Shown one piece after another: positions 1 to 64,000 of a stretch of 64,000 bases of DNA; positions within the stretch are counted from its first letter, which is position 1, and each line of letters starts with the position of its first letter. The DNA comes from Longimicrobiales bacterium. GTDB taxonomy: Bacteria; Gemmatimonadota; Gemmatimonadetes; Longimicrobiales; Gaopeijiaceae. The stretch is taken from the NCBI GenBank assembly GCA_965206105.1, contig OZ242201.1, positions 588,852 through 652,851 on the forward strand, given 5' to 3'. The notes beneath the pieces were generated by a model. The model was not told the DNA's origin, did not search any database, and saw only the letters and a program-made list of their open reading frames with translations. A program made the position numbers and the translations under genes.

Positions 1-614
1 ACGATGGCGAAGACGAGGCGATCGGGCCCGTGGTGACCGGCGACTACGATCCCGACACCTGGGCGCACGACGGAGTGATCGTCGAGTGGCAACTGTGGAA
101 GTCGAAGATCGCATGCACCCCGCACGCCGCCTTCGTGGTGGCGGAGTACGGTACCGACCTGGTGCCATCGGAGTACGACGAGGAATCGGATTCGGTCACC
201 GTCTACTACCGCGCGAGCAACCGGAAGGGCAGGCTGCTGATCCCCGAGGCATTGGCGGTGGGCCAGGCGGAGACCGTGGGGCCGGAGGCGGCAACGGACG
301 GCCGGGGCAACCTCGTGCTCGTCGGCGTGGCCAGCGTCCGATTGGTGGGACTGTGGGGCGGCTTCAAGGTAACCGGCGCCGTAGTCGATCCCGCGAGCGG
401 GTGCCACGCCGTGATCCGCAACCCGAAATCGAACCTGTTTGAGCGGAAGTTCATGGGCATCTATCGCGACAGCGCGGTGGTGGCGAACGAACACTACGAA
501 GACGACGGACGGGGAACCGTCCGCTTCTTCAACTATGCCCATCAGGTGGGGCTCTACCCGCTACGCCGAATCAGCGGCAAGCCGTGTGCGGGGATGCTGC
601 CTTCGGTGGGGTAG
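1..614 (+). CDS. hypothetical protein, 5' end probably outside window
   Basis: ORF track 30..614. The same frame stays open back to nt 3. No motif I recognise. Confidence 0.4.
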   Translation, partial: DGEDEAIGPVVTGDYDPDTWAHDGVIVEWQLWKSKIACTPHAAFVVAEYGTDLVPSEYDEESDSVTVYYRASNRKGRLLIPEALAVGQAETVGPEAATDGRGNLVLVGVASVRLVGLWGGFKVTGAVVDPASGCHAVIRNPKSNLFERKFMGIYRDSAVVANEHYEDDGRGTVRFFNYAHQVGLYPLRRISGKPCAGMLPSVG

Positions 615-626
615 GCCCCGATCCCC

Positions 627-1673
627 CTAACTCGCCGTCCCCCTCACCACCACCGTCACCTCCACATCCGCGTACAACCCGCCATCATCCGCCCGCCCCC
701 GCAGCAGATACGTCCCCGGCCTGTCGAAGGTCACGTCAACCGTCCACCGCCCGTCCTCGGGCAGCGCCGGCGGCACCCACAGCGGCGCCCATGGCGAATT
801 CGCTCCGGCACGCGTGTCCTCCCACCCCTTGATCTGCGGCGGATCGAAGGTGACGGCGCCCGCGAGGCCGGGGTCGTTCGCGCCCACCTCTTCGGCGGCG
901 GCCACCTGCCGGTCCACGCCCCCGCCCCCTTCCCCGCGGTACAGGAACCACGACATGAAGAGGCCGTTCACCTTCTGCACGGTGATCCGGGACGGGGGCC
1001 TCAGCTGCCTGCTGCTGAGGGTCGGCGGCGCGTTCCAGATCGAGTCGGCGCGGGCGGAGTCTTCCGCTGTTTCCGGTGGGTCCGGCGGAGAAGGGCGGCG
1101 CGATCGCAGCAGGCCATCGTCCTCGACGAGCACGCTGATCGTCAGCGGGCGGCCCACGGTGGTCTGCAGCTCGTTCGGCCCTTCGAGGCTGATCGTCGGG
1201 GGCTGGTTGCCACGAATCCGCGCATCACTGGAGCCCGCCCCGAGTGCGCCCGTCTCGGACATGATCACCGTGTTGTCGACGACGTAGTCCGGCCTAAGCG
1301 TCGCGTAGGCGCGTTCGGTGACTCCGTTCGTCGTCAGCGTCCACACCAGCTCCTTGTCCCCCCAATCGGCTGGCACGCGCACCTCGAAGACGAAGCGGTT
1401 GCGGCGCGGCAGGAAGTGGGTTGGCTGCCCGCGGTCCGCGGGCCCCGGCGAGAACCCGTTTTCCTCGCCGACCGGCACATCGAGCTCCTCGCTCCAGTTC
1501 CGGTTCATGTAGCCGAAGAGGAAGCTGAAGGTGCCGTCCTCGTTCGGCACCCAACCCTCGAAGGCGGGAGCGACGTTCTGGCCACGCTGGTAGGTCTGGG
1601 CGGCGGCGTCCTGGAGGCAGACGGCGCTGGCCGCCAAAAGCAGAACCGCGAGCCGGGTCTTCACTCCGCGCAT
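627..1673 (-). CDS. exported protein of unknown function, partner of the cytochrome c/Cu-monooxygenase-like gene; paralog of 20408..21298
   Basis: Lies inside ORF 627..1841. The ATG at 1673 gives a signal peptide (MRGVKTRLAVLLLAASAVCLQDAAAQ) and sits 4 nt after the stop of 1678..3327. Shares blocks with 20408..21298 (FEGW..N.DGTF..SFG, QPTHF..R.R, VWT(L/I)T.NG). Confidence 0.7.
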   Translation of the reverse strand: MRGVKTRLAVLLLAASAVCLQDAAAQTYQRGQNVAPAFEGWVPNEDGTFSFLFGYMNRNWSEELDVPVGEENGFSPGPADRGQPTHFLPRRNRFVFEVRVPADWGDKELVWTLTTNGVTERAYATLRPDYVVDNTVIMSETGALGAGSSDARIRGNQPPTISLEGPNELQTTVGRPLTISVLVEDDGLLRSRRPSPPDPPETAEDSARADSIWNAPPTLSSRQLRPPSRITVQKVNGLFMSWFLYRGEGGGGVDRQVAAAEEVGANDPGLAGAVTFDPPQIKGWEDTRAGANSPWAPLWVPPALPEDGRWTVDVTFDRPGTYLLRGRADDGGLYADVEVTVVVRGTAS

Positions 1674-1677
1674 TGGG

Positions 1678-3327
1678 CTACCGGTTGCCTCGGTTGGCAT
1701 CGCTGCCCCGGCCAGCACCGTTGCCCTGGTCAGCATCGTTGCCTCGACCCGGCCCATCACCCGCCCCGCGCCCGTTGCCCGACCCGTTCCCGTTCCCGCT
1801 GCGATCTGCCGATCCCGCTCCACCCCCCTGCGCCCCGTCATCCGCCCAATACTCAGGATTCCCGTTCGCCGGGATCACCATGCAGAGCGGGCACCCGACC
1901 ACATGATCGTTCGGGCCCAGCGCGAGCTTCGCGCGCCGCCTCGCCATCTCCTCCACGAACTGCTCGTCGGTGAGTTCGACCCGCATCCCGAGGTCGATGA
2001 ACATGTTCGCCACCGAGCGGTTCCCCGAGCCCTGCCAGTTGCGGGTGTCCGGCACGTTGCGGTTCGCGTCCGACGTGTCCATGTAGCCGATGATGTGCAG
2101 GATGGTCCCCTTCGGCAGCAGCGGCTGGTGGTCCTGCGCGTAGGTGTAGCCGCGGACCCAGTTGTGATCGTAGCCGACGCAGTTGATCGTCTCGACGTTG
2201 AAGCCCCAGATCGCCTCGAGGCACATGCGCATCCCGGGCGCGTGCAGGTGGGGCTCGAAGGTGACGATCTTGGTGTGCTGGTTCAGGACCTGGTAGGCGT
2301 GCAGCTCCTGCCCCGCCTCGCCGGCGCGGATGTCGATGTCGCTGCCGTTGCCGAGTCCGAAGGAAGTCCGCCGGTATTTCGGCTCGTAGTCGGGGGGATG
2401 GAAGCGGAAGCCGATCTCCAGGTGGGCGCGGGTGTCGCGGCCGTTGGAGTGCAGGTGAAGCGAGTTGGAGACGATGGACGAGCCCGCGCGCAGGAGGCGT
2501 CCGGCGTCCTGGTCGAAGATGTCGGGTTCGCGGCCGACTTCGTGGACGGGCCATGTCACGACGCTGGACCGGGTCCGGGTGCCGTCCTCCAGGGTCTCGG
2601 CCGCCTTGTACGTGCTCCAGATCATGTGATGCACGACGAACCGGCCGCCGACGGTGTGGCGGCCTTCGTGTCCGCCGTCCGCGGTCCGTCCGACGTCGTT
2701 CACCTCGCGGATCTCGACCGACTTGACGTAGCGGTCCTCCTCCAGACCCGTCGGGATGGGCTCGATGTCGCCCCACCAGTCGGGCACGTCGCTCTCGACC
2801 AGTACCTCGGGCAGCTTCACGATCAGGTCCGGTTCGCCCGCGACCCACACCACGTCGTCGTCGAATTCGAGGGGCGGCGGCAGGTCGGCGGGATCGCCCT
2901 CGGGGGTGCCCGCGCGCCACCAGCGCGCCAGCGCGTCGATCTCCCAGTCCTGGAGCGACATGTCGTCCTTGAAGTGCTGGATCCCGATGTCCTTCTCGAC
3001 GTACCAGGGCGGCATGGCCCCGGCGCGGTCCCGGATCCCGGTGCGGCGGACGACCTGGCTCGCGTACTCCTTCACCTCGTCGAACTCGACCAGCGACATC
3101 GGCGCCACGCCGCCATCGCGGTGGCACCGCACGCAGGAGCGCTGCAGGATCGGCGCGATGTCGCGGCTGAAGGTGACTTCGTTCTGGGCGGCGGTGCCGT
3201 TGGCGGGGCCGTTGGTTTGAGCAGTGAGGGCGGGTGCGGAGAGGGCCACGCCGGCAATCCCCGCAAGGGCGAAGGCTCCTGTCAACGAGGGAGAATTCTG
3301 GTCAGCTTCGCAATCGACATTCTGCAC
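1678..3327 (-). CDS. cytochrome c domain fused to PHM/DBH-like copper monooxygenase-like domain; paralog of 19029..20408
   Basis: Signal peptide, then a CxxCH heme motif (CVRCH) with downstream MPPW. His/Met pattern follows: VHHM, LHLH, PHLHAPGM, ANMF. Gly/Asn/Arg low-complexity tail. Confidence 0.75.
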   Translation of the reverse strand: MQNVDCEADQNSPSLTGAFALAGIAGVALSAPALTAQTNGPANGTAAQNEVTFSRDIAPILQRSCVRCHRDGGVAPMSLVEFDEVKEYASQVVRRTGIRDRAGAMPPWYVEKDIGIQHFKDDMSLQDWEIDALARWWRAGTPEGDPADLPPPLEFDDDVVWVAGEPDLIVKLPEVLVESDVPDWWGDIEPIPTGLEEDRYVKSVEIREVNDVGRTADGGHEGRHTVGGRFVVHHMIWSTYKAAETLEDGTRTRSSVVTWPVHEVGREPDIFDQDAGRLLRAGSSIVSNSLHLHSNGRDTRAHLEIGFRFHPPDYEPKYRRTSFGLGNGSDIDIRAGEAGQELHAYQVLNQHTKIVTFEPHLHAPGMRMCLEAIWGFNVETINCVGYDHNWVRGYTYAQDHQPLLPKGTILHIIGYMDTSDANRNVPDTRNWQGSGNRSVANMFIDLGMRVELTDEQFVEEMARRRAKLALGPNDHVVGCPLCMVIPANGNPEYWADDGAQGGGAGSADRSGNGNGSGNGRGAGDGPGRGNDADQGNGAGRGSDANRGNR

Positions 3328-3635
3328 GGCTCCTTACCGAAGGGGGCGACCCGGTCACGGTGGAAAGTCTACCCGGTCGGTCTGCTGTGCGCAAAGTGGT
3401 GCCAACCGGCCGGCCGGACCATCCACGATGCCCCGCGCAGCCAGGTGACGCATTCGACCCGGTCCCCGCCACGCACTCCCCGCACCCCGATGCCGCGGCG
3501 ACCCAGCCCGGTTGACCCCGCAGGCGCGGACGCCAACCTTGTCCACCACGCGCCCCCGTCCCACCCCAGCCGCCACGCCCTCCATGCACCGCACCGCCCT
3601 CATCACAGCCGCATTCCTCGCCCCACTCGTCACGC

Positions 3636-4574
3636 ATGCGGTCCCGCCGACAGCGGTTCGAGCGATGCCGCCCCGGCCGAGACACCCGCCACCGCCGTCA
3701 CTCCGGCGCTGCCCGAAGGCGCCGAAGCCTTCTCCCTGCTCGGCGAGCCGCTCTCCCCACCCCGGCTTCCCCCGAGGTGGCGGCCCGGCGTGAAGACGAC
3801 ATCGCCGCCGCCCAGGCCGACTACGACGCCGACCCCGACGACGCCGACGCAATCATCTGGCTCGGCCGGCGCATCGGCTACACCGGCCACTACCGCGACG
3901 CGATCGAAGTCTTCTCCGAGGGCGTCCGCAAGCACCCCGACGACGCGCGCATGTACCGCCACCGCGGACACCGCTGGATCAGCGTCCGCGAATTCGACCG
4001 GGCCATCGAGGATCTGTCCCATGCGGCCGTGCTCATCGCAGGGCAGCCCGACGAGGCGGAACCCGACGGCCAGCCCAACGAACGCGGCATCCCGACGAGC
4101 ACGCTGCAGTCGAACATCCACTACCACCTCGCCCTCGCCCACTACCTCAAGGGCGACTTCGAGACCGCCCTCCAGTCATACGAAGACTACTTCGCCGTGA
4201 CCACCAACCCCGACCAGCTCGTCGCGATCTCGCACTGGTGGTACATGGCGCTCCGCCGCCTGGGCCGCGACGAGGAAGCTGCGGCCGTGCTGGAGCCGGT
4301 CACCGCGGAGCTCGACGTGATCGAGAACACGAGCTATCACCGCCTCCTCCTGATGTACAAGGGCGAAATCGAGGCGGACGAACTGTGGGACCCGGAGAGC
4401 GAGGACCCCGCCGGCGTGGCGATCGCGTACGGGGTCGCCAACTGGCACCTCTACAACGGGCGTGCGGAGCAGGCGGAGGAGATGTTCCGCCGCATACTGG
4501 AGGGGTCCGGCTGGGCGGGCTTCGGCTACATCGCGGCCGAGGCGGAGATCGCCCGGCTCGGCGCTACCCGCTAA
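3636..4574 (+). CDS. TPR repeat protein (start uncertain)
   Basis: ORF 3636..4574. TPR-like helices are present (AIEVFSEGVRKHPDDARMYRHRGHRW, YHLALAHYLKGDFETALQSYEDY). The N-terminal about 45 codons look non-native. A signal peptide-like segment lies in other frames upstream (see findings). Confidence 0.7.
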   Translation: MRSRRQRFERCRPGRDTRHRRHSGAARRRRSLLPARRAALPTPASPEVAARREDDIAAAQADYDADPDDADAIIWLGRRIGYTGHYRDAIEVFSEGVRKHPDDARMYRHRGHRWISVREFDRAIEDLSHAAVLIAGQPDEAEPDGQPNERGIPTSTLQSNIHYHLALAHYLKGDFETALQSYEDYFAVTTNPDQLVAISHWWYMALRRLGRDEEAAAVLEPVTAELDVIENTSYHRLLLMYKGEIEADELWDPESEDPAGVAIAYGVANWHLYNGRAEQAEEMFRRILEGSGWAGFGYIAAEAEIARLGATR

Positions 4575-5920
4575 CGCTCCACGTTCGCCCCCACCAACTG
4601 CGCGATCGCGGCCAGCGTCGTCTGCGCCGCGTTCAGCCCGAGCCGGAAGTCGTCATCCGTGTACGTCGTCCACACGTCGGTGGGCTGGTGCCAGTTCGGG
4701 TTCCACCCCGCCCCCACCTGCGCACCGCGCTCGTTCTCCCGCAGGCTGATCGCCGCGACGAGGTTCATGAAGGGCGTCGAATCGGTGTTGGTCATGTGCG
4801 GGCCGACCGTGGCCGGGTAGTCCGTCGCATAGCGCGCGTTTGCGAACTTGAAGAGGAACGCCAGGTTCATCGACTCCTCGACCATCTCCGAGTTCCACTG
4901 GAATTCGATGTTGACGTCGGCCTCGGGCCGCTGGTTGCGGCTGACCCGCCCGTCCGGACCCGGCGCTCCGTGATCCCACAGCATCATGTCGTGCTGGACC
5001 ATCCCCAGCCACCTGGGCTCGGGATACCGGCCGGAGCCCGGGGGATCCTCGATGCCCTGCAGCTCCTGGCGCTGCTCCACGTAAGCCCGCGCGCCGTTCA
5101 GCCCGGTCTCCTCGTTGTTCCACAGGATGAAGCGGATCGAGCGCTCGGTCTCCACGTCCGGCGAGCTGAAGATGCGGGCCAGCTCCATGACCAGCGCCGT
5201 GCCGGAGCCGTCGTCGTCCACCGCCTCGTTGACGCCGTGGCCGTCCATGTGCGCGCCCAGGATGTACATCTCGTCGGGGCGGGTGGTGCCGACCTTGGTG
5301 CAGTAGACCTGGGAGCGGTCGCCGTCGACCGGCTCCTCGCGGTTGAGCTCGCGGATGCGCTCGTCGGGCTGCGCCATGAGGCCGCGGTTGACGCCGGTGC
5401 GGCCCCGGTAGCCGAAGATGGTGCTGCCGCCGGAGCCGCGTCCCCGGCGTCCCACGAGGCCTCCGGTCGCCGTCGTCAGGTCCTCGACCTGCTGGCGGGG
5501 TGGGGGACGGCGGGCGGCGCCCTGGGCCTGAGCCGGCGTTCGGCGCGGCGGATCGGCGAACCGCACCGGCGCATACTCGTAGTGGACGCGCTCGGTGTTC
5601 GTGCAGCCTGCGTCCTGCAGCCAGGCCTCGATCCAGTCCACCGCGTCGCGGTTGCGCTGCGTGCCCTGGCGGCGGTCGCCGAACTGCGTCAGCCCCTTCA
5701 GCGTCGCCTTGTACTCGTCGAGGGTGAGGCGCTCGACCATGACGGCGACGGGGTCGACCTCCTGCTCCTCCTGCTCCTGCAGGGCGGCAAGCGGCCGGGT
5801 GGCGGCACCCACGGCCAGAAGCGACAGAACTGTAAGGAGAACACGACATTTAGTAATGGTCTCTTTACAGTCTCGGCGAGTGCCATCGGTTTGGAGTGGT
5901 GCGGGCGGGTGGCAGGGCAT
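4571..5920 (-). CDS. M28 family metallopeptidase (aminopeptidase-like), exported
   Basis: M28 motifs are present: GAHMDGHG, DDDGSGTA, NNEETGLNGA. Signal-like RVLLTVLSLLAVGAA. The start is set at the in-frame ATG 5920. An alternative start problem is described in findings. Confidence 0.85.
   Translation of the reverse strand: MPCHPPAPLQTDGTRRDCKETITKCRVLLTVLSLLAVGAATRPLAALQEQEEQEVDPVAVMVERLTLDEYKATLKGLTQFGDRRQGTQRNRDAVDWIEAWLQDAGCTNTERVHYEYAPVRFADPPRRTPAQAQGAARRPPPRQQVEDLTTATGGLVGRRGRGSGGSTIFGYRGRTGVNRGLMAQPDERIRELNREEPVDGDRSQVYCTKVGTTRPDEMYILGAHMDGHGVNEAVDDDGSGTALVMELARIFSSPDVETERSIRFILWNNEETGLNGARAYVEQRQELQGIEDPPGSGRYPEPRWLGMVQHDMMLWDHGAPGPDGRVSRNQRPEADVNIEFQWNSEMVEESMNLAFLFKFANARYATDYPATVGPHMTNTDSTPFMNLVAAISLRENERGAQVGAGWNPNWHQPTDVWTTYTDDDFRLGLNAAQTTLAAIAQLVGANVER
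5832..5868 (-). repeat. 37-bp AT-rich bipartite element, copy A (units inverted)
   Basis: Minus strand reads GTAAAGAGACCATTAC-TAAAT-GTCGTGTTCTCCTTAC. Lies in the 5' region of the M28 gene. Confidence 0.8.
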
Positions 5921-6032
5921 GGGACCTCCTTGGGAAGGCGCGGACGCCGGCTCCGGTCGTCCGGCCGTGGATCGCAGATTCCCCAAGTGGGTACCGTAGG
6001 GCGGCGGCGGCGTGGCCGCAAGCGTCCCGGTG

Positions 6033-6299
6033 CTAGCGGGACCCCCCTTCCTGTGCCCGCACGTAGCTCTCGAGTACGCGGTTCATGCGCGTCTGGTAGC
6101 CCTTTCCGGGAGCCTTGAAATAGGCCAGCACCGAGCGCTTGACGCGCATGGTGATCTGGTCCGTGCGATCGGGTTCGACGAGTTCCGCCCGGTCCCAGAA
6201 ATTTTCGTCCAGTTCCGGAATATCGCTGAAGTCGATGTCTTCGTCCTTCACTTCGGCGATTTGCTCGGGAGTGAGGGGTTCATCGTAACGTCCGCTCAT
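6033..6299 (-). CDS. brnA: BrnA-type antitoxin (type II TA)
   Basis: 88 aa. The layout PLTPEQIAEVKDEDIDFSDIPELDENFW ... KGYQTRMNRVLESYV is typical of BrnA antitoxins. Confidence 0.75.
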   Translation of the reverse strand: MSGRYDEPLTPEQIAEVKDEDIDFSDIPELDENFWDRAELVEPDRTDQITMRVKRSVLAYFKAPGKGYQTRMNRVLESYVRAQEGGSR

Positions 6300-6462
6300 G
6301 GTGGATTCTCTTTTCCTTGCGCGATGCCGGGCGGGCAGAGATCAGACGGTACCTACGAATTGTAGTTATAGCAACCCCGGACGGCGTCCACAGGCCGATG
6401 GGATTATCTTTCCGCCTGCGGTGTATGACCCGCAGACCCCACCTGAAGAGAGGAGGATTGAC
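6280..6462 (-). pseudogene. brnT: truncated BrnT toxin remnant (C-terminal part only)
   Basis: The tail of minus ORF 6280..7275 reads IGLWTPSGVAITTIRRYRLISARPASRKEKRIHHE. This matches the BrnT C-terminal signature (..ISxRPASKKER..). It overlaps the brnA start by 20 nt. No in-frame ATG/GTG/TTG occurs before it runs antisense into the Leu dehydrogenase gene. Confidence 0.4.
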
Positions 6463-6468
6463 CCTACG

Positions 6469-7524
6469 ATGACGGTGTTTCCGCTGATGGGCGAACACGA
6501 CTACGAAAAGCTGGTTTTCTGCAACGACAACGACTCGGGACTCCGAGCGATCATCGCGATACATGACACGACCCTGGGCCCTGCACTGGGCGGGATCCGC
6601 ATGCTCCCCTACCCCACCGAGGAGGAGGCGCTGAACGACGTGCTGCGCCTGGCGCGCGGCATGACCTACAAGGCCGCGATCAGCGGCGTGGACCTGGGCG
6701 GCGGCAAGTCCGTCGTCATCGGCGACGCCAGAACGGGCAAGAACCCGGCGCTGCTCCGCGCCATGGGCCGGTTCATCGAGACGATGGCGGGCGAGTACAT
6801 AGCGGGACAGGACATCGGCACCAATTCCCACGACATGGCGGTGATCCGGGGCGCGACACGGCACGTGTCCTGTGTGAACGAGTCTGCCGGCGGCGCGGGA
6901 GACCCTTCGCGGACGACTGCGTACGGGGTCAGCTGCGGCATTCGCGCGGTGCTCAAGGCGACGAACGGGAGCGACTCGATCGGGGGGCGGCACATTGCGA
7001 TCCAGGGGCTCGGCAATGTTGGATTCGCGCTGGCGCGCTTCTGTCACGAGGCGGGCGCGCGGCTGACCGTGACCGACATCTACGAGCCGGTTCTGGCGAA
7101 GGCGGCCAGCGAGCTGGGGGCCGAGGTGGTCGGTCCGGACGCAATCTACGACGTGGAGTGCGACGTCTTCTCGCCGAACTCGATCGGCGCCGTGATCAAC
7201 GACGACACGATCCCGCGCCTGCGGTGTCCCGCGGTCGCCGGCGGTGCCAACAACGCGCTGGCCGAAGACCGCCACGGGGACGAGCTGAAGGCGAGGGGAA
7301 TCGTCTACGGACCCGACTTCCTGGTGAACGCGGGCGGCCTCATCCGCTCCCAGGAAGAGGTGAACGGCCGCGCGACCGAGGACTTCACGGTCTACTCCAA
7401 GGTGGCCAACATCTACGATCAGACCCTGCAGGTGATCGCGATGGCGGACGAGTTGGGGATCAGCACTGCGCGGGCGGCCGACTGGATGGCCGAGGAGAGG
7501 ATCGCGGCGGCGAAGGGGCGGTAG
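6469..7524 (+). CDS. ldh: leucine (Glu/Leu/Phe/Val family) dehydrogenase
   Basis: The ATG at 6469 is preceded by GAAGAGAGGAGGA. Motifs GGIRM, DLGGGKSVV and the Rossmann IQGLGNVG are present. Confidence 0.9.
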   Translation: MTVFPLMGEHDYEKLVFCNDNDSGLRAIIAIHDTTLGPALGGIRMLPYPTEEEALNDVLRLARGMTYKAAISGVDLGGGKSVVIGDARTGKNPALLRAMGRFIETMAGEYIAGQDIGTNSHDMAVIRGATRHVSCVNESAGGAGDPSRTTAYGVSCGIRAVLKATNGSDSIGGRHIAIQGLGNVGFALARFCHEAGARLTVTDIYEPVLAKAASELGAEVVGPDAIYDVECDVFSPNSIGAVINDDTIPRLRCPAVAGGANNALAEDRHGDELKARGIVYGPDFLVNAGGLIRSQEEVNGRATEDFTVYSKVANIYDQTLQVIAMADELGISTARAADWMAEERIAAAKGR

Positions 7525-7584
7525 AATGCCTGGGACCGGGCCAGCGGCTCGAAGGGATATGCTGCCAGGCAGAGATCCTGGACT

Positions 7585-7869
7585 TCAACGGGCCGTTACG
7601 GGAAAGAGGACTTCGCCGGTGAAGGCGTCGCTGACGGTGATCGCGGAGGTGGGACAGTTGCTCGCCGCCTCGAGAACGTCTTCCAGCGTGTCTCCCTCGG
7701 GGTCGACCACCTCGGACTGCCGCCAATGGTTGAGCGCGAAGACGCCGGGCGCCAGTTCCAGACACATGGCGCTGCCGACGCAGCGCAAGTGGTCGACCTG
7801 GATGTCCAGCGGCGGGGGCGGATTTCCGACCGGCCCGCGCGCGCGTGGTGTCTCGTTCATGCGGGCCAC
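7585..7869 (-). CDS. small ferredoxin (3Fe-4S/4Fe-4S type)
   Basis: CVGSAMC ... CPTSAI cysteine pattern. Start uncertain. Confidence 0.65.
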   Translation of the reverse strand: MARMNETPRARGPVGNPPPPLDIQVDHLRCVGSAMCLELAPGVFALNHWRQSEVVDPEGDTLEDVLEAASNCPTSAITVSDAFTGEVLFPVTAR

Positions 7870-7923
7870 CTTACCGGCAACTATCCAGCCCTGCCACGGG
7901 CAGCGAAGTGCTTAGTTTCATCC

Positions 7924-9912
7924 ATGCAACGTGAACGGAGCCGCACCAACGCGCCACCTGCAGATGTCTACGCGCAAAGGGCTGACCGCTTCGATCGGGA
8001 GGCCGCCGCCCAGGAGGGCACGGTTCGGTTCTACGGGCGACTCCGCCTCGCCCTCTTCACGGCTTCCACCCTGGGCGCATGGTGGCTCTTCGCTTCGGGA
8101 CGCGGCGCACCGGCGTGGCTGCTGCTGGCCGCGGCGGCGGCGCTCTTCGTGGTGTTCGTGGCGCGGCAGCAGGCGGCCCGGCTGCGCAGGCAGCGCGCAG
8201 AGTTCATGGCCGACTTCAACCGGGAAGGGATCGCCCGCATCGCGCGTTCGTGGCCCGGACTGCGATCCGCCCCCGACCTCGCGGCTCCCAACGGCCACGA
8301 CTACGCCGACGACCTCGACCTCTACGGCCACGCCTCCCTCCTGCACCTCGTGGGCGTGTGCGGGACGCCCCCCGGCTGGCGAACGCTGCAGGAGTGGCTG
8401 CTCCGTGGCGCGGACCAGGATACCATCGCCCTGCGCCAGGAGGCGGTCCGCGAGATGGCCGGGGCGCTCGCCTTTCGGGACGGGCTCGCGGCGGAGGGGC
8501 GGCTGGCGGCCATTCCCGCGGCGACGCGTCTCGTGGCCACTCCCACCGAGTCGCGGCTCGGAGCCACACCCACCGGGACGCGGGCGCGCGACTCGCAAGC
8601 CGCGCCCGAGGACCGCTTTCTCCGCTGGGCCGAAGGCGACCCGTGGCTGCCGGGGCACCGCTGGCTCCGCGCCGCCAGCTTCGTGCTCCCGCCAATCAAC
8701 GTGGCCGCGATCACCCTCTTTTCCCTGGGCATGGCGCCACTGCCGGCGCTGGTCTGGCCGCTCCTGATCTCGGCGCTGGTGGTCGTGCCGCGATGGCGCG
8801 CGATCCACGCTGTCTTCGACGAGGCGGATGACGGCGAGTCCGGGGTGCGGCGCTACGCCCCCATTCTCGGCCATCTTCGCGATGCGCCGCTCGGGTCGCG
8901 CTACCTGGCGGCCCTGCGCGAGCGCGTCGGCGCTGCTCCGCCGGCCGTCGCCGGGCCCGCGGGCGGCACCGTCGGGCCACCTTCGGCCGCCGGGCCACAC
9001 GCCGCACCCGAGGAGATCGCCACCCTGCGCCGCCTCCTCGACATGGCCGAGGCCAGAAGGTCGCCGCTCGGCCACATCCCGCTCGCGCTGGTTTTTCACT
9101 GGGACGTGCATGTGCTGGCCGCGATGGAGCGGTGGAAGGCGCGGTCGGGCCGCCGCGTGAGGGGGTGGCTGGGGGCGGTGGGGGAAGCGGAGGCGCTGGC
9201 CGCCCTTGCTGCCCTCGCCGCCGACAATCCCGGCTGGATGATGCCTGCGCTCGATGACCACGCTCGCACGCTCCGCGCCCGCGCCCTTGGCCACCCCCTC
9301 CTGCCGCCGCAGGAGTGCGTCCACAACAATGTCGAAATCGGCCCCGCGGGCTCCTTCCTGCTCGTCACCGGCTCCAACATGTCAGGCAAGTCGACCCTGC
9401 TCCGCGCAACCGGACTGAACGCGGTCCTGGCCCAGGCCGGCGGTCCCGTCTGCGCCGAGGAACTGCGGATGCCCCCGCTCCGCGTCATGACCAGCATCCA
9501 CATCGAGGACTCGCTCGCCGACGGCGTCTCCTACTTCCTTGCCGGACTCCAGCGGCTCAAGCGCGTGGTCGACGCGACCGCCGGCCCCCGGCCCCGCACC
9601 CTCTACCTCCTCGACGAGATCCTGCAGGGCACCAACAGCGCCGAGCGCCGCATCGCGGCCCGCACGGTGCTGAGAAAACTCGTCGCCACCGACGCGATCG
9701 GCGCCGTGACCACGCACGACCTCGCTCTCGCCGACGCCGACGACCTTGCCGAACGGGCAACCGCCGTCCACTTCACCGAATCTGTTGGGGCAACGGATAG
9801 GGAGCTCAGCTTCGACTATCGGCTGCGCGACGGCATCACCACTTCGACGAATGCGCTGCGGCTGCTGGCGTTGGCCGGGCTGGGAGATGGAGATGATTCC
9901 GGGGATTCGTAG
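7924..9912 (+). CDS. MutS-related ATPase (MutS domain V) with N-terminal membrane segments
   Basis: Walker A GSNMSGKST, then DSLADGVSYF, LLDEILQGTN and TTHDL. The ATG at 7924 is followed by hydrophobic helices. Confidence 0.8.
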   Translation: MQRERSRTNAPPADVYAQRADRFDREAAAQEGTVRFYGRLRLALFTASTLGAWWLFASGRGAPAWLLLAAAAALFVVFVARQQAARLRRQRAEFMADFNREGIARIARSWPGLRSAPDLAAPNGHDYADDLDLYGHASLLHLVGVCGTPPGWRTLQEWLLRGADQDTIALRQEAVREMAGALAFRDGLAAEGRLAAIPAATRLVATPTESRLGATPTGTRARDSQAAPEDRFLRWAEGDPWLPGHRWLRAASFVLPPINVAAITLFSLGMAPLPALVWPLLISALVVVPRWRAIHAVFDEADDGESGVRRYAPILGHLRDAPLGSRYLAALRERVGAAPPAVAGPAGGTVGPPSAAGPHAAPEEIATLRRLLDMAEARRSPLGHIPLALVFHWDVHVLAAMERWKARSGRRVRGWLGAVGEAEALAALAALAADNPGWMMPALDDHARTLRARALGHPLLPPQECVHNNVEIGPAGSFLLVTGSNMSGKSTLLRATGLNAVLAQAGGPVCAEELRMPPLRVMTSIHIEDSLADGVSYFLAGLQRLKRVVDATAGPRPRTLYLLDEILQGTNSAERRIAARTVLRKLVATDAIGAVTTHDLALADADDLAERATAVHFTESVGATDRELSFDYRLRDGITTSTNALRLLALAGLGDGDDSGDS

Positions 9913-9948
9913 CGCGGTTCGCGCAGCTGTTCCTATTCCCAGGGTGCG

Positions 9949-9995
9949 TCCCGGGAATTTTCCCGATCGGGAAAAAATTTTACCGATCGGGAAAA
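9949..9995. promoter_or_regulatory. candidate operator: TCCCGGGA plus two tandem 18-bp palindromes
   Basis: 9958..9975 is TTTTCCCGATCGGGAAAA, a perfect palindrome. 9978..9995 is TTTTACCGATCGGGAAAA, with one mismatch. They are 20 bp apart, about 50 bp upstream of the GTG at 10046. Confidence 0.5.
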
Positions 9996-10045
9996 TTCTC
10001 GTAACGGTGCCCCGAACCCCACATCGACCCTGACCCCTGCAGCAG

Positions 10046-11044
10046 GTGCCCCCACCCCTCACCCTCGTCATCCTCGCGGCCGGCCGCTCGACCCGCTTCG
10101 GCCGCCTGAAGCAGCTGGCGCCCGTCGGCCCCGGCGGCGCGGCCCTGCTCGACTACGCGCTCTACGACGGCGCCCTCGCCGGCTTCACCCGGTTCGTCCT
10201 CGTGATCCAGGAGGCGCTGCGGCCCGACTTCGACGCGCACCTGCGCGCCGCAATCACAGCCGGCCTCGACATTCGCTTCGCCTACCAGCGGCTCACCCAC
10301 CCCGGCCTGGTGGACGACCCGCCCCCCGGCCGCACCCGGCCCTGGGGCACCGGCCACGCGGTCCTGACGGCTGGCGAGGAGGTCGGCGGTGGCGGCCCCT
10401 TCGCGATCTGCAACGCCGACGACTTCTACGGACGGCAAGCGTACGCGGAGCTGGCAGAGGCAATGCGGAGTCCCCAGCCCCAGAACGCCACCAAGAGTAA
10501 AGCCAACATTACAGAACGTAAAGCAAACATGTCATTCGCCATCAGCTACCCCCTCTCGGCGACCCTCTCCGACAGCGGCGGCGTCTCGCGCGGCCTTTGC
10601 GAAGTCGACGAGTCCGGCACCCTCCTGCGGCTCACCGAGGGGCTGGAGCTGCGGCGGGTGGAGGCCGCCGACCGCAACCCCGCCCGCGTCCACGGCCGCG
10701 ACATCGCCGACCGGCCCATCAACGTCCCCACCGCCACCCCCGTCTGCACCAACCTGTGGGGCTTCGCACCCGGAATCCTGCCCCCCCTTCGCGACCTCTT
10801 CACCCGGTTCCTCGCCGCCGACCCCGGCCTTGACCGCGAGTTCTACCTCTCCGAAGCGATGAACGAGCTGATCGCGACCGGTCGCGCCCACTGCACCGTG
10901 CTCCCCACCGGCGCCCTCTGGCTCGGCGTCACCTTCCCCGGCGACCACGCGGGAGTGGCCGAATCGCTGCGCAAGCTGGTAGACTCGAAGGTCTACCCTG
11001 CGCGACTCTGGGACGCTCCGCCCCTCCCCTTGCCCCCCGATTGA
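10046..11044 (+). CDS. sugar-phosphate nucleotidyltransferase family protein
   Basis: N-terminal LVILAAGRSTRFG motif, then GTGHA and CNADDFYG. Carries an in-frame AT-rich insertion (element copy B). Confidence 0.75.
   Translation: MPPPLTLVILAAGRSTRFGRLKQLAPVGPGGAALLDYALYDGALAGFTRFVLVIQEALRPDFDAHLRAAITAGLDIRFAYQRLTHPGLVDDPPPGRTRPWGTGHAVLTAGEEVGGGGPFAICNADDFYGRQAYAELAEAMRSPQPQNATKSKANITERKANMSFAISYPLSATLSDSGGVSRGLCEVDESGTLLRLTEGLELRRVEAADRNPARVHGRDIADRPINVPTATPVCTNLWGFAPGILPPLRDLFTRFLAADPGLDREFYLSEAMNELIATGRAHCTVLPTGALWLGVTFPGDHAGVAESLRKLVDSKVYPARLWDAPPLPLPPD
10497..10533 (+). repeat. 37-bp AT-rich bipartite element, copy B (direct units), inside ORF
   Basis: GTAAAGCCAACATTAC-AGAAC-GTAAAGCAAACATGTC. 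Confidence 0.8.
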
Positions 11045-11049
11045 CGCCG

Positions 11050-12825
11050 ATGCAACTCACCACACTCGACTGGATCGTCATCACCCTCTACGGCCTCACG
11101 GCCCTCGCCATCGGCCTCCGCTTCGCCCGGCGCGCGGGTTCGGGCGCCGACGAGTTCTTCCTCTCGGGTCGCAAGCTGCCCTGGTGGCTGCTGGGCACGT
11201 CGATGGTGGCCACGACCTTCTCCACGGACACGCCCAACCTGGTCGCCGACTTCGTGCGCAGCGGGGGCGTCGCGCAGAACTGGTCGTGGTGGGCCTTCCT
11301 GATCACCGGGATGCTCACGGTCTTCTTCTACGCGCGCCTGTGGCGCCGCTCGGGCGCGCTGACCGACATCGAGTTCTACGAACTGCGCTACTCCGGACGG
11401 CCGGCGGCCTTCCTTCGGGGCTTCCGCGCGCTCTACCTGGGTGTCTTCTACAACGTGGTGATCATCGCCACGGTGACGCTGGCGGCGACCAAGATCGGCG
11501 GTGTGCTGCTCGGGCTCGACCCGCTCACGACCGTGCTCATCGCCGGGTCCGTGACCATGCTCTATTCGGCCACCTCGGGGCTCTGGGGGGTCGTCGCCAC
11601 CGACCTGCTCCTCTTCGTCATCGCGATGATCGGATCCGTAGCCGCGGCGGTCTTCGCGCTCCAGCAACCCGAGGTCGGCGGGCTCGCGGGCCTCGTCTCC
11701 AACCCCGAGCTGCAGTCGGCAATGCGCTTCTTCCCCGACTTCTCCGACTGGAGCGTCGCGATGGGGATCTTCATCATCCCGATCGCGGTTCAGTGGTGGA
11801 GCGCGTGGTATCCGGGCGCCGAGCCCGGCGGCGGCGGGTACGTCGCCCAGCGCATGCTGGCCGCGAAGGACGAGCGGGAGGCGATGAAGGCGACGCTGTG
11901 GTTCAACATCGCGCACTACGGGCTGCGGCCGTGGCCGTGGATCATCGTCGCGCTCTGCTCGATGGTCATCTACCCGGAGCTCTCCGACATCCAGGCCCGC
12001 TTTCCGGAACTCGACCCCTCGCTGGTGGGCAACGACCTGGCCTATCCGGCGATGCTCGTATTCCTGCCGGCGGGTCTGCTGGGGCTGGTGGTCGCGTCGC
12101 TGGCGGCCGCCTACATGTCGACGATCAGCACGCAGCTGAACTGGGGGTCGTCGTACGTCGTCAACGACTGCTACCGGCGCTTCGTGAACCAGGGGGCCAG
12201 CGACCGGGAGCTGGTGGCGGTGGGACGCCTGTCCACGGTCGGGCTGATGGTGCTCGGCGCCTTCGTCGCGCTCCAGCTGGATACGGCCGGGCAGGGATTC
12301 CAGATCCTGCTGCAGATCGGGGCCGGGACGGGGCTCATCTTCCTGCTGCGCTGGTTCTGGTACCGGGTGAACGTGTGGAGCGAACTCTCCGGGATGACGA
12401 TCTCGTTCCTCATGGCGTTCTACTTCGCCTTCGGCCACCAGCAGCTGCTGGGGTTCGATCCGCTGCCGGCGTCGATGCAGCTGGTGATCGGAGTGGCGGT
12501 GACGACGGTGGTGTGGGTCGGCGTGACCCTCGTGACGCCGCCGGCCAGCCGCGAGACGCTGCAGGCCTTCTACGACCGGATCCAGCCGATGGGCAAGGGG
12601 TGGGGACGGGTCGTGAGGGTCGGCGACGGGCCAAAGGATGCCGGCACGATCACCGCGTCCTTCCTCGCGTGGTTCCTGGGGTGCGTCCTCGTCTACGCGG
12701 CCCTATTCGGGACCGGATACCTGCTCTACGGGCAATTCCACTGGGCAGTGCTGGCCCTCGGGGTGTCGGCGGCGGCCGGCGTGTGGCTCTTCCGGCTGCT
12801 GCCGAGGATCGGTTACGCGGGTTGA
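11050..12825 (+). CDS. sodium:solute symporter (SSS) family transporter
   Basis: Multi-pass membrane protein. FLSGRKLPWWLLGTSMVATTFSTDTP is typical of SSS N-termini. The ATG lies 5 nt after the upstream stop. Confidence 0.85.
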   Translation: MQLTTLDWIVITLYGLTALAIGLRFARRAGSGADEFFLSGRKLPWWLLGTSMVATTFSTDTPNLVADFVRSGGVAQNWSWWAFLITGMLTVFFYARLWRRSGALTDIEFYELRYSGRPAAFLRGFRALYLGVFYNVVIIATVTLAATKIGGVLLGLDPLTTVLIAGSVTMLYSATSGLWGVVATDLLLFVIAMIGSVAAAVFALQQPEVGGLAGLVSNPELQSAMRFFPDFSDWSVAMGIFIIPIAVQWWSAWYPGAEPGGGGYVAQRMLAAKDEREAMKATLWFNIAHYGLRPWPWIIVALCSMVIYPELSDIQARFPELDPSLVGNDLAYPAMLVFLPAGLLGLVVASLAAAYMSTISTQLNWGSSYVVNDCYRRFVNQGASDRELVAVGRLSTVGLMVLGAFVALQLDTAGQGFQILLQIGAGTGLIFLLRWFWYRVNVWSELSGMTISFLMAFYFAFGHQQLLGFDPLPASMQLVIGVAVTTVVWVGVTLVTPPASRETLQAFYDRIQPMGKGWGRVVRVGDGPKDAGTITASFLAWFLGCVLVYAALFGTGYLLYGQFHWAVLALGVSAAAGVWLFRLLPRIGYAG

Positions 12826-12829
12826 CGGG

Positions 12830-14257
12830 GTGACGGGGGGTAGCCGCGGCCGCTCGCATGACGCGCGGGTATCTTCCGCGGGCTCCTTTACGGCGATCGC
12901 GCCCGGGCGCGTCAACCTGATCGGGGAGCACACCGACTACAACGGGTTGCCGGTGCTGCCGATCGCGATTGACCGGGCGGTCCGTATCGGGTTTCGGGTC
13001 GTGGGCGAGCCGGTGGTGTGGTTGGACAGCGCCGGGGCGCGGTTTGCGCCCTTAACGTTTCAGCTGAAACGTCCCATCGAGCCCGCGGAGCAGGGAGACT
13101 GGTCGAACTATGTGCGGGCGGCGGCGCGGGGGCTGCTGGAGAGCGGGCTGCTCGGCGCCGATCCTCTGCCCTGCGGTATCGAAGGAACCGTGAGCGGCGA
13201 TGTGCCGATTGCCGCGGGGCTGTCGTCCTCGTCGGCGCTGGTGGTGGCGAGCGCGTTGGCGCTGCTGAGGGCGAATGGGGTGGGTGTGGGGGGGGCGGGG
13301 GGGGGCGGGGGGCGGGGCGAGGTGGCGGGGGCGGGCGCCGGGCGGGGCGAAGCGGGCGCCGGGCGCACCGAGGTGCCGCGCCTTGACCTCGCCGCGCTGA
13401 TGGCGCGGGCCGAGCGCTTCGTGGGGCTGGAAGGGGGAGGGATGGACCAGGCGGCGTGCCTGTTTGGGGAGGAGGGGCATGCGCTTAGGATCGAGTTCGA
13501 GCCGCTGCGGGTGACGAAGGTGGCCGTGCCGGAGGGGTGGCGGTGGGTGGTGGCGTCGTCGCTGGTCCGCGCGGAGAAGTCGGGGGGTGCGCGCGAGGCA
13601 TACAACGAGCGGGCGAGGCAGTGCCGGGAGGCGCTGGGAGCGGTGGTGGAGCACCTGTCGCGGAGGGGAGGCGACGGACGCCGCGGCAGAGAGCGGGACG
13701 CGGGCATGTCGCGTTGGGACGGCCCCGACGCGCGCCGCGGCAAAGCGCGGGACGAGGGCATGTCTGGTTGGGCGGTCGCCGGATCCACGACCTACTCGGG
13801 CCTGCTGGCGCGCGGTGGTCTTGGCGAGCTGATCGCGGATGCCCAGCGCGTACTCTCGCCCGTGCTGCTGCGCCGCTTCCGCCACGTCGTGACGGAGGGC
13901 CGCCGGGTCGCGCAGGCCGAGGCGGCGATGCGGGCGGGCGAAATGGGCCGCTTCGGGGAATTGATGGTCGCATCGCACGAGAGCCTCCGTAGCGACTACG
14001 AGGTGAGCACGCCCGCGCTGGACGAGATCGTGGAGATTGCGCTCGAGGCCGGAGCCGCCGGGGCCAGGCTGACCGGGGCGGGGTTCGGGGGATGCGCGGT
14101 GGCGCTGTGCGACGAGCGCACCGTCCGCGCGGTGATGGATGCCCTCGCCGCGCGGTTCTACGCGCCGCGCCTGGGCGGGCCGCCGGGGGGCGACGTGATG
14201 TTTGCCGTGAAGGCATCGGGGGGGGCGGGGGTGGGGGGGGCGGACGGGGCGTCCTGA
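12830..14257 (+). CDS. galK: galactokinase-like GHMP kinase with low-complexity insertions
   Basis: GRVNLIGEHTDYNG galactokinase signature and GLSSSSALVVA GHMP motif. A GTG start at 12830 lies just after the symporter stop. Two Gly/Arg-rich insertions. Confidence 0.8.
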   Translation: MTGGSRGRSHDARVSSAGSFTAIAPGRVNLIGEHTDYNGLPVLPIAIDRAVRIGFRVVGEPVVWLDSAGARFAPLTFQLKRPIEPAEQGDWSNYVRAAARGLLESGLLGADPLPCGIEGTVSGDVPIAAGLSSSSALVVASALALLRANGVGVGGAGGGGGRGEVAGAGAGRGEAGAGRTEVPRLDLAALMARAERFVGLEGGGMDQAACLFGEEGHALRIEFEPLRVTKVAVPEGWRWVVASSLVRAEKSGGAREAYNERARQCREALGAVVEHLSRRGGDGRRGRERDAGMSRWDGPDARRGKARDEGMSGWAVAGSTTYSGLLARGGLGELIADAQRVLSPVLLRRFRHVVTEGRRVAQAEAAMRAGEMGRFGELMVASHESLRSDYEVSTPALDEIVEIALEAGAAGARLTGAGFGGCAVALCDERTVRAVMDALAARFYAPRLGGPPGGDVMFAVKASGGAGVGGADGAS

Positions 14258-14348
14258 GGGGCCAGCTTGTGCAGTTTCGCATTGCGCTTGGCTACGACAT
14301 AGTGTCATAATCATACGACAACAGATCGTAAATGCATCGGAGGGGACA

Positions 14349-15650
14349 ATGTCCGCAGGAACCACCGCTCGCATCGCAATCTTTGCCGTCACCGCAGCCG
14401 TAACGACCACCGCCTGCGAAGCCTCCCCGGCAGGCGACCTCGCATCGTCCACCCAGGTCGAGGACAGCGCCGGCGTCATCATCGTCGAGAACGCCCGCCC
14501 AGCTTCCGAATCGCGCCTCGGCTGGGAGGTGAGCCCGGAGGCGAGCCTGTCGATCGGGACCGCGGAGGGCACCGATGACTTCCAGCTTCACCGGGTCGAC
14601 GATGCGCTCAAGCTGAACGACGGGCGGATCGTGGTCGCCAATGGAGGATCTCACCAGCTGCTGGTCTTCGACGCGGCCGGCAACTACCTGACGGCTTGGG
14701 GACAGCGGGGGGAAGGTCCGGGCGACTTCGGTGGCTCACGGAGTGACGATGGATTGAGCGCCGGTCTCTTTTGGATGGATCGTTGGCCGGGGGATTCGCT
14801 GGCGGTTTGTCACGGTGGACCGCCCGTGGGACCGAAGCACTTCGTGTCGGTCCTGGACACCCGGGGACGCCATGGTCGCAGACTCAATCTGGCCCGCGAC
14901 GAAGTTGTACCCATTTGTCGCGATCCGGTGCCGGGGGGAGCAATCCTGGCCAGTCGCTCCCTCGGGCCATCCCCTCCGCTCCCGAAGGAGGACCCGGAGA
15001 AGGGCCTCTACCGCCAGGAAGTGGAGCTGTTCATCGTCGCGGGAGACGGCTCTTCCCAGGTATCGCTCGGTCCACACTCCGGTGCCGAGACCTTCTGGCA
15101 CTGGGAAGAGGCCATCTGGGACGGCACCGCCTTCACCATCATGCAACCGCCATTCCAGAAGTCGCTGGTGTGGGCAGCCTGGGGCCAACTCGTGGTCGTC
15201 GCTCCCACGGAACGATATGAACTCCGGGCCTACCGCCAGGACGGGTCCCTGGCGCGGATCGTGCGGCGAGAAAACGACGTGCGTAGTCCCACGCAGGCCG
15301 ATCTGGACGGCTACCGGGCGGCCGAAGCACCCGAGGGTGAGCTGACCAACTTCTCCCGCAACCGCCTGGCGGCCTGGAACGCCCTTCCGCTCGCCGAGTC
15401 CTTCCCCGCCATCTCCTCCATTCAGGCCGATCTCCTCGACAACCTCTGGGTCCGCGAACACAACCTTCCCGGCGAGGAGGGCCGCGCCCTCTGGACCGTC
15501 TTCGACCCGGAAGGGCTCGTTCTCGGATTCGTCGAGACTCCGCCTGAACTGGTCATCTACGAGATCGGCGAGGACTACATCCTCGGCAAGGTCAGGGATG
15601 AGCTGGGGGTGGAATACGTGCAGGTCCGGGGGCTGGATCGGTCGGGGTAG
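14349..15650 (+). CDS. beta-propeller (NHL/TolB-like) lipoprotein
   Basis: The ATG is preceded by GGAGGGGACA. Signal plus Cys (AVTAAVTTTAC). Repeated strand motifs such as IVVANGGSHQLLVFDAAGNYL. Confidence 0.65.
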   Translation: MSAGTTARIAIFAVTAAVTTTACEASPAGDLASSTQVEDSAGVIIVENARPASESRLGWEVSPEASLSIGTAEGTDDFQLHRVDDALKLNDGRIVVANGGSHQLLVFDAAGNYLTAWGQRGEGPGDFGGSRSDDGLSAGLFWMDRWPGDSLAVCHGGPPVGPKHFVSVLDTRGRHGRRLNLARDEVVPICRDPVPGGAILASRSLGPSPPLPKEDPEKGLYRQEVELFIVAGDGSSQVSLGPHSGAETFWHWEEAIWDGTAFTIMQPPFQKSLVWAAWGQLVVVAPTERYELRAYRQDGSLARIVRRENDVRSPTQADLDGYRAAEAPEGELTNFSRNRLAAWNALPLAESFPAISSIQADLLDNLWVREHNLPGEEGRALWTVFDPEGLVLGFVETPPELVIYEIGEDYILGKVRDELGVEYVQVRGLDRSG

Positions 15651-15693
15651 ACGAAGAGCCGGGTTGGCGAACGGCCCGCAGCCGGTTAGCCTT

Positions 15694-15723
15694 GCTAATC
15701 TATAGTCTCCACTAGAGATTAGC
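15694..15723. promoter_or_regulatory. inverted repeat immediately upstream of the ATPase gene
   Basis: GCTAATCTATAG-tctcca-CTAGAGATTAGC: 12-nt arms with 1 mismatch. It ends 4 nt before the ATG at 15728. Confidence 0.45.
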
Positions 15724-15727
15724 TCAT

Positions 15728-16894
15728 ATGATCACCAGACGCAGCAGGGAACTGATCCGGCGAGACCTCGCCTGGTTCCCCTCGGTTGTTCTGTTGGGAC
15801 CGCGCCAGGTGGGCAAGACGACTCTCGCCCGGGAGATCGAGAGCGAGGTTCGCGATTCACTCTATCTGGACCTGGAGGATCCCGGCGTCGTGGGCCGGCT
15901 ATCGAACCCGAGACGCTATCTCGACCTGCACCGCCACCGCCTGGTCATCCTCGACGAAATCCAGCGAATGTCGGATCTCTTTCGGGTCCTGCGTGGCGCC
16001 ATTGACGCACGCCGGCGGGAAGGGCGTGAGAGCGGACACTTCCTCATCCTCGGATCCGCCTCCGGGGCTTTGCTGCGCCAATCCGCCGAGTCCCTCGCGG
16101 GGCGCGTCGCCTATCATGAGCTGCCGGGTCTCGACGCGCTGGAAGTGGGCCGCGATCCGGACCGTTCCTGGCTCCGGGGCGGGTTTCCGGACAGCGTCAC
16201 CGCACCTGGCGACGAAATCAGCTTGCGCTGGCGCACCAACTTCATCCGCACCTACCTGGAGCGGGACCTTCCTCAGGCCGGGCTGAGGGCACCCGCCGAA
16301 ACGCTGCGCAGGTTCTGGACGATGCTGTCGCACTCGCAGGGAACGCCCTTCAACGCCGCGAGACTGGCGGGCAGCCTCGGGGTCTCGGTGCCGTCGGTGA
16401 AGCGGTACGCCGACACGCTGGTCGACCTGATGCTGGTGCGCAGGCTCCAGCCCTACCATGCGAATGTGGGCAAGCGGCTCATCAAATCCCCCAGGCTCTT
16501 CGTGCGCGACAGCGGGATCGTCCACGCGCTGCTCCACATCCGGTCGATCGACGACCTGCTCGGCCATCCGGTGGCCGGAGCAAGCTGGGAGGGCCATGTC
16601 GTCGAGAACCTCATTGGGGCCGCCCCGGAGGGGACGGATGCGTTCTTCTACAGGACGCGGGCCGGTGCGGAGATCGATCTGCTCCTCCTGCTGCCGGGGC
16701 AGGAGCTCTGGGCAATCGAAGTGAAGCGATCCTCGGCCCCCAGGGTCCCGCGCGGCTTCCGCATCGCGACCGCCGATGTCCAGGCGGCCCGGAGCTTCAT
16801 CGTCTATCCGGGTGAAGAGACCTACCCGTTGGGCGACGGGATCACTGCGACGCCGCTCCCCGCCCTGATGGGCCGGCTCGTCGAGACGCGGTAG
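15728..16894 (+). CDS. AAA-type ATPase with DUF4143-like C-terminal domain
   Basis: Walker A LLGPRQVGKTT and Walker B LVILDEIQ. The layout is typical of the AAA_14/DUF4143 family. Confidence 0.8.
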   Translation: MITRRSRELIRRDLAWFPSVVLLGPRQVGKTTLAREIESEVRDSLYLDLEDPGVVGRLSNPRRYLDLHRHRLVILDEIQRMSDLFRVLRGAIDARRREGRESGHFLILGSASGALLRQSAESLAGRVAYHELPGLDALEVGRDPDRSWLRGGFPDSVTAPGDEISLRWRTNFIRTYLERDLPQAGLRAPAETLRRFWTMLSHSQGTPFNAARLAGSLGVSVPSVKRYADTLVDLMLVRRLQPYHANVGKRLIKSPRLFVRDSGIVHALLHIRSIDDLLGHPVAGASWEGHVVENLIGAAPEGTDAFFYRTRAGAEIDLLLLLPGQELWAIEVKRSSAPRVPRGFRIATADVQAARSFIVYPGEETYPLGDGITATPLPALMGRLVETR

Positions 16895-18766
16895 TCACCC
16901 CGGGCTGTTCGGGCGCCGCCCTCCCTCTCTGCCTTGCCCGGGGCCGCGGCCCCGCCCGCCTCGCGATTCCCGCCACTCCCGCATCTGCTGCTCGATCTGC
17001 TGCTGGATCTCCCGGAATCGGGGGTGCCGCCGCAACGGGTCCCACACGGGACTGGTCGAGAGGAAGGCCAGCGCGGGATCCCTCGCCTCGACGGCCGCCT
17101 CAAGGTGGTCGAGCGCGCCTCCGCGATCGCCAAGGTGGAGGGCCACGGTCGCGGCCTCGACCTGCGACACGCGGTTGCCCCGCTCCTGGCGTGCCGTGAG
17201 ATGGTCGCGCCGCCACTGCCAATAGGTTTGGGGATTGCCGGGGTCGAAGGTCGCGTGCAGCGCTTCGATTGCAGTCCCGGCGGCCGCCGCATCGCGCTGC
17301 GTGGCCCGGATCCACTCTTCGCGGATCCCCACCGCGGCCTCGTAGTCACCCTGGTGGAGGTGGAGATCCTCCAGAGCTGCCCAGGCCGGACTCATCCTCG
17401 GGTTTTCCGTGAGTTCCGTCCGCAGTACGACATCCGCGCTGTCGTACTGGCCCTGTTCCCGATACCGGTACGCCCGCATGAGCGGGGACGGTTCACCGAA
17501 CTGGCGGCCGATTCTGGTCCCCTGCATCAGCCTGCGCCGCGTGAGCGAGTCCGTGTCCGGCCCGGCCTCCGCGACCCCTGCATCGACATCCCCTTCGGCC
17601 AGAGCAAGCAAGCCCGCACCCCAGCCCAGCCGCGGACCCACCTGTCTGGCTGCCTCCTCCACCGCCAACACCTCATCCTCGACACCTCCAAGCCCCCTGG
17701 CCCGCTGCAGGTGCGCGACCGCCATCGCCAGCGTGTCCTCCGGAATCGCCCTCCCCTCCATACGGGCGCCCAGCACGGCGCCGAACAACAAGACGCTGGG
17801 GAGCGCGAAGGTGGAGTCCTCTCCGATCGCCTGATCGAAGAGGGCCACGGCCTCATCCCACCTCTCGGCCTCCAGTGCCTGCCGGCCCTCCAGGTTCAGC
17901 CGGTACGCCTTCGGATCGATCTGCGCGAACTGTTGCGGGACCGCGACGCCGTCCAGCTCCCCCGCCACCGTCCTCGCGATGTCGACGGCAACCTCCGTCT
18001 GGAGGCGAAGAATGTCCCTCATCTCGCGCTGGTAGGTCATCGAGCGCAGGTGCGTGTCCGTGGGCGCGTCCAGGAGCTGCACCGAGATCCGCACGCTGTC
18101 GCTGTCCGCCGCCATCGCGACCGACCCCGTCACGATCCGCTGCACCCCCAGCTCCGCCGCGATCTCGGGGAGGAGCTTGTCCGTGGTGCGGTACCGCTCC
18201 ACCGAGGTTCGCGACACGACCCTGAGCGTGGTGAGTTCGCTCAGCAGCGTGATGATCTCCTCGTGCAGCTGGCGCGCGAAGAGGTCTTCACCGCCGGTGA
18301 GGTCCGCCAGGGGAAGGACCGCGATCGCGGTGACGGTCGTGTCGATGTCCGCGATCGCCAGCACCTCGGCGCCCAGTCCCTCCGCCGGCGGCGCCGCTCC
18401 CTCACCCCCCGCCCGCGCATTTCGCTGGAACCACAACGCTCCCACCCCGGCCACGATCAGCGTGACCACCAGAAGCGCGACCCGGGGCGCCAGGGTCACC
18501 CGCGTGACGCCCTGGTCGCTCGTTCGTTCGAGCCCGTGGGGGGTCAGGTCATACACCCAGGCGCAGGCCAGCACCACCGGCAGGCCCAGGAGCAGAACGA
18601 CGACCAGCGACTGCATCACCCAGTTCGGAGCATCGAAAGCCGGAAGAATGATCTCCCCAAGCTGCAGGAGCACGAATGCCGCGACCACGTAAAAGCCCCC
18701 GCTGCGGACCACACGGCGGCGTTCCACTTCCTTCCAGAACGCGCTCAGGCCCGTTTTTCGCTTCAT
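16895..18766 (-). CDS. membrane-anchored TPR protein with TolB-N-like domain
   Basis: N-terminal FWKEVERRRVVR plus TM helices. Then AVLPLADL..., LRVVSRTS and a TPR-like C-terminal half. Confidence 0.65.
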   Translation of the reverse strand: MKRKTGLSAFWKEVERRRVVRSGGFYVVAAFVLLQLGEIILPAFDAPNWVMQSLVVVLLLGLPVVLACAWVYDLTPHGLERTSDQGVTRVTLAPRVALLVVTLIVAGVGALWFQRNARAGGEGAAPPAEGLGAEVLAIADIDTTVTAIAVLPLADLTGGEDLFARQLHEEIITLLSELTTLRVVSRTSVERYRTTDKLLPEIAAELGVQRIVTGSVAMAADSDSVRISVQLLDAPTDTHLRSMTYQREMRDILRLQTEVAVDIARTVAGELDGVAVPQQFAQIDPKAYRLNLEGRQALEAERWDEAVALFDQAIGEDSTFALPSVLLFGAVLGARMEGRAIPEDTLAMAVAHLQRARGLGGVEDEVLAVEEAARQVGPRLGWGAGLLALAEGDVDAGVAEAGPDTDSLTRRRLMQGTRIGRQFGEPSPLMRAYRYREQGQYDSADVVLRTELTENPRMSPAWAALEDLHLHQGDYEAAVGIREEWIRATQRDAAAAGTAIEALHATFDPGNPQTYWQWRRDHLTARQERGNRVSQVEAATVALHLGDRGGALDHLEAAVEARDPALAFLSTSPVWDPLRRHPRFREIQQQIEQQMREWRESRGGRGRGPGQGREGGRRPNSPG

Positions 18767-19028
18767 TGGTCAGGCTCCCTGCCGGTTTCGATGATCCCTC
18801 GACCTATATGGTGGACCCTTGAGGCCTCGATTTTGCTAGGGGACCTCGCCCGTCGCCCGCTTGCCGCCGCACCCTGTCCCCGGTACTGTACGCCCGCCGG
18901 ACGCTCACGCAAGCTTGCCTCGCCGTCCGGTGCCGCCGCATCATTATGGCGGGGACCGGGGCCGTACCTTGCCCGGCACGGGGCTCGCATCGGCCCCCGC
19001 GCGACCGCTCTTGAAGGAGGATCTGCTC

Positions 19029-20408
19029 ATGCGCCGCATGCATGACCGCCCGTACCGTCCGTCCAGCCCCTTCACCGCCCCGGCGCTATCCATCGCGGCG
19101 GCGGCCATCCTGGCGCTGGCGACCACCCCTCCCGTCGCGGCCCAGCAGTCCGCGGGCAACGGCGAATCGCACGAAGCCGGCGTGACCTTCAGCAAGGACG
19201 TCGCTCCCATCCTCCAGGCCAACTGCCAGATCTGCCACCGGCCAGCTTCCGTCGGCCCGATGTCGCTCCTCACCTACCAGGAGGTCCGCCGGTATGCGTC
19301 GCGGGCGCGGGATCTGGTCTCGAAGCGCCTGATGCCGCCCTTCCACCTCGACACCGGGGTCGGCATCCAGGAGATCAAGGATGACTGGCGGCTGAGCGAC
19401 GAGGAGATCGAGACCTTCGTGGCGTGGGTGGACGCGGGGGCGCCGGAAGGGGATCCGGCCGACCTGCCCCCGCCGGTCGAGTGGCCGAACAAGCAGATGT
19501 GGCAGCTCGAGGACATCCTCGGCCCGCCGGATCACGTGATCAGGTCGACGCCGTTCGACGTGCCCGCCGAGGGTGGCGACACCTGGTGGCGTCCGCGCGT
19601 GCCTACGGGGCTCACCGAAGACAGGTGGGTGATGGCGGCCGAGACGCGTCCCTCCTTCCCGGCCGGCCGCCAGGTCGTCCATCACGCGATCCCGCGCCTC
19701 CTGCGGCTCACCGAGGAGGGCGAGTACCGGCGCATCCAGAGCCTGTCCGAGTACGCCATGGGCAAGGTCGGCGAGATCGTGCCGCGCGACGCGGGAAGGC
19801 TCCTCAAGGCAACCGACCTGATCGAGTGGGATGCCCACTACTATCCCATGGGATACGAAGTGACCGGCGACCAGTTGGAGCTGGGGATCTGGTTCCACGA
19901 GGATGGCTATGAGCCGGAGTTCCGGCAGGACCTGCGCCTCTACCCGCTCCGGGGCGACATCGCGCTCGCGCCCGGGGGGACCGCAATGACACAGGGCTTC
20001 CACCGCTGGGACCACCCGGTGCGCATCGATAGCTACCAGCCGCACGGACATGTGCACCTGCACGCGATGTCCGTGCAGGCGGTGTATCCCAATGGCGATG
20101 TCCGACTCATCAGCATGGTCACGGACTTCGACGCCCGCTGGCATCACAGTTACATCTACGAGGACGACGTGGCGCCGCTCCTCCCGACGGGAACGGTCGT
20201 CGTCCTGACCGGGTGGTACGACAACACCGCCGAGAACGAGCTCACGCCGGACCCCGAGATCTGGTATGCGCGGGGCTCGCGGACGATGGACGAGATGTCG
20301 CATGCGTGGATCGCGGTCACCCACCTCACTGAGGACGGCTACCAACGGCTGGTCGAAGAGCGGGAGAAGAAGCTCGCGAGCGGCGAAAACGGGGGCGACG
20401 GCAACTGA
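19029..20408 (+). CDS. cytochrome c domain fused to PHM/DBH-like copper monooxygenase-like domain
   Basis: The ATG is preceded by GAAGGAGGA. Signal peptide, CQICH heme motif, LMPPF. His/Met pattern VHHA, AHYY, HVHLHAMS, DEMSHAW. Confidence 0.8.
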   Translation: MRRMHDRPYRPSSPFTAPALSIAAAAILALATTPPVAAQQSAGNGESHEAGVTFSKDVAPILQANCQICHRPASVGPMSLLTYQEVRRYASRARDLVSKRLMPPFHLDTGVGIQEIKDDWRLSDEEIETFVAWVDAGAPEGDPADLPPPVEWPNKQMWQLEDILGPPDHVIRSTPFDVPAEGGDTWWRPRVPTGLTEDRWVMAAETRPSFPAGRQVVHHAIPRLLRLTEEGEYRRIQSLSEYAMGKVGEIVPRDAGRLLKATDLIEWDAHYYPMGYEVTGDQLELGIWFHEDGYEPEFRQDLRLYPLRGDIALAPGGTAMTQGFHRWDHPVRIDSYQPHGHVHLHAMSVQAVYPNGDVRLISMVTDFDARWHHSYIYEDDVAPLLPTGTVVVLTGWYDNTAENELTPDPEIWYARGSRTMDEMSHAWIAVTHLTEDGYQRLVEEREKKLASGENGGDGN

Positions 20409-21298
20409 TGCGGGGCGGATGGGGGGTGCGGGATCCGGGCGCGGCGCGGGTGCTGGGCGCGGCAATGATCCTGCTGGCGGTGTCGGCGGCTGCGGGCGGA
20501 CCGCTGGAGGCGCAGCAGCGCCGGCTGCCGCTCGCCCCGATCCTGCCCGAGGGGGACGAAGTGGCCCCGTTCTTCGAAGGCTGGTACCGCAACGACGACG
20601 GCACCTTCACGCTCTCGTTCGGGTTCTTCAACCTGAACAGCCGGCAGATCCTGGACATCCCGATCGGGCCGGAGAACTTCATCGAGCCGGCCGAGTTCGA
20701 CGGGATGCAGCCCACGCACTTCCCGGTGCGGCCGCGCCGGGACCGGGGCGTCTTTCATGTCACGGTGCCCGCTTCGTACGGGGACGGGGAGCAGACGGTG
20801 GTGTGGACGATCACGGCGAACGGGTACACGAACGCGACTCCGGGGCGGGTGGGGGTCCCGGCGCTGCAGCTGGACTACGGGCCGCGGGCGATGGGATCGG
20901 TGTCGCCGGTGGTGCGGTTCAGCCCCGACGGGGAGGCAGGCCAGCACATTCAGGGCGTGTGGGGGGAGCCGCGCACCGCGAAGGTGGGCGAGCCGCTTAC
21001 GCTGACGCTGTGGACGGAGGAGGTTTCGGTGCGCGCGCCCGAGGACCTGGTCAACGTCTCCGTCGACGTGGGGGTGAGCTGGTTCAAGCACCAGGGGCCC
21101 GCCGGGCGGGTCTCGGTGGACCCAAGGCGCATCACGGTGGAAGGCGGCACCGGCGAGGCCACGGCGACCCTGGTCTTCAGCGAGCCGGGGGAGTACGTGC
21201 TGCGGGCGCGCGTCGACAACTGGTCCGCGAACGACAGCACCGGCGGCGACCAATGCTGCTGGACGAACGCGTATGTGCGGGTGACGGTCATGCGCTAG
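20408..21298 (+). CDS. exported protein of unknown function, partner gene; paralog of 627..1673
   Basis: ATGA overlap with the upstream stop (TGATG). Signal peptide. Conserved blocks shared with 627..1673. Confidence 0.75.
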   Translation: MRGGWGVRDPGAARVLGAAMILLAVSAAAGGPLEAQQRRLPLAPILPEGDEVAPFFEGWYRNDDGTFTLSFGFFNLNSRQILDIPIGPENFIEPAEFDGMQPTHFPVRPRRDRGVFHVTVPASYGDGEQTVVWTITANGYTNATPGRVGVPALQLDYGPRAMGSVSPVVRFSPDGEAGQHIQGVWGEPRTAKVGEPLTLTLWTEEVSVRAPEDLVNVSVDVGVSWFKHQGPAGRVSVDPRRITVEGGTGEATATLVFSEPGEYVLRARVDNWSANDSTGGDQCCWTNAYVRVTVMR

Positions 21299-21358
21299 GC
21301 GTTGCCGTGACGTGCCTGACGTTTGTCGTGACGCTCTGACCTGTCGCTGTCCCGCCCC

Positions 21359-21398
21359 GACCTTTACTGTCACGCCCGGACCTTTCACCGTCACGCCC
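21359..21398 (+). repeat. tandem direct repeat in intergenic region
   Basis: GACCTTTACTGTCACGCCC / GGACCTTTCACCGTCACGCCC. Preceded by several TGACG/GTGACG words. Confidence 0.6.
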
Positions 21399-21414
21399 TG
21401 ACAAGGAAGCGAAA

Positions 21415-22614
21415 ATGGACACGAATCGGCGGGATTTTCTGAAGACGACGGTTGCCGCGGGCGGGGCTGTTGCGGCGGGGGTCACTCCTGTGGGGCTCGC
21501 GGGGTTGGCCGGGGGTGGTGGCGTGGGAGGCGCGTCGACGGCGGAGGGCGCGACGCCGCAGCCCAGCGCCGAGGCACAGACCAGGGCCGCGCAGTCGCTC
21601 CGCATCCTGATCCTGGGCGGGACCGGGTTCATCGGTCCGCACCAGGTCGAGTATGCGCTGTCGCGCGGGCACGAAGTCACGCTCTTCAACCGCGGCCGCA
21701 CCAACTCGCACCTCTTCCCCGGAGTCGAGAAGCTGGTCGGCGACCGCGAGAGCGACCTCTCCGCGCTGGAGGGGCGGAGCTGGGACGCGGTGGTGGACAA
21801 TTCGGCGACCAACGCGCCGCACTGGGTGGAGGCGAGCGCGAACCTGCTCAGGGACTCGTGCGAGCGCTACATCTTCGTCTCGACGCGGTCGGTCTACGCC
21901 GACACCAGCCGGGTGCCGATGTCGATCGAGGCGCCGGTCTGGACGTACGAGAACGCCGGCGTGGAGCGCGGCGCGGATCGGCTCCCCTACGGTCTCGGCA
22001 AGGCAATCTCCGAGCAGATCGCCCGGGACGTATTCGGCGAGGACCGCACCCTGGTCTTCCGGCCCGGCCTCATCATCGGCCCGGGCGACAACACGGACCG
22101 CTTCACCTACTGGCCCGTGCGCATCCACCGCGGCGGCGAGGTCCTCTCCCCCGGCGACGGCACCGACCCGGTGCAGATCATCGACGTGCGCGATTTCGGC
22201 GACTGGCTGGTGCGCATGGCCGAGGCGGGCGAGCACGGCACCTACAACGTCGTCGGCCCGGCGACGCCCCGTCCCATGAGCGAGATGCTCTACGGCATCC
22301 GCGCCGTGACCACCGCCGAGACCTCCTTCACCTGGGTGGATGCGGACTTCCTCCGCGAGGCGGGGCTGCGCCCCTACGGGGAGATGCCGGTGTGGCGCCC
22401 CGCCCGCGACGGGTTCGAGGGCTTCGCGCGCTTCGACCTCACGCCGGAAGTCGAGAAGGGCCTCACCTTCCGCTCGCTCGCCGACACGACCGCGGCGACG
22501 CTGGAGTTCCATTTCTCGCGTCCGGAGGAGCGGCAGGCCCGGGTGTTCAACAGGCTGAGCCCCGAGCGGGAGGCCGAGGTGCTGGCGGCGTGGCATGCGT
22601 CGCGGCGGGGGTAA
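21415..22614 (+). CDS. Tat-exported NAD(P)-dependent epimerase/dehydratase (SDR) family protein
   Basis: Twin-arginine motif NRRDFLK and Rossmann ILILGGTGFIG. Confidence 0.85.
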   Translation: MDTNRRDFLKTTVAAGGAVAAGVTPVGLAGLAGGGGVGGASTAEGATPQPSAEAQTRAAQSLRILILGGTGFIGPHQVEYALSRGHEVTLFNRGRTNSHLFPGVEKLVGDRESDLSALEGRSWDAVVDNSATNAPHWVEASANLLRDSCERYIFVSTRSVYADTSRVPMSIEAPVWTYENAGVERGADRLPYGLGKAISEQIARDVFGEDRTLVFRPGLIIGPGDNTDRFTYWPVRIHRGGEVLSPGDGTDPVQIIDVRDFGDWLVRMAEAGEHGTYNVVGPATPRPMSEMLYGIRAVTTAETSFTWVDADFLREAGLRPYGEMPVWRPARDGFEGFARFDLTPEVEKGLTFRSLADTTAATLEFHFSRPEERQARVFNRLSPEREAEVLAAWHASRRG

Positions 22615-22651
22615 GTCAAGCAAACCTTACAAACTGTAAAGCGAAGTTTAC
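22615..22651 (+). repeat. 37-bp AT-rich bipartite element, copy C (direct units)
   Basis: GTCAAGCAAACCTTAC-AAACT-GTAAAGCGAAGTTTAC. Starts right after the stop at 22614 and ends 1 nt before the ATG at 22653. Confidence 0.75.
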
Positions 22652-22652
22652 C

Positions 22653-24404
22653 ATGATGGGATTCGGATCGCGATCGGGGTGGTCCAGCAGCCTCGTGGCC
22701 ACGTTCGCCGTGGCTGGCGTCGCGCTGCTCGGCGCTTGCGCCGATGACGCTGCCGGGCCAGCCGCGCCCGCCGACCTGGTGCTGCGCGGGGGGGTGGTCG
22801 CCACGGTGGACGCCGACAACACGATGGCCGAGGCGGTGGCAATCACCGACGGGTGGATCGTGGCGGTGGGCAGCGACGAGGAGGTCGCCGCGTTCATCGG
22901 CGACGGCACCGAGGTGATCGAGCTGGACGGCCGGTTCGCCATGCCCGGCTTCATCGAGGGACACGGCCACTACATGAGCCTCGGCAACTCGAAGACGATC
23001 CTCGATCTGAACGACGCCGCCAACTGGGACGAGATCGTGCAGATGGTCGCCGAGGCGGTGGCCGACGCCGAGCCCGGCGAGTGGATCCGCGGTCGCGGAT
23101 GGCACCAGGAGAAGTGGGACCGGCCGCCCGACCCGGTCGTGGAAGGCAACCCGACCCACGCGACGCTAACCGCGGTCAGCCCGGAAAACCCGGTGCTGCT
23201 GGGCCACGCGTCGGGGCACGCGGCCTTCGCCAACGCGCTGGCTTTGGAACTGGGAGGCTTCACGAGAGACTCCGAACCGCCCCCCGGCGGCGAACTGGTT
23301 CGCGACGAGAACGGCGAACTGACCGGCCTCCTGCGCGAGACGGCCCAGGGACCGGTATCCGCGGCCTTCGCCGATTCGCAGCTTGGCCGCACGGCGGAGG
23401 AGATCGATGCCCAGTTCCGGCGCGAGGTAATGCTGGCCGCCGAGGAGGCGCTCTCCAAGGGCGTGACCTCGTTTCAGGATGCGGGCGCCGGCTTCGGCAC
23501 CATCGACCGCCTCAAGGAGATGGAGGCCGAGGGCGCGCTCCCCGTCCGCCTCTACATCATGGTCCGCCGCCAGTCCAACGAGGAGATGGATGCGCGTCTG
23601 CCCGACTACTACATGCCTTCCGAGGGGGACGACTATCTCACCGTGCGGTCGATCAAGCGCCAGATCGACGGGGCGCTCGGGTCGCACGGGGCGTGGCTGC
23701 TGGAGCCGTACGAGGACATGCCCGAATCGGTCGGGCTCGTGCTCGAAACGGTCGAGGACATCACGGGGACCGCGCACGTCGCGATCAAGCACGGGTTCCA
23801 GGTCAACACGCACGCGATCGGGGACCGCGCGAACCGCGAGGTCCTGAACATCTACGAGGCCGTCTTCGATTCGGCCGGCGGCGCGGAGGACCTGCGCTGG
23901 AGGATCGAGCACGCACAGCACGTCCACCCCGACGATGTGCAGCGCTTCGCTGAACTCGGCGTCCTCGCCTCGATGCAGGGCGTGCACGCCACCTCGGACT
24001 TTCCGTGGGTGCCCCTCCGCCTGGGCGATGACCGCACCGAGAAGCGGACCTACCTGTGGCGCTCGTTCCTCGACGCCGGCGTGCTCATCAACAACGGGAC
24101 CGACGTGCCGGTCGAGGACATCGATCCGCTCGCCAGCTTCCGCGCCTCGGTCACCCGCCGGACCGCCGACGGGTCCATCTATTACCCGGAACAGAACATG
24201 ACCCGTATCGAGGCGCTCCGCAGCTACACGGTCAACAACGCCATTGCCGCCTTCGAAGAGGAGTACAAGGGCTCGCTCGAGGTCGGCAAGCTCGGCGATG
24301 TGGTGGTGATCGATCGCGACATTCTCACCGTGCCGGACGGGGAGCTGGCGGACGCGCGCGTGGACATGACCATCGTGGGAGGAGTGGTGCGGTATGCGCG
24401 GTAG
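22653..24404 (+). CDS. amidohydrolase family (Amidohydro_3-like) lipoprotein
   Basis: Lipobox LLGAC. Motifs LRGGVVATVD, MPGFIEGHGH and NTHAIGD. Confidence 0.85.
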   Translation: MMGFGSRSGWSSSLVATFAVAGVALLGACADDAAGPAAPADLVLRGGVVATVDADNTMAEAVAITDGWIVAVGSDEEVAAFIGDGTEVIELDGRFAMPGFIEGHGHYMSLGNSKTILDLNDAANWDEIVQMVAEAVADAEPGEWIRGRGWHQEKWDRPPDPVVEGNPTHATLTAVSPENPVLLGHASGHAAFANALALELGGFTRDSEPPPGGELVRDENGELTGLLRETAQGPVSAAFADSQLGRTAEEIDAQFRREVMLAAEEALSKGVTSFQDAGAGFGTIDRLKEMEAEGALPVRLYIMVRRQSNEEMDARLPDYYMPSEGDDYLTVRSIKRQIDGALGSHGAWLLEPYEDMPESVGLVLETVEDITGTAHVAIKHGFQVNTHAIGDRANREVLNIYEAVFDSAGGAEDLRWRIEHAQHVHPDDVQRFAELGVLASMQGVHATSDFPWVPLRLGDDRTEKRTYLWRSFLDAGVLINNGTDVPVEDIDPLASFRASVTRRTADGSIYYPEQNMTRIEALRSYTVNNAIAAFEEEYKGSLEVGKLGDVVVIDRDILTVPDGELADARVDMTIVGGVVRYAR

Positions 24405-24531
24405 CGGCCCCGGGCAGAGGCAACGCGGAGGTCCACGGCGGTCGGGCTCTGGGGATCAAGTACGACCGATTCCGCAATTGCGCCGCCCCTACCCCGAATC
24501 AGCTGCGATCCGGTCCCGGGGCGCCTGCACG

Positions 24532-25053
24532 ATGCTCTGCGTTGCCGCGCTGGCTGCGTTCGCCGCCTGCGGGGGGACCCCTGGAACCGGCGAAGGTGCA
24601 CAGGAATCGGACGGCACGGGGTCCGGCGAAGTCGCACAACAGGAAGGCGGCGCAATGTCCGAACCCACCCCCATCGAGCACATCGTCCCGGAGGGCGTGG
24701 CGCGGCTGCCCGTCTTCACCCCGGCCGTCCGCGTCGGCGACCTCGTCTTCCTTTCCGGCGCGATCGGCACCCCGCCCACCGGCGAACTCCGCGTCGTCGA
24801 GGGCGGCGTCGGGCCCGAGACCCGTGCAACCATGGAGAACATCCGCCGTGTACTCGAAGCGGCGGGACTCGGCTTCGAGGACCTGGTGAAGTGCACCGTC
24901 TTCCTCGCCGACATCGCCGACTACGCGGCCATGAACGAGGTCTACGTGACGTACTTCGAGGGCATGGAGCCGCCTGCGCGTTCCGCGATGGCCGGGAGCG
25001 GGCTGGCGCTGGGCGCCAGGGTGGAGATCGAGTGCATCGCGAGGGGGAAGTAG
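24532..25053 (+). CDS. ridA: RidA/YjgF family protein with lipoprotein signal
   Basis: MLCVAALAAFAACGG signal. RidA core: GDLVFLSGAIG ... VKCTVFLADIADYAAMNEVY ... ARVEIECIA. Confidence 0.85.
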   Translation: MLCVAALAAFAACGGTPGTGEGAQESDGTGSGEVAQQEGGAMSEPTPIEHIVPEGVARLPVFTPAVRVGDLVFLSGAIGTPPTGELRVVEGGVGPETRATMENIRRVLEAAGLGFEDLVKCTVFLADIADYAAMNEVYVTYFEGMEPPARSAMAGSGLALGARVEIECIARGK

Positions 25054-25315
25054 CGGCACCGGCGCCGACGATGTGCGGCGCAGACTCCTAGCGCCTCGGC
25101 ACTCTCGCCAGCACGCGAACTTCCGGTAGGGACCCTGGACTTGCGTTAGCGGAGGTAGAACATCTACATAGATTGGACATATACTGTTTCTTTATCTATG
25201 CTTCCGACGACCTGCTCATGTACGGTAATCGACAGCCTTCTGACGCAGGAAGGATACGATAAGGCGCTTAGGGGGTATCTGGCGTGGAACTCGGGCGATG
25301 GAGGTTTGGACCAAC

Positions 25316-28300
25316 ATGCGAACGCGATCCACGGCTGCCGGCTCGACCGCGGCCATGCTCCTCGCCGCGTTGGTTGCGCTTCTGCCGGGGGCGCCGGCCG
25401 GGGCACAGACCAGGGTTTCATCGGACTGGCCGCTCATCCCTCCCGAGGTAGGGGCCGGAGACACGTTCCGCCTGTTGTTCGTGACCTCCACCGAGGTTCA
25501 GCTCAACTCCGACAGCATCCACCACTACAACGCGTTCGTGCAGGCCCGTGCCGCCGCGGGCCATGCGGCCATTCAGTCGCACAGTTCGCTCTTCCGCGTC
25601 CTGGCCAGCACCGCCGCGGTCGCCGCGCGGGACAACACCGGCACGAACCCCGGCACCGATGGCCCCGGCGAGCCCATCTTCTGGCTTGGCAGCGGCGTCA
25701 GGGTCGCGGACGACTACGAGGACCTGTACGACGGGTACTGGGACAGCGAATCCTGGACCACCGAGGCGGGCGGATCGGGATCGGACCAGGCGCTTGGCAT
25801 ACTGAACGGCAGCACGGCGGACGGCCGCTCCAAGCCCAAGTGGCCGTTTCGGAACATTACGACCCAGGGCGAAAGGGTCGGCGGCGGAAAGCTGAACTCC
25901 GGCGGAATGCCCATGTACAGCGTGGACAGGGGCGCTGGTGCCGACGGTACGCTGTCCACCCGGGTCTACGCCCTCTCCTCCGTCTTCCAGGTAGCGCCCG
26001 ACACCCTGGGACCGGGCGGCATCTACGTGGCCGACGCGATGGCCGTCGAGGGCTACACCGCGGCCTTCGTCGTGACGATGGACGGGGCGCTGCCGGATGC
26101 GGCCACAGTGGACTACGAGACCTCGGACGGGACGGCCACCGCCGGATCCGACTACACGGCCGTTTCGGGGACGCTGACGTTCGCCGCGGGCGAGACCTCG
26201 AAAACCGTGACCGTAACGATCCCCGACGACGACGTCCACGAGGACTCCGAGGAATTCAGGCTGACGCTGAGCAACCCGAGCGCCAACGCGCGAGTCCTGG
26301 ACGCGATAGCGACGGGGCGGATCGACGGGGCCGAGCTTACGGCAGAGTTTGTCGGGGTGCCGACCAGTCACGACGGGGCGGCATTCGAATTCCTGCTCAG
26401 TTTCAGCGAAGAACCGGATTCGGCCTTCAGCTACCTGAACCTGAAGGGGGATGGAAGGCGGGCGGGCGCGCTTGCCGTGGCCAACGGACGGTTGGAGCGG
26501 ACGTACCGGTTCGGGTCGGACCACCGGAATCTTGTCTGGCGGATTCGCATCGCTCCGGACAGCGACGTCGCGGACGTTGCGATCACTTTGCTCGCGACGA
26601 CGGACTGCTCGGCGGCCAACGCGATCTGCACCGACAACGGGCGGCCGCTCTCGGTGCCGGTGACGGCGACGGTTCCGGGTCTGGCGCCCTGGCTTGCGGT
26701 GGTCGATGCGAGCGGGGTGGAGGGGGCGAACACGGCGGTGGACTTCACGGTGACGCTGAACCGCGCGGTGGCCGAAACCGTGACGGTGGACTACGCGACC
26801 TCCGACGGGACGGCGACCGCCGGAGCCGACTACACGGCCACGTCGGGAACGCTGACGTTCGCGCCGGGCGAGACCCGCAAGACGGTCTCCGTGCCATTGC
26901 TGGACGATGAAGTCGAGGAAAGCGCCGAGACGTTCACGCTGACGCTGAGCAATGCGTCGGGCGGCCGCGCGTATCTGTCGGACGCCACGGCAACGGGCAC
27001 CATCGCGGACGACGACTCGACGACACCGCCCGTGGGCGTCCCGCAGGGCGATGTATTGGTCAGCAACCTGGACCGACCGCTGGACTGGCGACCCAAGATC
27101 GGCATGGCAGACACTGTCGGCACCAGCCTCAATCAGCGGGGGGCACAGGTCTTTACCACCGGCGATTCAAGGGATGGCTACGAACTGACAGCGGTCGTGT
27201 TGAACTTTGCCTTCTACGAAGAGATCGACGGGGACAATCTGGAGGCATCGCTCCACTTGTTCGGGGTCGCAAGCGACCCGCTCGGGGAGAAGATCCTGGA
27301 CTTCGAGAATCCAACGACGTACGCCAGGTTCCGCGGTGACCGCGGCCCGGTGACGCTCGTACCTGCCGATGGCACGTCGGAGGAGAGCAGGATTCTTCGG
27401 CCCAATACCGACTATGTGATCCAGTTCGCTTTGCACACTTCAGGCATTGAGCGATGGTTCAAGATCGAGGCGACCAACAGTGGCGCTGAATCCGGAACGG
27501 ACGCCTGGCGGATTGCAGACGACAGTCATTGGAAGCAAACCGGCTGGATTGAATGGAGCACCAGAGACTATGTAATGAAGATGAAGGTCCTGGGCACACG
27601 CGTTGAACGTCCGCTTGTATTCGACGCAGGTCTGCCGGTGGCGCTGTCGGTAGCCGAGAACACGCCGGCGGGCACCAGGATCGGCCGACCCTTCACCGCC
27701 TCCCGCACGGATCCGAACGCTGCGTTGACCTATTCTCTGGACGGCCCCGGCAAGAACGATTTCGCGATTGATCCGGCGACTGCGCAGCTGAGGACGAAGG
27801 CGGTGCCGGACTTCGAGAACGCCAGCGAACACGCGCTTTCGATCATTGTGCGGGACGGACAGGATAGCGCCAGGCACGGACTGACGATCACGGTCTTGAA
27901 TCAGGACGAACCACCCGGCAGCCCGGCCGCGCCGACGCTGGAGTCGAGGGACGGCGAGAGTTTGACGGTGTCCTGGCTCGCCCCGGCCAACTCGGGCAAA
28001 CCGGACATTCTCCACTACGACCTGGGCTACCGCCTCGTGGGGTGGCCGGCCGGCGACCCGTTCAGAGACGGACCGCAGGATGTGGCGGACACCGTCGCGA
28101 GAATCCCGGCGCTGGTCGAGGGAGCTACGTACAAGGTGCGGGTGCGGGCGACCAACTCCGAAGGCGATGGGGAGTGGTCCGCGGCGCTCCTTGGTACGGT
28201 GCCGGGAACACCGCCGGTCGCGCCCTCCGTGACCGCCGTGGAACTGGCCGCGGACGAGTCGGGCGACCGGGCCTGGACATACGGAGAGAGCATCGAGGCG

Positions 28301-31042
28301 CGCGTCACATTCAACGAGCCGGTGTCGGTGAGGGGCAGCCCGACCCTTTGGATAACGATCGCGGGCGGGCCGGCGCCACTCGCCCTTGCGTCCGGTTCCG
28401 GGTCTGCAACGCTGGTGTTCGAACACGAGGTGACGGTTGACACGGCGAGCTACACCCGGATCGGGATCACGGAGAACAGCCTGGGATCGACCGGCGGGAC
28501 GATCGTGTCGCGAGCGACCGGAATGGTGGCGGATCTGTCCCACGAGGGCACGGAGCCTACGGCGGAACCGGACCCCGATGAGACGGTGCCCCTGACGGCG
28601 GAGTTCCAGGACATGCCGGAGTCGCACGACGGGAGCCGGATCCGGTTCGGGCTGACGTTCAGCGAGGAGTTGAGTCTCAGCCACCTGACACTGCGCGACG
28701 AGGCATTCGAGGTGACGGGCGGCACGGTGTTCGGCGCACAGCGCAAGGAGACGGGCAGCAACCGCCGCTGGACGATCTCGGTCGATCCGGCCCTGGCGAG
28801 CGAGACGGTGACGATCACGCTGCCGGAGACGACGGACTGCGGGGCGAGCGGCGCGATCTGCACGGGAGACAGCCGGCCGCTCTCGGCGACGGTCACGGCG
28901 ACGGTCGCGGGCGAGACGCACGTCCCGGCGCCCGAGCTGACGCTGGCCGGCGCGAGCGCGACCGAGGGCGGGAACGCGACGGTGGACTTTGCGGTGACAC
29001 TGAGCCGCGCTGCGACGGACACGGTGACGGTGCAGTATGCGACCTCGGACGGCACCGCGTCGGCCGGAACGGACTACACGGCCATGTCGGGCACGCTCAC
29101 GTTCGCTGCGGGCGACACGGCGAAGACGGTGTCGGTGCCTGTGCTTGACGATGCCGACGACGAGAACGACGAGACATTCACGCTGACCTTGAGCAACGCC
29201 TCCGGTGCGTCGCTCGGCAACACCACGGCCACCGGCACGATCGTCGACAACGACACCACCACCGCAACGCCGCTGACGGCGACCTTCGAGAACATGCCGG
29301 AGACGCACGACGGCAGCCGGATCCGGTTCGGTCTGACCTTCAGCGAGGATCTGAGCGTTAGCCACCTGACGCTGCGCGACGAGGCGTTCGAGGTGAACAG
29401 CGGCACCGTCTTCGGCGCGCAGCGCAAGCAGCCGGGCAGCAACCGCCGCTGGACGATCTCGGTCGATCCGGACTCGGCGGGCAGCGCCGTGACCATCATT
29501 CTGCCGGAGACGACGGACTGCGAGGCGAGCGGCGCGATCTGCACGAACGACAAACGGCCGCTGTCGCACTCGCTGACGGACACGGTGGCGGTGGAAGTGG
29601 AGGAGCCGACCGTCCCCTCGCTTGCCGTGGCCGGCGCCAGCGCCACCGAGGGCGACGCGGTCACCTTCACGGTGTCGCTGTCGGAGGCGAGCGGCCAGCG
29701 GGTGACGGTCGACTACGCGACCTCGGGCGGTACGGCGGCGAGCGGAACCGACTTCACGGCTGCATCGGGGACGCTGACCTTTGACGCGGGCGACAGATCG
29801 AAGACGGTGAACGTGACGACGACAGACGACTCGGATAACGAGGAGGACGAGACCTTGACACTGACTTTGAGCAACGCGTCCGGTGCAACGCTCGGCAACG
29901 CGACGGCGACCGGCACGATCGTCGACAATGACACCGCTGCAACGCCCCTGACGGCAACCTTCGAGGACATGCCGGAGACGCACGACGGGAGCCGGATCCG
30001 GTTCGGGCTGACCTTCAGCGAGGAGCTGGACGTCAGCTACCGGACGTTGCGCGACCACGCGTTCAGCGTCACGGGCGGCACGGTGTTCGGCGCGCAGCGC
30101 AAGCAGACGGGCAGCAACCGCCGCTGGACGATATCGGTCGACCCGACCTCGGCGAGCGACACGGTGACGATCACGCTGCCGGAAACGACGATCTGCGCTG
30201 CGACGGGCGCGATCTGCACGGCGGACAACCGGCCGCTGTCGCACTCGCTGACGGACACGGTCATCGACGCGGCCTCGTCGTCCTCGAGTGACATCGCCGG
30301 CGGAACCGAGCAGGGCGAAGTGGAGGCCGCGCTGGCCGCCGCGGGCGGCATCACCCCGGAGGAGGCCGCCGCCGCGCTGTTCGGCGAGGGGCGGCTGAGC
30401 GAGTCGCAGCTGGACGCCCTCGACCGCCTCGGCAACCGGAACGGCCGCTACGACATCGGCGATCTGGTCGCCTGGAGGGAGCGCTGCCGCCAGGGCACCG
30501 CGGACTGCGGGGGAAGCCCCGCGAGCCCGGGGCCGGCGGGTGCGGCGGCGCTGCTTGCGGTCGTGCCCGGCGGCCGCAGAGGGTCGCGGGGTGGTCCGGG
30601 AGGGCGGCGGGGTGCCGGGCGACGGCGGCGGACGGCCGCGCCCCGCCAGGCCCTGGCGATGCTCTTCGCCGTGGCCCTGGCCTGGTCCTGCACCGACGGC
30701 GGCCTGGTCGAACCGGCCGCCCCCGAACGGGCCCCGGACCCGGGCTACCTCACCGTGTCGCTGGTCACGCCGGCCGACAGCCGCGACAGCGGCGTACTGC
30801 TGGAACTCGAGGGCCCGGGCATCGCGGAGGTGCGGGCTCCCGGGTTCGAGCTGTTCGAATCCAGAGCCTCGGGGCGCCATCAGGTCATGGTAGCGGGCGC
30901 GCTGCGGGCGGGCCCCGTCCTTCAGATCCGCGTGCCGGACCGCAACCGGGTCTCGCTCTACCGGGTCCGCGTGATGCAGGTCGCGGGAGAGGACTACGCA
31001 CTCAGGGATGAAGCGGAGTACCGGACGGTGATCACGCGGTGA
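25316..31042 (+). CDS. giant modular surface protein 1 (Calx-beta x4, cadherin-like, FN3, two-Cys repeat x4, shared C-terminal cassette)
   Basis: Signal peptide MRTRSTAAGSTAAMLLAALVALLPGAPAGAQ. Calx-beta signature DY..(T/V)SGTLTF..GE..KTV.V...DD..E..E.F.L.L. Cadherin-like VAENTPAGT...NQDEPP. FN3 (LTVSWLAP...YKVRVRATN). Confidence 0.85.
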   Translation: MRTRSTAAGSTAAMLLAALVALLPGAPAGAQTRVSSDWPLIPPEVGAGDTFRLLFVTSTEVQLNSDSIHHYNAFVQARAAAGHAAIQSHSSLFRVLASTAAVAARDNTGTNPGTDGPGEPIFWLGSGVRVADDYEDLYDGYWDSESWTTEAGGSGSDQALGILNGSTADGRSKPKWPFRNITTQGERVGGGKLNSGGMPMYSVDRGAGADGTLSTRVYALSSVFQVAPDTLGPGGIYVADAMAVEGYTAAFVVTMDGALPDAATVDYETSDGTATAGSDYTAVSGTLTFAAGETSKTVTVTIPDDDVHEDSEEFRLTLSNPSANARVLDAIATGRIDGAELTAEFVGVPTSHDGAAFEFLLSFSEEPDSAFSYLNLKGDGRRAGALAVANGRLERTYRFGSDHRNLVWRIRIAPDSDVADVAITLLATTDCSAANAICTDNGRPLSVPVTATVPGLAPWLAVVDASGVEGANTAVDFTVTLNRAVAETVTVDYATSDGTATAGADYTATSGTLTFAPGETRKTVSVPLLDDEVEESAETFTLTLSNASGGRAYLSDATATGTIADDDSTTPPVGVPQGDVLVSNLDRPLDWRPKIGMADTVGTSLNQRGAQVFTTGDSRDGYELTAVVLNFAFYEEIDGDNLEASLHLFGVASDPLGEKILDFENPTTYARFRGDRGPVTLVPADGTSEESRILRPNTDYVIQFALHTSGIERWFKIEATNSGAESGTDAWRIADDSHWKQTGWIEWSTRDYVMKMKVLGTRVERPLVFDAGLPVALSVAENTPAGTRIGRPFTASRTDPNAALTYSLDGPGKNDFAIDPATAQLRTKAVPDFENASEHALSIIVRDGQDSARHGLTITVLNQDEPPGSPAAPTLESRDGESLTVSWLAPANSGKPDILHYDLGYRLVGWPAGDPFRDGPQDVADTVARIPALVEGATYKVRVRATNSEGDGEWSAALLGTVPGTPPVAPSVTAVELAADESGDRAWTYGESIEARVTFNEPVSVRGSPTLWITIAGGPAPLALASGSGSATLVFEHEVTVDTASYTRIGITENSLGSTGGTIVSRATGMVADLSHEGTEPTAEPDPDETVPLTAEFQDMPESHDGSRIRFGLTFSEELSLSHLTLRDEAFEVTGGTVFGAQRKETGSNRRWTISVDPALASETVTITLPETTDCGASGAICTGDSRPLSATVTATVAGETHVPAPELTLAGASATEGGNATVDFAVTLSRAATDTVTVQYATSDGTASAGTDYTAMSGTLTFAAGDTAKTVSVPVLDDADDENDETFTLTLSNASGASLGNTTATGTIVDNDTTTATPLTATFENMPETHDGSRIRFGLTFSEDLSVSHLTLRDEAFEVNSGTVFGAQRKQPGSNRRWTISVDPDSAGSAVTIILPETTDCEASGAICTNDKRPLSHSLTDTVAVEVEEPTVPSLAVAGASATEGDAVTFTVSLSEASGQRVTVDYATSGGTAASGTDFTAASGTLTFDAGDRSKTVNVTTTDDSDNEEDETLTLTLSNASGATLGNATATGTIVDNDTAATPLTATFEDMPETHDGSRIRFGLTFSEELDVSYRTLRDHAFSVTGGTVFGAQRKQTGSNRRWTISVDPTSASDTVTITLPETTICAATGAICTADNRPLSHSLTDTVIDAASSSSSDIAGGTEQGEVEAALAAAGGITPEEAAAALFGEGRLSESQLDALDRLGNRNGRYDIGDLVAWRERCRQGTADCGGSPASPGPAGAAALLAVVPGGRRGSRGGPGGRRGAGRRRRTAAPRQALAMLFAVALAWSCTDGGLVEPAAPERAPDPGYLTVSLVTPADSRDSGVLLELEGPGIAEVRAPGFELFESRASGRHQVMVAGALRAGPVLQIRVPDRNRVSLYRVRVMQVAGEDYALRDEAEYRTVITR
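30194..31042 (+). repeat. near-identical 849-bp 3' cassette (copy 1)
   Basis: Aligns to 37636..38484 at a constant offset of 7442. I count 10 mismatches and no indels by hand. Confidence 0.9.
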
Positions 31043-31059
31043 CACGGCTCGGCGCGATG

Positions 31060-31099
31060 CCCCCCGGCGTGCACGCTACGCCTCTTGTGCGCCGGGGGG
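31060..31099 (+). terminator. GC-rich hairpin after giant gene 1
   Basis: CCCCCCGGCG, a 20-nt loop, then CGCCGGGGGG. No clear U-tract follows. Confidence 0.35.
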
Positions 31100-31416
31100 G
31101 CGTCATTCCTGCCTTCCAGCCCGGCGCCTGACCGCACTCGGGCGTTCACTCGGACAATAACGTACACAATATTGTACAGTATTTCATGACAAGTTGACAA
31201 TACAATTCCCCACGGTGTTTGCCATATTCGTCGCACATGTTAGAATCTACGCCGTTTTCGTGCAGTTGTTGACGCCGAGTTCCACGTTGCGACCTCGGTT
31301 GGCAGGTTCAGTTCCTCGGTGGGGAAACTGAGCGGAAGTCTCGCTGCGTTCCTCCGACGTTTTGGGAAGCTGGCCGCCGCCAGGTCGCCAAACCCGAATC
31401 GGAGATCGCAAAGCGG

Positions 31417-34400
31417 ATGACACGGAGAGTTCGAGGGATCGAGCTGGTTGGGGATGAGCGAGCGGTTGGAGGTTCCCTCGCACGGCGGCACGGCAGGCGC
31501 CTTGCCGCCGCGTTTCTGTTCGCGTGCGCCTTCGGCGCCCTCGCCACCGGCGCTGCCGCGCAGAACGAGCCCGGTGCACCGAGGAACCTCACGAAGGAAC
31601 TGGCCGACACGAACGACGTGATCGTGAGGTGGGATCCGCCGGATCGCGGCGGTCCCGTCGAGTACTACCAGTACCTGATCGGGGATCCGGAGGGATTCGG
31701 TTCATTCTGGAGACGGATCGCCGGCAGTGATTCGACCACGACATCCTACACCTTCGAGGACGTCCCCGGCGGAGAGAGCCAGTTGAACATCCGGGCGCGG
31801 AACAGCGACGGAGCGGGGCAACGGGCAAGCGTGATCGTGAGAATCAATCGGCCGGCCACCGGGCAGCCGCGAATATCCGGCCGGCGCCATGTGCCCAACC
31901 GTCTGAGAGCCAATCTACACCTTGTCGAGGACGAAGACGGCCTGAGGAAGGAACTCCTGGATGGCTCCTCGCACAACCCGTACCGCTACCAGTGGCTGCG
32001 CGGAGACGCCGAACCGGAAGCGTGCGACTTCACCCGGTTCGGGCGGAAGGAATACGAGATGGGCCTGGCCAAGGAGTACAGGCTGAAGCCGGCGGACGCC
32101 GGCGATAGCCTCAGGGTCGCCGTCTGCTTCCGGGATCTCATGTCCGAGACCAACGTGGAGATGGTGATCAGCGACTATACCGAGGTCATCGAGGCCGATA
32201 CCCGGCCACCGGGGGTCAAGAGAGCGTTCACCAGCGAGGGAGGCGGCGGCGTCACGCTCTTCTTCGACGAGATCCTGAACCCCGGGGCCGACCCGCTGGA
32301 CGACATCGACGAGAACGATCCGCCCGCCGAGTGCGACAGTTCGTGGCTGCCGCCGCGGAGCGCGTTCCGGGTGAGCGTGGAAGGGGGAAAGCGCACCTAT
32401 CGTCCGCGCGAGGTCACCGTCCAGTATTGCAGCAAGAGTACGGGCAGGAGGGACAGAATCGGTCCCCTGGACGGCAGGGTCCACCTGGATCTGGGGACGA
32501 CCCAGCTGTTCAATCGGGGGATCAAGCAGGGACAGTCGGTCAGGGTCATCTACACCGATCCCACGTCGGACGACGACAAGGCCGCCCTGCAGGACCGGAC
32601 CGGCAACGATGTCGTAAGCTTCGACGTGGAGGTCGAGAACCGCTCCACGCAAGCCCCGAGCGACGAGGACGTTTCGGCGGAGCCCAAGCCCAAGTCGGTG
32701 TGGGTACCCCCCGACGGGCGCACCATCCGCATCACCTTCGACGAACCCCTCAACCCGGAGCGCGAATCGCCGGCGGACGCGTTCACCGTGACGCAGGGGA
32801 ACGCTTCCCTGTCCGTCAACAATGCCTTGCTGGATGGTCCGCGCGCGCGGGTCACCCTCCAGGTGTATCCGCGCGTCCGGCAGGGCGGGAGCGTCACCGT
32901 GGGCTACCGGAACCCCGGGGGGAACGACGCCCTGCAGGACGTGGACGGCTTGCTCGCGAAGACCTTCAGCCGCCGGGCGGCGAACAGCTCGGCCCTGAAG
33001 CCCGGGCTGCGGCCCGTATCCGCCGAGGTCCAGGCCGATGGCCTGGAGGTGGAAATGCGTTTCAACACCAGGCTGCTTGAGAACGACGTGTCGCCCGGCG
33101 CCTTCACGATGCAGGTCGGTGGCACGGCGTACACGTTTGGAGACATAGAATTCTTCGACAACGGCAACTACATGCTCCTCTCGCAGTTTGGGGGGGTTGT
33201 CCCGGCGGACGAGACGGTCACGGTGGGCTATACCGAGCCGGCGCACGGCGCTCTGCTCCTGGCCCAGGACTCGAGGACGGCCGGTTCGTTTTCCCGCTTC
33301 GGGGCTACGAACTCATCGGAGTGGCGTGACGTGCCGGTCGCCGTCGACGCGGTCGCGGAGGAGCTGGACGCGTTCGACATTCTGTTCGTGGGGGAACTGG
33401 ATACCACAGTGGGATCTCCGCCGAACAGCGCCTTCAACGTGACGATCGACGGCACGGCGACCACCTTCGATTCGGTTCGAGTGGTCGCATCGGACAGGGT
33501 CCGGATTTCGGGTCTTGCGAGGCAGATGAAAACGGGCCAGCGCGTTGTGGTCTCATACACCCAACCGGCCACCGGGATCGTATTGCAGAGCGCGACAACA
33601 GGAAACGCGCTCGCCGGCTTCGAGCTGAGAGTGACGCTGGTCTTCCCGCCGAAGCCGGTGGGTGCGCAGGTGTCGGAGTCAGTCCGCCACAGGCTCTGGA
33701 TAGAGTTCGACCGCCCGATCTCACCGGACAACTTTCCGCCGACGTCGGCGTTCACAGTGAAGGTCAACGGCGTGGCGCGCACGGTGCACTCGGTCTCCCG
33801 CGGCTCGGCATCCGAACCGGAGTTGGTGTACCTGACATTCCCCACACTCGTGCGCGGCGACCCGGTCACCGTGAGTTACGAAAAGCCCGCGGGCTCCAGG
33901 CGGCTCCGGGGAACCAACTCCAGGGAAGTCGGCAGCTTCAGCGACTACCGGGTGGACAACCCAAATCCAGGCGTGCCGCGGTTGCTGAGACTGACCTGGT
34001 CGCTTGAAGACGACGAGGATAGGTTCAGCAAGGTCTTGGTCAACCTCACTTTCGACGCCGATCTGTCGTCGTCGTTGCCGTCAGAGTCGGCGTTTACGGG
34101 ATCGACGTTCACTGTAGCTCAAGGTGGGGGCGTGAATCGAGTGCGCTTTGACGTAGACGAAGTGTGGCTTGATTCCAACAATCCCAGAAGGCTCCGGCTG
34201 AAGACCTCCATTTTCGAAGCCTCCATAAGAGAAGAAATCGTCATTGGATACACCAAACCCACGTCGGGGAACACGCTCCAGGGCGCACGCGGCCACGAAG
34301 TGCCCAGCTTTTCCTTTACCGGAGATGCCGTCCGGGCAAATGGGCAAAACGCCCCCCCCTCCCCGGTCACGGCGGAGTTCACCCAACTGCCGCTACTTCA

Positions 34401-37400
34401 CGCCGGCGAGGTATTCACCGTCCGCCTCGTCTTCAGCGAGGAGTTCGCCGTGACGGCCGACCAGATCCGGGCTGGGCTGACGGTGACCGGCGGTTCGCTG
34501 ACGGCGCTGGCCCGGGTCACCGACGGCGAGGACCGCCAATGGGATCTGACGGTCACGCCGGACGCGGCGGCGGATCCGGTGGGCCTGACGCTCACGCCGA
34601 AGGAGAGCTGCGAGACGGAGAATGCGATCTGCACGGAGCAGGGCGGCCACCTCGAGGCAGAGGCCGTCGCGGAGGTAGCCGGACGCGAGCCCACGCACGT
34701 GGTGAGCGCGCGGCTGACCTCGCACCCGGGGGCCAACGGGACCTGGGACACCGGCGAGACCGTTACGGCGGCGGTCGAGTTCAGCCGCCAGGTCAGCTAT
34801 CAGGGCCCCCCGGGCGTGACGCCGACGCTGGGGATCACGCTCGACGGGACGCGCCGGGAGGCGGCGCTCACGAGCACGGGCTGGACCGACACGCTCACCT
34901 TCAGCCACGCCGTCACCGCAGCCGACAGCGGCGCCACGACCGTCGTGTTGGTTGCGAACGGCCTGGCGCTGAACGGCACGCTTCTCTTCGATAGCGACGC
35001 CTACCGGCTCGAACCGGAAGTCCCCGCCGACACGCTCTTGACGACGCCGCTGACGGCAAGCTTCGAGGACATGCCCGAGTCGCACGACGGGAGCCGGATC
35101 CGGTTCGGCCTGACGTTGAGCGAGGAACCCAGTGTCGGCCATACGGCCCTCCGCGACGAGGCGTTCGAGGTCACTGGCGGCACCGTCTTCGGCGCGCAGC
35201 GCAAGGAGTCTGGGAGCAACCGCCGCTGGACGATCTCGGTCGACCCGGACTCGGCGGCCGCAACGGTGACGATCACGCTGCCGGAGACCACGGACTGCGA
35301 AGCGGCGGGCGCGGTCTGCACGGCAGACGGCCGGCCGCTATTGGGCTCGCTGTCGGCGACGGTCGAGGGCGAGGAGCGCGGCCCGGAGCTGAGCGTGGGC
35401 GACGCGAGCGCGACGGAGGGCGACACGGTCGCCTTTGCGGTTTCGTTGTCGGTGGCGAGGGACGAGCAGGTGACGGTGGACTACGCGACCTCGGACGGGG
35501 CGGCGGAGAGCGGCACGGATTTCACGGCCGCGTCGGGCACTCTGACCTTCGCCCCGGGCGAGCTGTCGAAGACGGTGGGCGTCGCGACGGCCGACGACTC
35601 GGACGACGAGGAGGACGAGACCTTCACGCTGACGCTGAGCAACGCCTCCGGCGCGGGCCTGCGCGGCGCAACGGCGACCGGCACGATCGTCGACAACGAT
35701 TCAACGGTGCTCACCGTGAGCTTCGAGGATCTGCCGGAGTCACACAACGGGATGGCGCTTAATGTGCGCCTCGCGTTCAGCGAGGAGGTGGAGGTTGGCC
35801 ACGAGACGATTCGCAGCGCGTTGGAGGTGACGGGCGGCTCGGTGACCGGCGTGAGCCGCAGTCAAGGCGCCAGCAACCGACGCTGGAGGGTCACGGTCGA
35901 GCCCGCTTCGAAGACGGACACGGTGACGGTCACGCTGCCGGAGACGACGAACTGCGACGCAAGCGGCGCGATCTGCACCGGGGACGACCGGCCGCTGTCG
36001 CACTCGCTGTCCGCGACGATTGCCCCGCCGACGCTGCTGACCGCGACCTTCGAGGACATGCCGGCCACCCACGACGGGACCCGGATCAGGTTCGGCCTGT
36101 CGTTCAGCGAGGAGCTGGAGGTCAGCCACCTGACGCTGCGCGACGAGGCGTTCGAGGTGACGGGCGGCACGCTGTTCGGCGCTCAGCGCAAGGAGAGAGG
36201 CAGCGACCGGCGCTGGACGGTATCGGTCGATCCGGTCTCGGCGGACAGCACCGTGACGATCACGCTGCTGGAGACGACGGACTGCGACGCGGACGGCGCG
36301 ATCTGCACGTACGACAACCGGCCGCTGTCGCACTCGCTGTCGGACACGGTGGCGGTCGAAGGGGAGGAGCCGACCGTCCCGTCGCTTGCGGTGGCTGACG
36401 CGAGCGCCGCCGAGGGCGACACGATCACATTCACGGTGTCGCTGTCGGCCGCGAGCACCGACCAGGTGACGGTCGACTACGCGACCGCGAGCGGTACGGC
36501 GGAGAGCGGAACCGACTTCACGGCGGTGTCGGGCACACTGACCTTCGAAGCGGGCGACAGTTCGAAGACCGTGAGCGTGGCGACAACGGACGACTCGGAC
36601 GAGGAGGAGGACGAGTCATTCACGCTGACCTTGAGCAACGCCTCCGGTGCAGGCCTCGGCGACGTCACGGCGACGGGCACGATCGTCGACAACGACGCCA
36701 GCGTAACGCCGCTGACGGCGACCTTCGAGGACGTGCCGGAGTCGCACGACGGCAGCCGGATCAGTTTCAGCCTGACGTTCAGCGAGGAGCCCAGCGTGGG
36801 CTACCGGACGCTGCGCGACGAGGCCTTCGAGGTGACGGGCGGCACGGTCTTTGGTGCCCAGCGCAAGGAGACGGGCAGCAACCGCCGCTGGACGATCTCG
36901 GTGGATCCGGACTCGGCGACCGCAACGGTGACGATCACCCTGCCGGAGACGACGGACTGCGAGGCGGAGGAAGCGATCTGCACGGACGACGAGCGGCCGC
37001 TGTCGCACTCGCTGACGGACACGGTGGCGGTGGAAGTGGAAGAGCCGACCGTTCCGTCGCTTGCCGTGGGCGACGCCAGCGCCACCGAGGGCGACGCGGT
37101 CACATTCACGGTGTCGCTGTCGGAGGCGAGCGGCCAGCGGGTGACGGTCGACTACGCGACCTCGGGCGGTACGGCGGCGAGCGGAACCGACTTCACGGCC
37201 GCGTCGGGGACGCTGACGTTCGACGCGGGCCAAACGTCGAAGACGGTGAGCGTCGCGACGATCGACGACGCGGTCGACGAGGAGGACGAGACGTTCACGC
37301 TCACCCTGGGCAACCCCTCCGGCGCGAGCCTCGGCGACGCCGCGGCGACCGGCACGATCGTCGACAACGACACCGAAGCGCCCGAGCCGCTGACGGCGAC

Positions 37401-38484
37401 CTTCGAGGACATGCCCGGCACCCACAACGGAAGCGCGTTCACCTTCGGGCTGACCTTCAGCGAGGAGTTCTCGGTCAGCTACCGGACGTTGCGCGACTCG
37501 GCGTTCGCCGTGACGGGCGGCTCGGTGACCCGGGCGAAGCGCAAACAACCGGCCAGCAACCTGCGTTGGACGATCACGGTCGAGCCGGCTTCGACAAGCG
37601 ACACGGTGACGATCACGCTGCGGGAGACCACGGATTGCGCTGCGACGGGCGCGATCTGCACGGCGGACAACCGGCCGCTGTCGCACTCGCTGACGGACAC
37701 GGTCATCGACGCGGCCTCGTCGTCCTCGAGTGACATCGCCGGCGGAACCGAGCAGGGCGAAGCGGAGGCCGCGCTGGCCGCCGCGGGCGGCATCACCCCG
37801 GAGGAGGCCGCCGCCGCGCTGTTCGGCGAGGGGCGGCTGAGCGAGTCGCAGCTGGACGCCCTCGACCGCCTCGGCAACCGGAACGGCCGCTACGACATCG
37901 GCGATCTGGTCGCCTGGAGGGAGCGCTGCCGCCAGGGCACCGCGGACTGCGGGGGAAGCCCCGCGAGCCCGGGGCCGGCGGGTGCGGCGGCGCTGCTTGC
38001 GGCCGTGCCCGGCGGCCGCAGAGGGTCGCGGGGTGGTCCGGGAGGGCGGAGGGGTGCCGGGCGACGGCGGCGGACGGCCGCGCCCCGCCAGGCCCTGGCG
38101 ATGCTCTTCGCCGTGGCCCTGGCCTGGTCCTGCACCGACGGCGGCCTGGTCGAACCGGCCGTCCCCGAACAGGCCCCGGACCCGGGCTTCCTCACCGTGT
38201 CGCTGGTCACGCCGGCCGACAGCCGCGACAGCGGCGTGCTGCTGGAACTCGATGGCCCGGGCATCGCGGAGGTGCGGGCTCCCGGGTTCGAGCTGTTCGA
38301 ATCCAGAGCCTCGGGGCGCCATCAGGTCATGGTAGCGGGCGCGCTGCGGGCGGGCCGCGTCCTTCAGATCCGCGTGCCGGACCGCAACCGGGTCTCGCTC
38401 TACCGGGTCCGCGTGATGCAGGTCGCGGGAGAGGACTACGCACTCAGGGACGAAGCGGAGTACCGGACGGTGATCACGCGGTGA
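31417..38484 (+). CDS. giant modular surface protein 2 (FN3, many Ig-like repeats, two-Cys repeat x6, Calx-beta x3, shared C-terminal cassette)
   Basis: Signal-like RRLAAAFLFACAFGALATGAAAQ. FN3 (PRNLTKE...IRARNSDG). A series of about 100-aa repeats ends in V(G/S)Y..P; the Ig-like/Big_5-like assignment is tentative. Calx-beta signatures. Confidence 0.85.
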   Translation: MTRRVRGIELVGDERAVGGSLARRHGRRLAAAFLFACAFGALATGAAAQNEPGAPRNLTKELADTNDVIVRWDPPDRGGPVEYYQYLIGDPEGFGSFWRRIAGSDSTTTSYTFEDVPGGESQLNIRARNSDGAGQRASVIVRINRPATGQPRISGRRHVPNRLRANLHLVEDEDGLRKELLDGSSHNPYRYQWLRGDAEPEACDFTRFGRKEYEMGLAKEYRLKPADAGDSLRVAVCFRDLMSETNVEMVISDYTEVIEADTRPPGVKRAFTSEGGGGVTLFFDEILNPGADPLDDIDENDPPAECDSSWLPPRSAFRVSVEGGKRTYRPREVTVQYCSKSTGRRDRIGPLDGRVHLDLGTTQLFNRGIKQGQSVRVIYTDPTSDDDKAALQDRTGNDVVSFDVEVENRSTQAPSDEDVSAEPKPKSVWVPPDGRTIRITFDEPLNPERESPADAFTVTQGNASLSVNNALLDGPRARVTLQVYPRVRQGGSVTVGYRNPGGNDALQDVDGLLAKTFSRRAANSSALKPGLRPVSAEVQADGLEVEMRFNTRLLENDVSPGAFTMQVGGTAYTFGDIEFFDNGNYMLLSQFGGVVPADETVTVGYTEPAHGALLLAQDSRTAGSFSRFGATNSSEWRDVPVAVDAVAEELDAFDILFVGELDTTVGSPPNSAFNVTIDGTATTFDSVRVVASDRVRISGLARQMKTGQRVVVSYTQPATGIVLQSATTGNALAGFELRVTLVFPPKPVGAQVSESVRHRLWIEFDRPISPDNFPPTSAFTVKVNGVARTVHSVSRGSASEPELVYLTFPTLVRGDPVTVSYEKPAGSRRLRGTNSREVGSFSDYRVDNPNPGVPRLLRLTWSLEDDEDRFSKVLVNLTFDADLSSSLPSESAFTGSTFTVAQGGGVNRVRFDVDEVWLDSNNPRRLRLKTSIFEASIREEIVIGYTKPTSGNTLQGARGHEVPSFSFTGDAVRANGQNAPPSPVTAEFTQLPLLHAGEVFTVRLVFSEEFAVTADQIRAGLTVTGGSLTALARVTDGEDRQWDLTVTPDAAADPVGLTLTPKESCETENAICTEQGGHLEAEAVAEVAGREPTHVVSARLTSHPGANGTWDTGETVTAAVEFSRQVSYQGPPGVTPTLGITLDGTRREAALTSTGWTDTLTFSHAVTAADSGATTVVLVANGLALNGTLLFDSDAYRLEPEVPADTLLTTPLTASFEDMPESHDGSRIRFGLTLSEEPSVGHTALRDEAFEVTGGTVFGAQRKESGSNRRWTISVDPDSAAATVTITLPETTDCEAAGAVCTADGRPLLGSLSATVEGEERGPELSVGDASATEGDTVAFAVSLSVARDEQVTVDYATSDGAAESGTDFTAASGTLTFAPGELSKTVGVATADDSDDEEDETFTLTLSNASGAGLRGATATGTIVDNDSTVLTVSFEDLPESHNGMALNVRLAFSEEVEVGHETIRSALEVTGGSVTGVSRSQGASNRRWRVTVEPASKTDTVTVTLPETTNCDASGAICTGDDRPLSHSLSATIAPPTLLTATFEDMPATHDGTRIRFGLSFSEELEVSHLTLRDEAFEVTGGTLFGAQRKERGSDRRWTVSVDPVSADSTVTITLLETTDCDADGAICTYDNRPLSHSLSDTVAVEGEEPTVPSLAVADASAAEGDTITFTVSLSAASTDQVTVDYATASGTAESGTDFTAVSGTLTFEAGDSSKTVSVATTDDSDEEEDESFTLTLSNASGAGLGDVTATGTIVDNDASVTPLTATFEDVPESHDGSRISFSLTFSEEPSVGYRTLRDEAFEVTGGTVFGAQRKETGSNRRWTISVDPDSATATVTITLPETTDCEAEEAICTDDERPLSHSLTDTVAVEVEEPTVPSLAVGDASATEGDAVTFTVSLSEASGQRVTVDYATSGGTAASGTDFTAASGTLTFDAGQTSKTVSVATIDDAVDEEDETFTLTLGNPSGASLGDAAATGTIVDNDTEAPEPLTATFEDMPGTHNGSAFTFGLTFSEEFSVSYRTLRDSAFAVTGGSVTRAKRKQPASNLRWTITVEPASTSDTVTITLRETTDCAATGAICTADNRPLSHSLTDTVIDAASSSSSDIAGGTEQGEAEAALAAAGGITPEEAAAALFGEGRLSESQLDALDRLGNRNGRYDIGDLVAWRERCRQGTADCGGSPASPGPAGAAALLAAVPGGRRGSRGGPGGRRGAGRRRRTAAPRQALAMLFAVALAWSCTDGGLVEPAVPEQAPDPGFLTVSLVTPADSRDSGVLLELDGPGIAEVRAPGFELFESRASGRHQVMVAGALRAGRVLQIRVPDRNRVSLYRVRVMQVAGEDYALRDEAEYRTVITR
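37636..38484 (+). repeat. near-identical 849-bp 3' cassette (copy 2)
   Basis: See 30194..31042. Confidence 0.9.
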
Positions 38485-41400
38485 TGGGTCCGGGGCGTGG
38501 ACGCGGCGCGGACGATGGTATCGGCACGGCAAGTGGGTGCAGCGGCCCCGGTGTGCCAGGCTCCCCGACCCGCGCATGGGTCGCGGCCGCATGGCTGGTC
38601 CTGTCATTCGCATGCCTCGTTCCCCAAGCTGCCGCCGCCCAGCCCCCCCCTCCGCCTCCCCGCAAGATGTGGGTCCTGGCGTGGACCGAGGACTTCAACG
38701 GCACCACGGTCGACTGGTCGAAATGGAACCACAGGAGCGAGGCGCTAAGGAGAGTTCGCACCCACGGCGGACGCAGGATCCATTGGCGGTACGAGCACGA
38801 CAACGTCGGTCTCGCGAACGGCCACCTGGTCTTGCGCAACACCCGGCAGCAGCAGGGCGGCAGTTTCGACATGGTCAGGGCCGCCGCGATCGACACCAAG
38901 GGCAAGTTCGAGCAGACCTACGGGTACTTCGAAGCCAGAATCAGGATCGCCCCCACCGCCGACGGCATCCACACGGCCTTCTGGCTTCAGAACGACGATC
39001 GGGACAAGAGGCCCAGTGAAGGTGGGGTCGGTGGCCCCTCCGACGGAGCCGAAATCGACATCCTCGAGTCGGTGTATACCAGCAACCACTATGGAATGGC
39101 CGTCCATTGGGACCAATACAGGTCGGTCAGCGAGAAACTGGACTTCGCTCCGATACACGACGGACAGTTCCACGTCTATTCGCTCGCGTGGACACCGGAC
39201 GGCTACACGTTCTATGCGGATGGAGAGCGGAAGACGGAGATGTCGGATGGCCTGTCCCACAGTGACGGATACGTCATTCTCTCCACCGGGGTGAGCTGGG
39301 GTCAGGGCAATGCCCACACCGGGACGTTCCCCAACGAGGCCCTGGTGGACTGGATCCGGGTGTACGAGTTGGCGGACGACCCCTCGTTCAACTATGCGCC
39401 GGTAGGCAAACCCACCATATCGAGTCTGGGCGGCACGCTGATCGCATCCGCCACCGACATCCGCGACGAGGACGGACTGACCGACCCGGCCTTCGAGTGG
39501 CAGTGGTACGTCGGCGATGGCGGCGACGGCGTTGGTGAGGCGATCTCCGGAGCCACCGAACCCGAATACGCGGTCAGGCAATCCGACTTCGGCAGGTCGC
39601 TCATTGTGCAGGTGGCCTTCACCGACGACCGCGGCACCGAAGAGAGCGTCTACAGCGATCCGTTTCCCGTCACTCATCCGCCGGTGATCACCAGCACCGG
39701 TCCGTTCACGGTGAACGAGGGGCAAACGTCGGTGGCGGCCCTGACGGCGACGGACGAGGACACGCCGGTCGAGGACCTGGTGTGGTCCATCGAGGGCGGC
39801 GCCGACGGAGATCACTTCACCTTGACCGGGAGCAACGTGCTGGCCTTCCGGGTGGCCAAGGACTTCGAGGCGCTGGACGACACCGGTCGCGACGGAAGCT
39901 ACGAAGTCGTGGTGCGGGTGGGCGACGGCGCGAACACGGCGAGCGATACCCTGGCCGTCACGCTCCTGGATGTGTACGAGGAGCAACCCCGGCGTCCCCC
40001 TCCCCCTCCCGGCAAGCGCTGGGTACTGGCGTGGAGCGAGGGCTTCAACGGCACCACGCTCGATTGGTCGAAATGGAACCACAGGAACGAAACCTATCGG
40101 CCTGAGCGCACGCATGGCGGACACAGGATCCATTGGCGGTACGACCACGGCAACGTCAGTCTCGCGAACGGCCATCTGGTCTTGCGCAACAATCTGCAGC
40201 AGTCGGGCGACGGTGCCGTCGTGGTCAAGGCTGCCGCGATCGACACCAAGGACAAGTTCGAGCAGACCTACGGCTATTTCGAGGCGAGCATCAGGATCGC
40301 TCCCACCGCGGACGGCATCCACACGGCCTTCTGGCTCCAGAACGACAACCGGCACATGAAGGCCAGCAACGGCGGTGTCGATGGGCCCTCCGACGGAGCC
40401 GAAATCGACATCTTCGAGTCGGTTTACACCCAGAACCTCTATGCCGTGGCCGCGCATTGGGACGATGGCGCCAGCGTCTCGGCAGACGCGGACTTCGCTT
40501 CGATACACGACGGACAGTTCCACGTCTATTCGCTCGCGTGGACACCGGACGGCTACACCTTCTACGCGGATGGAGAGCGCACGACGGAGATGTCCGGTGG
40601 CCTGTCCCACAGTGACGGATACGTGATTCTCTCCACCGGCGTGAGCTGGGCTGGCGGCAATGCCAATACCGGCACGTTCCCCAACGAGGCCCTGGTGGAC
40701 TGGATCCGGGTGTACGAGCTGGCGGACGACCTCTCGGTCAACGCTGAGCCCGAAGGCAAACCTACCATCTCGGCTGGGCCGAACGGGAGCGGCACGCTGA
40801 TCGCATCCGCCACCGACATCCGCGACGAGGACGGACTGACCGACCCGGCCTTCGAGTGGCAGTGGTACGTCGGCGATGGCGGCGACGGCGTTGGTGAGGC
40901 GGTCGCCGGGGCCACCGAACCCGAATACGCGGTCAGGCAATCGGACTTCGGCAGGTCGCTCACTGTGCAGGTGGCCTTCACCGACGACCGCGGCACCGAA
41001 GAGAGCGTCTACAGCGATCCGTTTCCGGTCACTCACCCGCCGGTGATCACCAGCACCGGTCCGCTCACGGTGAACGAGGGGGAAACGTCGGTGGCGGCCC
41101 TGACGGCGACGGACGAGGACACGCCGGTCGGGGACCTGGTGTGGTCCGTCGAGGGCGGCGCCGACGGAGATCACTTCACCTTGACCGGGGGCAACGTGCT
41201 GGCCTTCCGGGTGGCCAAGGACTTCGAGGCGCTGGACGACACCGGTCGCGACGGAAGCTACGAAGTCGTGGTGCGGGTGGGCGACGGCGCGAACACGGCG
41301 AGCGATACCCTGACCGTCACGCTCCTGGATGTGGATGACGAGACAGCGCCGGAGCTTCAGGGCGCCGAGGCGAGCACGGACTCGGTGGTGCTGACCTACA

Positions 41401-43450
41401 GCGAGGCGCTCGACGAGTCCTCGACGCCCGCGGCGGCGGCGTTCGCGGTGACGGTGGCGGGCGAGGTGTGGAGCCTTGCGGCGACAGGCCCCGTGGCGGT
41501 GAGCGGATCGACCGTGACGCTGGCGCTCGACTCGGCGGCGGCGCCCGGCGACACGGTTGAGGTGAGCTACACCCCGCCGCTCGCCGACGCCCTGCAGGAC
41601 ACCGCGGGCAACCGCGCGGCTTCGGCGACGATCGCGGCCAGCGTCCCCGCGGACACGGTGGTGACGCCCGTGGTGACGGTGCCGCTGACGGCGGAGTTCC
41701 AGGGGCTTCCGGAGCGTCACGACGGCGGGCCGTTCACCTTCCAGCTGGTGTTCAGCGAGGAGTTCAGCGTCAGCTACCAGACGCTGCGCGACGAGGCGTT
41801 CGAGGTGACGGGCGGCACGGTCTTCGGCGCCCAGCGCAAGGAGACGGGCAGCAACCGCCGCTGGACGATCTCGGTCGATCCGGACTCGGCGGACATAGCG
41901 GTGACGATCACGCTCCCCGAAACGGCGGACTGCAATGCGGCCGGCGCGATCTGCGCGGAGGAGAACCGGCGGCTGTCGCACTCGCTGACGGCGACGGTCG
42001 AGGGCGAGGCGGCGGCCGTCCCGTCGCTTGCCGTGGCCGACGCCAGCGCCACGGAGGGCGCCGCGGTCGCATTCACGGTGTCGTTGTCGGAGGCGAGCAG
42101 CGGACAGGTGACGGTCGACTACGCGACCTCGGGTGGGACCGCCGTGAGCGGAACCGACTTCACGGCGGCGTCGGGGACGCTGACCTTCGCCGCGGGTGAC
42201 AGCTCAAGACGGTGAGCGTCGCAACGGCCGACGACACGGTGGACGAGAACGACGAGACATTCACGCTGACCTTGAGCAACGCCTCCGGTGCGAGCCTCGG
42301 CGACAACGCCACGGCGACCGGCACGATCGTCGACAACGACACCACCGCAACGCCGCTGACGGCGACCTTCGAGAACATGCCGGAGACGCACCACGACATT
42401 GCGTTCGAATTCGCGCTGAAGTTCAGCGAGGAATTCCCGATCAGCTACAAGACGTTGCGCGACGGTGCGTTCAACGTCACGGGCGGCGAGGTGACAGGTG
42501 CGCGGCGCCGGCTGAAGAGCAGCAACCTCATCTGGTTCATCCAAGTCGATCCGGCCTCGGCGAACGACACGGTGACGATCACGCTGCGGGAGACGACGGA
42601 CTGCGATGCGGCCGGCGCGATCTGCACGGCGGACAACCGGCCGCTGTCGCACTCGCTGACGGACACGGTCATCGACGCGGCCTCGTCGGCCTCGAGTGAC
42701 ATCGCCGGCGGCACCGCACGGGACGAAGTGGAGGCCGCGCTGGCCCTAGCGGGCGGCATCACCCCGGAGGAGGCCGCCGCCGCGCTGTTCGGCGAGGGGC
42801 GGCTGAGCGAGTCGCAGCTGGACGCCCTCGACCGTCTCGGCAACCGGAACGGCCGCTACGACCTCGGCGACATGCTGGCCTGGATCGAACGCTGCAGGCA
42901 GGGCAACGCGGACTGCGGGGGAAGCCCCGCGAGCCCGGGCCCGGCGGCTGCGGCCGCGCTGCTCGCGTTCGTGCCCGGCGGCCGCAGAGGGTCGCGGGGT
43001 GGTCCGGGAGGGCGGCGCGGGGCCGGGCGTGGGCGCCGGGCCGCCGCGCCCCGCCACGCTCTGGCTATCCTCTTCGCCGCGGCCCTGGCGCTGTCCTGCA
43101 CCGACGGCGGCCTGGTCGAACCGGCCGCCCCTGAACAGGCCCCGGACCCGGGCCTCCTCAATGTGTCACTGGTCACGCCGGCCGCCAGTCGCGACAGCGG
43201 CGTGCTGCTGGAACTCGAGGGCCCGGGCATCGCGGAAGTGCGGGCTCCCGGGTTCGAGCTCTTCGAATCCCGAGCCTCGGGGCGGCATCAGGTCATGGTA
43301 GCGGGCTCGCTGCGGGAGGGCCGCGTCCTCCGGATCCGCGTGCCGGACCGCAACCGGCTCTCGCTCTACAGGGTCCGCGTGATCCAGGTCGCCGCCGAGG
43401 ACTACCAACTCAGGGACGAAGCGGAGTACCGGGCGGTGATCACGCGGTGA
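38484..43450 (+). pseudogene. giant modular surface protein 3 (two GH16-like + Ig-like + cadherin-like blocks, two-Cys repeat x2, Calx-beta, C-terminal cassette), broken by a 1-nt frameshift near 42208
   Basis: ORFs 38481..42215 and 42212..43450 join into one protein when compared with gene 4 (48417..48427 CTCAAGGACGG versus 42203..42212 CTCAAGACGG). GH16-type catalytic motifs EIDILE and EIDIFE. Signal peptide AWVAAAWLVLSFACLVPQAAAAQ. Confidence 0.7.
38643..41351 (+). repeat. internal tandem duplication of a ~1.35-kb GH16-like/Ig-like/cadherin-like block
   Basis: TGGGTCCTGGCGTGG at 38670 and TGGGTACTGGCGTGG at 40020, an offset of 1350. The unit ends are offset by 1359 (a 9-nt indel). Confidence 0.85.
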
Positions 43451-43551
43451 CGACCCGGGGCGCGCCCGTGGTGCGGGCGATTCGCGCGAATGCCGCATTG
43501 GGCACAACGGCTCATTCCTGCGGTGCGGATTGGGAAGGCGCACCAAAAAGC

Positions 43552-43588
43552 GTAAAGCAAACATTACCATATGTCGTGTTTACTTTAC
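43552..43588. repeat. 37-bp AT-rich bipartite element, copy D (units inverted)
   Basis: GTAAAGCAAACATTAC-CATAT-GTCGTGTTTACTTTAC, upstream of giant gene 4. Confidence 0.8.
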
Positions 43589-43724
43589 AAACCAGTCCAG
43601 CCCTTGACATCGGCAAACGCTGTTAGCTCGTCGTCTTGTGTCGTAGTATCTTGATTGGTCGAGAATGTATAGAAATGTATCGACCCGAAAACTGAGGCCA
43701 GCCTACCGCCAGCAGGCAGGACCC

Positions 43725-46700
43725 ATGACGAACACCCGGACGGTTGCATCCCAACGCAGGTCGATCGACACGGTCGCTGCAACAGGTACCTCGAGCCACG
43801 AGCCGCCGACAGGCATCCCGCCGGGCGCATGGGTAAGGGCGGCGTTGGTGATCCTGTCACTCGCGTGCGTTGGGCCCCAGGTTGCCGATGCGCAACCTCC
43901 TCCTCCAACCGGCAAGCGCTGGGTCCTGGCATGGAGCGAGGACTTCAACGGCTCGTCGCTCGATTGGTCGAAATGGAATCACAGGAGCGAGGCGTCTCGA
44001 GGGGAGCGCGGCCACGGCGGACACCGGATCAAGTGGCGGTACGAGCACGACAACGTCGGTCTCGCGAACGGTCATCTGGTGCTGCGCAATACCCGGCAGT
44101 CGGGTGATGAATACGACCTGGTCAAGGCCGCCGCGATCGACACCAAGGGCAAGTTCGAGCAGACCTACGGGTACTTCGAGGCCAGCATCAGGATCGCCCC
44201 TACCGGAGACGGGATCCACACGGCCTTCTGGCTCCAGAACGACAACCGGCACAGGAAGGCCGGCAACGGCGGTGTCGACGGGCCCTCCGACGGAGCCGAA
44301 ATCGACATCCTCGAGTCGGTGTACACCACCGATCGCTATGCCATGGCCGTTCATTGGGACGGCGGCCGCAGTCAGGTCGAGGAAACCGACTTCCCTCCTT
44401 TGCACGGCGGACAGTTCCATGTCTACGGGCTCGCCTGGACACCGGACAGCTACACCTTCTACGCAGACGGACAACGGAAGGAGCAGATGTTCGATGTCGT
44501 GTCTCATAGTGACGGATACGTCATTCTGTCCACCGGCTTAAGTTGGTTCGCGGGCAATGCGCACACCGGCACGTTCCCCAACGAGGCCCTGGTGGACTGG
44601 GTCCGGGTATACGAGTTGGTGGATGCCCCCGCGATCACCGTGACGGGCAGCGCGAACGTGGGCCGCACGCTGACCGCATCCGCCACCGGCATCCAGGGCG
44701 AGGCCGGATCGGGCACTCCGACGTTCGGGTGGCAATGGCTCGTCAGTGATGGCGACGGCGATTCCTACGCGGAGATTGCCGGAGCCACCGCGACGGAGTA
44801 CACCGTCAGGCCATCCGACCAGGGCAAATCGCTCAAGGTACGCGCCACCTACACCGACGCCGACGATACCCGGCAGACCGTGTACAGCGAGCCACTTCTC
44901 GTGACTCAGCCACCGACAATCACCAGCACCGGCCCATTCACGGTGAACGAGGGCGAGACGGCGGTGGCCACTTTGACGGCGACAGACGGAGATACGAAGG
45001 CCGGGGAACTGGTCTGGTCCGTGCGGGGCGGTGTCGACGGAGACCACTTCACCTTCACCGGAGGCAGCTCGCTCGCCTTCAGGGCCGCCAAGGACTTCGA
45101 GGCGCCCGACGACGGGGATCGCGACGGAAGCTACGAGGTGGTGGTGCGGGTGGGCGACGGCGCGAATACGGCGACCGATACCCTGTCCATCACGCTCGCG
45201 GATGTCGACGACGAGGGTGGTCCCGAGCTCCAATCGGCGAGGGGTGACGGAAGCGCCCTGCTGCTGGTGTTCGACGAGGTACTGGACGCGTCGTCCACGC
45301 CGGCAACGGCGGCCTTCGCGGTAGCTGTGAATCGTGTATCGAAGGCCATTTCGCACGTCCAGCTGGAGAACAACCTGGTCAGGCTGACGCTGACTGGCCC
45401 GCCGCCGGCTTTGGGCGATTCCGTCACCGCAAGCTATACCGTACCGTCATCGAATCCGCTGCGGGACGTCTCGGGTACCCCGGCCGCCTCGGCGACGATC
45501 GAGACCCTCCTGAAGCCGCGGCTGACCGCGCGTTTCGACGCTATTCCAAATGCGCATGGTGGCGCACCCTTTTTGCTCTCGGTGATCTTCAGCGAGGCGA
45601 CCACCGTGGCCTGGAAGGCGATGCGCGACCGCGTCCTGACCGTGAAGAATGGGCGGGTGACCCGTGCGGTACGGCTCAACCACGGTGGTCCCGAGAACGC
45701 GGCCTGGCAGGTCACGATCGAGCCGGCTGGCGGCGACGTGACCGTCGAGCTGCCGACGACGACGGATTGCGGGGCTGGCGACGCGGTGTGCACGGAAGAT
45801 GAACGCCCCCTGATCGAGGCCGTGACGGCGACGATAGCCCAGGGGACCGTCCCTCCGCTGACGGCGGAGTTCTCGGAGGCACCTGGTGAGCATGACGGAT
45901 CGGAGGGCTTTACGGTCAGGCTCAACTTCACCGCGGCGGTCAACGTGACCGAGACGGCACTGCGCACCAGGACGCTGAGCGTGAGCGGCGGTCGGGTAGA
46001 GTCGGCGGAGCATGAAATCGGACGCCGCGACCGGTGGTTGCTGACAATCGCGCCGACATCGCTCGAGGACGTGACTGTGGCACTCTCATCACCGGCTTCC
46101 TGCGGCGAAGCGGACGCGGTGTGCGCGCCGGACGGGCGCAAGCTGTCTGCCGGCGCGGATGTCCGCGTCAAGGGACCGGCGAGCATTCCGCTTACGGCGT
46201 GGTGGCGGCCGTACTACCGGAAGCACGACGGCTCGAAGGTGTTCACGCTCAACGCCGAGTTCAGCTGGCCGGTGGCGACCTCGCGCGAGGCCGTGCGGGA
46301 TGCCGTCCAGGTTACCAACGGCGAGGCCACCGATGCGTTTCCCAGAGAGAATCAGCCAAAGGTCTGGGTGTTCCGGATCAAGCCGCTGTACAACGAGACG
46401 GTGCGCGTCACGTTGCTGCCGGCCAGCGACTGCGCCGCCGAGGGGGCGATCTGCACCGACGACGGGCGTCCGCTGTCGAGCACGGCGCTTTGGGATGTCC
46501 TGCCCAGGAACCCGAACGCGGTGGACGAGACCGCGCCGGAAGTGCAGGGTGCGGAGGTGGACGGCGCGCACCTCGTATTGCTGTACAACGAGGGGCTCGA
46601 CGAGGCCTCCACGCCCGAGGCGGGCGCCTTTGCCGTGACGGTGGAAGGCCAGGCGCGTGACCTGGCGGCGAACGATCCGGTTGCAGTGGACGGGCGGCGG

Positions 46701-49688
46701 GTGCGGTTGACGCTCGCATCGGCGGTCGGGCACGGCGACACGGTGACGGTGAGCTACACGGTGCCGAGTTCGAACCCGGTGCAGGACAGGGCCGGGAATA
46801 CGGCGGCCGCGTTGAGTGATGAGGCGGCGACCAACCATACGCCCCAGGACACACCGGCAGGCGACACCACCGCGCCGGAGCTTCAGGGCGCCGAGGCGAG
46901 CACGGACTCGGTGGTGCTGACCTACAGCGAGGCGCTCGACGAGTCCTCGACGCCCGCGGCGGCGGCGTTCGCGGTGACGGTGGCGGGCGAAGCGCGGAGC
47001 CTTGCGGCGACAGGCCCCGTGGCGGTGAGCGGATCGACCGTGACGCTGGCGCTCGACTCGGCGGCGGCGCCCGGCGACACGGTTGAAGTGAGCTACACCC
47101 CGCCGTCCGCCGACGCCCTGCAGGACACCGCAGGCAACCGCGCGGCTTCGGCGACGATCGCGGCCGGCGTCCCCGCGGACACGGTGGTGACGCCCGTGGT
47201 GACGGTGCCGCTGACGGCGGAGTTCCAGGGGCTTCCGGAGCGTCACGACGGCGGGCCGTTCACCTTCCAGCTGGTGTTCAGCGAGGAGTTCTCGATCAGC
47301 TACGCGCTGCTGCGGGGTACCGACTCGGAGCCCGGCGCGATCTCGGTGACGGGCGGCGGCGTGACGGGGGCGGGTCGCGTGGTGGCGGGCGAGAACCGGC
47401 AATGGAACATCACCGTCGAGCCGGGCGGCACGGGGGATGTGACGATCACGCTGCCGGAGACGACGGACTGCGGGGCGAGCGGCGCGATCTGCACGGGGGA
47501 CAGCCGGCCGCTCTCGGCGACGGTCACGGCGACGGTCGCGGGCGAGACGCACGTCCCGGCGCCCGAACTGACGCTGGCCGGCGCGAGCGCGACGGAGGGG
47601 AACGCGACGGCGGACTTCGCGGTGACACTGAGCCGCGCTGCGACGGACACGGTGACGGTCGACTACGCGACCTCGGACGGCACCGCGGCGGCCGGGACGG
47701 ACTACACGGCCACGTCGGGCACGCTCACCTTCGCAGCGGGCGACACGGCGAAGACGGTGTCGGTGCCGGTGCTTGACGATGCCGTCGACGAGGAGGACGA
47801 GACGTTCACGCTCACCCTGAGCAACGCCTCCGGTGCGAGCCTCGCCGACACTGCGGCGACCGGGACGATCGCTGACAACGACACCACCGCAACGCCGCTG
47901 ACGGCGACCTTCGAGGACATGCCGGCGTCGCACGACGGCAGCCGAATCAGCTTCGGGCTGACCTTCAGCGAGGAGTTCAGCGTCAGCTACCAGAAGCTGC
48001 GCGACGAGGCCTTCGAGGTGACGGGCGGCACGGTCTTCGGCGCCCAGCGCAAGGAGACGGGCAGCAACCGCCGCTGGACGATCTCGGTCGATCCGGACTC
48101 GGCGGACATAGCGGTGACGATCACGCTCCCCGAAACGGCGGACTGCAATGCGGCCGGCGCGATCTGCGCGGAGGAGAACCGGCGGCTGTCGCAATCGCTG
48201 ACGGCGACGGTCGAGGGCGAGGCGGCGGCCGTCCCGTCGCTTGCCGTGGGCGAGGCGAGCGCCACGGAGGGCGACGAGGTCACGTTCACGGTGTCGCTGT
48301 CAGCCGCGAGCAGCCGGCAGGTGACGGTCGACTACGCGACCTCGGGTGGGACGGCCGTGAGCGGAACCGACTTCACGGCGGCGTCGGGGACGCTGACCTT
48401 CGCCGCGGGTGACAGCTCAAGGACGGTGAGCGTCGCAACGGCCGACGACACGGTGGACGAGAACGACGAGTCATTCACGCTGACCTTGAGCAACGCCTCC
48501 GGTGCGACGCTCGGCAACACCACGGCCACCGGCACGATCGTCGACAACGACACCACCACCGCAACGCCGCTGACGGCGACCTTCGAGAACATGCCGGAGA
48601 CGCACCACGACATTGCGTTCGAATTCGCGCTGAAGTTCAGCGAGGAATTCCCGATCAGCTACAAGACGTTGCGCGACGGTGCGTTCAACGTCACGGGCGG
48701 CGAGGTGACAGGTGCGCGGCGCCGGCTGAGGAGCAGCAACCTCATCTGGTTCATCCAAGTCGATCCGGCCTCGGCGAACGACACGGTGACGATCACGCTG
48801 CGGGAGACGACGGACTGCGATGCGGCCCGCGCGATCTGCACGGCGGACAACCGGCCGCTGTCGCACTCGCTGACGGACACGGTCATCGACGCGGCCTCGT
48901 CGGCCTCGAGTGACATGACAAGCGGGGATGTCGCGGACGACGCGGCCGAGGCGCTGATCGTCGCCGGCGGGATCAGTCCCGACGAGGCCGCCGCGGCATT
49001 GTTCGGGGAGGCGGTGCCGGGCGGACAGCGGCTGGAGGCGCTGGACCGGCTCGGCAACCGGAACGGGCGATACGACCTCGGCGACCTGCTCTCCTGGATC
49101 GATCGCTGCCGGCGGGGCGAGGTGCGCTGCGGCGGCACGCCCGCCGGCTCCGAGGGGTCGGCGGCATCCGCCGCCCTGCTGGCAGCTACGGGCCCGGGCT
49201 GGAGGAAGTTCGGGCAACCGCGCAGGCGGAGGCGCGATTCCGGCCCCGGAGGCCGAGCGCCGGCTCACCGGGCGGGCCGAAGAAAGGACCCGGTGCGATG
49301 GGCACTCGCCGCGCTGTTGGTCGCCGCCGTCGCCTGGTCATGCACCGGCGACCTGACCGGACCGGGCGCACCGGAGCAGGATCCCGGTTTCGTGACGGTG
49401 CAACTCGGCGTCCCGGCCGCCCATCGCGCCACAGGTGTCCTGCTGGAGCTGGAGGGCCCCGGCATCGAAGCGGTGCGGGCTCCGGACCGAGAGCTGTATC
49501 AGTCCGAATCACCGGGCCGGCATCAGGTCATCGTGGCGGGCTCCGTGACCACGGGTCCCCTGATGCGGTTCCGCGTTCCGGACCGCAACCGGCTCCCCCT
49601 GTACCGGGTCCGCGTCGTGCAGGTTGCGGGGGAGGACTACGGGCTCAGGGACCCCGGCGACTACAGGGCCGTGATCACGTCGAACTGA
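43725..49688 (+). CDS. giant modular surface protein 4 (GH16-like, Ig-like, cadherin-like, Big_5-like, two-Cys repeat x6, Calx-beta x2, diverged C-terminal cassette)
   Basis: ORF 43665..49688; the start is ATG 43725 or 43665. Signal AWVRAALVILSLACVGPQVADAQ. GH16 motif EIDILE. Calx-beta signatures. Confidence 0.85.
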   Translation: MTNTRTVASQRRSIDTVAATGTSSHEPPTGIPPGAWVRAALVILSLACVGPQVADAQPPPPTGKRWVLAWSEDFNGSSLDWSKWNHRSEASRGERGHGGHRIKWRYEHDNVGLANGHLVLRNTRQSGDEYDLVKAAAIDTKGKFEQTYGYFEASIRIAPTGDGIHTAFWLQNDNRHRKAGNGGVDGPSDGAEIDILESVYTTDRYAMAVHWDGGRSQVEETDFPPLHGGQFHVYGLAWTPDSYTFYADGQRKEQMFDVVSHSDGYVILSTGLSWFAGNAHTGTFPNEALVDWVRVYELVDAPAITVTGSANVGRTLTASATGIQGEAGSGTPTFGWQWLVSDGDGDSYAEIAGATATEYTVRPSDQGKSLKVRATYTDADDTRQTVYSEPLLVTQPPTITSTGPFTVNEGETAVATLTATDGDTKAGELVWSVRGGVDGDHFTFTGGSSLAFRAAKDFEAPDDGDRDGSYEVVVRVGDGANTATDTLSITLADVDDEGGPELQSARGDGSALLLVFDEVLDASSTPATAAFAVAVNRVSKAISHVQLENNLVRLTLTGPPPALGDSVTASYTVPSSNPLRDVSGTPAASATIETLLKPRLTARFDAIPNAHGGAPFLLSVIFSEATTVAWKAMRDRVLTVKNGRVTRAVRLNHGGPENAAWQVTIEPAGGDVTVELPTTTDCGAGDAVCTEDERPLIEAVTATIAQGTVPPLTAEFSEAPGEHDGSEGFTVRLNFTAAVNVTETALRTRTLSVSGGRVESAEHEIGRRDRWLLTIAPTSLEDVTVALSSPASCGEADAVCAPDGRKLSAGADVRVKGPASIPLTAWWRPYYRKHDGSKVFTLNAEFSWPVATSREAVRDAVQVTNGEATDAFPRENQPKVWVFRIKPLYNETVRVTLLPASDCAAEGAICTDDGRPLSSTALWDVLPRNPNAVDETAPEVQGAEVDGAHLVLLYNEGLDEASTPEAGAFAVTVEGQARDLAANDPVAVDGRRVRLTLASAVGHGDTVTVSYTVPSSNPVQDRAGNTAAALSDEAATNHTPQDTPAGDTTAPELQGAEASTDSVVLTYSEALDESSTPAAAAFAVTVAGEARSLAATGPVAVSGSTVTLALDSAAAPGDTVEVSYTPPSADALQDTAGNRAASATIAAGVPADTVVTPVVTVPLTAEFQGLPERHDGGPFTFQLVFSEEFSISYALLRGTDSEPGAISVTGGGVTGAGRVVAGENRQWNITVEPGGTGDVTITLPETTDCGASGAICTGDSRPLSATVTATVAGETHVPAPELTLAGASATEGNATADFAVTLSRAATDTVTVDYATSDGTAAAGTDYTATSGTLTFAAGDTAKTVSVPVLDDAVDEEDETFTLTLSNASGASLADTAATGTIADNDTTATPLTATFEDMPASHDGSRISFGLTFSEEFSVSYQKLRDEAFEVTGGTVFGAQRKETGSNRRWTISVDPDSADIAVTITLPETADCNAAGAICAEENRRLSQSLTATVEGEAAAVPSLAVGEASATEGDEVTFTVSLSAASSRQVTVDYATSGGTAVSGTDFTAASGTLTFAAGDSSRTVSVATADDTVDENDESFTLTLSNASGATLGNTTATGTIVDNDTTTATPLTATFENMPETHHDIAFEFALKFSEEFPISYKTLRDGAFNVTGGEVTGARRRLRSSNLIWFIQVDPASANDTVTITLRETTDCDAARAICTADNRPLSHSLTDTVIDAASSASSDMTSGDVADDAAEALIVAGGISPDEAAAALFGEAVPGGQRLEALDRLGNRNGRYDLGDLLSWIDRCRRGEVRCGGTPAGSEGSAASAALLAATGPGWRKFGQPRRRRRDSGPGGRAPAHRAGRRKDPVRWALAALLVAAVAWSCTGDLTGPGAPEQDPGFVTVQLGVPAAHRATGVLLELEGPGIEAVRAPDRELYQSESPGRHQVIVAGSVTTGPLMRFRVPDRNRLPLYRVRVVQVAGEDYGLRDPGDYRAVITSN

Positions 49689-49745
49689 ACGGACCCCGGC
49701 TGACAGGGGGCTCCAGACGCGCGCTGGATGTACGAGGTCGGGCGT

Positions 49746-50303
49746 TCAGGCGGTCGCCGGCAGGACGCCCGCCACCGGGTCGTCCACCAGCTCACCAACG
49801 GCTCCCCCGCCAAGCGCGACCTGAAGCTGCCACGGCTCGAAGGCCGCAACGCCCAGGGTACCGGCTTCCGCCAGCAATCCCCGGTGGCCGGTGCACAGCG
49901 CGCGGGAAAGTTCCATCAAAGCCGAGCGCTCCGGACGCGAGAGGTCCTCGAAAACCTTGATCCGCACACGGTGTTGCTCGCGTTGCCGCAAACCCGGGTG
50001 CCGCCCGGAGCGGTCCCGCACGAGCCACGCGTCCGGCCCGCTACCGGCGGTGTCGATGAGGACAACACCCAGCGGCGTTTCGGCCATGATCGCATCACAG
50101 ATCCGCGCCCACCACAGGACCTCGGCGTTCGCACCGTCTTCCATCATCGGCTCATCGGCCAGCCGCGTGGGCACCACCAGGACGTAGCCCCGCCGCATTC
50201 CCGCCTCGTGGAGGCGTCGGAGGGCGGCGGCGAGTTCCAGCGGTCCGCAGCGGCATTCGGGACCGGGGACGGCCAGCCAGGAGATGACGTTGGATGGTTG
50301 CAT
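49746..50303 (-). CDS. hypothetical protein
   Basis: The 185-aa ORF has strong G/C third-position bias and protein-like composition. No motif recognised. Confidence 0.45.
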   Translation of the reverse strand: MQPSNVISWLAVPGPECRCGPLELAAALRRLHEAGMRRGYVLVVPTRLADEPMMEDGANAEVLWWARICDAIMAETPLGVVLIDTAGSGPDAWLVRDRSGRHPGLRQREQHRVRIKVFEDLSRPERSALMELSRALCTGHRGLLAEAGTLGVAAFEPWQLQVALGGGAVGELVDDPVAGVLPATA

Positions 50304-50412
50304 CCATCAACGATCGCGGGCACGATTGGTGATTTCCGCGACGATTCGGTAACGAATGTGTCACGGGCCACTCGGCGCGGCAGACCCTGTCCGCCGAGCG
50401 AGCCAGCCCCGG

Positions 50413-52293
50413 CTACATCTCCGGAGCAAGCTCCCGGTGCCAGAACCCATCCCTCCGGGCAAGCACCAACTCCAGGCGGCCCTCCATCAGATCCGCCAGA
50501 AGTCGCGGTGAGAGCTCGACCGCGCCCACCGTCTCCACCTCCCCGGGACCACCCAGCCGCAGCACCACCACCCCCTCCCCCTCCTCCGCGACGCGGCGCA
50601 GCACGGACCCGTACACGTCGGCCGGCTCCGCATCGAGAAAGGCGATCCGGTAGGAGAGCTGCCCGCGCGGGAGGTCGACCTCCATCTCGACCGACGCGAT
50701 GGCGGTGCCCCTCTGCACGGCTGCGTCGGCAGCATCGCTGTCAGCGGCAACGGCTCCGTCCTTGAGCGCAATCCGCACCGGCGGGGGAACCGCCCCATCC
50801 ACGAGCGGCGGCGTCCGCAGCGGAGCCCGCCGCCTGGGCGCCGCGGACTCGAACGCGAACGCCATCCCGACCAGGCGGGCATCGTCCAGCGTCCGGCCCA
50901 GCAGCTCCAGCCCGACAGGCAGTCCGCTCTCCGTGAACCCGGCCGGGATGGAGAGCGCGGGCAATCCCGAATGCGCGCTCAGGGAGCAGGTCGCGCCGGC
51001 CGGAGCCGCGCCGATCAGCGCGGTTTCCTGCCGCATGGTCGGGTAGGCGAGCGCGTCGAGATCCTCCCGGTCCATGAGGCCGGTCACCGCCGCGGCGAGG
51101 GCGCGCCGGCGCTCCAGGGTCTCGGCCAGCTCTGGGGTCTCCCGCTCCTCGCGCGCGTTGCGGCGCCGGAAGGTGCGGTCCAGCGCCTCATGATGCAGTC
51201 CCATCTCGATGATCTCGCCCAGCGAGATGACGGGCGCGCCCGGGATCCCGGCCAGGTAGTCCGCCAGATCGAACTTGAAGTCGAAGTCGATGAGCCCCGT
51301 GCCCGACAGCACGCCATCCGGCAGCGACACGTCCACCACGGTCGCCCCCAGCCCCTCCATCTCCTCCAGCGCACCGCGGATCACCCGCACCACGCTCCCG
51401 GCGCTCCCCTCCTCGATGTCCAGCGCCCCAATCCGCGCGCCCTCCAGCGCACCCGCATCGAGCGCGTCGCGGAAGGCCGGCACCTCCCGCCCCTCCAGGA
51501 TCGCGGTCGCGGGGTCGGCCGAATCCATCCCCACCGTCGCGTCCAGCGCAATGGCCAGATCGGTCACCGTGCGCGCCAGCGGACCGCCCGTGTCCTGCGA
51601 GTGCGAGAGCGGCAGAATCCCGTCGATGCTCGACAGGCCCTTCGTGGGACGCAGCCCGAAGAGGTTGTGCACCGCGGACGGAATCCGGATCGACCCGCAG
51701 GTATCGGTGCCCCAACCCACCGCCGCGAAGCTGGCCGCGACGGCCGCGCCCGTTCCCCCCGAGCTGCCGCCCGGATTGCGGGCCGGATCATACGGATTCC
51801 GCGTCTGCCCGCCCAGCGAACTGATCGTGGTGATGCCCGCCGCCAGTTCGTGGAGATTCGTCTTCCCCACGATGACAGCACCCGCCTCCCGCAGCCGGGC
51901 CACCTGAAAGGCATCGTCAGGCGGCTGGAGCCCCGCCAGCGCCAGACTCGACCCCGTCGTGGGCATCCACGAGACATCGTAGTTGTCCTTCATCAGCACC
52001 GGGATTCCGTGCAACGGCCCGCGCACCGTGCCCGCCGCGCGCTCGGCATCGAGCGAGTCCGCCTGCGCCCGCGCCCGCGGATTGAGGCGGATGATGGTGT
52101 TGAGCGCCGGGCCCGCCCGGTCGTAGGCCCGGATTCGCTCAAGGTACAGGTCGACGAGTTGAGCCGAGGTGACGCGGCCCTCCAGCATCGCGGCCTGCAG
52201 CTCGACAATGGACGCCTCGGCCACTTCGAAGCCGGCATCGTCCGGCGGCGCGCAGGCCAGGAACAGCAGGCAGGCGAGGAGTGCGTGCTTCAC
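50413..52293 (-). CDS. amidase (amidase-signature family) lipoprotein with ~150-aa C-terminal extension
   Basis: GTG start in a GTGA overlap with the upstream stop. Lipobox LFLAC. AS motifs GGSSGG and GTDTCGSIRIPS. Confidence 0.85.
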   Translation of the reverse strand: MKHALLACLLFLACAPPDDAGFEVAEASIVELQAAMLEGRVTSAQLVDLYLERIRAYDRAGPALNTIIRLNPRARAQADSLDAERAAGTVRGPLHGIPVLMKDNYDVSWMPTTGSSLALAGLQPPDDAFQVARLREAGAVIVGKTNLHELAAGITTISSLGGQTRNPYDPARNPGGSSGGTGAAVAASFAAVGWGTDTCGSIRIPSAVHNLFGLRPTKGLSSIDGILPLSHSQDTGGPLARTVTDLAIALDATVGMDSADPATAILEGREVPAFRDALDAGALEGARIGALDIEEGSAGSVVRVIRGALEEMEGLGATVVDVSLPDGVLSGTGLIDFDFKFDLADYLAGIPGAPVISLGEIIEMGLHHEALDRTFRRRNAREERETPELAETLERRRALAAAVTGLMDREDLDALAYPTMRQETALIGAAPAGATCSLSAHSGLPALSIPAGFTESGLPVGLELLGRTLDDARLVGMAFAFESAAPRRRAPLRTPPLVDGAVPPPVRIALKDGAVAADSDAADAAVQRGTAIASVEMEVDLPRGQLSYRIAFLDAEPADVYGSVLRRVAEEGEGVVVLRLGGPGEVETVGAVELSPRLLADLMEGRLELVLARRDGFWHRELAPEM

Positions 52294-53318
52294 AGCGTCA
52301 GCGCCACCGCGCCGATAAATGCCGGAATGAGCATACTCGAATACAGAATGAGCGCGAGGAGTCCCTTGATCACGGTCCATATCCATCCGTCCCGGTAGAA
52401 GTGCCGCATGGCCGCCAGCGTGTAGTACAGCACCCACAACGATGTGGCAAGCCAGACCACGTTGGCGACGACGCCCGCGGGGAGCAGGAGGGGAATGGCG
52501 GACGCGAGCAGAGCGAACGTCTGAAGATGAATCTGGAAGACCAGGTGCTCGACGAAGTACCGCTTCTTTCTGAATTGGATGATTGCGAACACGAGGGCCT
52601 GGAAGGGCAGCAGGCAAAGGTAGGAGACCGACAGGTTCCCAATGACCCGTTCCATGAAGAACACGGGATCATGCACAAAGTCGATCATCAGGCTCCAGAG
52701 TGCCTTCTCCAGCCAGCCCGTTTCGCCCGGGGCCCTCGGTTCCATGTCCCCGGACAAGCTGAGGATCATTCCAACGCCGGCAGCTTCGCCGGGCCGGCTC
52801 AGGATATCGTCCAGCTTCTGCCGGTACCGCGGTTCCAATCGCGTCTTGAGGGCGTCGACCTGCGCCTGGTCGGGAGCGAGATCGTCAAGCACGGCGTCGG
52901 TCCCGTCGCCCACACCTGCACTATCTGCCGCCAGGTTTCCGCGGGACACATCGAACGACACCGATGGGTCGATGGTCCCCGTGTCCACGCCGCCGAAGAA
53001 TGCCCGCGCGAACGCGAAGAAGTAGAGGATCGTCGCGAACAGGTACATCCGCACCGGCGACATGTAGTTCGCACGGTGGTTGCGCGAGAACTCGGCGGAC
53101 AGACGCCCCGGGCGGATCAGCTGCTTCAGGGTCTGCAGCAGCTTCGAGTCCACTTCGAGGGTCTCCCGCAGGAGGTCGCCCATGACGGACCACGCGGAGC
53201 GGATGTAGTTCCGGTCGTTCTGCCCGCAGTAGCCGCAGAAGCGTTCCCCGCGCGGGCGGCCGCAGTTGAGGCAGGCGGGGCCGGGATCGGGGGTGGATTC
53301 GGGCGCGGATTCAGACAT
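52290..53318 (-). CDS. DUF3667-like zinc-ribbon membrane protein (paralog 2)
   Basis: CLNCG...FCGYCGQ zinc ribbon, then the RSAWSVMGDL...RPGRLSAEFSRNHRANYMSP block and TM helices. Confidence 0.8.
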   Translation of the reverse strand: MSESAPESTPDPGPACLNCGRPRGERFCGYCGQNDRNYIRSAWSVMGDLLRETLEVDSKLLQTLKQLIRPGRLSAEFSRNHRANYMSPVRMYLFATILYFFAFARAFFGGVDTGTIDPSVSFDVSRGNLAADSAGVGDGTDAVLDDLAPDQAQVDALKTRLEPRYRQKLDDILSRPGEAAGVGMILSLSGDMEPRAPGETGWLEKALWSLMIDFVHDPVFFMERVIGNLSVSYLCLLPFQALVFAIIQFRKKRYFVEHLVFQIHLQTFALLASAIPLLLPAGVVANVVWLATSLWVLYYTLAAMRHFYRDGWIWTVIKGLLALILYSSMLIPAFIGAVALTL

Positions 53319-53321
53319 GCG

Positions 53322-54374
53322 TCACCCTGTCAGGAACAACACGACCAGGAAGCCCGGGAGCAACACCCAGAAATAGAGCCATTCCACCACGAAGCCCTTG
53401 ATCAGGGTCCGGATCCAGCCGTCCCCGTAGAAGCGGCGCAGGGCGATCAGGTAGTACACCTCCGCAGCGAGAATCAGGAACAGGCGTGCCAGGCCTCCAA
53501 ACGTGCCCCCAGGCATCACCAGCGCTGTCCCGAGGGCCAGGAAGATGAAGGTCTGCACGTGAATGGCGAAGACCAGGTGCTCGATCAGGTACCGTCGCTT
53601 TCTCAAGTAGCAGACTTTCAGGGCAAGAGCCAGGAACGGCAGCAGGAAGAACATTGCGATCGGCATGTTGCCGATCATCCGCTGGAGGAAGACCTCGGGA
53701 TCGTGCAGGAGGTCGACCATGCTGGTCACGAACGCCCTCATAAGGAACCCGGGGGGATCCGTCCTTAGCGCTGCGACGGGAGCCACCGAGTCCTCCGGAC
53801 TCACCAGATCCGGTCCAAACGGATCGCGATAGGCCACCAGCCGGACCAGCATCGGGAGGAGATCCCGCGACGTACTCGCCCCTGGTCGGGCGAGGATGTC
53901 TTCCACTCTCTGGCCCTGTTCCGGCCGCAACGCCGTCATCAGAGCAGCGAGTTCGGCCTCGCTCACGATCTGTGATGGATAGACCTCCCCAGGGTCCGAT
54001 TCGATCATCACGGCCGAATCGTCGTAACCGGTGTTCGGCAACTTCCACGACAACACGAGGAAGAATACGAGGCTCGTGAAGAGATACAGCCGAATCGGCG
54101 ACATGTACCGGGCCCGCCGGTTGCGTGAGAATTCGGCCGACAGACTCCCGGGCTTGAAGAGGAGGAGCTTCAGGGTCTGAAGGATCCTCGCGTCCACCTC
54201 GAAGGCCTCGCGGTTCAGTTCCCAGAGCATGGGAAGCAGCGACCGCTTGTAGTTCCGGTCGTTCTGGCCGCACCGGGCGCAATAGCGGCCAGAGCGGGCG
54301 TCGCCGCAGTTGAGGCAGGAGGCGGGGGAGGACGGCTCGGGTCCGGCGGGATTCCGATTCGGTGAGTCGGGCAC
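53322..54374 (-). CDS. DUF3667-like zinc-ribbon membrane protein (paralog 1)
   Basis: CLNCG...YCARCGQ, then KPGSLSAEFSRNRRARYMSP and TM helices. GTG start. Confidence 0.8.
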   Translation of the reverse strand: MPDSPNRNPAGPEPSSPASCLNCGDARSGRYCARCGQNDRNYKRSLLPMLWELNREAFEVDARILQTLKLLLFKPGSLSAEFSRNRRARYMSPIRLYLFTSLVFFLVLSWKLPNTGYDDSAVMIESDPGEVYPSQIVSEAELAALMTALRPEQGQRVEDILARPGASTSRDLLPMLVRLVAYRDPFGPDLVSPEDSVAPVAALRTDPPGFLMRAFVTSMVDLLHDPEVFLQRMIGNMPIAMFFLLPFLALALKVCYLRKRRYLIEHLVFAIHVQTFIFLALGTALVMPGGTFGGLARLFLILAAEVYYLIALRRFYGDGWIRTLIKGFVVEWLYFWVLLPGFLVVLFLTG

Positions 54375-54380
54375 GTTGGT

Positions 54381-54575
54381 TCAACCGATAGTCACTAGCA
54401 GTACAATCAGGAGAGCGGGCAACAGAACGATGGAATAGAGTACACCGGCCCCGATGCAGTGGCCAGCGCCCACAATGGGGTTGCGGCGCCGACCAATCCA
54501 GATCGTTGCGGACCTGCGTGGGGAGGATGGCTGCAAGCTTCCCCGCCTTGCGGCTACCATCCCCGCGCGGTCCAT
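54381..54575 (-). CDS. possible small membrane protein
   Basis: C-terminal hydrophobic helix GAGVLYSIVLLPALLIVLLVTIG. The stop lies 6 nt before the downstream GTG. The locus is lower in GC than its surroundings. Start uncertain. Confidence 0.3.
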   Translation of the reverse strand: MDRAGMVAARRGSLQPSSPRRSATIWIGRRRNPIVGAGHCIGAGVLYSIVLLPALLIVLLVTIG

Positions 54576-54640
54576 TTCCACCCCACGCGGCACCCCCTCA
54601 CCCCCCCGCCGCACCCCACCCTGCGACCAAGGCCGCGCGC

Positions 54641-57600
54641 ATGCACCGCTCCACGATCCCACCGACCCGCCACCGTTCCCTCCCTGCGGCGATCCCCGCC
54701 CGCCCAGCACACCCTGCCAGCCCCCCACACCCCGCCCGCCGCCCGGCACCCCGCACCCGGCACCCCCTCGCCATCGCCGGCCTCGCCCTGTTCCTCGCGA
54801 CCGGCGCCCCGCCCCACCCCACCGCCGCCCAGACCCCCCCCACCGACGCCGACCCCGCCATCATCCACGAAGCCGCGCAGGGCCTCGCGCTGCGCGGGAT
54901 CGGCCCGGCGCTGATGGGCGGGCGCATCGCCGACATCGCGGTCCACCCCGACGACCCCACCACCTGGTACATCGCGGTCGGCTCCGGCGGCGTCTGGAAG
55001 ACCACGAACGCGGGCATTTCCTGGACGCCCGTTTTCGACGACCAACCGTCCTATTCCATCGGCGATGTCGCCATCGATCCGTCCGATCCGGACATCGTGT
55101 GGGTGGGCACGGGCGAGAACGTGAGCGGGCGGCATGTGGCCTGGGGCGACGGGGTGTACCGGAGCCGCGACGGCGGCCGCACATGGCGCCGCATGGGGCT
55201 CGCGGCCTCCGAGCACATCGGCAAGATCCTGGTGGATCCGCGGGACGGGAATGTCGTGTTCGTCGCGGCGGAGGGGCCGCTTTGGTCGACGGGCGGCGAG
55301 CGCGGGCTATACCGGACCGGGGACGGGGGCGAGACGTGGGAGGCCGTGCTGACGGTCGACGCGAACACCGGCGTCACCGACGTGGAGTTCGATCCCGTCG
55401 ACCCCGACATCATGTACGCGGCAACGTACGAGCGGCGGCGGAGCGTGTGGGCGCTGCTGGCGGGCGGCCCCGGGTCGGGGATCCACAAGTCGACGGACGG
55501 GGGGCGGACCTGGCGGCGGGTGAGCCGTGGGCTCCCGGATGCCGATATGGGAAAGATCGGGCTGGCCGTTTCGGGCGCCGACCGCAACGTGGTGTACGCG
55601 ACGATCGAGGCCGCGGCGGGCGACCGGGGCTTCTACCGCTCCACCGACCGGGGCGAGAGCTGGGAGCGCCGCAATTCCTACATCTCGGGCGGGACCGGGC
55701 CCCACTACTACCAGGAGATCGAGGCGTCGCCGCACGATGTGGACCTGGTCTACCAGATGGACGTCTTCGTGCACGTCACGCGCGATGGCGGCGCCACCTT
55801 CACCGAGCTGGGGACGGGCCGCGAGAAGCACAGCGACAATCACGCCTTCTGGATCGATCCCGCGAACGGCAGGCACCTCCTCGCCGGGACCGACGCGGGG
55901 CTCTACGAGACCTTCGACGAGGGGACGACCTGGCGGCACTTCCCGAACATGCCCGTGTCCCAGTTCTACAAGCTCGCGCTCGACAATTCCGAGCCGTTCT
56001 ACAACATCCTCGGGGGCGCACAGGACCTCGGGACGCTCCACGGGCCGTCGCGCACGATGAACCAGGAGGGCGTACGCAACCGCGACTGGTACGTGCCGCT
56101 GGGCGCCGACGGGTACGCCGCCGCCTTCGACATGGCCGATCCAGCCATTGCCTTCATCCAGACCCAGCAGGGGAATCTGCAGCGGGTCAACCTCGTCAAC
56201 CACGAACTCATCAACATCCGTCCCCAGCCGGCCCCCGGCGACCCGCCCGAGCGCTGGAACTGGGACAGCCCGGTCATCGCGAGCCCCCATGCGGAGGGCC
56301 GGATCTATTACGCGTCGCAGCGGCTGTGGCGGAGCGATGACCGGGGTGGTTCATGGCAGGCCGTGAGCGGCGATCTCACCCGCAACGACAACCGCTACGA
56401 GCTGCCGATGGCGGGACGGGTGCGCAGCATCGACGCGCTGTACGGGAACACCGCAATGTCCCTGTACTCGACCATTTCGGCGATTTCGGAGTCGCCGGTG
56501 GCGGAGGGCGTCCTCTACGTCGGGACCGATGACGGGCTGGTGCAGGTGACGGAGGACGGGGGCGAGACATGGCGCCAGGCGGCGGCGCTGCCGGGCGTGC
56601 CCGAGCGCGCGTTCATGAACGACATCAAGGCGTCGCAGCACGACGGCGCGACGGTCTTCGTGGCGCCGGACAACCACAAGGAGGGCGACTACACGCCCTA
56701 TCTCCTCGAGAGCAACGACGCCGGACGCAGCTGGCGCTCGATCGCGGGCGACCTGCCGGACGGCATCGTCATCTGGTCGGTGGAACAGGACCACGAGCGT
56801 CCCGATCTGCTATTCCTCGGCACCGAACACGGCATCTATTTCACGACGAACGGGGGCGACCACTGGGTGCTGCTGGGCAACGGCGCCCCCACGATCTCGT
56901 TCCGTGATCTGGAGATCCAGCGCCGCGACGACGACCTGGTCGGCGCGACCTTCGGCCGCGGCTTCTACATCCTCGACGACTACGCGCCGCTCCGGGAGAT
57001 GGCCGCCGGCGCGCTGACCGCCGGCGCAACCCTGTTCCCCGTGCGGGACGCCTGGTGGTACGTCCCCAACACCCCGCTCCAGGCGGCCGGCCAGCCGACC
57101 CTCGGCACGACCTCGTTCGTCGCGCCCAACCCGGACTTCGGCGCCACCTTCACCTACTGGCTGGCCGAAGCGCCCGAGACGATGCGCGAGGAGCGGCGCC
57201 GCGAAGAGCGCGCGGCCGCGGGGCGCGGCGAGGACATCGCCTTCCCCGGCTACGATCGCCTCGCCGCCGAGGCCCAGGAGAGCGGGCCGCGCGTGGCGCT
57301 CCTGGTGCGGGACGCCGCGGGCAACCCCGTGCGGCGCGTCATGGGCCCCGCCCGGCGCGGCCTCCACCGCGTCACCTGGGACCTCCGCCGCCCCGCCCCC
57401 GACCCGGTCAACCTCACCACGCCGGGATTCTCGCCCCCCTGGGCGGGCCAGTCGCGCGGCCCGCTCGCGCCGCCGGGCGACTACACGGTCGAGATGGCGC
57501 TCATCACGGAGGCCGGTGTGGAGCCGCTCGGCGAGTCCCAGTCCTTCACGGTGAAACCCGTGCCCAACATCGACATGAGCACCGATTTCGTCGCCGCGAT

Positions 57601-58048
57601 GGCCTTCGCCGAGGAGACGGCCGACCTGCAGCGCCGCGCGAGGGGCGCCACCGCCGAGATCGGGCGCGCGCGCGACCGGCTCCGCCACATGCGCGCCGCC
57701 CTCGACGAGACCCCCGCAGCGGGCGCCGAGCTCTACCAGCGCCTGGAGGAGATCGACGGGCGGCTCGCCGAGGTCGCGGCCGAGCTCCAGGGCGACCCCA
57801 CGCCGGGCCGCTACAACGAGCCCACCGCCCCCTCGATCACGGGCCGCATCGGGCAGGTCGCCGGGGGGCACTGGGGTACGCGCCAGGAGCCCACCGCGAC
57901 GCAGCGCGAGAGTCTCCAGGTAGCGCGGGCCGGGTTTGAGGAGGTCGTCGTGCGGCTCAGGTCGCTGCTGGAAGACGATCTTGCCGGGCTGGAGCGGGAC
58001 ATGGAGGCGGCGGGGGCGCCGTGGACGCCGGGGCGGCGGATCGGGTGA
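54641..58048 (+). CDS. BNR/Asp-box repeat (sortilin/VPS10-like) exported protein
   Basis: About ten S/T-x-D-G-G-x-T/S-W Asp-box motifs (STDGGRTW, SRDGGRTW, TGDGGETW, SNDAGRSW and others). Signal-like AIAGLALFLATGA. Confidence 0.85.
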   Translation: MHRSTIPPTRHRSLPAAIPARPAHPASPPHPARRPAPRTRHPLAIAGLALFLATGAPPHPTAAQTPPTDADPAIIHEAAQGLALRGIGPALMGGRIADIAVHPDDPTTWYIAVGSGGVWKTTNAGISWTPVFDDQPSYSIGDVAIDPSDPDIVWVGTGENVSGRHVAWGDGVYRSRDGGRTWRRMGLAASEHIGKILVDPRDGNVVFVAAEGPLWSTGGERGLYRTGDGGETWEAVLTVDANTGVTDVEFDPVDPDIMYAATYERRRSVWALLAGGPGSGIHKSTDGGRTWRRVSRGLPDADMGKIGLAVSGADRNVVYATIEAAAGDRGFYRSTDRGESWERRNSYISGGTGPHYYQEIEASPHDVDLVYQMDVFVHVTRDGGATFTELGTGREKHSDNHAFWIDPANGRHLLAGTDAGLYETFDEGTTWRHFPNMPVSQFYKLALDNSEPFYNILGGAQDLGTLHGPSRTMNQEGVRNRDWYVPLGADGYAAAFDMADPAIAFIQTQQGNLQRVNLVNHELINIRPQPAPGDPPERWNWDSPVIASPHAEGRIYYASQRLWRSDDRGGSWQAVSGDLTRNDNRYELPMAGRVRSIDALYGNTAMSLYSTISAISESPVAEGVLYVGTDDGLVQVTEDGGETWRQAAALPGVPERAFMNDIKASQHDGATVFVAPDNHKEGDYTPYLLESNDAGRSWRSIAGDLPDGIVIWSVEQDHERPDLLFLGTEHGIYFTTNGGDHWVLLGNGAPTISFRDLEIQRRDDDLVGATFGRGFYILDDYAPLREMAAGALTAGATLFPVRDAWWYVPNTPLQAAGQPTLGTTSFVAPNPDFGATFTYWLAEAPETMREERRREERAAAGRGEDIAFPGYDRLAAEAQESGPRVALLVRDAAGNPVRRVMGPARRGLHRVTWDLRRPAPDPVNLTTPGFSPPWAGQSRGPLAPPGDYTVEMALITEAGVEPLGESQSFTVKPVPNIDMSTDFVAAMAFAEETADLQRRARGATAEIGRARDRLRHMRAALDETPAAGAELYQRLEEIDGRLAEVAAELQGDPTPGRYNEPTAPSITGRIGQVAGGHWGTRQEPTATQRESLQVARAGFEEVVVRLRSLLEDDLAGLERDMEAAGAPWTPGRRIG

Positions 58049-58072
58049 GGTCCCGGCGGATCCCCCGGCGGT

Positions 58073-58342
58073 TCAACGACCCCGCCGGTAGATGTCCTTG
58101 CGCTGCCCGACCTTGAGAATGATGATCACCAGCCGTCGTCGCGATACGCTGTAGAGGATCCGGTATCGCCCAACGCGGACGCGGTAGACATCGTCGTACC
58201 CCGTCAGCTTTCTCGCCCCCTGCGGAAACGGGTCTTCCGCCAGTAGCAGCATCCTGCGGACGAGGCGCTCCTGAACCTCCCGAGGGAGCTTGCGCAACTG
58301 CTTCTCCGCCGTGCGGGAGACCTCGACTTCATGCTGTCCCAT
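58073..58342 (-). CDS. relE: RelE/ParE family toxin
   Basis: 89 aa. KQLRKLP...YRVRVGRYRILY...I.ILKVGQRKDIY is typical of the RelE/StbE family. Confidence 0.85.
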   Translation of the reverse strand: MGQHEVEVSRTAEKQLRKLPREVQERLVRRMLLLAEDPFPQGARKLTGYDDVYRVRVGRYRILYSVSRRRLVIIILKVGQRKDIYRRGR

Positions 58343-58553
58343 CGAGGTGGAGCTCCCGAATCACATCGGCCAGCGGCCGAGTGGGCTCGTGTCGGATCCG
58401 CTTCAGATCGTCAATGTCCTCAAGCTCCTCGAGTCGATCCAGCAGGGCCTCCCGGACAAAGTGACTCACGACCAATCCCCGGGATCTGCAGCACTCGTCG
58501 ACCGCCTTCTTCAGGGCTTCGTCCACCCTGACGTTCATCTGTACCTTTCCCAT
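58329..58553 (-). CDS. ribbon-helix-helix antitoxin
   Basis: MGKVQMNVRVDEALKKAVDE is an RHH beta-strand start. Overlaps the toxin start by 14 nt. A GAGGAAGA Shine-Dalgarno sequence and a TGCTAGAAT extended -10 (58597..58589) lie upstream. Confidence 0.75.
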   Translation of the reverse strand: MGKVQMNVRVDEALKKAVDECCRSRGLVVSHFVREALLDRLEELEDIDDLKRIRHEPTRPLADVIRELHLDGTA

Positions 58554-58780
58554 CTCGTCTTCCTCGGCTGGTGGCATCCGCGAGAACCATTCTAGCATCT
58601 GCTATACAATGAGGCAACGCGGCGGGGTATCCAGAATCGGCTCCGACTCTCTCAACTTCGGACGAGATCGTGGTCACGCTTGTTCATTCCGACGAGACCG
58701 CCCATATCCCTCCGGGCGCCGCACGAGCCGGGCCCGTTCAACCAGCCAAGCTCGCGATGGCGCAACCCCGGGTTCTCCGG

Positions 58781-59221
58781 TCACCGCCGGCGCAACGGAT
58801 CCACCACGGTAAGAAACGGAAACCGGTGAAATCCCGTGTCGCGCGTGCAGATCCGGCTGACTCCATGCTCGCGCATCAGCACCGCAGTGTGAAGATCGTG
58901 CATCTGGTTTCCGCGGACATCCGGGAGCTCGGCCACGGTCTGCTCAAGCACGGCCGCGTGCCGTCGCGTCGCGAGGAGCAGATCGATCCCGGGCGAACTC
59001 AGCAGCGCCGCAATGAAGCGCCTCGCCTCCGCGGGCGTCCACGGCGAGCGGAAGACTCGCCGGTGCGTGCTGACCCGCAGGAACTCGTAGCAGATGTTCC
59101 AGGTGAGGAAGGCGGGGGAAGGATCGCGGCGGGCGGCTTCGATCCAGCGCCGGCAGGGTTCACGAAACTCGGAGCCCTCGTCCGCCGCGTAGAGGAGCAC
59201 GTTGGTGTCGAAGACCAGCAA
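58781..59221 (-). CDS. vapC: PIN-domain toxin VapC
   Basis: MLVFDTNVLLYA (Asp), then the distal TRDTGF acidic motif. Confidence 0.85.
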   Translation of the reverse strand: MLVFDTNVLLYAADEGSEFREPCRRWIEAARRDPSPAFLTWNICYEFLRVSTHRRVFRSPWTPAEARRFIAALLSSPGIDLLLATRRHAAVLEQTVAELPDVRGNQMHDLHTAVLMREHGVSRICTRDTGFHRFPFLTVVDPLRRR

Positions 59222-59461
59222 TCAGTCGTCCTCCATCACCCGGTGAAGCTCTTCCCGGTTGGATATGTCGACCAGGTGGCCACCGCTGTGCCAGGACGGC
59301 AGCGTGGGCAGCGTACCCGGACCCTCCTCCGCCTCACGGTCCCCAGCGAGTACAAGCCGCAACCCTGCCTCCACAAGCGCGGACATGGTGGTTTCGCGAC
59401 GGACCGCCTCCGCGCGCAGGCGCCGCATGACCGTGTCGTCGATGTTGAGCGTCGTTTTCAT
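59222..59461 (-). CDS. vapB: VapB-type antitoxin
   Basis: MKTTLNIDDTVMRRLRAEA is a typical N-terminus. It abuts the vapC start. Confidence 0.75.
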   Translation of the reverse strand: MKTTLNIDDTVMRRLRAEAVRRETTMSALVEAGLRLVLAGDREAEEGPGTLPTLPSWHSGGHLVDISNREELHRVMEDD

Positions 59462-59498
59462 ATGGATTACCATATGCTTGATATGGGAATATGGCAAG
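59459..59498. promoter_or_regulatory. ATATGG repeat cluster at the vapB start (candidate autoregulatory operator)
   Basis: CATATGGattaCCATATG palindrome plus two further ATATGG words (59481, 59489). Confidence 0.4.
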
Positions 59499-59620
59499 AG
59501 CGTGGCGCGCGGCATGGCCCACGACGCGTGCGCCCTCTTGGACTTGCAACAGTCAACTCCGCGACCGCATCCGCGCCGCTTGTCGGTCCCCGGCCCACGA
59601 CCTTACCCGTCAATGGCGTC

Positions 59621-59831
59621 TCATAGCAGATCTGCAAACTCCTCTGCCGTAAGTCCAGCGTCGCGGACAATGCGACCCATGGTGAATGCGTTCACGGGGT
59701 TGTTGCGGGGAACAGTCACGATGCGCTGGCCATCGGTCAGCACGATGTGCTTGCTCTGCCGCGATGCGGAACCCGGCCTTCTCGAGGGCGCGCACCGCCC
59801 GGAGGTGGTTGATTCCGGGTATGCCGGGCAT
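59621..59831 (-). pseudogene. hicA: HicA toxin with a 1-nt frameshift near 59760
   Basis: Frame 1 gives MPGIPGINHLRAVRALEKAGFRI. The remainder, RQSKHIVLTDGQRIVTVPRNNPVNAFTMGRIVRDAGLTAEEFADLL*, is in the next frame. The span is 211 nt, which is not a multiple of 3. Confidence 0.65.
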
Positions 59832-59834
59832 GGC

Positions 59835-60032
59835 CTACACGGCCACCTCGATTTCGCGGATCCTCATGCCCGTGGCGTTCTCCACCGCCACTTCAAGGTA
59901 TTCTCGAATAGCATCGGTGATGTTCGCCAAAGCTTCCTCTTCCGTCTCACCCTGGGACACACAGCCGGGTAAGCCTGGAACCCAGACGGAGAAGCCCTCG
60001 TCGGATTCGTGAAGCGCTACGCGGTATTTCAC
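59835..60032 (-). CDS. hicB: HicB-type antitoxin
   Basis: MKYRVALHESDEGFSVWVPGLPGCVSQGETEEEAL is a typical HicB/UPF0150 N-terminal domain. Confidence 0.8.
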   Translation of the reverse strand: MKYRVALHESDEGFSVWVPGLPGCVSQGETEEEALANITDAIREYLEVAVENATGMRIREIEVAV

Positions 60033-60059
60033 TCCCGATCTCCTTTCGAGATTCTGTCT

Positions 60060-60095
60060 TTCAATTCAATTCAATGGAATTCGAACGATGGAATG
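60060..60095. promoter_or_regulatory. short tandem repeats upstream of hicB
   Basis: (TTCAA)x3, then ATGGAAT-tcgaacg-ATGGAAT. AT-rich. Confidence 0.35.
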
Positions 60096-60349
60096 TAGCG
60101 GATTCGGAGGCAACAGGGCCCGCGCGATGTATGCAGCGCGCTTCGCTGGTCAAGGCAATCGCCGCCCCCGACCTACACTTCGCGGCCCTGATGGCGGGGC
60201 CCGAGTTCTTCACCGATCCCCGCACGGCCACGTAGGCGCCGGGGCGGGCGGGCGATGTGCTCGACGGAGGACGCGATGGAACTCACCCGCCAAGCCTGCG
60301 AGGCCGCCCGAAGACGCCCGGGTGCGCCGTCAACCGTCGTGAGGTCCCC

Positions 60350-61132
60350 CTACCCCGACCTCTCCAGCGGCCACACCTGAATCGACTCCACCCCCATCTC
60401 GTCCACGACCCGTCCCAGGATGTAGTCCCCGCCGATCTCCAGGACGTCGAGCTCCGCGGGAGTCTCCACGTACCCCAGCACGCGCCCCGCGGGGTCGAAT
60501 ACCGTCCAGAGCGGGGCGGGCCTGGGCTCCAGCGGGTAGTCGTATTCCCGGACCCAGAGGTGGCCGGCGCCGTCGCCCATGAATTCGGAAAACGCCGGAA
60601 AGGACTCCGCGATCTGCGCGGATTCGTGATGCGCCAGCCCCGTCACCGGCAACTGGCTCACGTAGTGATCGTAGTCGGCCTGCGTCGGAGCTCGGGGGAC
60701 ATGTCCGCGGCGAACGATCCGGGCGAGGGTGCCATCCGCCCGGAACGCCTTGATCTCGTAGCCGTGGATGGAACCGATGCAGACGAGATCGCCCCAAAGT
60801 CCCACTTCGCGGCTCTGGCGGAAGACGACCGGGTAGGTGCTGCGGATCATTTCATCCGGAACGGGGACCTCGTAGTTCTCGCCATAGAGATGGTAGCCCA
60901 GAGAGACGGACATGGTGTTGTCGCCGTTCCAGATCTCGACGGTATGCGAATTGGTGGTCACGAGGATCGTGCCGTCCGCGCGCGGGGCCTCGGGCCAGCG
61001 GATCTCCGGCGGCGGTCCCCCGAAGCGCAGGGAGCGGCCGAAGTTCCCGTCCGCATCGTAGATGGATACGACACCGGCCTGCGCCGTATACCACGCCATG
61101 ATCGAGTCGCCCTGCCAGGGCTCGGCAGTCAC
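60350..61132 (-). CDS. beta-propeller protein fragment, N-terminally shorter paralog of 14349..15650
   Basis: The C-terminal 150 aa align with 14349..15650 (LARIVRR...PTQAD...LWTVFDP.G..LG(F/Y)VETP.EL...EIG.DYILG.V.DE.GVE..QV). No signal peptide. Confidence 0.6.
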   Translation of the reverse strand: MTAEPWQGDSIMAWYTAQAGVVSIYDADGNFGRSLRFGGPPPEIRWPEAPRADGTILVTTNSHTVEIWNGDNTMSVSLGYHLYGENYEVPVPDEMIRSTYPVVFRQSREVGLWGDLVCIGSIHGYEIKAFRADGTLARIVRRGHVPRAPTQADYDHYVSQLPVTGLAHHESAQIAESFPAFSEFMGDGAGHLWVREYDYPLEPRPAPLWTVFDPAGRVLGYVETPAELDVLEIGGDYILGRVVDEMGVESIQVWPLERSG

Positions 61133-61146
61133 CAGGTGTCCGTATT

Positions 61147-62277
61147 CTAGCCATGCCGCTTGAAGAACTCGTCGGTCCCCGCAGGCAACAGCAGGTTGTC
61201 GGAGATCGCGGCGATCTCTTCCGCCTCCTTCCAGGCCTGTTCCAGCACCCAGAGTTCGCCTTCGAGGGCGCGGCGCTCCCGTTCTTCGTGGAGGGCCATC
61301 TCGAGGGCGAGTTTTGTGCTCTGCGGGAAAGCCGCAATCGATCCCTCTCCGCGGAGTCTCTTCTTGTACCCACGCCTGGCCACGGCGGAAGCGAAGCGGC
61401 TCGGGTGCCCGCAGTCGTTGATCTCCCGCACCGCCTCTCTGACCACATACCGAGGCCCGCCCTCAGGGTTGAATCCCGATATTACGGCTGCGGCCACGCG
61501 CCGGGCGTCTTCGCCTTCGAACCGGGCTCTTCGCGTCAGCTTGCGAAGCTCCACAGAGAAACCGGTTTCACTGTTGTCGGGCAGCAGGCGGAGCGACCTG
61601 AGGTCCTTGAATCTGAACCTGACGAAATCGCTCGCATCGCCGGCTCCCGGGGCATCTTCGTTGACAGTGCTCCCAAGGCGGACCTTGCCGACGGTGCGCA
61701 GCAAGAACCAGGCGAAGAACGCCGATACGCCCACCGACCAGCCGGTCGCCACACCGGCGGGCAGTACGAGCCAACCCGCGTCGAGTCCCATTCCCCCACC
61801 AAAAGAGGTGGCAAAGTACGTATATGCCGCCGCCTTTGAACGAAACCACCGGCGCCTGAACAGATCCCCGTAGCGCCAGGCCGCGAACTCGCGCCGCCGA
61901 GCCCGGCCGATGCGCACCAGGTCCAGGCCCCCGCCGTGACGCGCGATGCCGATGTTCTCCGTCGAGACCCGCACACGGGTGTCGCGGTAGATGCGCTCGC
62001 ACTCTTCGATCGCTTCCCACCGCTCCTCGATCGGGGTCAGGTTCCAGCGCAGGCACTTCCGGCATACCACCCATAGCCGGCCCTTCGCCTCGTCGAAGGC
62101 GAGACGGCGGCCGACGGGGAAGTGCTCGACCACCTGGTTCTCGCCGAGCGGCTTCTTGCAGAACAGACAGGTCTTGTACACTCTCGGCGGCACTCCTCGG
62201 TCCTGGGGCCCGCCCAAAGAATGGCAGCGCGGGCGCGCCGGGGCAAAGCGCTGGCGAGCCGGGGCAAAGCTGGACAC
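61147..62277 (-). CDS. zinc-ribbon membrane protein of unknown function
   Basis: CLFCKK...CRKCLRW cysteine pairs and central hydrophobic helices. The start is uncertain because only 32 nt separate it from the divergent gene. Confidence 0.55.
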   Translation of the reverse strand: MSSFAPARQRFAPARPRCHSLGGPQDRGVPPRVYKTCLFCKKPLGENQVVEHFPVGRRLAFDEAKGRLWVVCRKCLRWNLTPIEERWEAIEECERIYRDTRVRVSTENIGIARHGGGLDLVRIGRARRREFAAWRYGDLFRRRWFRSKAAAYTYFATSFGGGMGLDAGWLVLPAGVATGWSVGVSAFFAWFLLRTVGKVRLGSTVNEDAPGAGDASDFVRFRFKDLRSLRLLPDNSETGFSVELRKLTRRARFEGEDARRVAAAVISGFNPEGGPRYVVREAVREINDCGHPSRFASAVARRGYKKRLRGEGSIAAFPQSTKLALEMALHEERERRALEGELWVLEQAWKEAEEIAAISDNLLLPAGTDEFFKRHG

Positions 62278-62309
62278 ATTGCCGGGCGCGCCTCATCGTT
62301 AGCGTCACC

Positions 62310-63284
62310 ATGGTCGAATCCACGTTTCGCGCCTTTCGCGCACCGCTCCTTCTCTTCGCGACACTCCTGTGTGCCTCCTGCGGCGGTGGGCACCTCCTTG
62401 GCGGGGACGGGCCGCGGGGCGCGCCCAAGGTCCTCCTGTTCGGGATCGACGGGGTGCGGCCCGACGTGCTCGCCGAGGTGGCCACGCCGAACATCGACGC
62501 CCTGGCGGCGGCCGGCTGGTACACCGCGCAGGCCCGCACCACCAACCCGTCGGTCAGCGGCCCGTCCTGGTCCTCGATGCTGACCGGGGTGTGGCCCGAG
62601 AAGCACGGAGTCACCAACAACGCCTTCACGGGACGTGATTACGCGACCTATCCCTCGTTCCTGACGCGGGTCGAGGCGGCGCGCCCCGAGCTGGCCACCT
62701 TCGCGGCGCTCGACTGGGTCCCCCTCGCGGAGCTCGACAGGGTCTCCCTCGCGGAGCTGGAGGACGACTCCGGCCCCGTCCTCCCGGCTGCGATCGACGT
62801 GCGGGAGGTGGTCAACGGCTACGATCTCGGCTGGGCGGAGGCGGACGGCGAGATCGCTGCGCGCGCGGCCCGGCACCTGACCGAGGCCGACCCCGACGCG
62901 ATGTTCGTCTACTTCGGCAACCCCGACGAGACCAGCCACCGGCACGGCTCGATCGGTGCCGAATACCGGGACGCGATCGCGCTGTCCGACAGCCATGTCG
63001 GGATGGTCGTGAACGCGATGCGCGCGCGCCCCACCTTCGCCGACGAGAACTGGCTCGTCCTCATGAGCACCGACCATGGCAGGCGCGCCGACGGGGGCCA
63101 CGGCGGTGACTCGCCCGAGGAGATGATCATCTTCATCCTCGCAAGCGGCCCGGCGACGGAGGGCTGGCCGCCGCCCGGGCCCGCCTTCATCGTGGACGTC
63201 GCGGCGACGGCGCTGGCCCACCTGGGGATCGAGATCGACCCGGGCTGGGGGCTGGACGGAGTGCCGCTGGGGGGTCCCGAATGA
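62310..63284 (+). CDS. nucleotide pyrophosphatase/phosphodiesterase (alkaline phosphatase superfamily) lipoprotein
   Basis: Lipobox LLCASC. Motifs GIDGVRPD, SVSGPSWSSMLTG and STDHGR. Confidence 0.85.
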   Translation: MVESTFRAFRAPLLLFATLLCASCGGGHLLGGDGPRGAPKVLLFGIDGVRPDVLAEVATPNIDALAAAGWYTAQARTTNPSVSGPSWSSMLTGVWPEKHGVTNNAFTGRDYATYPSFLTRVEAARPELATFAALDWVPLAELDRVSLAELEDDSGPVLPAAIDVREVVNGYDLGWAEADGEIAARAARHLTEADPDAMFVYFGNPDETSHRHGSIGAEYRDAIALSDSHVGMVVNAMRARPTFADENWLVLMSTDHGRRADGGHGGDSPEEMIIFILASGPATEGWPPPGPAFIVDVAATALAHLGIEIDPGWGLDGVPLGGPE

Positions 63285-63341
63285 CCGACACGGCGATGAG
63301 CGGCGAGAAGGTGCCGGGAAAGGGGACCGAGTCCTAACGCC

Positions 63342-63671
63342 ATGCTATACGGAATCTACGGCAGCCACACCCCGGAAACCTGTCCCATCTACTTCCCCGA
63401 GTACGCCCGGGTGTTCGCGGACATTCTGGAGCGCGACCCGCAGGAGCTGGCCGACGCCTACGGCATCCACCGGATCGAGGCCCGGTATCATTCGGCGCTG
63501 GAGCACACGTTCCTCTGGGTGGTCGATGCGGACGATCCTCAACTCATCGAGACGTTTGCCGTCGAATCCGGCCTCGCCTCGTTCAATACGCTCCGGATCG
63601 TGCCGGTACACACCTTCGCCGAGACGGTGGAGCGTCTGAGGGAGAGGCACGACTTCGGAGCCAGTGGATGA
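63342..63671 (+). CDS. hypothetical protein
   Basis: 109-aa ORF with coding-like composition. No motif recognised. Confidence 0.5.
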   Translation: MLYGIYGSHTPETCPIYFPEYARVFADILERDPQELADAYGIHRIEARYHSALEHTFLWVVDADDPQLIETFAVESGLASFNTLRIVPVHTFAETVERLRERHDFGASG

Positions 63672-63685
63672 GCCCACCAGGGAAC

Positions 63686-63722
63686 GTAAAGACAACGTTA
63701 CATTTCGTAAAGCAAACATGAC
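63686..63722 (+). repeat. 37-bp AT-rich bipartite element, copy E (direct units)
   Basis: GTAAAGACAACGTTAC-ATTTC-GTAAAGCAAACATGAC. The ATG inside unit 2 opens the DinB-like ORF. Confidence 0.8.
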
Positions 63723-64000
63723 ATCGCACCGGACCCGCACCCGAATCGCCCACACCATCGAGATCTTCGACGCCGCGCGCAAGCCGCTCTTCCTGGTCCT
63801 CAACGGGATCGCGCAGGCCGACCTCGACTGGAACCCCGCGCCGGGGACGCGCGGGATCGGCAAGATCTGCCGCCACATGTACCGGGTGGACATCTGGTTC
63901 CTGAAGCGGCTGGGGATCGAGCCCGTGATCACCCACGACGCGCCGGGCACGGCGGACGAGATCGCGGGCCGGATGCGCACCATCCAGGAGCAGATCATCG
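63718..64000 (+). CDS. DinB-family protein, 3' end outside window
   Basis: Not in the ORF track because it has no stop in the window. My translation is MTSHRTRTRIAHTIEIFDAARKPLFLVLNGIAQADLDWNPAPGTRGIGKICRHMYRVDIWF..., which is DinB_2-like (DLDW.P.PG...IG.I..H). Confidence 0.65.
   Translation, partial: MTSHRTRTRIAHTIEIFDAARKPLFLVLNGIAQADLDWNPAPGTRGIGKICRHMYRVDIWFLKRLGIEPVITHDAPGTADEIAGRMRTIQEQII

Follow-up and report, generated by a model that had tools for sequence, protein, structure and literature searches.

Giant surface proteins of a marine Gemmatimonadota bacterium share a C-terminal cassette, a possible export and anchoring module built round an internal signal peptide

Described systems and the cassette family

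In a lipoprotein signal peptide, a basic n-region and a short uncharged h-region are followed by a small residue at −1, Cys at +1, a flexible acidic, Pro-rich tether, and a folded domain. The tripartite tags (LPXTG/sortase, PEP-CTERM/exosortase, GlyGly-CTERM/rhombosortase, and MYXO-CTERM) are lineage-restricted, multi-copy, exchangeable C-terminal tags of large surface proteins, with a motif, a TM helix, and a basic cluster in the last 25–40 residues. The C-terminal domain of the type IX secretion system (T9SS), an Ig-like beta-sandwich, closes giant adhesins that FCB-group lineages export through Sec. In the cohesin–dockerin system, a small helical module ends a large extracellular protein and its partner is a ~100-aa beta-sandwich that can be cell-anchored. 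In flavivirus polyproteins and two-signal ER constructs (PMC2174215), an internal second signal directs export of whatever lies downstream, and the products are parted by signal peptidase.

Here, we analyzed a 265-residue module, the cassette, shared by four giant surface-protein genes (g1–g4) of a marine Gemmatimonadota bacterium. All four lie on the + strand of a 64,000-nt stretch of DNA (the window), and each ORF closes with the same elements in the same order, as an earlier note on this DNA had claimed with peptides that proved exact. The first, g1 (25298–31042), encodes a giant exported protein of 1914 aa (GC3 0.86), in which an N-terminal Sec signal peptide, four Calx-beta domains, a cadherin domain, an FN3 domain, and repeats without assignment precede the cassette. 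The Sec signals on the giant bodies are cleavable, with SPase I sites resembling A-x-A↓Q. The g2 gene (31417–38484) carries its cassette at 37711–38484. A 1-nt deletion near 42206 interrupts g3 (38481–43450), which is therefore read as two ORFs (38481–42215 and 42212–43450), with the cassette at 42677–43450. The cassette of g4 (43665–49688; cassette 48891–49688) is diverged, with every element present and a longer Arg tract. Relative to g1, DNA/protein identities of the cassette are 98.7/97.4% in g2, 91/88% in g3, and 68/58% in g4, and the near-identity block of g1 and g2 begins ~75 nt upstream of the Ser run, at ~30195. This sharing among giant proteins is far above chance.

An HMM search with the cassette profile matched 1072 cluster representatives with E ≤ 1e-3, of which 174 reached E ≤ 1e-30, in nearly all cases at the extreme C-terminus. 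We fetched 76 loci from species-representative genomes, and 76/76 belong to Palauibacterales/Longimicrobiales MAGs and carry the whole cassette at the extreme C-terminus in a single stop-free frame. Statistics for the individual elements were taken over 207–208 non-redundant cassettes. The earlier note had proposed a shared modular cassette of the sorting or anchoring kind, a view that our data support, and had named a match to a known sorting domain as evidence against it. No such match was found in NCBIfam (E ≤ 10) or in Pfam (E ≤ 10, last 313 aa). We put it at slightly under an even chance that the cassette is a C-terminal export and anchoring module specific to this lineage (Palauibacterales, Gemmatimonadota) and built round an internal signal peptide.

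We also considered an annotation artefact, in which a giant-protein gene and a small-lipoprotein gene would be adjacent and merely lack a stop codon between them. Stop codons are rare in a genome of 69% GC, split and orphan versions of the cassette exist (described below), and in some members a Met immediately precedes H2, the second of the two hydrophobic stretches of the cassette. However, this Met is not conserved, and between the Arg tract and H2 of g1–g3 no start codon lies in frame. Furthermore, the frame is shared and stop-free in 76/76 loci with very different tract lengths: helical module, Arg tract, H2, and beta domain stay fused throughout, although the spacer and Arg tract together range from 0 to 91 aa across the family, which argues that the fusion is under selection. 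We regard an artefact as extremely improbable.

The helical module and the terminal beta-sandwich

The g1 cassette opens with a Ser-rich linker (AASSSSSD, 30269–30292, + strand as for all g1 features), followed by an acidic helical module (30299–30484) and a CX6C loop (CRQGTADC, 30485–30508). The module contains LDRLGNRNGRYDIGDLVAW at 30419–30475, and its invariant motif across the family is D-x-L-G-N-x-N-G-x-Y-D-x-G-D-x-L-x-W-x-x-R-C. An AlphaFold2 model of the module shows four helices and one loop (pLDDT 79). The CX6C pattern is found in 175/207 family members, and its first Cys is nearly invariant.

The earlier note had likened the motif to a dockerin or EF-hand Ca loop, and this resemblance was not supported. 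The module has no match to Pfam Dockerin (PF00404). Its profile, searched against all PDB sequences, gave only a 14-residue chance match to a tannase (E = 0.4), and a Foldseek search of the model against the PDB gave a best E-value of 2.8; neither returned a dockerin. The dockerin fold has two duplicated F-hand Ca sites, whereas no internal duplication of the motif was found in the helical module. In addition, the invariant residues of the loop, N-x-N-G-x-Y-D-x-G-D, fall at positions 1, 3, 7, and 10, off the canonical ligand spacing of 1, 3, 5, 7, 9, and 12 in a 12-residue loop, although the loop may hold a metal site of some kind.

At the other end of the cassette, the terminal domain of g1 (30740–31039, stop codon at 31040–31042) is modeled by AlphaFold2 as a beta-sandwich of ~100 aa and eight strands with pLDDT above 90, so that the earlier description of a beta-rich domain was correct. 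Its profile found no match among PDB sequences. By Foldseek, the fold is Ig/cohesin/YcnI-like at low significance: the best matches include cohesins 2xdh, 2vo8, and 7uvg (E 0.01–0.3, target-normalised TM 0.28–0.48), on a par with YcnI and a generic Ig-like protein. As a functional analogy only, the cassette recalls the cohesin–dockerin system, in that a large extracellular protein ends in a small helical module whose loop is rich in Asn/Asp and the ~100-aa beta-sandwich has cohesins among its fold matches and could be cell-anchored. However, the helical module has a single loop and no dockerin match in sequence or fold, the likeness to cohesins is only weak (E about 0.01), and both putative partners are on one polypeptide.

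A beta-sandwich in this position might instead be the recognition domain for a T9SS-like outer-membrane secretion or attachment machine, with the Arg tract and H2 as accessories. The Gemmatimonadota lineage belongs to the FCB group, and the proteins combine a Sec signal, a giant adhesin/glycosidase body, and a ~100-aa Ig-like extreme C-terminus, as T9SS cargo does. However, the T9SS C-terminal domain was absent from the top 50 Foldseek matches, the NCBIfam models that gave no match to the cassette include the type A and B sorting-domain models, and no secretion genes adjoin the loci. A T9SS-like role would also leave unaccounted for the basic tract, h-region, and invariant Cys that directly precede the domain. 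We consider it quite improbable.

The hydrophobic segments and the cysteine junction

Between the CX6C loop and the terminal domain, g1 encodes H1 (GPAGAAALLAVVPGG, 30530–30574), a weak Ala/Leu-rich uncharged stretch; an Arg-rich tract (30575–30649), disordered in the model; H2 (ALAMLFAVALAWSC, 30650–30691), which comprises the h-region and the junction ALAMLFAVALAWS followed by a Cys (codon 30689–30691); and the acidic, Pro-rich tether TDGGLVEPAAPERAPD (30692–30739), also disordered. Median net charges are −7.5 for the acidic helical module, +12 for the Arg tract, and −5 for the terminal domain. The acidic flanking modules are as expected of exported segments, and the acidic/Arg/acidic pattern fits a cytoplasmic Arg segment between exported parts, in line with the cytoplasmic Arg loop of the earlier note.

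That note had further proposed a helical-hairpin membrane anchor, uncleaved, in which H1 and H2 would span the inner membrane around the Arg loop, leaving body and small domain outside. A hydrophobic/Arg-rich/hydrophobic order is seen in g1–g4 and 121/207 relatives, the charge pattern fits an out/in/out topology, and no cleavage would be necessary. However, of the two hydrophobic stretches only the second is conserved. H1 is an Ala-rich 12-mer with no TM-like 19-mer: for the best 19-mer upstream of the tract, the summed Hessa-type cost runs from +5 to +36 (median +11.6), and 0/207 members are at or below 2. An H1-like 12-mer is present in 121/207 members and absent or Pro-rich in ~42%, and whole clades (L053, L054, L060, and L071) pass from the helical module directly into the Arg tract. 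Since H1 lacks the hydrophobicity for a membrane span and ~42% of members do without it, the two-helix hairpin is unsupported; this comes close to the finding of no TM segment that the earlier note had itself set as refutation. Furthermore, H2 has only 11–24 uncharged residues, and a hairpin accounts for neither the invariant small-residue/Cys junction nor the split variant described below. We judge it improbable.

H2, the only conserved hydrophobic segment of the cassette, spans 11–24 residues (median 15) from the last charged residue to the Cys. Its 12-mer core is favourable (−0.5) and its best 19-mer costs +4.1, and so it suits an h-region and not a TM anchor. Cys occupies +1 in 208/208 non-redundant cassettes, and −1 is taken by S in 135, G in 46, and A in 27; the parser permitted 12 residue types at −1, and nothing else occurred. 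The segment end is summarised as an invariant [A/T]-W-[S/G/A]-Cys (207–208/207–208), with Trp at −2 in 82% and Ala or Thr at −3 in 75%. An acidic residue follows at +3 or +4 in 164/207, then the Pro-rich tether, and the Cys stands 113–135 aa before the C-terminus. In the Ser-Cys that ends H2, the earlier note missed the most informative feature of the cassette, which reads as a small-residue/Cys junction of lipobox type. Because this junction is invariant, H2 reads as an internal signal peptide and not as a permanent TM helix, and we infer that the Arg tract is its n-region.

The cassette shares with lipoprotein signal peptides the basic n-region and an uncharged h-region of about the usual length (~7–22 residues), as well as the small −1 residue, Cys +1, tether, and folded domain. 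It differs in that the signal is buried ~1800–2200 residues deep in a protein that is already exported, the n-region has 20–90 residues with ~13 Arg, and Ala or Thr, not Leu, is usual at −3. The PROSITE PS51257 core has a Leu-like residue at −3 and an Ala/Ser/Thr-like residue at −2; 37/207 junctions pass, and 207/207 pass only if Trp is allowed at −2. Likewise, Trp never takes −2 in the 20 N-terminal lipoprotein candidates from these genomes, whose junction reads L-[AS]-[AG]-C. Their post-Cys tether is similar to that of the cassette (CGDGATEPP versus CGDGIVDP). To our knowledge, no bacterial protein with an internal lipoprotein signal has been described, and our literature search found none.

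The junction could also be cut by SPase I, as an internal Sec signal without lipid; the Cys at +1 might then serve, for example, in a disulfide to the Cys of the helical module, re-linking the products. At SPase I sites a bulky −2 residue is nothing unusual, and the Trp that is atypical for lipoboxes would be at home in this small-x-small junction (A/T-W-S/G/A), which passes the SPase I −3/−1 rule in 205/207 members. A nearly invariant Cys is present upstream, at the end of the helical module. However, +1 is not normally fixed at SPase I sites, yet Cys is invariant here; the SPase I sites on the bodies of these proteins are of a different type; and the acidic, Pro-rich tether matches the N-termini of same-genome lipoproteins. 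Cleavage by SPase I is, in our estimate, distinctly unlikely.

We also compared the cassette with the tripartite tags, to which the earlier note had likened it. The likeness stands in so far as both are lineage-restricted, multi-copy, exchangeable C-terminal tags of large surface proteins, and the order Cys motif, weak hydrophobic stretch, Arg cluster recalls the motif–TM–basic tail, most of all that of the Cys-containing MYXO-CTERM. It fails in that no described sorting domain matched, the motif lies well short of the true C-terminus (the Cys has a median of 117 residues after it), the last 25–40 residues lack the tripartite arrangement, and the hydrophobic stretch preceding the Arg tract is often absent and not TM-like. 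Read from the Arg tract onward, the conserved order basic/hydrophobic/motif is the mirror image of such a tag. Neither the window nor 6 kb on either side of the 76 loci contained a gene for a sortase-type enzyme.

Split and orphan variants and a possible route to the surface

The lipobox-like signal is internal in g1–g4 and in 76/76 loci, and N-terminal only in two variants. In split variant L077 (36x assembly), the stop codon of the giant gene comes directly after CX6C, and a 276-nt spacer of lower GC with a GGAGG follows; H2, Cys, and the beta domain then form a separate gene, with the start MMATKPRTQVADRGSSMRASAGAVLLVVATAWSC. The cassette is thus divided exactly at its signal-peptide/lipobox-like part, and the small gene is predicted to start with an ordinary N-terminal lipoprotein-type signal peptide. 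L077 comes from one genome only, and its locus may be in decay. The second variant, orphan gene P0190, consists of Arg tract, H2, and beta domain only and recurs in four contigs.

Our preferred reading, to which we give not quite an even chance, is that H2 acts as an internal second Sec signal, processed at the Cys, and that this frees a lipidated beta-sandwich which anchors the giant protein. The protein's own N-terminal signal would take the giant body out through Sec, and the positive-inside rule would keep the Arg tract cytoplasmic. The h-region would then enter the translocon as a second, N-in/C-out signal and export the beta-sandwich. Processing at the Cys would most likely follow the lipoprotein pathway, with Lgt adding lipid and Lsp cleaving, so that one precursor would give rise to two products, the beta-sandwich with its lipid anchor and the giant protein with the helical module as its new C-terminal end. 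The two products probably remain bound, by a putative binding of helical module to beta-sandwich, in which case the small lipoprotein would be a membrane anchor that the giant gene itself supplies, at a 1:1 ratio to the giant protein. Against such binding, the dockerin analogy failed every test, and the cohesin-like fold matches are weak (E 0.008–0.03, TM about 0.46).

Against the lipoprotein-signal reading stands the Trp at −2, as well as topology: among 207 members, no conserved hydrophobic segment was found before the Arg tract that could bring the exported chain back to the cytoplasm. Speculatively, a stable TM helix upstream could be dispensed with, provided that the second signal acts during transit of the upstream chain and cleavage then separates the products. 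Flavivirus polyproteins and two-signal ER constructs offer a precedent for a second internal signal; however, they belong to the eukaryotic ER and have hydrophobic spans between their exported parts, which the cassette lacks, and its candidate peptidase is the bacterial lipoprotein one. In addition, ER model proteins with two same-sense signals >60 residues apart undergo linear insertion, the second signal becoming a stop-transfer (PMC2174215), which also argues against our reading.

Applied to the cassette, such linear insertion would export the upstream chain and Arg tract, make H2 a stop-transfer segment (N-out/C-in), and leave the beta-sandwich cytoplasmic. This is the default outcome when a second hydrophobic segment lies a long way behind the first signal (PMC2174215), and it needs no extra TM segment. 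However, it places +12 outside and an acidic domain inside, contrary to the positive-inside rule, the h-region is short for a stable anchor, and the invariance of the Cys and small residue goes unaccounted for. In addition, the beta domain of L077 sits behind an N-terminal signal peptide and would thus be exported there. We hold linear insertion to be hardly probable.

On the signal-peptide reading, the cassette might further make these proteins secretory polyproteins, each precursor being cut into a cargo and its own lipid-anchored receptor, with the helical module docking non-covalently on the beta-sandwich lipoprotein. This extension is more doubtful. If true, it would represent a new self-contained surface-anchoring system and the first natural internal Lgt/Lsp substrate, with two domains exported round a cytoplasmic poly-Arg segment and no intervening transmembrane helix.

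H2 was also considered as a Tat signal (motif S/T-R-R-x-F-L-K) and rejected, as the tails gave no Pfam TAT_signal match. A genuine Tat signal (RRDFLK) was detected elsewhere in the window, in the ORF at 21415–22614.

A common C-terminal cassette and its relatives

Four giant surface-protein genes lie in tandem on the plus strand: g1 (25298-31042), g2 (31417-38484), g3 (38481-42215, continued 42212-43450), and g4 (43665-49688), with a GC3 of 0.86-0.89 in a window of ~69% GC. Their translations match exactly the description in the earlier note, in which all four proteins end in the same ordered elements, here called the cassette. In g1 (plus strand), these are a Ser run (30269-30292), the motif LDRLGNRNGRYDIGDLVAW (30419-30475), the CX6C element CRQGTADC (30485-30508), a first hydrophobic stretch, H1 (GPAGAAALLAVVPGG, 30530-30574), an Arg tract (30575-30649), a second hydrophobic stretch, H2 (ALAMLFAVALAWSC, 30650-30691), and a terminal domain ending at 31039. 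A six-frame translation of the window contains four occurrences of LGN.NG.[YF]D.GD, one per gene. The two open reading frames at 38481-42215 and 42212-43450 read as a single gene, g3, broken by one missing G (CAAGGACG to CAAGACG) in a Calx-beta domain (42150-42290, compared with 48365-48515 in g4). The deletion points to recent pseudogene formation or else to an indel in the assembly.

The cassettes of g1 and g2 share 98.7% DNA identity over exactly the last 848 nt (30195-31042 and 37637-38484), with a sharp drop beyond, and the g1 cassette is 91% and 68% identical to those of g3 and g4. The 848-nt block looks like a cassette swapped as a unit, or like gene conversion between paralogues whose bodies differ.

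Pfam and NCBIfam scans of the last 313 residues gave no match for the cassette, only FIT1_2 at E=0.05, which is noise. The cassette is missing from both collections, and therefore thousands of proteins are annotated "hypothetical." Word-indexed searching turned up 42 relatives, including one that bears the name Candidatus Palauibacter. We then searched 1.84 billion cluster representatives with a profile of 35 tails (A1), as the earlier note had suggested doing with an HMM, and the cassette proved to belong to a large family: 1072 proteins matched at E<=1e-3 and 174 at E<=1e-30. The matched proteins span 250-7341 aa, and in nearly all of them the match reaches the last residues. Species-representative genomes gave 120 matching stretches, of which 76 loci were kept. 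The MAGs that hold them, many of them sponge-derived, bear the label Longimicrobiales, Candidatus Palauibacter, or Gemmatimonadota, apart from a single "Gammaproteobacteria" bin that has probably been binned wrongly. A complete chromosome has five, six, or more copies. Judged by these matches, the family appears large, unnamed, and lineage-restricted.

The passengers in front of the cassette are varied, including Calx-beta/cadherin/FN3 domains in g1, GH16 and SWM repeats in g4, and FN3 arrays or leucine-rich repeats elsewhere. One complete protein (P0035) is just 312 aa long and has almost nothing beyond a signal peptide and the cassette. Therefore, the cassette behaves like an exchangeable sorting module. 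Palauibacterales is a cosmopolitan marine and sponge-associated order, and we know of no cultured member. Its largest surface proteins (up to 7341 aa) bear the cassette, with several copies per genome; therefore, the cassette probably governs how adhesins and glycosidases are displayed to hosts and particles. Short and portable, it would also be a candidate surface-display tool. A literature search for internal lipoprotein signals or lipoboxes and for sorting signals of Gemmatimonadota or Palauibacterales, including the Palauibacterales paper, returned nothing relevant.

Predicted folds of the cassette domains

We modeled the g1 tail with AlphaFold2 using the family alignment. The model contains four helices at residues 17-77 (pLDDT 72-84). 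After these, the spacer and the Arg tract are modeled as disordered, H2 as a helix of low confidence, and the surroundings of the Cys that ends H2 as disordered again. The terminal domain, suspected earlier to be beta-rich, is predicted as an eight-stranded beta-sandwich (residues 162-260, pLDDT above 90).

The helical module is strongly acidic (median net charge -7.5) and holds the invariant motif D-x-L-G-N-x-N-G-x-Y-D-x-G-D-x-L-x-W-x-x-R-C. The earlier note had likened this motif to a dockerin or EF-hand-type loop, a likeness that found no backing in Pfam, in PDB-profile matches, or in Foldseek matches of any weight. Foldseek on the separately modeled helical module (pLDDT 79) reached a best E-value of 2.8, with no dockerin or EF-hand match of weight. 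The helical-module profile searched against PDB sequences gave only a 14-residue match, in which NGRYDLGDLLSWI (30437-30478) aligns with SGDYDLGDLFSWID at the C-terminus of Lactobacillus plantarum tannase (3wa6, 4j0g) at E=0.4, probably by chance.

For the beta-sandwich, the best fold matches are the Ig-like protein 3esm, the cohesins 2xdh, 2vo8, and 7uvg, and YcnI, at E 0.008-0.3 and a target-normalised TM of 0.28-0.48. This model-based likeness is a weak lead and does not amount to an identification. Among PDB sequences, the beta-domain profile found nothing beyond chance matches to laccases, and a fold search with the whole cassette returned only weak Ig/cohesin/YcnI matches.

The junction and a proposed two-signal model

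We calculated membrane insertion costs for 207 non-redundant cassettes on a Hessa-type scale, with position-independent values that only approximate DeltaG predictors. Upstream of the Arg tract, in the H1 region, the best 19-mer has a median of +11.6 (range +5.1 to +35.9) and is at or below 2 in 0/207 cassettes; the best 12-mer has a median of +2.9. For H2, the corresponding 19-mer median is +4.1 (range -1.05 to +9.6), with 18% at or below 2, and the 12-mer median is -0.5. An Ala-rich, H1-like 12-mer occurs in only 121/207 cassettes. In whole clades the spacer is Pro-rich or absent, and in four loci (L053, L054, L057, and L061) the module's final helix continues directly into the Arg tract. 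On Kyte-Doolittle and Hessa-type sums, we rejected H1 as a transmembrane helix. Given these costs and its patchy presence, H1 is not a conserved membrane span, and therefore the helical-hairpin anchor proposed in the earlier note fails. The earlier interpretation is supported in part. The cassette is of the sorting type and its Arg segment looks cytoplasmic, but neither the hairpin nor the dockerin reading is supported.

Every cassette has H2, and it is short: 11-24 uncharged residues (median 15) precede the Cys. At this junction, position +1 is Cys in 208/208 cassettes and position -1 is S, G, or A in 208/208, though the parser admitted twelve residue types. Position -2 is Trp in 82%, -3 is mostly Ala or Thr, and +2 is T, G, or A. 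An acidic residue follows at +3 or +4 in 164/207, then a Pro-rich tether, and the C-terminus lies 113-135 residues from the Cys. Read from its sequence, this order of basic n-region, short h-region, small residue and Cys, tether, and folded domain has the anatomy of a lipoprotein signal peptide. Twenty N-terminal lipoprotein candidates from the window and loci have L-[AS]-[AG]-C boxes, with -2 Trp in none; after the Cys, their tethers (CGDGATEPP, CTEDPPPEV) are similar to the ones in the cassettes (CGDGIVDP, CTEGSVGP).

The PROSITE lipobox core passes 37/207 cassettes, and 207/207 once -2 Trp is allowed; the -3/-1 rule of type I signal peptidase (SPase I) passes 205/207. By these patterns the junction is certainly signal-peptidase-like. 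Type II processing is favored because of the invariant Cys and the tether, and cleavage by SPase I is a less favored but possible reading. A Tat signal in the cassette was rejected, as tail scans did not support it.

The giant bodies have cleavable Sec signals of their own, for which A-x-A|Q is the typical end. Across the family (g1-g4, e.g. 25316-25420; P0046-P0091), these very often have A-x-A then Gln (...AGAQT, ...SASAQT, ...AQAQT). They resemble the "Q-rule" for Bacteroidetes SPase I substrates, which PMC5837995 presents as not valid across the whole FCB group.

The helical module, Arg tract, H2, and terminal domain lie in a single stop-free frame in 76/76 loci, with a spacer plus Arg tract of 0-91 residues; two independently translated genes would not be expected to keep a common frame. 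Between the Arg tract and H2, g1-g3 have no in-frame ATG, GTG, or TTG except for a Met inside H2, and the Met that some relatives have ahead of H2 shows no conservation. We therefore rejected a separate translation start for the small domain as a conserved trait. The tract is unremarkable in its choice of Arg codons, with no enrichment of rare ones, and a pause site of rare Arg codons was likewise rejected. Five database homologues (P0163, P0169, P0174, P0178, and P0042) shift frame in the GC-rich Arg tract or immediately ahead of it, then read on for 150-300 residues in the wrong frame. Programmed frameshifting was set aside because the shift positions differ (P0163, P0169, P0174, and P0178). 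These homologues are probably indel errors or decayed pseudogenes, with alternative C-termini the other option.

When used on their own as queries, the beta domain and the helical module brought up mostly gene-caller fragments of frameshifted long-read assemblies. Other "small" homologues are mostly such fragments, or remnants adjoining an integrase. Only two look like real separate genes. At L077 (3.8-Mb contig, 36x), the giant gene terminates directly after CX6C (...RCRTGETRCGGAPDPR, stop). A 276-nt lower-GC spacer with GGAGG follows, and then the remaining cassette as a separate 132-149-aa gene, starting (MMATKPRTQVADRGSS)MRASAGAVLLVVATAWSC-TDGPVGP..., which keeps every invariant beta-domain residue. 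Here H2 reads as a standard N-terminal signal peptide, and a functional locus would require its two halves to act in trans. The second is an orphan gene (P0190, MFSGAPGRGPAARSATGWLRAMMLAAVTVAWGC...) downstream of a complete cassette gene on four contigs from four samples. A further orphan H2/Cys/beta-domain remnant (L082, 2305-3420) lies directly 3' of a lower-GC lipoprotein gene (MRLITMMATMLLVAC...) and adjoins an integrase; apparently an insertion truncated a cassette gene here.

The Arg tract has a net charge of ~+12, and its flanks are acidic (-7.5 and -5), a pattern that reads as an out/in/out signature. The best-supported model from these sequence features has two signals and processing at the Cys. 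The N-terminal signal exports the giant body. The Arg tract would then resist translocation and remain inside, while the h-region would act as a second signal, exporting the beta-sandwich. Processing at the junction Cys, probably by Lgt and Lsp, would yield a lipidated beta-sandwich and a giant protein ending in the helical module. The two would probably stay associated, with the small lipoprotein as the anchor.

The main difficulty of the two-signal model is that no hydrophobic segment returns the chain across the membrane before the Arg tract. PMC2174215 describes ER model proteins in which a second signal of the same sense, far from the first, becomes a stop-transfer. H2 as a stop-transfer would, however, place the +12 charge outside, leave the invariant Cys unexplained, and conflict with L077. 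The alternative topologies each leave more facts unexplained than the two-signal model. For the latter, a kinetic escape is conceivable: before the upstream chain has fully crossed, the second signal would engage a different translocon, and cleavage would then uncouple the two.

Judged from its sequence, the module is best regarded as a C-terminal cassette of a new type that combines an internal signal peptide with a lipobox-like junction. Its parts are known and their arrangement is new, and the topological problem is an interesting one. If the cassette is processed at the Cys, the lipoprotein pathway is able to act on internal sites, and bacteria could obtain cargo and anchor from a single precursor. 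It would also pose a clear question for Sec biology, namely how two exported domains come to lie around a +12 cytoplasmic segment without an intervening membrane-spanning helix.

Gene neighborhood and other features of the locus

The earlier note had pointed to exosortase, rhombosortase, or other processing enzymes as possible partners. None emerged beside the cassette genes: the window and the flanks of the 76 loci contain no sortase, exosortase, rhombosortase, signal peptidase, or secretion genes. The recurrent neighbors are an AlpA-like regulator, a TraG/VirB4-like ATPase, CagX/VirB9, and an integrase. In 10-17 related loci (L004 7126-11639 and equivalents), the cassette gene is directly followed by the first three, and a tyrosine integrase is nearby in 13 loci (e.g. 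L010 3044-4030). With these conjugation-type neighbors and integrases, some giant genes therefore lie at the edge of integrative conjugative elements. We rejected the recurring neighbors as dedicated processing enzymes, as they reflect synteny or mobility and not sorting.

Just upstream of the cassette, a ~95-aa repeat alternates with Calx-beta domains (28000-30250 in g1, with equivalents in g2-g4). It reads LTATFEDMPE[ST]HDG…FSEE…RKxxGSNRRWTISVDP…TITLPETTDCxAxGAICTxDxRPLSHSL and has no Pfam assignment at E<=0.001. The first part of g3 (38481-42215) holds an internal tandem duplication of ~530 aa, comprising GH16-like and following domains, with copies at roughly residues 60-590 and 590-1130 of high mutual identity. 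Genes g2 and g3 overlap by 4 nt (GTGA, 38481-38484).

A GC-rich hairpin (CCCCCCGGCG / CGCCGGGGGG) lies 3' of g1 at 31056-31104. Unusually AT-rich stretches precede g1 (25150-25230), g2 (31150-31260), and g4 (43540-43660), and the one upstream of g2 contains the palindrome AATATTGTACAGTATT (31168-31183); their sequence suggests separate promoters or operator sites. On the minus strand, 52290-54374 holds two adjacent paralogous genes, each with a DUF3667 zinc-ribbon-like N-terminus (PF12412).

Follow-up and report, generated by a model that had tools for sequence, protein, structure and literature searches.

Near-identical 3′ cassettes of tandem giant genes in a marine Gemmatimonadota genome: likely repeated recombination around an exchangeable gene slot

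Two neighboring giant surface-protein genes of an uncultured marine Gemmatimonadota end in 849-bp cassettes (C1 and C2; Table 1) that differ at 10 positions. We consider it likely that these are long-standing paralogous cassettes kept ~99% alike by repeated, patchy homologous recombination, and that the repeats also mediate deletion or replacement of the gene in the slot between them. The window analyzed here is the whole 64,000-nucleotide stretch of contig OZ242201.1 on which both genes lie. An earlier interpretation of its letters (hereafter the sequence-only reading) had proposed recent gene conversion, i.e., concerted evolution of the 3′ cassette between neighbors. Concerted evolution by recombination between neighboring genes is supported by the sequences, in which every feature expected of it was found—an abrupt drop in divergence, homogenized dS, conflicting trees and variants shared within a genome—but “recent” in the sense of one event did not stand, as four of the 10 differences appear to be old, follow gene position and are common to a third assembly.

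Table 1. Features of the giant-gene cluster (positions in the window)
Feature	Position	Strand	Description
Gene 1 body	25323..28770	+	mostly 90–100% (first window 89%) identical to a solitary 1838-aa gene, OZ242947.1 at 3.06 Mb
Cassette C1	30194..31042	+	3′ end of giant gene 1 (25298–31042)
Central patch of C1	30608..30747	+	38050–38189 in C2; four position-following differences, common to S3, within 140 bp
D1 intergenic	31043..31416	.	between the C1 stop and gene 2
Gene 2 body	31417..36400	+	mostly (31880–36400) 99–100% identical to a solitary 2662-aa gene, OZ242947.1 at 1.58 Mb
Gene 2 tail modules (Calx-beta, two-Cys repeats)	36401..37635	+	74–97% identical to the OZ242947.1 orthologue, 77–97% to the gene 1 tail
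Cassette C2	37636..38484	+	3′ end of giant gene 2 (31417–38484); 10 mismatches to C1
D2, gene 3 head H1 and tandem copy H2	38485..41352	+	D2 and H1 38485–39995, H2 39988–41352
Gene-4-like tracts of gene 3	41346..42702	+	three tracts, 94.7–99.0% identical to gene 4
Gene 3 cassette	42602..43450	+	C1/C2 type; 73/849 differences from the gene 1 and gene 2 cassettes (~91%)
Gene 4 cassette	48816..49688	+	different type; 68–70% nucleotide and ~61% amino acid identity to C1/C2

Results

The Cassette Pair Has Sharp Edges and a Recombination Signal

In pairwise alignment, C1 and C2 stay on one diagonal (offset 7442), with 10 mismatches (30321, 30561, 30608, 30720, 30729, 30747, 30796, 30811, 30915, and 31009), no indels and 98.8% identity, reproducing the figures first counted by hand. 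The more diverged repeat modules that had been noted upstream were found at 75–91% identity in 100-bp windows, which makes for a sharp 5′ edge (the final difference before the tract lies at 30193). The similarity also ends, as the sequence-only reading had it, right after the stop codons: the 3′ edge is the TGA itself (31040–31042 and 38482–38484), with 16–47% identity beyond. That reading had further ranked the gene 3 cassette as less similar and the gene 4 cassette as much less so, and the measured identities follow the same order (Table 1). A whole-genome search found no further cassette copy above 80% identity outside the cluster. A megablast self-search filtered at 95% identity misses the tract because its HSP runs on into the diverged modules, and these comparisons therefore relied on fixed-diagonal and alignment scans.

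Sliding identity and GENECONV had been suggested as checks of the proposed conversion, and both agree with it. Specifically, in a GENECONV-style permutation over 506 polymorphic sites, the observed fragment shared by the gene 1 and gene 2 cassettes (g1 and g2; 268 polymorphic sites with 10 mismatches) was reached in none of 2000 permutations (P < 0.0005), and divergence falls abruptly from ~0.2 substitutions per site upstream to ~0.014 in the cassette (tree path lengths). The trees conflict accordingly: over the upstream 900 bp, a path of ~0.2 separates g2 from (g1,q1), while the order of g1, g2, and q1 is unresolved in the cassette tree (a trichotomy; g1–g2 path, 0.014). An AU test rejected the cassette topology on the upstream 900 bp (p = 0.0002); the reverse test gave p = 0.056.

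Homogenization is not general in the cassette family, since neighboring cassettes at three other loci are only 64–77% identical. It does recur in another genome (G009), where one neighboring pair shares 95.8% identity over 1121 bp and the similarity drops sharply upstream.

A Third Assembly Points to Patchy Conversion of an Old Pair

A third assembly, S3 (ENA ERZ25069412, ctg830205, L072), carries gene 1 followed by a different gene of 3107 aa (gene 2b), both of which end in the cassette (copies s1 and s2). Within the cassette, four sites group by genome, i.e., as ((g1,g2),(s1,s2)) (30204, 30205, 30556, and 30874), four group by gene position (30608, 30720, 30729, and 30747) and the third possible pattern is absent. 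By comparison, in the sequence upstream of 29224 no site groups by genome and 89 group by position (the present genome, G000, versus S3). The searched data contained only three close strains and each class of informative cassette sites therefore has n = 4; with that sampling, the difference between cassette and upstream patterns gives a Fisher p of 2e-5 by our own arithmetic.

These site patterns would indicate patchy conversion of an old pair. The central patch (Table 1) appears not to have been homogenized since the strains split, and the last exchanges between C1 and C2 seem to be about as old as that split; in S3 itself, the identical tract between the two copies extends over ~1.8 kb. Non-reciprocal conversion, multiple crossovers or sorting of ancestral polymorphism give the same site patterns. 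Separately, conversion from gene 3 to gene 2 was considered as the source of the gene-2-private sites at 30796–31009 and rejected, as such a tract would bring ~15 further differences.

The Slot Between the Cassettes Occurs in Three States

The slot holds gene 2 in the present genome, gene 2b in S3 and no gene in a sister metagenome-assembled genome (MAG; G020). In the sister MAG, the gene 1 body runs into an s2-like cassette (2 differences) followed by the downstream flank of gene 2, and the slot gene and the whole 7442-bp unit are missing. This arrangement looks to be the product expected from deletion between the repeats. Its cassette is 98.9% identical to that of the present genome. A single crossover was rejected as the sole cause of this cassette's mosaic relative to G000, the cassette being simply s2-like.

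The bodies of genes 1 and 2 both have close relatives in another species, OZ242947.1 (Table 1), whose housekeeping flank is 71–87% identical and whose cassettes, on both orthologues, are only 62% identical in amino acids. The gene 2 match to its orthologue stops at 37704. The gene 2 body was not found in the sister genome; gene 2 was found in only two of 52 other genomes of the genus (in one of them weakly; 33%, partial), and an exact look-up of its protein in public assemblies returned no record. The best explanation of these sequences is that the gene 2 body was recently exchanged horizontally between species. A point against this is that the left junction of the import coincides with the C1 stop codon, which would call for either crossing-over within very short homology or conversion at a later stage.

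The intergenic segment D1 holds a GC-rich inverted repeat (31060–31099), an AT-rich element (31155–31208) and a predicted promoter-like TTGCCA-16-TAGAAT (31219–31246). Two stretches match the flanks of the OZ242947.1 gene 2 orthologue: 31051–31099, which includes the inverted repeat, matches the 3′ flank (88% identity), and 31286–31430 matches the 5′ flank (77%). A scan for an intrinsic terminator after gene 1 found none, the inverted repeat being without a T-run.

Genes 3 and 4 Extend the Mosaic

The mosaic reaches beyond genes 1 and 2, and is wider than the sequence-only reading saw. Three tracts of gene 3 match gene 4: 41346–41765 with 46872–47291 (98.1%), 41751–42036 with 47964–48249 (99.0%), and 42208–42702 with 48422–48916 (94.7%). 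The likeness to gene 4 runs ~100 bp into the gene 3 cassette, which then becomes g1/g2-type; gene 3 is thus a chimera of a gene-4-like tail and a g1/g2-like cassette. Upstream of these tracts, D2 and H1 are 97–100% identical to G020 per 60-bp window, and H2, a diverged tandem copy of H1, is missing in G020 and present in S3. An assignment of the G020 gene 3 head to the H2 type was dropped when a four-way alignment showed it to be H1-type. Gene 3 also bears a 1-bp deletion, possibly a sequencing error.

The Cassette Encodes an Uncatalogued Protein Unit

The cassette completes the last two-Cys module and then encodes a linker rich in Ser, a dockerin-like loop, CX6C, an Arg-rich stretch containing a hydrophobic segment that resembles a lipobox, and a beta-sandwich of ~100 aa. 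The protein is conserved across the family with many invariant columns, and the end of the last two-Cys module is at least 91% identical in all genes. Searches of the cassette against Pfam and NCBIfam gave no family match. It shows one EF-hand-like loop only (a dockerin has duplicated Ca-binding segments), and the C-terminal beta-sandwich is confidently predicted (pLDDT ~90), its top PDB match being a weak one to cohesin 2xdh (E = 7e-3, TM 0.43). JGI metagenome contigs scanned for more alleles yielded only distant relatives, at no more than 46% identity over most of the cassette.

Discussion

In the mechanism that we favor, short-tract gene conversion—presumably RecA-dependent—would act on C1 and C2 again and again, patchily. 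The same cassettes form direct repeats at a spacing of 7.4 kb and for this reason would also act as homology arms, and the gene between them could be lost or swapped by crossing-over in or beside a cassette. The slot of the present genome would have been filled by gene 2, with a body recently exchanged with another species. The 5′ edge at 37636 would then be the joint of the imported body and tail with a resident cassette, and the 3′ edge the stop codon, where homology ceases. We read the 5′ edge as probably such a junction rather than the end of a conversion tract, since the gene 2 body is 99–100% identical to another species' gene that carries a cassette of only 62% identity. What the sequences show directly is the near-identity of the pair, with its homogenized synonymous sites, the mosaic trees, the variants common to both copies of a genome, the three slot states and the likeness of the gene bodies across species. 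How the exchange is carried out enzymatically, which way each transfer went and which slot state came first are inferred.

An alternative to which we give a small chance is one recent event with no ongoing conversion, in which the cassette was duplicated once as the gene-2 unit integrated, e.g., by single-crossover (Campbell-type) integration of a circularized unit through its cassette, with the 10 differences having arisen by point mutation afterwards or having already distinguished donor from recipient. The make-up of D1, which resembles a junction of gene 2's 3′ and 5′ flanks, is as this would have it, and so are the lack of the whole unit in G020 and the rarity of gene 2 in the genus. Yet S3 has two cassettes around a different gene, together with the four common positional differences, and the pair is therefore older than the gene-2 slot state. 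The four variants shared within genomes and the ~1.8-kb tract of S3 require extra exchanges under this alternative, and with the native gene 2 cassette only 62% identical in OZ242947.1, cassette replacement is needed in any case.

It is very improbable that the near-identity is an assembly or polishing artefact, i.e., that one consensus was placed in both copies or that short-read polishing homogenized them. The genome is a metagenome-assembled single contig whose ends overlap over ~56–60 kb at 97–100% identity, so that strain mixtures were present, and the gene 3 deletion could be a sequencing error. However, the copies do differ at 10 positions, four of which recur at the same place in the independent two-copy S3; both G020 and S3 carry the cassette at ~99% identity; its edges fall on biological landmarks (the module end and the stop codon); and polishing cross-talk may erase a few differences but would not lift ~80% identity to 99%.

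That strong purifying selection without recombination keeps an essential C-terminal module alike in the two copies can be dismissed despite the conservation of the cassette protein across the family and a dN/dS of ~0.43 in older cassette comparisons, as synonymous divergence between g1 and g2 is only 0.013 (dN 0.012) versus 0.16 to g3 and 0.65 to g4 and protein-level selection therefore cannot explain the near-identity, seven of the 10 differences are non-synonymous (three synonymous), and the orthologous bodies in OZ242947.1 carry cassettes only 62% identical.

While recurrent exchange between C1 and C2 is our preferred reading, a further and doubtful proposal concerns function: the cassette could be a lineage-matched anchoring unit and at the same time a universal 3′ homology arm, making the tandem cluster a capture slot. 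The cassette may then combine a dockerin-like loop with an embedded lipoprotein bearing a cohesin-like beta-sandwich; elsewhere in this genome, these two parts are encoded by a pair of neighboring genes. Horizontally arriving giant adhesin bodies may be joined in frame to the resident cassette where the last two-Cys module has its conserved end. If true, this would be a capture slot for new surface proteins based on homologous recombination, in which conversion keeps each captured gene matched to the host's anchoring partner.

These results bear on annotation, through the chimeric genes; on MAG quality control, as assemblies break at such repeats; and on function, with an undescribed cassette that behaves as one inherited unit.

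Comparison with Known Systems

In Helicobacter pylori, the 3′ segments of babA/babB, homA/homB, and sabA/sabB/hopQ undergo concerted evolution by RecA-dependent intragenomic gene conversion (PMC3960876, citing Pride and Blaser, 2002). In both systems, paralogous surface-adhesin genes have a 3′ segment alike within a genome and 5′ or middle regions alike between strains (here even between species), some genes are chimeric, and paralogues are present, absent or at other loci. Unlike in H. pylori, the genes here are tandem neighbors encoding 1900–3100-aa modular proteins (Calx-beta, cadherin, two-Cys), and their 3′ segment, in place of a beta-barrel, is a cassette that is anchor-like and uncatalogued. 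The host is an uncultured marine Gemmatimonadota (a Longimicrobiales/Palauibacter-like MAG), and phase or antigenic variation is not evidenced. Adhesin 3′ segments are thus already known to evolve in concert and only the setting is new, which for specialists makes it a moderate surprise. An uncultured marine phylum provides a clean natural case of the rebuilding of giant modular surface proteins, in which bodies would move between species as the 3′ anchoring cassette stays local and recombination keeps it uniform.

Replacement-type flexible genomic islands, such as the O-antigen and capsule loci and those of marine bacteria, use conserved flanks as homology arms for gene swapping. The slot described here likewise lies between conserved sequence and holds non-homologous surface-protein genes in closely related strains (gene 2, gene 2b or none), and the cross-species identity of the inserted gene is well above the genomic background. 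In contrast to such islands, the arms are the genes' own 3′ coding cassettes, and each swap therefore fuses a new body in frame to a resident tail. The resulting direct repeats would drive gain, loss and replacement of whole 7–9 kb genes between strains otherwise ~99% identical.

Polymorphic toxin systems (Rhs, CdiA) attach variable modules to a constant part by recombining at a conserved motif. Here too the recombination joint is marked by a short coding motif of high conservation, where the last two-Cys module ends. The polarity, however, is reversed, with a varying body and a constant C-terminus, and the cluster has no toxin or immunity genes and does not belong to that family.

Near-Identity of the g1 and g2 Cassettes

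The 3' ends (C1 and C2) of the first two of four tandem giant genes (g1–g4; see table) align gap-free at a fixed offset of 7442, differing at exactly 10 positions, so that an alignment reproduces what the sequence-only reading had counted by hand. That reading proposed recent gene conversion and concerted evolution of the 3' cassette between neighboring genes, and its descriptive points hold. Specifically, g1 and g2 upstream of the cassette are 75–91% identical per 100-bp window (up to 95–97% at 29612–29712), their last difference before the tract lies at 30193, and identity ends at the TGA stops; the g3 cassette differs from C1/C2 at 73/849 positions and the g4 cassette is 68–70% identical. 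In a GENECONV-style permutation (506 polymorphic sites, last 1.8 kb of g1–g4), the observed g1–g2 fragment (268 polymorphic sites, 10 mismatches) was reached in 0 of 2000 permutations.

The cassette reading frame is under moderate purifying selection, given a dN/dS of about 0.43 in older cassette comparisons. Between g1 and g2, dS is 0.013 (vs. 0.16 to g3 and 0.65 to g4), and 7 of the 10 C1/C2 differences are non-synonymous. An ML tree of the upstream 900 bp places g1 and g2 about 0.2 substitutions per site apart, while in the cassette tree this path is 0.014, within an unresolved trichotomy of g1, g2, and the orthologue in G020 (a sister MAG); the cassette topology is rejected on the upstream data (AU test, p=0.0002). 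Selection cannot account for the near-identity; common DNA ancestry can. An assembly artefact is argued against by the 10 differences themselves, 4 of which recur in an independent two-copy assembly (S3), and by the presence of the same cassette in G020.

Features of the giant-gene locus (window positions)
Feature	Position	Strand	Size or identity	Remark
g1	25298-31042	+	1914 aa	
C1	30194-31042		849 bp	3' end of g1
D1	31043-31416			intergenic g1–g2
g2	31417-38484	+	2355 aa	
C2	37636-38484		849 bp	3' end of g2
g3	38481-42215 plus 42212-43450	+		frameshift-split
H2	39988-41352			diverged tandem copy of g3 head (H1)
g4	43665-49688	+	2007 aa	
g3/g4 tract	41346-41765	+	98.1%	near-identical
g3/g4 tract	41751-42036	+	99.0%	near-identical
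g3/g4 tract	42208-42702	+	94.7%	near-identical

Strain Comparison

In G020 (CBDBUB01 contig_6; flanks 97–99% identical to those of G000, the present genome), the g1 body is followed by a single cassette and then by the downstream flank of g2; a genome search found gene 2 nowhere in that MAG. S3 (ENA ERZ25069412 ctg830205, L072) carries g1 (99% identical), a different 3107-aa gene, and then the post-g2 flank with H1 and H2, and both of its genes (s1 and s2) terminate in a C1/C2-type cassette. Cassette differences per 849 bp number 10 (g1–g2), 13 (s1–s2), 14 (g1–s1), and 9 (g2–s2), and the G020 g1 orthologue differs from s2 at 2 positions and from s1 at 15.

Between G000 and S3, four cassette sites group by genome (30204, 30205, 30556, 30874) and four by gene position (30608, 30720, 30729, 30747; all inside 140 bp), with none in the third pattern. 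In the sequence upstream of 29224, 89 sites group by position and 0 by genome (4/4 vs. 0/89, Fisher p=2e-5 by our own arithmetic). We regard this comparison of sequences as decisive. The site patterns indicate that the two-cassette arrangement is older than the strain split, that the central cassette patch has evolved by position, and that in the flanking patches variants were exchanged between copies inside each lineage (i.e., patchy concerted evolution). The ten g1/g2 differences comprise 4 old positional, 5 g2-private, and 1 g1-private. Concerted evolution of the cassette is thus upheld by the low dS, the AU test, and the genome-grouping sites.

Nothing in G000 corresponds to the first ~5 kb of the 3107-aa S3 gene (L072 10001-19324), while the middle of that gene matches g4 at 89% identity. 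Identity of H2 to H1 is 70–93% in the first ~800 bp of H2 and 92–100% in the last ~500 bp; S3 has H2, and G020, whose head is H1-type, lacks it.

A Replaceable Slot Between Cassettes

While conversion of the cassette stands, the sharp 5' edge is probably not its limit, since the g2 tail is itself divergent and near-identity in S3 spans about 1.8 kb, starting at g1 coordinate ~29224. The tract is shorter in G000 (849 bp) because it is the g2 tail (36401–37635) that diverges: at 130 sites in the G000/S3 comparison g2 differs from all the others, and this tail resembles its orthologue on OZ242947.1, from another species, more closely (85–97% along most of its length) than it resembles g1. The edge at 37636 falls where the last two-Cys module ends, a stretch with at least 91% identity across all genes, and we read it as the probable joint of an imported gene-2 body and tail with the resident cassette. 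The G020 g1 body matches that of s1 at 98–100% in every 100-bp window, and G020 is S3-like with a deletion between homogenised tails, evidence that these repeats recombine. To the known process we add that a replaceable gene slot lies between the cassettes.

At the left junction, D1 begins with a GC-rich inverted repeat (31060–31099) that matches sequence 3' of the gene-2 orthologue on OZ242947.1 at 88% identity, and its end matches the 5' flank of that orthologue at 77%. This make-up would fit a gene-2 intermediate in circular or tandem form, or else a donor in which gene 2 was already preceded by a cassette. In mid-D1, upstream of g2, lie an AT-rich near-palindromic element and a promoter-like TTGCCA-16-TAGAAT (31155–31246); 31111–31141 has matches at many sites in related genomes.

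Gene Bodies, Cassettes, and the Wider Mosaic

On OZ242947.1, a solitary 2662-aa gene (1.58 Mb) is 99–100% identical to the g2 body (31880–36400; L036 3560–8070), the match stopping at 37704, and a solitary 1838-aa gene (3.06 Mb) is mostly 90–100% identical to the g1 body (25323–28770; L037 5820–9270). Housekeeping flanks match G000 in pieces only, at 71–87%; set against these, the body identities indicate that giant adhesin genes have recently moved horizontally from species to species. The cassettes of both solitary genes, however, share just 62% aa identity with C1 and C2, and the positional orthologue of g4 on OZ242947.1 has a cassette 91% identical to that of g3 and 69% to that of g4. These mismatches mean that bodies and cassettes differ in history: bodies track orthology or horizontal transfer, and cassettes the locus.

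The mosaic extends further than the sequence-only reading stated. Besides the g3/g4 tracts (see table), g1 and g4 have a 155-bp tract in common (98.7%), and g3 changes over to the g1/g2 type about 100 bp inside the cassette.

The g3 split stems from AAGG lacking one G (42207–42208), within a Calx-beta domain; g4 and both G020 orthologues have the full AAGG, and the G020 g3 orthologue is an intact 1211-aa open frame. The loss is either a fresh, real frameshift or a sequencing error. At 38482–38486, TGATG overlaps the g2 stop with a possible g3 start, as it does after g1 in G020 and, in S3, after the gene in the slot. For ~30 bp past the g2 stop, the sequence is similar to non-coding DNA found 3' of other C1/C2-type cassettes, so the true g3 start may lie further downstream.

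Nature and Distribution of the Cassette

G000, of which the window covers C1:588852-652851, is a single-contig MAG (4.10 Mb, GC about 68–70%) whose close relatives are labeled "MAG: Longimicrobiales bacterium" and whose remoter protein matches are Candidatus Palauibacter. Its contig ends match outside the window (G000:C1:1-60898 vs. 4047892-4103546; about 56–60 kb, 97–100% identity), which looks like an untrimmed circular overlap mixing strain variants.

All four genes encode Calx-beta, cadherin, fn3, and SWM-repeat domains (with GH16 in g3 and g4) and a C-terminal cassette of roughly 280 aa. The cassette matched no Pfam or NCBIfam family, and protein search and alignment find it kept across about 100 giant proteins. 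Outside the window (G000:C1:~739,500-745,500, near 740,900, minus strand), its halves are split over two neighboring genes: a 1251-aa open frame with a dockerin-like loop and Cys pair at its end, then a small ORF that encodes a lipoprotein-like signal together with the C-terminal domain homologous to that of the cassette. AlphaFold2 models residues ~180–282 (38170–38481) as a beta-sandwich (pLDDT about 90; remainder poor), with a weak top PDB match to the non-cellulosomal cohesin 2xdh (E=7e-3, TM 0.43). A cohesin resemblance beside a dockerin-like loop is suggestive, as a lead only.

Cassette homogenisation is recurrent, not universal: in a neighboring pair in G009 (L050, G009:C1:1024500-1040500) the cassettes share 95.8% identity across 1121 bp, and upstream of this the identity falls off sharply; in three further neighboring pairs they are only 64–77% identical. 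The G009 pair is independent of g1/g2.

Comparison With Known Systems

C1/C2 is a well-supported, real case in which a known process appears in a new setting. The Palauibacterales paper (PMC10469786), as far as a search for pertinent terms reaches, makes no mention of it, and other Longimicrobiales/Palauibacter papers give no hint in their titles. In Helicobacter pylori, the 3' segments of babA/babB and homA/homB undergo concerted evolution, with 5' and middle segments alike between strains and 3' segments alike within a strain (PMC3960876). The g1/g2 pair shows the same pattern, its 3' segments being alike within the genome.

What the first reader, a model, noticed from the sequence alone, without database searches (positions are those of the whole stretch)
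43552..43588. A 37-bp AT-rich bipartite element (16-5-16) occurs five times in the window
Reading the AT-rich islands, I find the same architecture five times: two 16-nt units separated by exactly 5 nt. The unit period is 21 nt, about two helical turns.

Units written 5'-GTAA..:
- A (5832..5868, minus strand): GTAAAGAGACCATTAC / GTAAGGAGAACACGAC
- B (10497..10533): GTAAAGCCAACATTAC / GTAAAGCAAACATGTC
- C (22615..22651): GTCAAGCAAACCTTAC / GTAAAGCGAAGTTTAC
- D (43552..43588): GTAAAGCAAACATTAC / GTAAAGTAAACACGAC
- E (63686..63722): GTAAAGACAACGTTAC / GTAAAGCAAACATGAC

Positions 1, 2, 4, 6, 9 and 16 are invariant in 10/10 units. Positions 3, 5, 10, 11 and 15 match in 9/10. The consensus is GTAAAGCAAACATTAC. 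In B, C and E the two units are direct repeats. In A and D the second unit is inverted, giving 11-nt arms that could form a hairpin.

Four copies sit at gene 5' ends: the M28 peptidase, the amidohydrolase, giant gene 4 and the DinB-like gene. One copy is inside an ORF. In a GC-rich genome this cannot be chance. It looks like the operator of an unidentified regulator or nucleoid protein, or a small structured or mobile element.
Basis: seen in the sequence. Interest (0 to 1): 0.75.

Follow-up and report, generated by a model that had tools for sequence, protein, structure and literature searches.

The report
Paired protein-binding DNA palindromes in Longimicrobiales
The five AT-rich 37-bp elements are real copies of a DNA motif conserved across one order of Gemmatimonadota, most likely paired docking sites for an unidentified DNA-binding protein, and they are kept even inside protein-coding sequence.

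Summary
There are ten 16-nt units in five 16-5-16 pairs at the stated coordinates, against 0.03 matches expected by chance, and no single units.

The window is from Gemmatimonadota, order Longimicrobiales. A scan of 185,579 species genomes found the motif almost only there (44 of 51 hits). The general unit is a palindrome, (AAT)GTAATGT-NN-ACATTAC(ATT). It occurs as 2-4 copies at a 21-bp period. The window's lineage uses a version with one degenerate half-site (GTAAAGC).

Sites sit at the same positions in orthologous genes of other genomes: the M28 peptidase signal-peptide codons, an NTP-transferase loop, and the DinB start codon.

In the NTP-transferase loop the residue before each unit is Ser, Cys, Arg or Gly in 110 of 110 cases. 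These are the only amino acids with NGT codons, so selection acts on the DNA and not on the peptide. Half-sites vary independently, with no compensatory changes, so an RNA or cruciform stem is not what is selected.

The best reading is cooperative paired binding sites for an unidentified dimeric DNA-binding protein, probably a global regulator. Several strong sites between convergent genes and inside ORFs keep an architectural role open. MITE, terminator, promoter and known-RNA readings are not supported.

The parts
5832..5868 (-). Element A. Read on the minus strand it is GTAAAGAGACCATTAC-TAAAT-GTCGTGTTCTCCTTAC. It lies in frame in codons 18-30 of the M28 peptidase (peptide CKETITKCRVLLT, the n/h region of the signal peptide).
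   Evidence: The same site is present in the orthologous M28 genes of L074, L075 and L099. It is absent from the syntenic L097.
4571..5920 (-). M28 peptidase gene. Its start is the ATG at 5920, preceded by AAGGAGG. It contains element A.
   Evidence: Pfam PF04389. The start and SD are shown. The gene call has the same length (449 aa) in relatives.
10497..10533 (+). Element B: GTAAAGCCAACATTAC-AGAAC-GTAAAGCAAACATGTC. It lies in frame in a variable loop of the NTP-transferase gene (peptide SKANITERKANMS).
   Evidence: At least 55 of the 120 closest homologues carry it. The residue before each unit is S, C, R or G in 110 of 110 cases. DNA is conserved in 9 loci while the 5' flank is unalignable.
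10046..11044 (+). NTP-transferase gene that contains element B. It is the first gene of a conserved NTP-transferase / Na+:solute symporter / GHMP sugar kinase cluster.
22615..22651 (+). Element C: GTCAAGCAAACCTTAC-AAACT-GTAAAGCGAAGTTTAC. It fills the whole 38-nt gap between the epimerase stop (TAA at 22612-22614) and the amidohydrolase ATG (22653).
   Evidence: A homologous epimerase in L062 is also followed by an element, although the downstream gene there is convergent. The syntenic L097 has a GC-rich gap with an SD instead.
43552..43588 (+). Element D, the reported copy: GTAAAGCAAACATTAC-CATAT-GTCGTGTTTACTTTAC. It is a near-perfect 37-bp palindrome in the gap between the 42212-43450 ORF and giant gene 4 (43665 or 43726 to 49688). 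A TTGACA hexamer lies 16 nt downstream.
63686..63722 (+). Element E: GTAAAGACAACGTTAC-ATTTC-GTAAAGCAAACATGAC. It begins 16 nt after the stop of a 123-codon gene. The ATG at 63718 in its last half-site is the likely start of the DinB-like gene.
   Evidence: The same arrangement occurs in L026, L065 and L092. In L065 an in-frame stop lies directly upstream of the element, so the ATG inside the element must be the start. DinB_2 Pfam hit on the L026 orthologue.

Best explanation
Each 37-bp element is a pair of adjacent binding sites on double-stranded DNA for one sequence-specific protein of Longimicrobiales that has not been identified.

The protein is probably a dimer with helix-turn-helix-type recognition. 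Each dimer would read one 16-bp dyad, GTAATGT-NN-ACATTAC, with short A/T flanks. Two dimers (up to four in some arrays) would sit 21 bp apart, which is two helical turns, so they lie on the same face of the DNA and could bind cooperatively.

Shown here:
- the motif and its dyad symmetry;
- independent conservation of the half-sites;
- the 21-bp phasing;
- restriction to one order;
- inheritance at orthologous positions;
- selection at the DNA level inside ORFs.

Inferred, not shown: the protein is a global transcription regulator. At sites that cover start codons or 5' ends (DinB, amidohydrolase, M28 peptidase, giant gene 4) it would act by occlusion. At sites inside operons or genes (the NTP-transferase / symporter / kinase cluster) it would act as a roadblock. 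The binding protein, its signal and the sign of regulation are unknown.
For: 1. The motif is far above chance, and units occur only in pairs.
2. Of 51 hits among 185,579 species genomes, 44 are Longimicrobiales or Gemmatimonadetes MAGs. The rest are AT-rich noise, apart from one high-GC Brevundimonas locus that carries a genuinely similar array.
3. In 64 unique elements the half-site is G 100%, T 98%, A 86%, A 95%, T 68%, G 96%, T 72%. The centre NN and the spacer vary. Flanks are A, T, T and then background.
4. No compensated double changes occur at pairs 5-12, 3-14 or 7-10, where about 9.5 are expected. Complementarity between units does not exceed shuffles. This is what independent protein-to-half-site contacts predict, and not what a stem predicts.
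5. Arrays of 2, 3 and 4 units all keep the 21-bp register.
6. Sites are conserved at orthologous positions: M28, NTP-transferase, DinB, methyltransferase after a GT4 gene, ApaG/beta-lactamase, TMEM164 and DnaE.
7. In the NTP-transferase loop the residue before each unit is S, C, R or G in 110 of 110 cases. N/D/H/Y (NAC codons) and K/N/Q alternate at other positions, while the adjacent loop sequence is unalignable.
8. Presence looks all-or-none between lineages. The syntenic locus L097 lacks sites A, B and C together. L074, L075 and L099 keep A and B; site C lies outside those loci or was not examined there.
9. About half of the intergenic sites lie within 60 nt of a start codon. In several the ATG lies inside the last half-site, ACATGAC.
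Against: - No candidate regulator gene is next to any site. Among 44 small neighbouring proteins no family recurs in more than two, and no DNA-binding family is among the 25 listed.
- The flanking genes have no common function.
- At least four strong sites, including the best palindrome (L062), lie between convergent genes. Divergent gaps are rare, and many sites abut stop codons more tightly than start codons. This is atypical for promoter-proximal operators.
- In the flanks of the hit loci, additional sites occur about once per 130 kb, which is my rough estimate. The window has 5 in 64 kb, and this excess is unexplained.
- Binding itself was not measured.
Confidence: 0.55

Rival explanations
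1. The elements are binding sites for a chromosome-organising or nucleoid-associated protein, comparable in logic to Noc-NBS, SlmA-SBS, MatP-matS or ParB-parS, and not for a gene regulator. The sites would be selected for occupancy wherever they are tolerated: in intergenic gaps of any type and in permissive loops of ORFs.
For: - Sites occur in tandem, convergent and divergent gaps and inside ORFs.
- The best palindrome lies between convergent genes (L062).
- Neighbouring genes share no function.
- My rough estimate, from the strict-pattern hits per genome and the extra sites in their flanks, is a few tens of sites per genome.
Against: - Strict hits are scattered over complete chromosomes with no obvious domain: 0.29-3.95 Mb of 5.16 Mb, and 0.97-2.66 Mb of 3.24 Mb.
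- Many sites overlap start codons or 5' ends at conserved distances.
- The origin and terminus positions are unknown, so no positional test was possible.
Confidence: 0.2
2. The elements are a small selfish or repeat element: a MITE- or REPIN-like sequence, or a MIRU-like intercistronic VNTR with a 21-nt (7-codon) unit. It would insert at gene boundaries and, in frame, into ORFs. It might be linked to DUF222-HNH endonuclease genes.
For: - Elements fill whole intercistronic gaps and supply stop (TAA) or start (ATG) codons.
- The unit period of 21 nt keeps the reading frame, and arrays hold 2-4 units.
- Two homologous HNH genes in different genomes end 10-19 nt before an element, and homology between the loci stops there.
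- The two units of one element resemble each other more than units of other elements do (195 versus 166). This comparison is confounded by lineage.
- Presence is all-or-none between lineages.
Against: - No target-site duplication or homology beyond the A/T flank is evident in the flanks read.
- Copies within the window differ at exactly the degenerate motif positions and do not look like recent copies.
- Copy number is low.
- Orthologous positions are kept down to about 65-70% protein identity, with motif bases conserved and flanks scrambled.
- No hairpin-preserving compensation is seen.
- No transposase or RAYT gene turned up among the neighbours that were scanned.
Confidence: 0.1
3. The AT-rich element is itself a promoter, or an unstructured AU-rich translation-initiation region, for the downstream gene. 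Transcripts would be leaderless or short-leader, in a GC-rich genome where about half of the genes lack a Shine-Dalgarno sequence.
For: - The start codon is inside or within a few nt of the element for DinB, an EamA transporter and the amidohydrolase.
- Only 37 of 79 called genes have an SD.
- In the syntenic L097 the gap without the element carries an SD instead.
- The weaker half-site lies preferentially on the 5' side along the direction of transcription (23 versus 8, p = 0.01).
Against: - Dyad symmetry and tandem identical units are not how sigma factors read DNA.
- No sigma-70-like -35/-10 pair was found at D.
- The TANNNT hexamer in unit 2 would sit only 4 nt from the embedded ATG (sequence read).
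- Sites between convergent genes and in mid-ORF do not fit.
- The orientation bias could also come from the A-over-T excess on the sense strand.
Confidence: 0.08
4. The element works as RNA: a hairpin, an intrinsic terminator or a binding site for an RNA-binding protein.
For: A, D and the perfect palindrome in L062 fold better than shuffles (z = -3.5 to -4.3). Many sites follow stop codons.
Against: - B, C and E fold no better than shuffles (z > 0).
- There are no compensated changes within units, and complementarity between units is not above shuffles.
- The stems are AT-rich, and only 2-3 T follow them.
- The window has no Rfam match.
- Mid-ORF sites would terminate their own genes.
Confidence: 0.03

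Closest known systems
Tandem SOS boxes of the E. coli lexA operator (CTGT-N8-ACAG, 16-5-16). The sequence is recalled from my own knowledge.
   Same: Two 16-bp dyads are separated by 5 bp, giving a 21-bp centre-to-centre distance. A dimeric repressor binds each box. The outer tetranucleotide arms are spaced by 8 bp (here GTAA-N8-TTAC).
   Different: The half-site sequence differs. No lexA, recA or uvr genes were seen next to sites, and their upstream regions could not be fetched. Here almost every site is double, whereas most SOS boxes are single.
NarL/NarP '7-2-7' heptamer pairs, and the GacA/UvrY box TGTAAG-N6-CTTACA (LuxR/FixJ-type HTH). Both are from my own knowledge.
   Same: Two inverted heptamers separated by 2 bp form a 16-bp site. 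The outer TGTAA...TTACA geometry of the 18-bp version is identical.
   Different: The NarL heptamer is TACYYMT, not GTAATGT. No response-regulator gene is linked to the sites. Tandem 21-bp arrays are not a feature of those systems.
Alphaproteobacterial Zur box (GTAATGTAATAACAT..., PMC5387054 Table 7)
   Same: The arms are the same, GTAATGT / ACAT(TAC), and the site is an AT-rich palindrome.
   Different: The central spacer is 4 bp there and 2 bp here, so the same protein geometry is unlikely. No znuABC, COG0523 or ribosomal-paralogue genes were seen among the neighbours.
ARG boxes of ArgR (two 18-bp palindromes 3 bp apart) and TyrR boxes (TGTAAA-N6-TTTACA; consensus string in PMC10170061)
   Same: The 18-3-18 layout with a 21-bp period (ArgR). 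The outer TGTAA-N8-TTACA arms (TyrR). Both are bound cooperatively by oligomeric regulators.
   Different: The inner half-site bases differ from ARG boxes. No arginine or aromatic amino-acid genes flank the sites. TyrR is a gammaproteobacterial enhancer-binding-protein-type factor.
Operators located inside coding regions: the PurR site in purB and CcpA cre roadblock sites (from my own knowledge)
   Same: A regulator's palindrome is kept inside an ORF and constrains codon choice.
   Different: Here a 37-bp double site is kept in one reading frame across an order, in a hypervariable loop and in a signal peptide.
MIRU intercistronic repeats of Mycobacterium and Rickettsia palindromic elements (from my own knowledge)
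   Same: The repeats fill intercistronic gaps, overlap stop and start codons, or sit in frame inside ORFs. The number of tandem units varies.
   Different: Those repeats are 40-150 bp long and show no dyad half-site logo. The present elements show position-specific conservation typical of a protein-binding site.

Membership tests
Paired palindromic operator of a dimeric DNA-binding protein | Dyad symmetry with two conserved half-sites | tested here: met
   GTAATGT-NN-ACATTAC. In 256 half-sites G1 is 100%, T2 98%, A4 95% and G6 96%.
Paired palindromic operator of a dimeric DNA-binding protein | Half-sites vary independently, with no base-pair compensation | tested here: met
   0 compensated double changes against about 9.5 expected at pairs 5-12, 3-14 and 7-10.
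Paired palindromic operator of a dimeric DNA-binding protein | Adjacent sites are phased by an integral number of helical turns | tested here: met
   The period is exactly 21 bp in all elements, including arrays of 3 and 4 units.
Paired palindromic operator of a dimeric DNA-binding protein | Sites lie close to promoters or 5' ends of genes | tested here: inconclusive
   About half of the intergenic sites are within 60 nt of a start codon. At least 4 lie between convergent genes, many abut stop codons, and two orthologous groups are intragenic.
Paired palindromic operator of a dimeric DNA-binding protein | A cognate binding protein is identified | not testable with these tools
   No regulator gene is next to the sites. 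No whole genomes were available for phylogenetic profiling.
LexA / SOS box | The motif lies upstream of lexA, recA and uvr genes | not tested
Neighbours include DinB_2, a DnaE-like gene and HNH genes, but the HNH sites are on the 3' side.
Zur / Fur-family box | The spacing of the arms matches the known box | tested here: not met
   The arms are identical to the alphaproteobacterial Zur box, but the central spacer is 2 bp and not 4 bp.
Zur / Fur-family box | Zinc-uptake or paralogue genes are in the regulon | tested here: not met
   No ZnuA, COG0523 or ribosomal-paralogue genes appear among the annotated neighbours.
MITE / REP(IN) | Target-site duplications and flank-independent near-identical copies | tested here: not met
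   No direct repeats are evident in the flanks read. Flanks show only A/T preference over 3 nt. The window copies differ at degenerate positions.
MITE / REP(IN) | Hairpin complementarity is maintained | tested here: not met
MITE / REP(IN) | Presence or absence varies among close relatives | tested here: not met
   Sites A, B and E are retained in relatives of 78-98% protein identity. Loss is seen only in a separate lineage, where all three syntenic sites are missing together.
Intrinsic terminator | A GC-rich stem followed by a U tract | tested here: not met
   The stems are AT-rich, and only 2-3 T follow them. The terminator scan at D does not call the element.
Known RNA family (Rfam 15) | A covariance-model match at the gathering score | tested here: not met
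   0 matches in the whole window.
Sigma-70 promoter | -35 and -10 hexamers with 16-18 nt spacing | tested here: not met
   None is called in 43300-43900. The 21-bp unit repeat would leave only a 15-nt spacer.

The most novel reading that the evidence does not exclude
The element is a lineage-wide 'dual-coding' DNA signal. It is a 21-bp (7-codon) phased protein-binding module that has been maintained for a long time in one reading frame inside proteins (a signal peptide and an enzyme loop), as well as at stop and start codons. It would serve a genome-wide, non-classical role such as transcriptional roadblock or insulation, or chromosome organisation. It may have been spread originally by a mobile process linked to HNH endonuclease genes.
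Probability: 0.15. Interest if true: 0.75.

Novelty: new member of a known kind. Interest (0 to 1): 0.55.

Why it matters
Longimicrobiales are abundant in soils, sediments and sponges, are barely cultured, and I found no described regulatory DNA for them.

This motif gives a ready-made bait, the 37-mer, for finding a major DNA-binding protein of the order. It also gives a list of conserved target loci: secreted peptidases and amidohydrolases, a sugar-salvage operon, DinB-family genes and giant surface proteins.

It is also an unusually clean natural example of selection on DNA overriding selection on protein. Unrelated amino acids (Ser, Cys, Arg, Gly) alternate at a position only because they share NGT codons. 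This matters for gene annotation and for models of codon evolution.

If the sites prove to be architectural or roadblock elements and not classical operators, the finding would be more unusual.

Tried and rejected
- Exact look-ups of two window proteins found no source contig.
- The viral-contig scan returned only AT-rich chance matches.
- The metagenome scan added only about 9 usable high-GC loci. Its low-GC TARA hits are a noncoding repeat; the one contig read in full carries phage-like genes by my reading of its ORFs.
- A search for a regulator next to the sites (Pfam on about 90 neighbouring proteins) found no recurrent DNA-binding family.
- tblastn with E. coli RecA, LexA, Fur and Zur against all held DNA found nothing, so the SOS and Zur hypotheses could not be tested at their key genes.
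- Literature searches for the motif or for Gemmatimonadota regulons found no description. They only gave look-alike boxes: Zur, PadR and TyrR.
- The Brevundimonas balnearis hit has 3-4 similar units upstream of a fatty-acid desaturase. It gave no clue to the factor.
- The RNA-hairpin, terminator, sigma-70 promoter and Rfam readings were tested and rejected.
- An ECF-type promoter and a BldD-like TNAC-N5-GTNA junction were considered from memory. They were dropped because the spacing, or the full unit conservation, does not fit.
- The idea that site B is sometimes directly upstream of the symporter was an artefact of my crude gene calls. All seven loci are the same intragenic NTP-transferase site.

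Full report
**1. The observation**

The 16-nt consensus with up to three mismatches hits nine times, against 0.03 expected from dinucleotide-preserving shuffles. A position weight matrix built from the ten units recovers the tenth unit and finds no unpaired unit anywhere in the 64 kb. The elements are 32-38% GC in a 68% GC window.

**2. The organism and the real shape of the motif**

Homologues of the NTP-transferase that contains element B are annotated as Gemmatimonadota. One scan of 185,579 species genomes with a degenerate two-unit pattern gave 51 loci. Of these, 44 are from Longimicrobiales or 'Gemmatimonadetes bacterium' MAGs. The others are AT-rich chance matches plus one Brevundimonas locus. 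Viral contigs gave only chance matches. Metagenome contigs added about nine more high-GC loci.

Across these genomes the unit is a 16-bp palindrome, GTAATGT-NN-ACATTAC. A short A/T flank (A, T, T) extends it on each side. Units occur in pairs, and occasionally in threes or fours, always at a 21-bp period.

The window's lineage mostly uses an asymmetric version, GTAAAGCAAACATTAC. This is one strong half-site (ACATTAC) and one weaker one (GCTTTAC).

**3. Where the window copies sit**

- A is inside the M28 peptidase gene. The gene starts at an ATG preceded by AAGGAGG. The element encodes residues 18-30 (CKETITKCRVLLT) of the signal peptide. Gene callers give the same 449-aa product in relatives.
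- B is in frame in the middle of an NTP-transferase gene.
- C begins directly after the TAA stop of an epimerase gene and ends one base before the ATG of a lipoprotein amidohydrolase.
- D lies 102 nt after the previous stop codon and 76-137 nt before giant gene 4. That gene encodes a GH16 / Calx-beta / SWM-repeat protein.
- E begins 16 nt after a 123-codon gene and holds the ATG of a DinB-like gene in its last half-site.

Only one forward reading frame of the element is free of stop codons, because the other two read G-TAA and ACA-TGA-C. This explains why the intragenic copies share a frame.

**4. Selection acts on the DNA**

The NTP-transferase loop carries the element in at least 55 of the 120 closest homologues (65-94% identity), by a strict peptide pattern. 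The sequence just upstream of it cannot be aligned even among nine DNA loci.

The residue before each unit was not part of the search pattern. It is Ser, Cys, Arg or Gly in 110 of 110 cases. These are the four amino acids with NGT codons. Other positions alternate N/D/H/Y (NAC codons) and K/N/Q. Chemically unrelated residues that share nucleotides show that the nucleotides are the target of selection.

On a neighbour-joining tree of the proteins, built without the loop, presence of the element is strongly clustered: 12 changes against 40 for shuffled labels. That indicates mainly vertical inheritance with some losses or gains.

**5. Conservation at other loci, and all-or-none behaviour**

- Site A is present in the orthologous M28 genes of L074, L075 and L099.
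- Site E, with its small upstream gene, is present in L026, L065 and L092.
- An epimerase homologous to the one before site C is also followed by an element in L062. There the next gene is different and convergent.
- Other recurrent contexts are a methyltransferase after a GT4 glycosyltransferase, the ApaG/beta-lactamase divergent pair, TMEM164 after asd, a DnaE-like gene, and a lipoprotein/ABC pair.
- The locus L097 is syntenic with window positions of roughly 3-24 kb, and its NTP-transferase lacks the loop element. It also lacks the elements at the M28 5' end and in the epimerase-amidohydrolase gap, where an SD-bearing GC-rich spacer is found instead. It has only one degenerate pair elsewhere.

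Sites therefore seem to stand or fall together between lineages. This is expected if they depend on one trans-acting factor.

**6. Not RNA, not a terminator, not a known family**

- Within units, the frequent asymmetric variants (A5 with A12, G14, C7) are never compensated: 0 observed against about 9.5 expected.
- Between units, complementarity at variable positions is not above shuffled pairings (191 against 203).
- Only A, D and perfect palindromes fold better than shuffles. B, C and E do not.
- Only two or three T follow the elements.
- The terminator and sigma-70 scans do not call the element at D.
- Rfam has no match in the window.

**7. Not a typical mobile element**

Beyond the short A/T extension, no target-site duplication or shared sequence is evident in the flanks that were read. 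Copies differ at the degenerate motif positions. Copy number is modest: 5-7 strict hits per complete genome. In the flanks of the hit loci I counted three additional pairs, which I estimate at about one per 130 kb, or a few tens per genome.

Some features do resemble intercistronic repeats such as MIRUs:
- elements often make up the whole gap between genes;
- the TAA of GTAA often serves as the upstream stop codon;
- the ATG of ACATGAC sometimes serves as the downstream start;
- the 21-nt period preserves the reading frame.

In two genomes a homologous DUF222-HNH endonuclease gene ends 10-19 nt before an element, and homology between the two loci stops there. I keep a selfish or VNTR-like origin as a minor rival.

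**8. What argues against a simple operator**

- No regulator gene is adjacent to any site.
- The flanking genes are functionally mixed: peptidases M28 and S9, amidohydrolases, beta-lactamase-fold proteins, permeases, ABC transporters, glycosyltransferase/methyltransferase, DnaE, ComEC, glyoxalase and acetyl-CoA synthetase.
- At least four sites are robustly between convergent genes (L030, L062, L066, L069; probably also L025). One of them is the best palindrome in the data set.
- Divergent gaps are few.
- About half of the genes in these genomes lack an SD (37 of 79 have one). The absence of an SD before the genes at C and E is therefore not special.
- The weaker half-site lies preferentially on the 5' side along the direction of transcription (23 against 8, p = 0.01). 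This may reflect the A-over-T excess of sense strands seen in the window and not a directional function.

**9. Explanation**

The evidence fits paired, co-operatively occupied binding sites on double-stranded DNA for a dimeric protein specific to Longimicrobiales. I judge a global transcription regulator to be the most likely identity (confidence 0.55). It would act by occlusion at start-proximal sites and as a roadblock inside the NTP-transferase / symporter / kinase operon. An architectural or nucleoid role comes next (0.2). After that come a selfish or VNTR-like repeat (0.1), a promoter or AU-rich initiation region (0.08) and an RNA element (0.03). Binding, the factor and the regulatory outcome are all inferred and have not been shown.

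**10. Comparison with known systems**

- The 16-5-16 layout equals that of the tandem SOS boxes at E. coli lexA (from my own knowledge).
- The 7-2-7 unit matches the NarL/NarP arrangement, and the outer TGTAA-N8-TTACA arms match GacA/UvrY boxes (both from my own knowledge) and TyrR boxes (consensus string in a paper listed).
- The 18-3-18 view equals the ARG-box spacing.
- The arms are the same as in the alphaproteobacterial Zur box, but with a 2-bp central spacer in place of 4 bp.

None of these memberships is met. Either the sequence or the spacing differs, and the defining regulon genes were either not seen or could not be examined. The element is best filed as a new member of the general class of paired palindromic protein-binding sites. 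Its unusual trait is long-term maintenance inside coding sequence.

**11. Open points**

The window holds five elements in 64 kb, about ten times the density estimated from other loci. It is unknown whether its lineage has many more copies or whether this region is a cluster. Whole-genome scans, phylogenetic profiling against motif-free relatives and a pull-down with the 37-mer would settle the main questions.

Noticed in passing
window 25298-31042, 31417-38484, 42212-43450, 43665-49688: The giant surface-protein genes (Calx-beta, cadherin, fn3, SWM repeat, GH16) share a nearly identical C-terminal domain of about 70 aa. It ends ...RVPDRNR..LYRVRV.QVAGEDY.LRD..EYR(T/A)VIT, and may be a sorting or anchoring signal.
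   Followed up: partly
window 38481-42215 and 42212-43450: These two ORFs overlap by 4 nt. The second begins in the middle of a Calx-beta-like repeat (VSVATADDTVDENDETFTL) and carries the shared C-terminal domain. Together they look like one giant gene split by a frameshift or a sequencing error.
   Followed up: no
L030 7045-7830(-) and L060 4583-6067(-): Homologous DUF222-HNH endonuclease genes (67-72% identity) in two different genomes each end 10-19 nt before a 37-bp element. Similarity between the two loci stops at that point.
   Followed up: partly
L076, L081, L094, L095 (TARA contigs, GC 32-37%): A perfect 21-bp direct repeat, GTAAAGCTAACATTAC-ACGAT-GTAAAGCTAACATTAC, lies in a conserved noncoding region of low-GC marine contigs. 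L081, the one read in full, carries phage-like genes by my reading of its ORFs. The layout is the same 16-5-16, but the repeat is probably unrelated.
   Followed up: partly
L058 1703-1787 (Brevundimonas balnearis): Three to four similar units, including TGTAATGTCAACATTACA, lie between a divergent 135-aa membrane-protein gene and a fatty-acid desaturase / ABC1 kinase operon in an alphaproteobacterium.
   Followed up: partly
window 31160-31180 and 43664-43683: Other AT-rich islands near the giant genes carry different repeats. One is a palindrome, ACGTACACAATATTGTACAGT, upstream of giant gene 2. The other is a direct repeat, AATGTATAGA-AATGTATCGA, just before or at the start of giant gene 4. A perfect TTGACA lies at 43604-43609.
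   Followed up: no
window 7905-7923; L074, L075, L099 upstream of the MutS2-type gene: An AT-rich leader, GAAGTGCTTAGTTTCATCC, directly precedes the ATG of the MutS_V gene. It is conserved in L074 and L075, and with two changes in L099. There is no SD.
   Followed up: no
L098 1412-2995: A 527-aa protein fuses XRE-type HTH, ImmA/IrrE-like peptidase M78 and GIY-YIG domains. It lies near (about 400 nt downstream of) a DinB_2 gene, in a genome whose 21-kb locus has no 37-bp element.
   Followed up: no
L074, L075, L097, L098, L099 (called genes): Only 37 of 79 called genes have a GGAG/GAGG/AGGA motif upstream. SD-independent initiation therefore seems common in these Gemmatimonadota.
   Followed up: partly
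window 52290-53318(-) and 53322-54374(-): Two adjacent paralogous genes both carry DUF3667.
   Followed up: no
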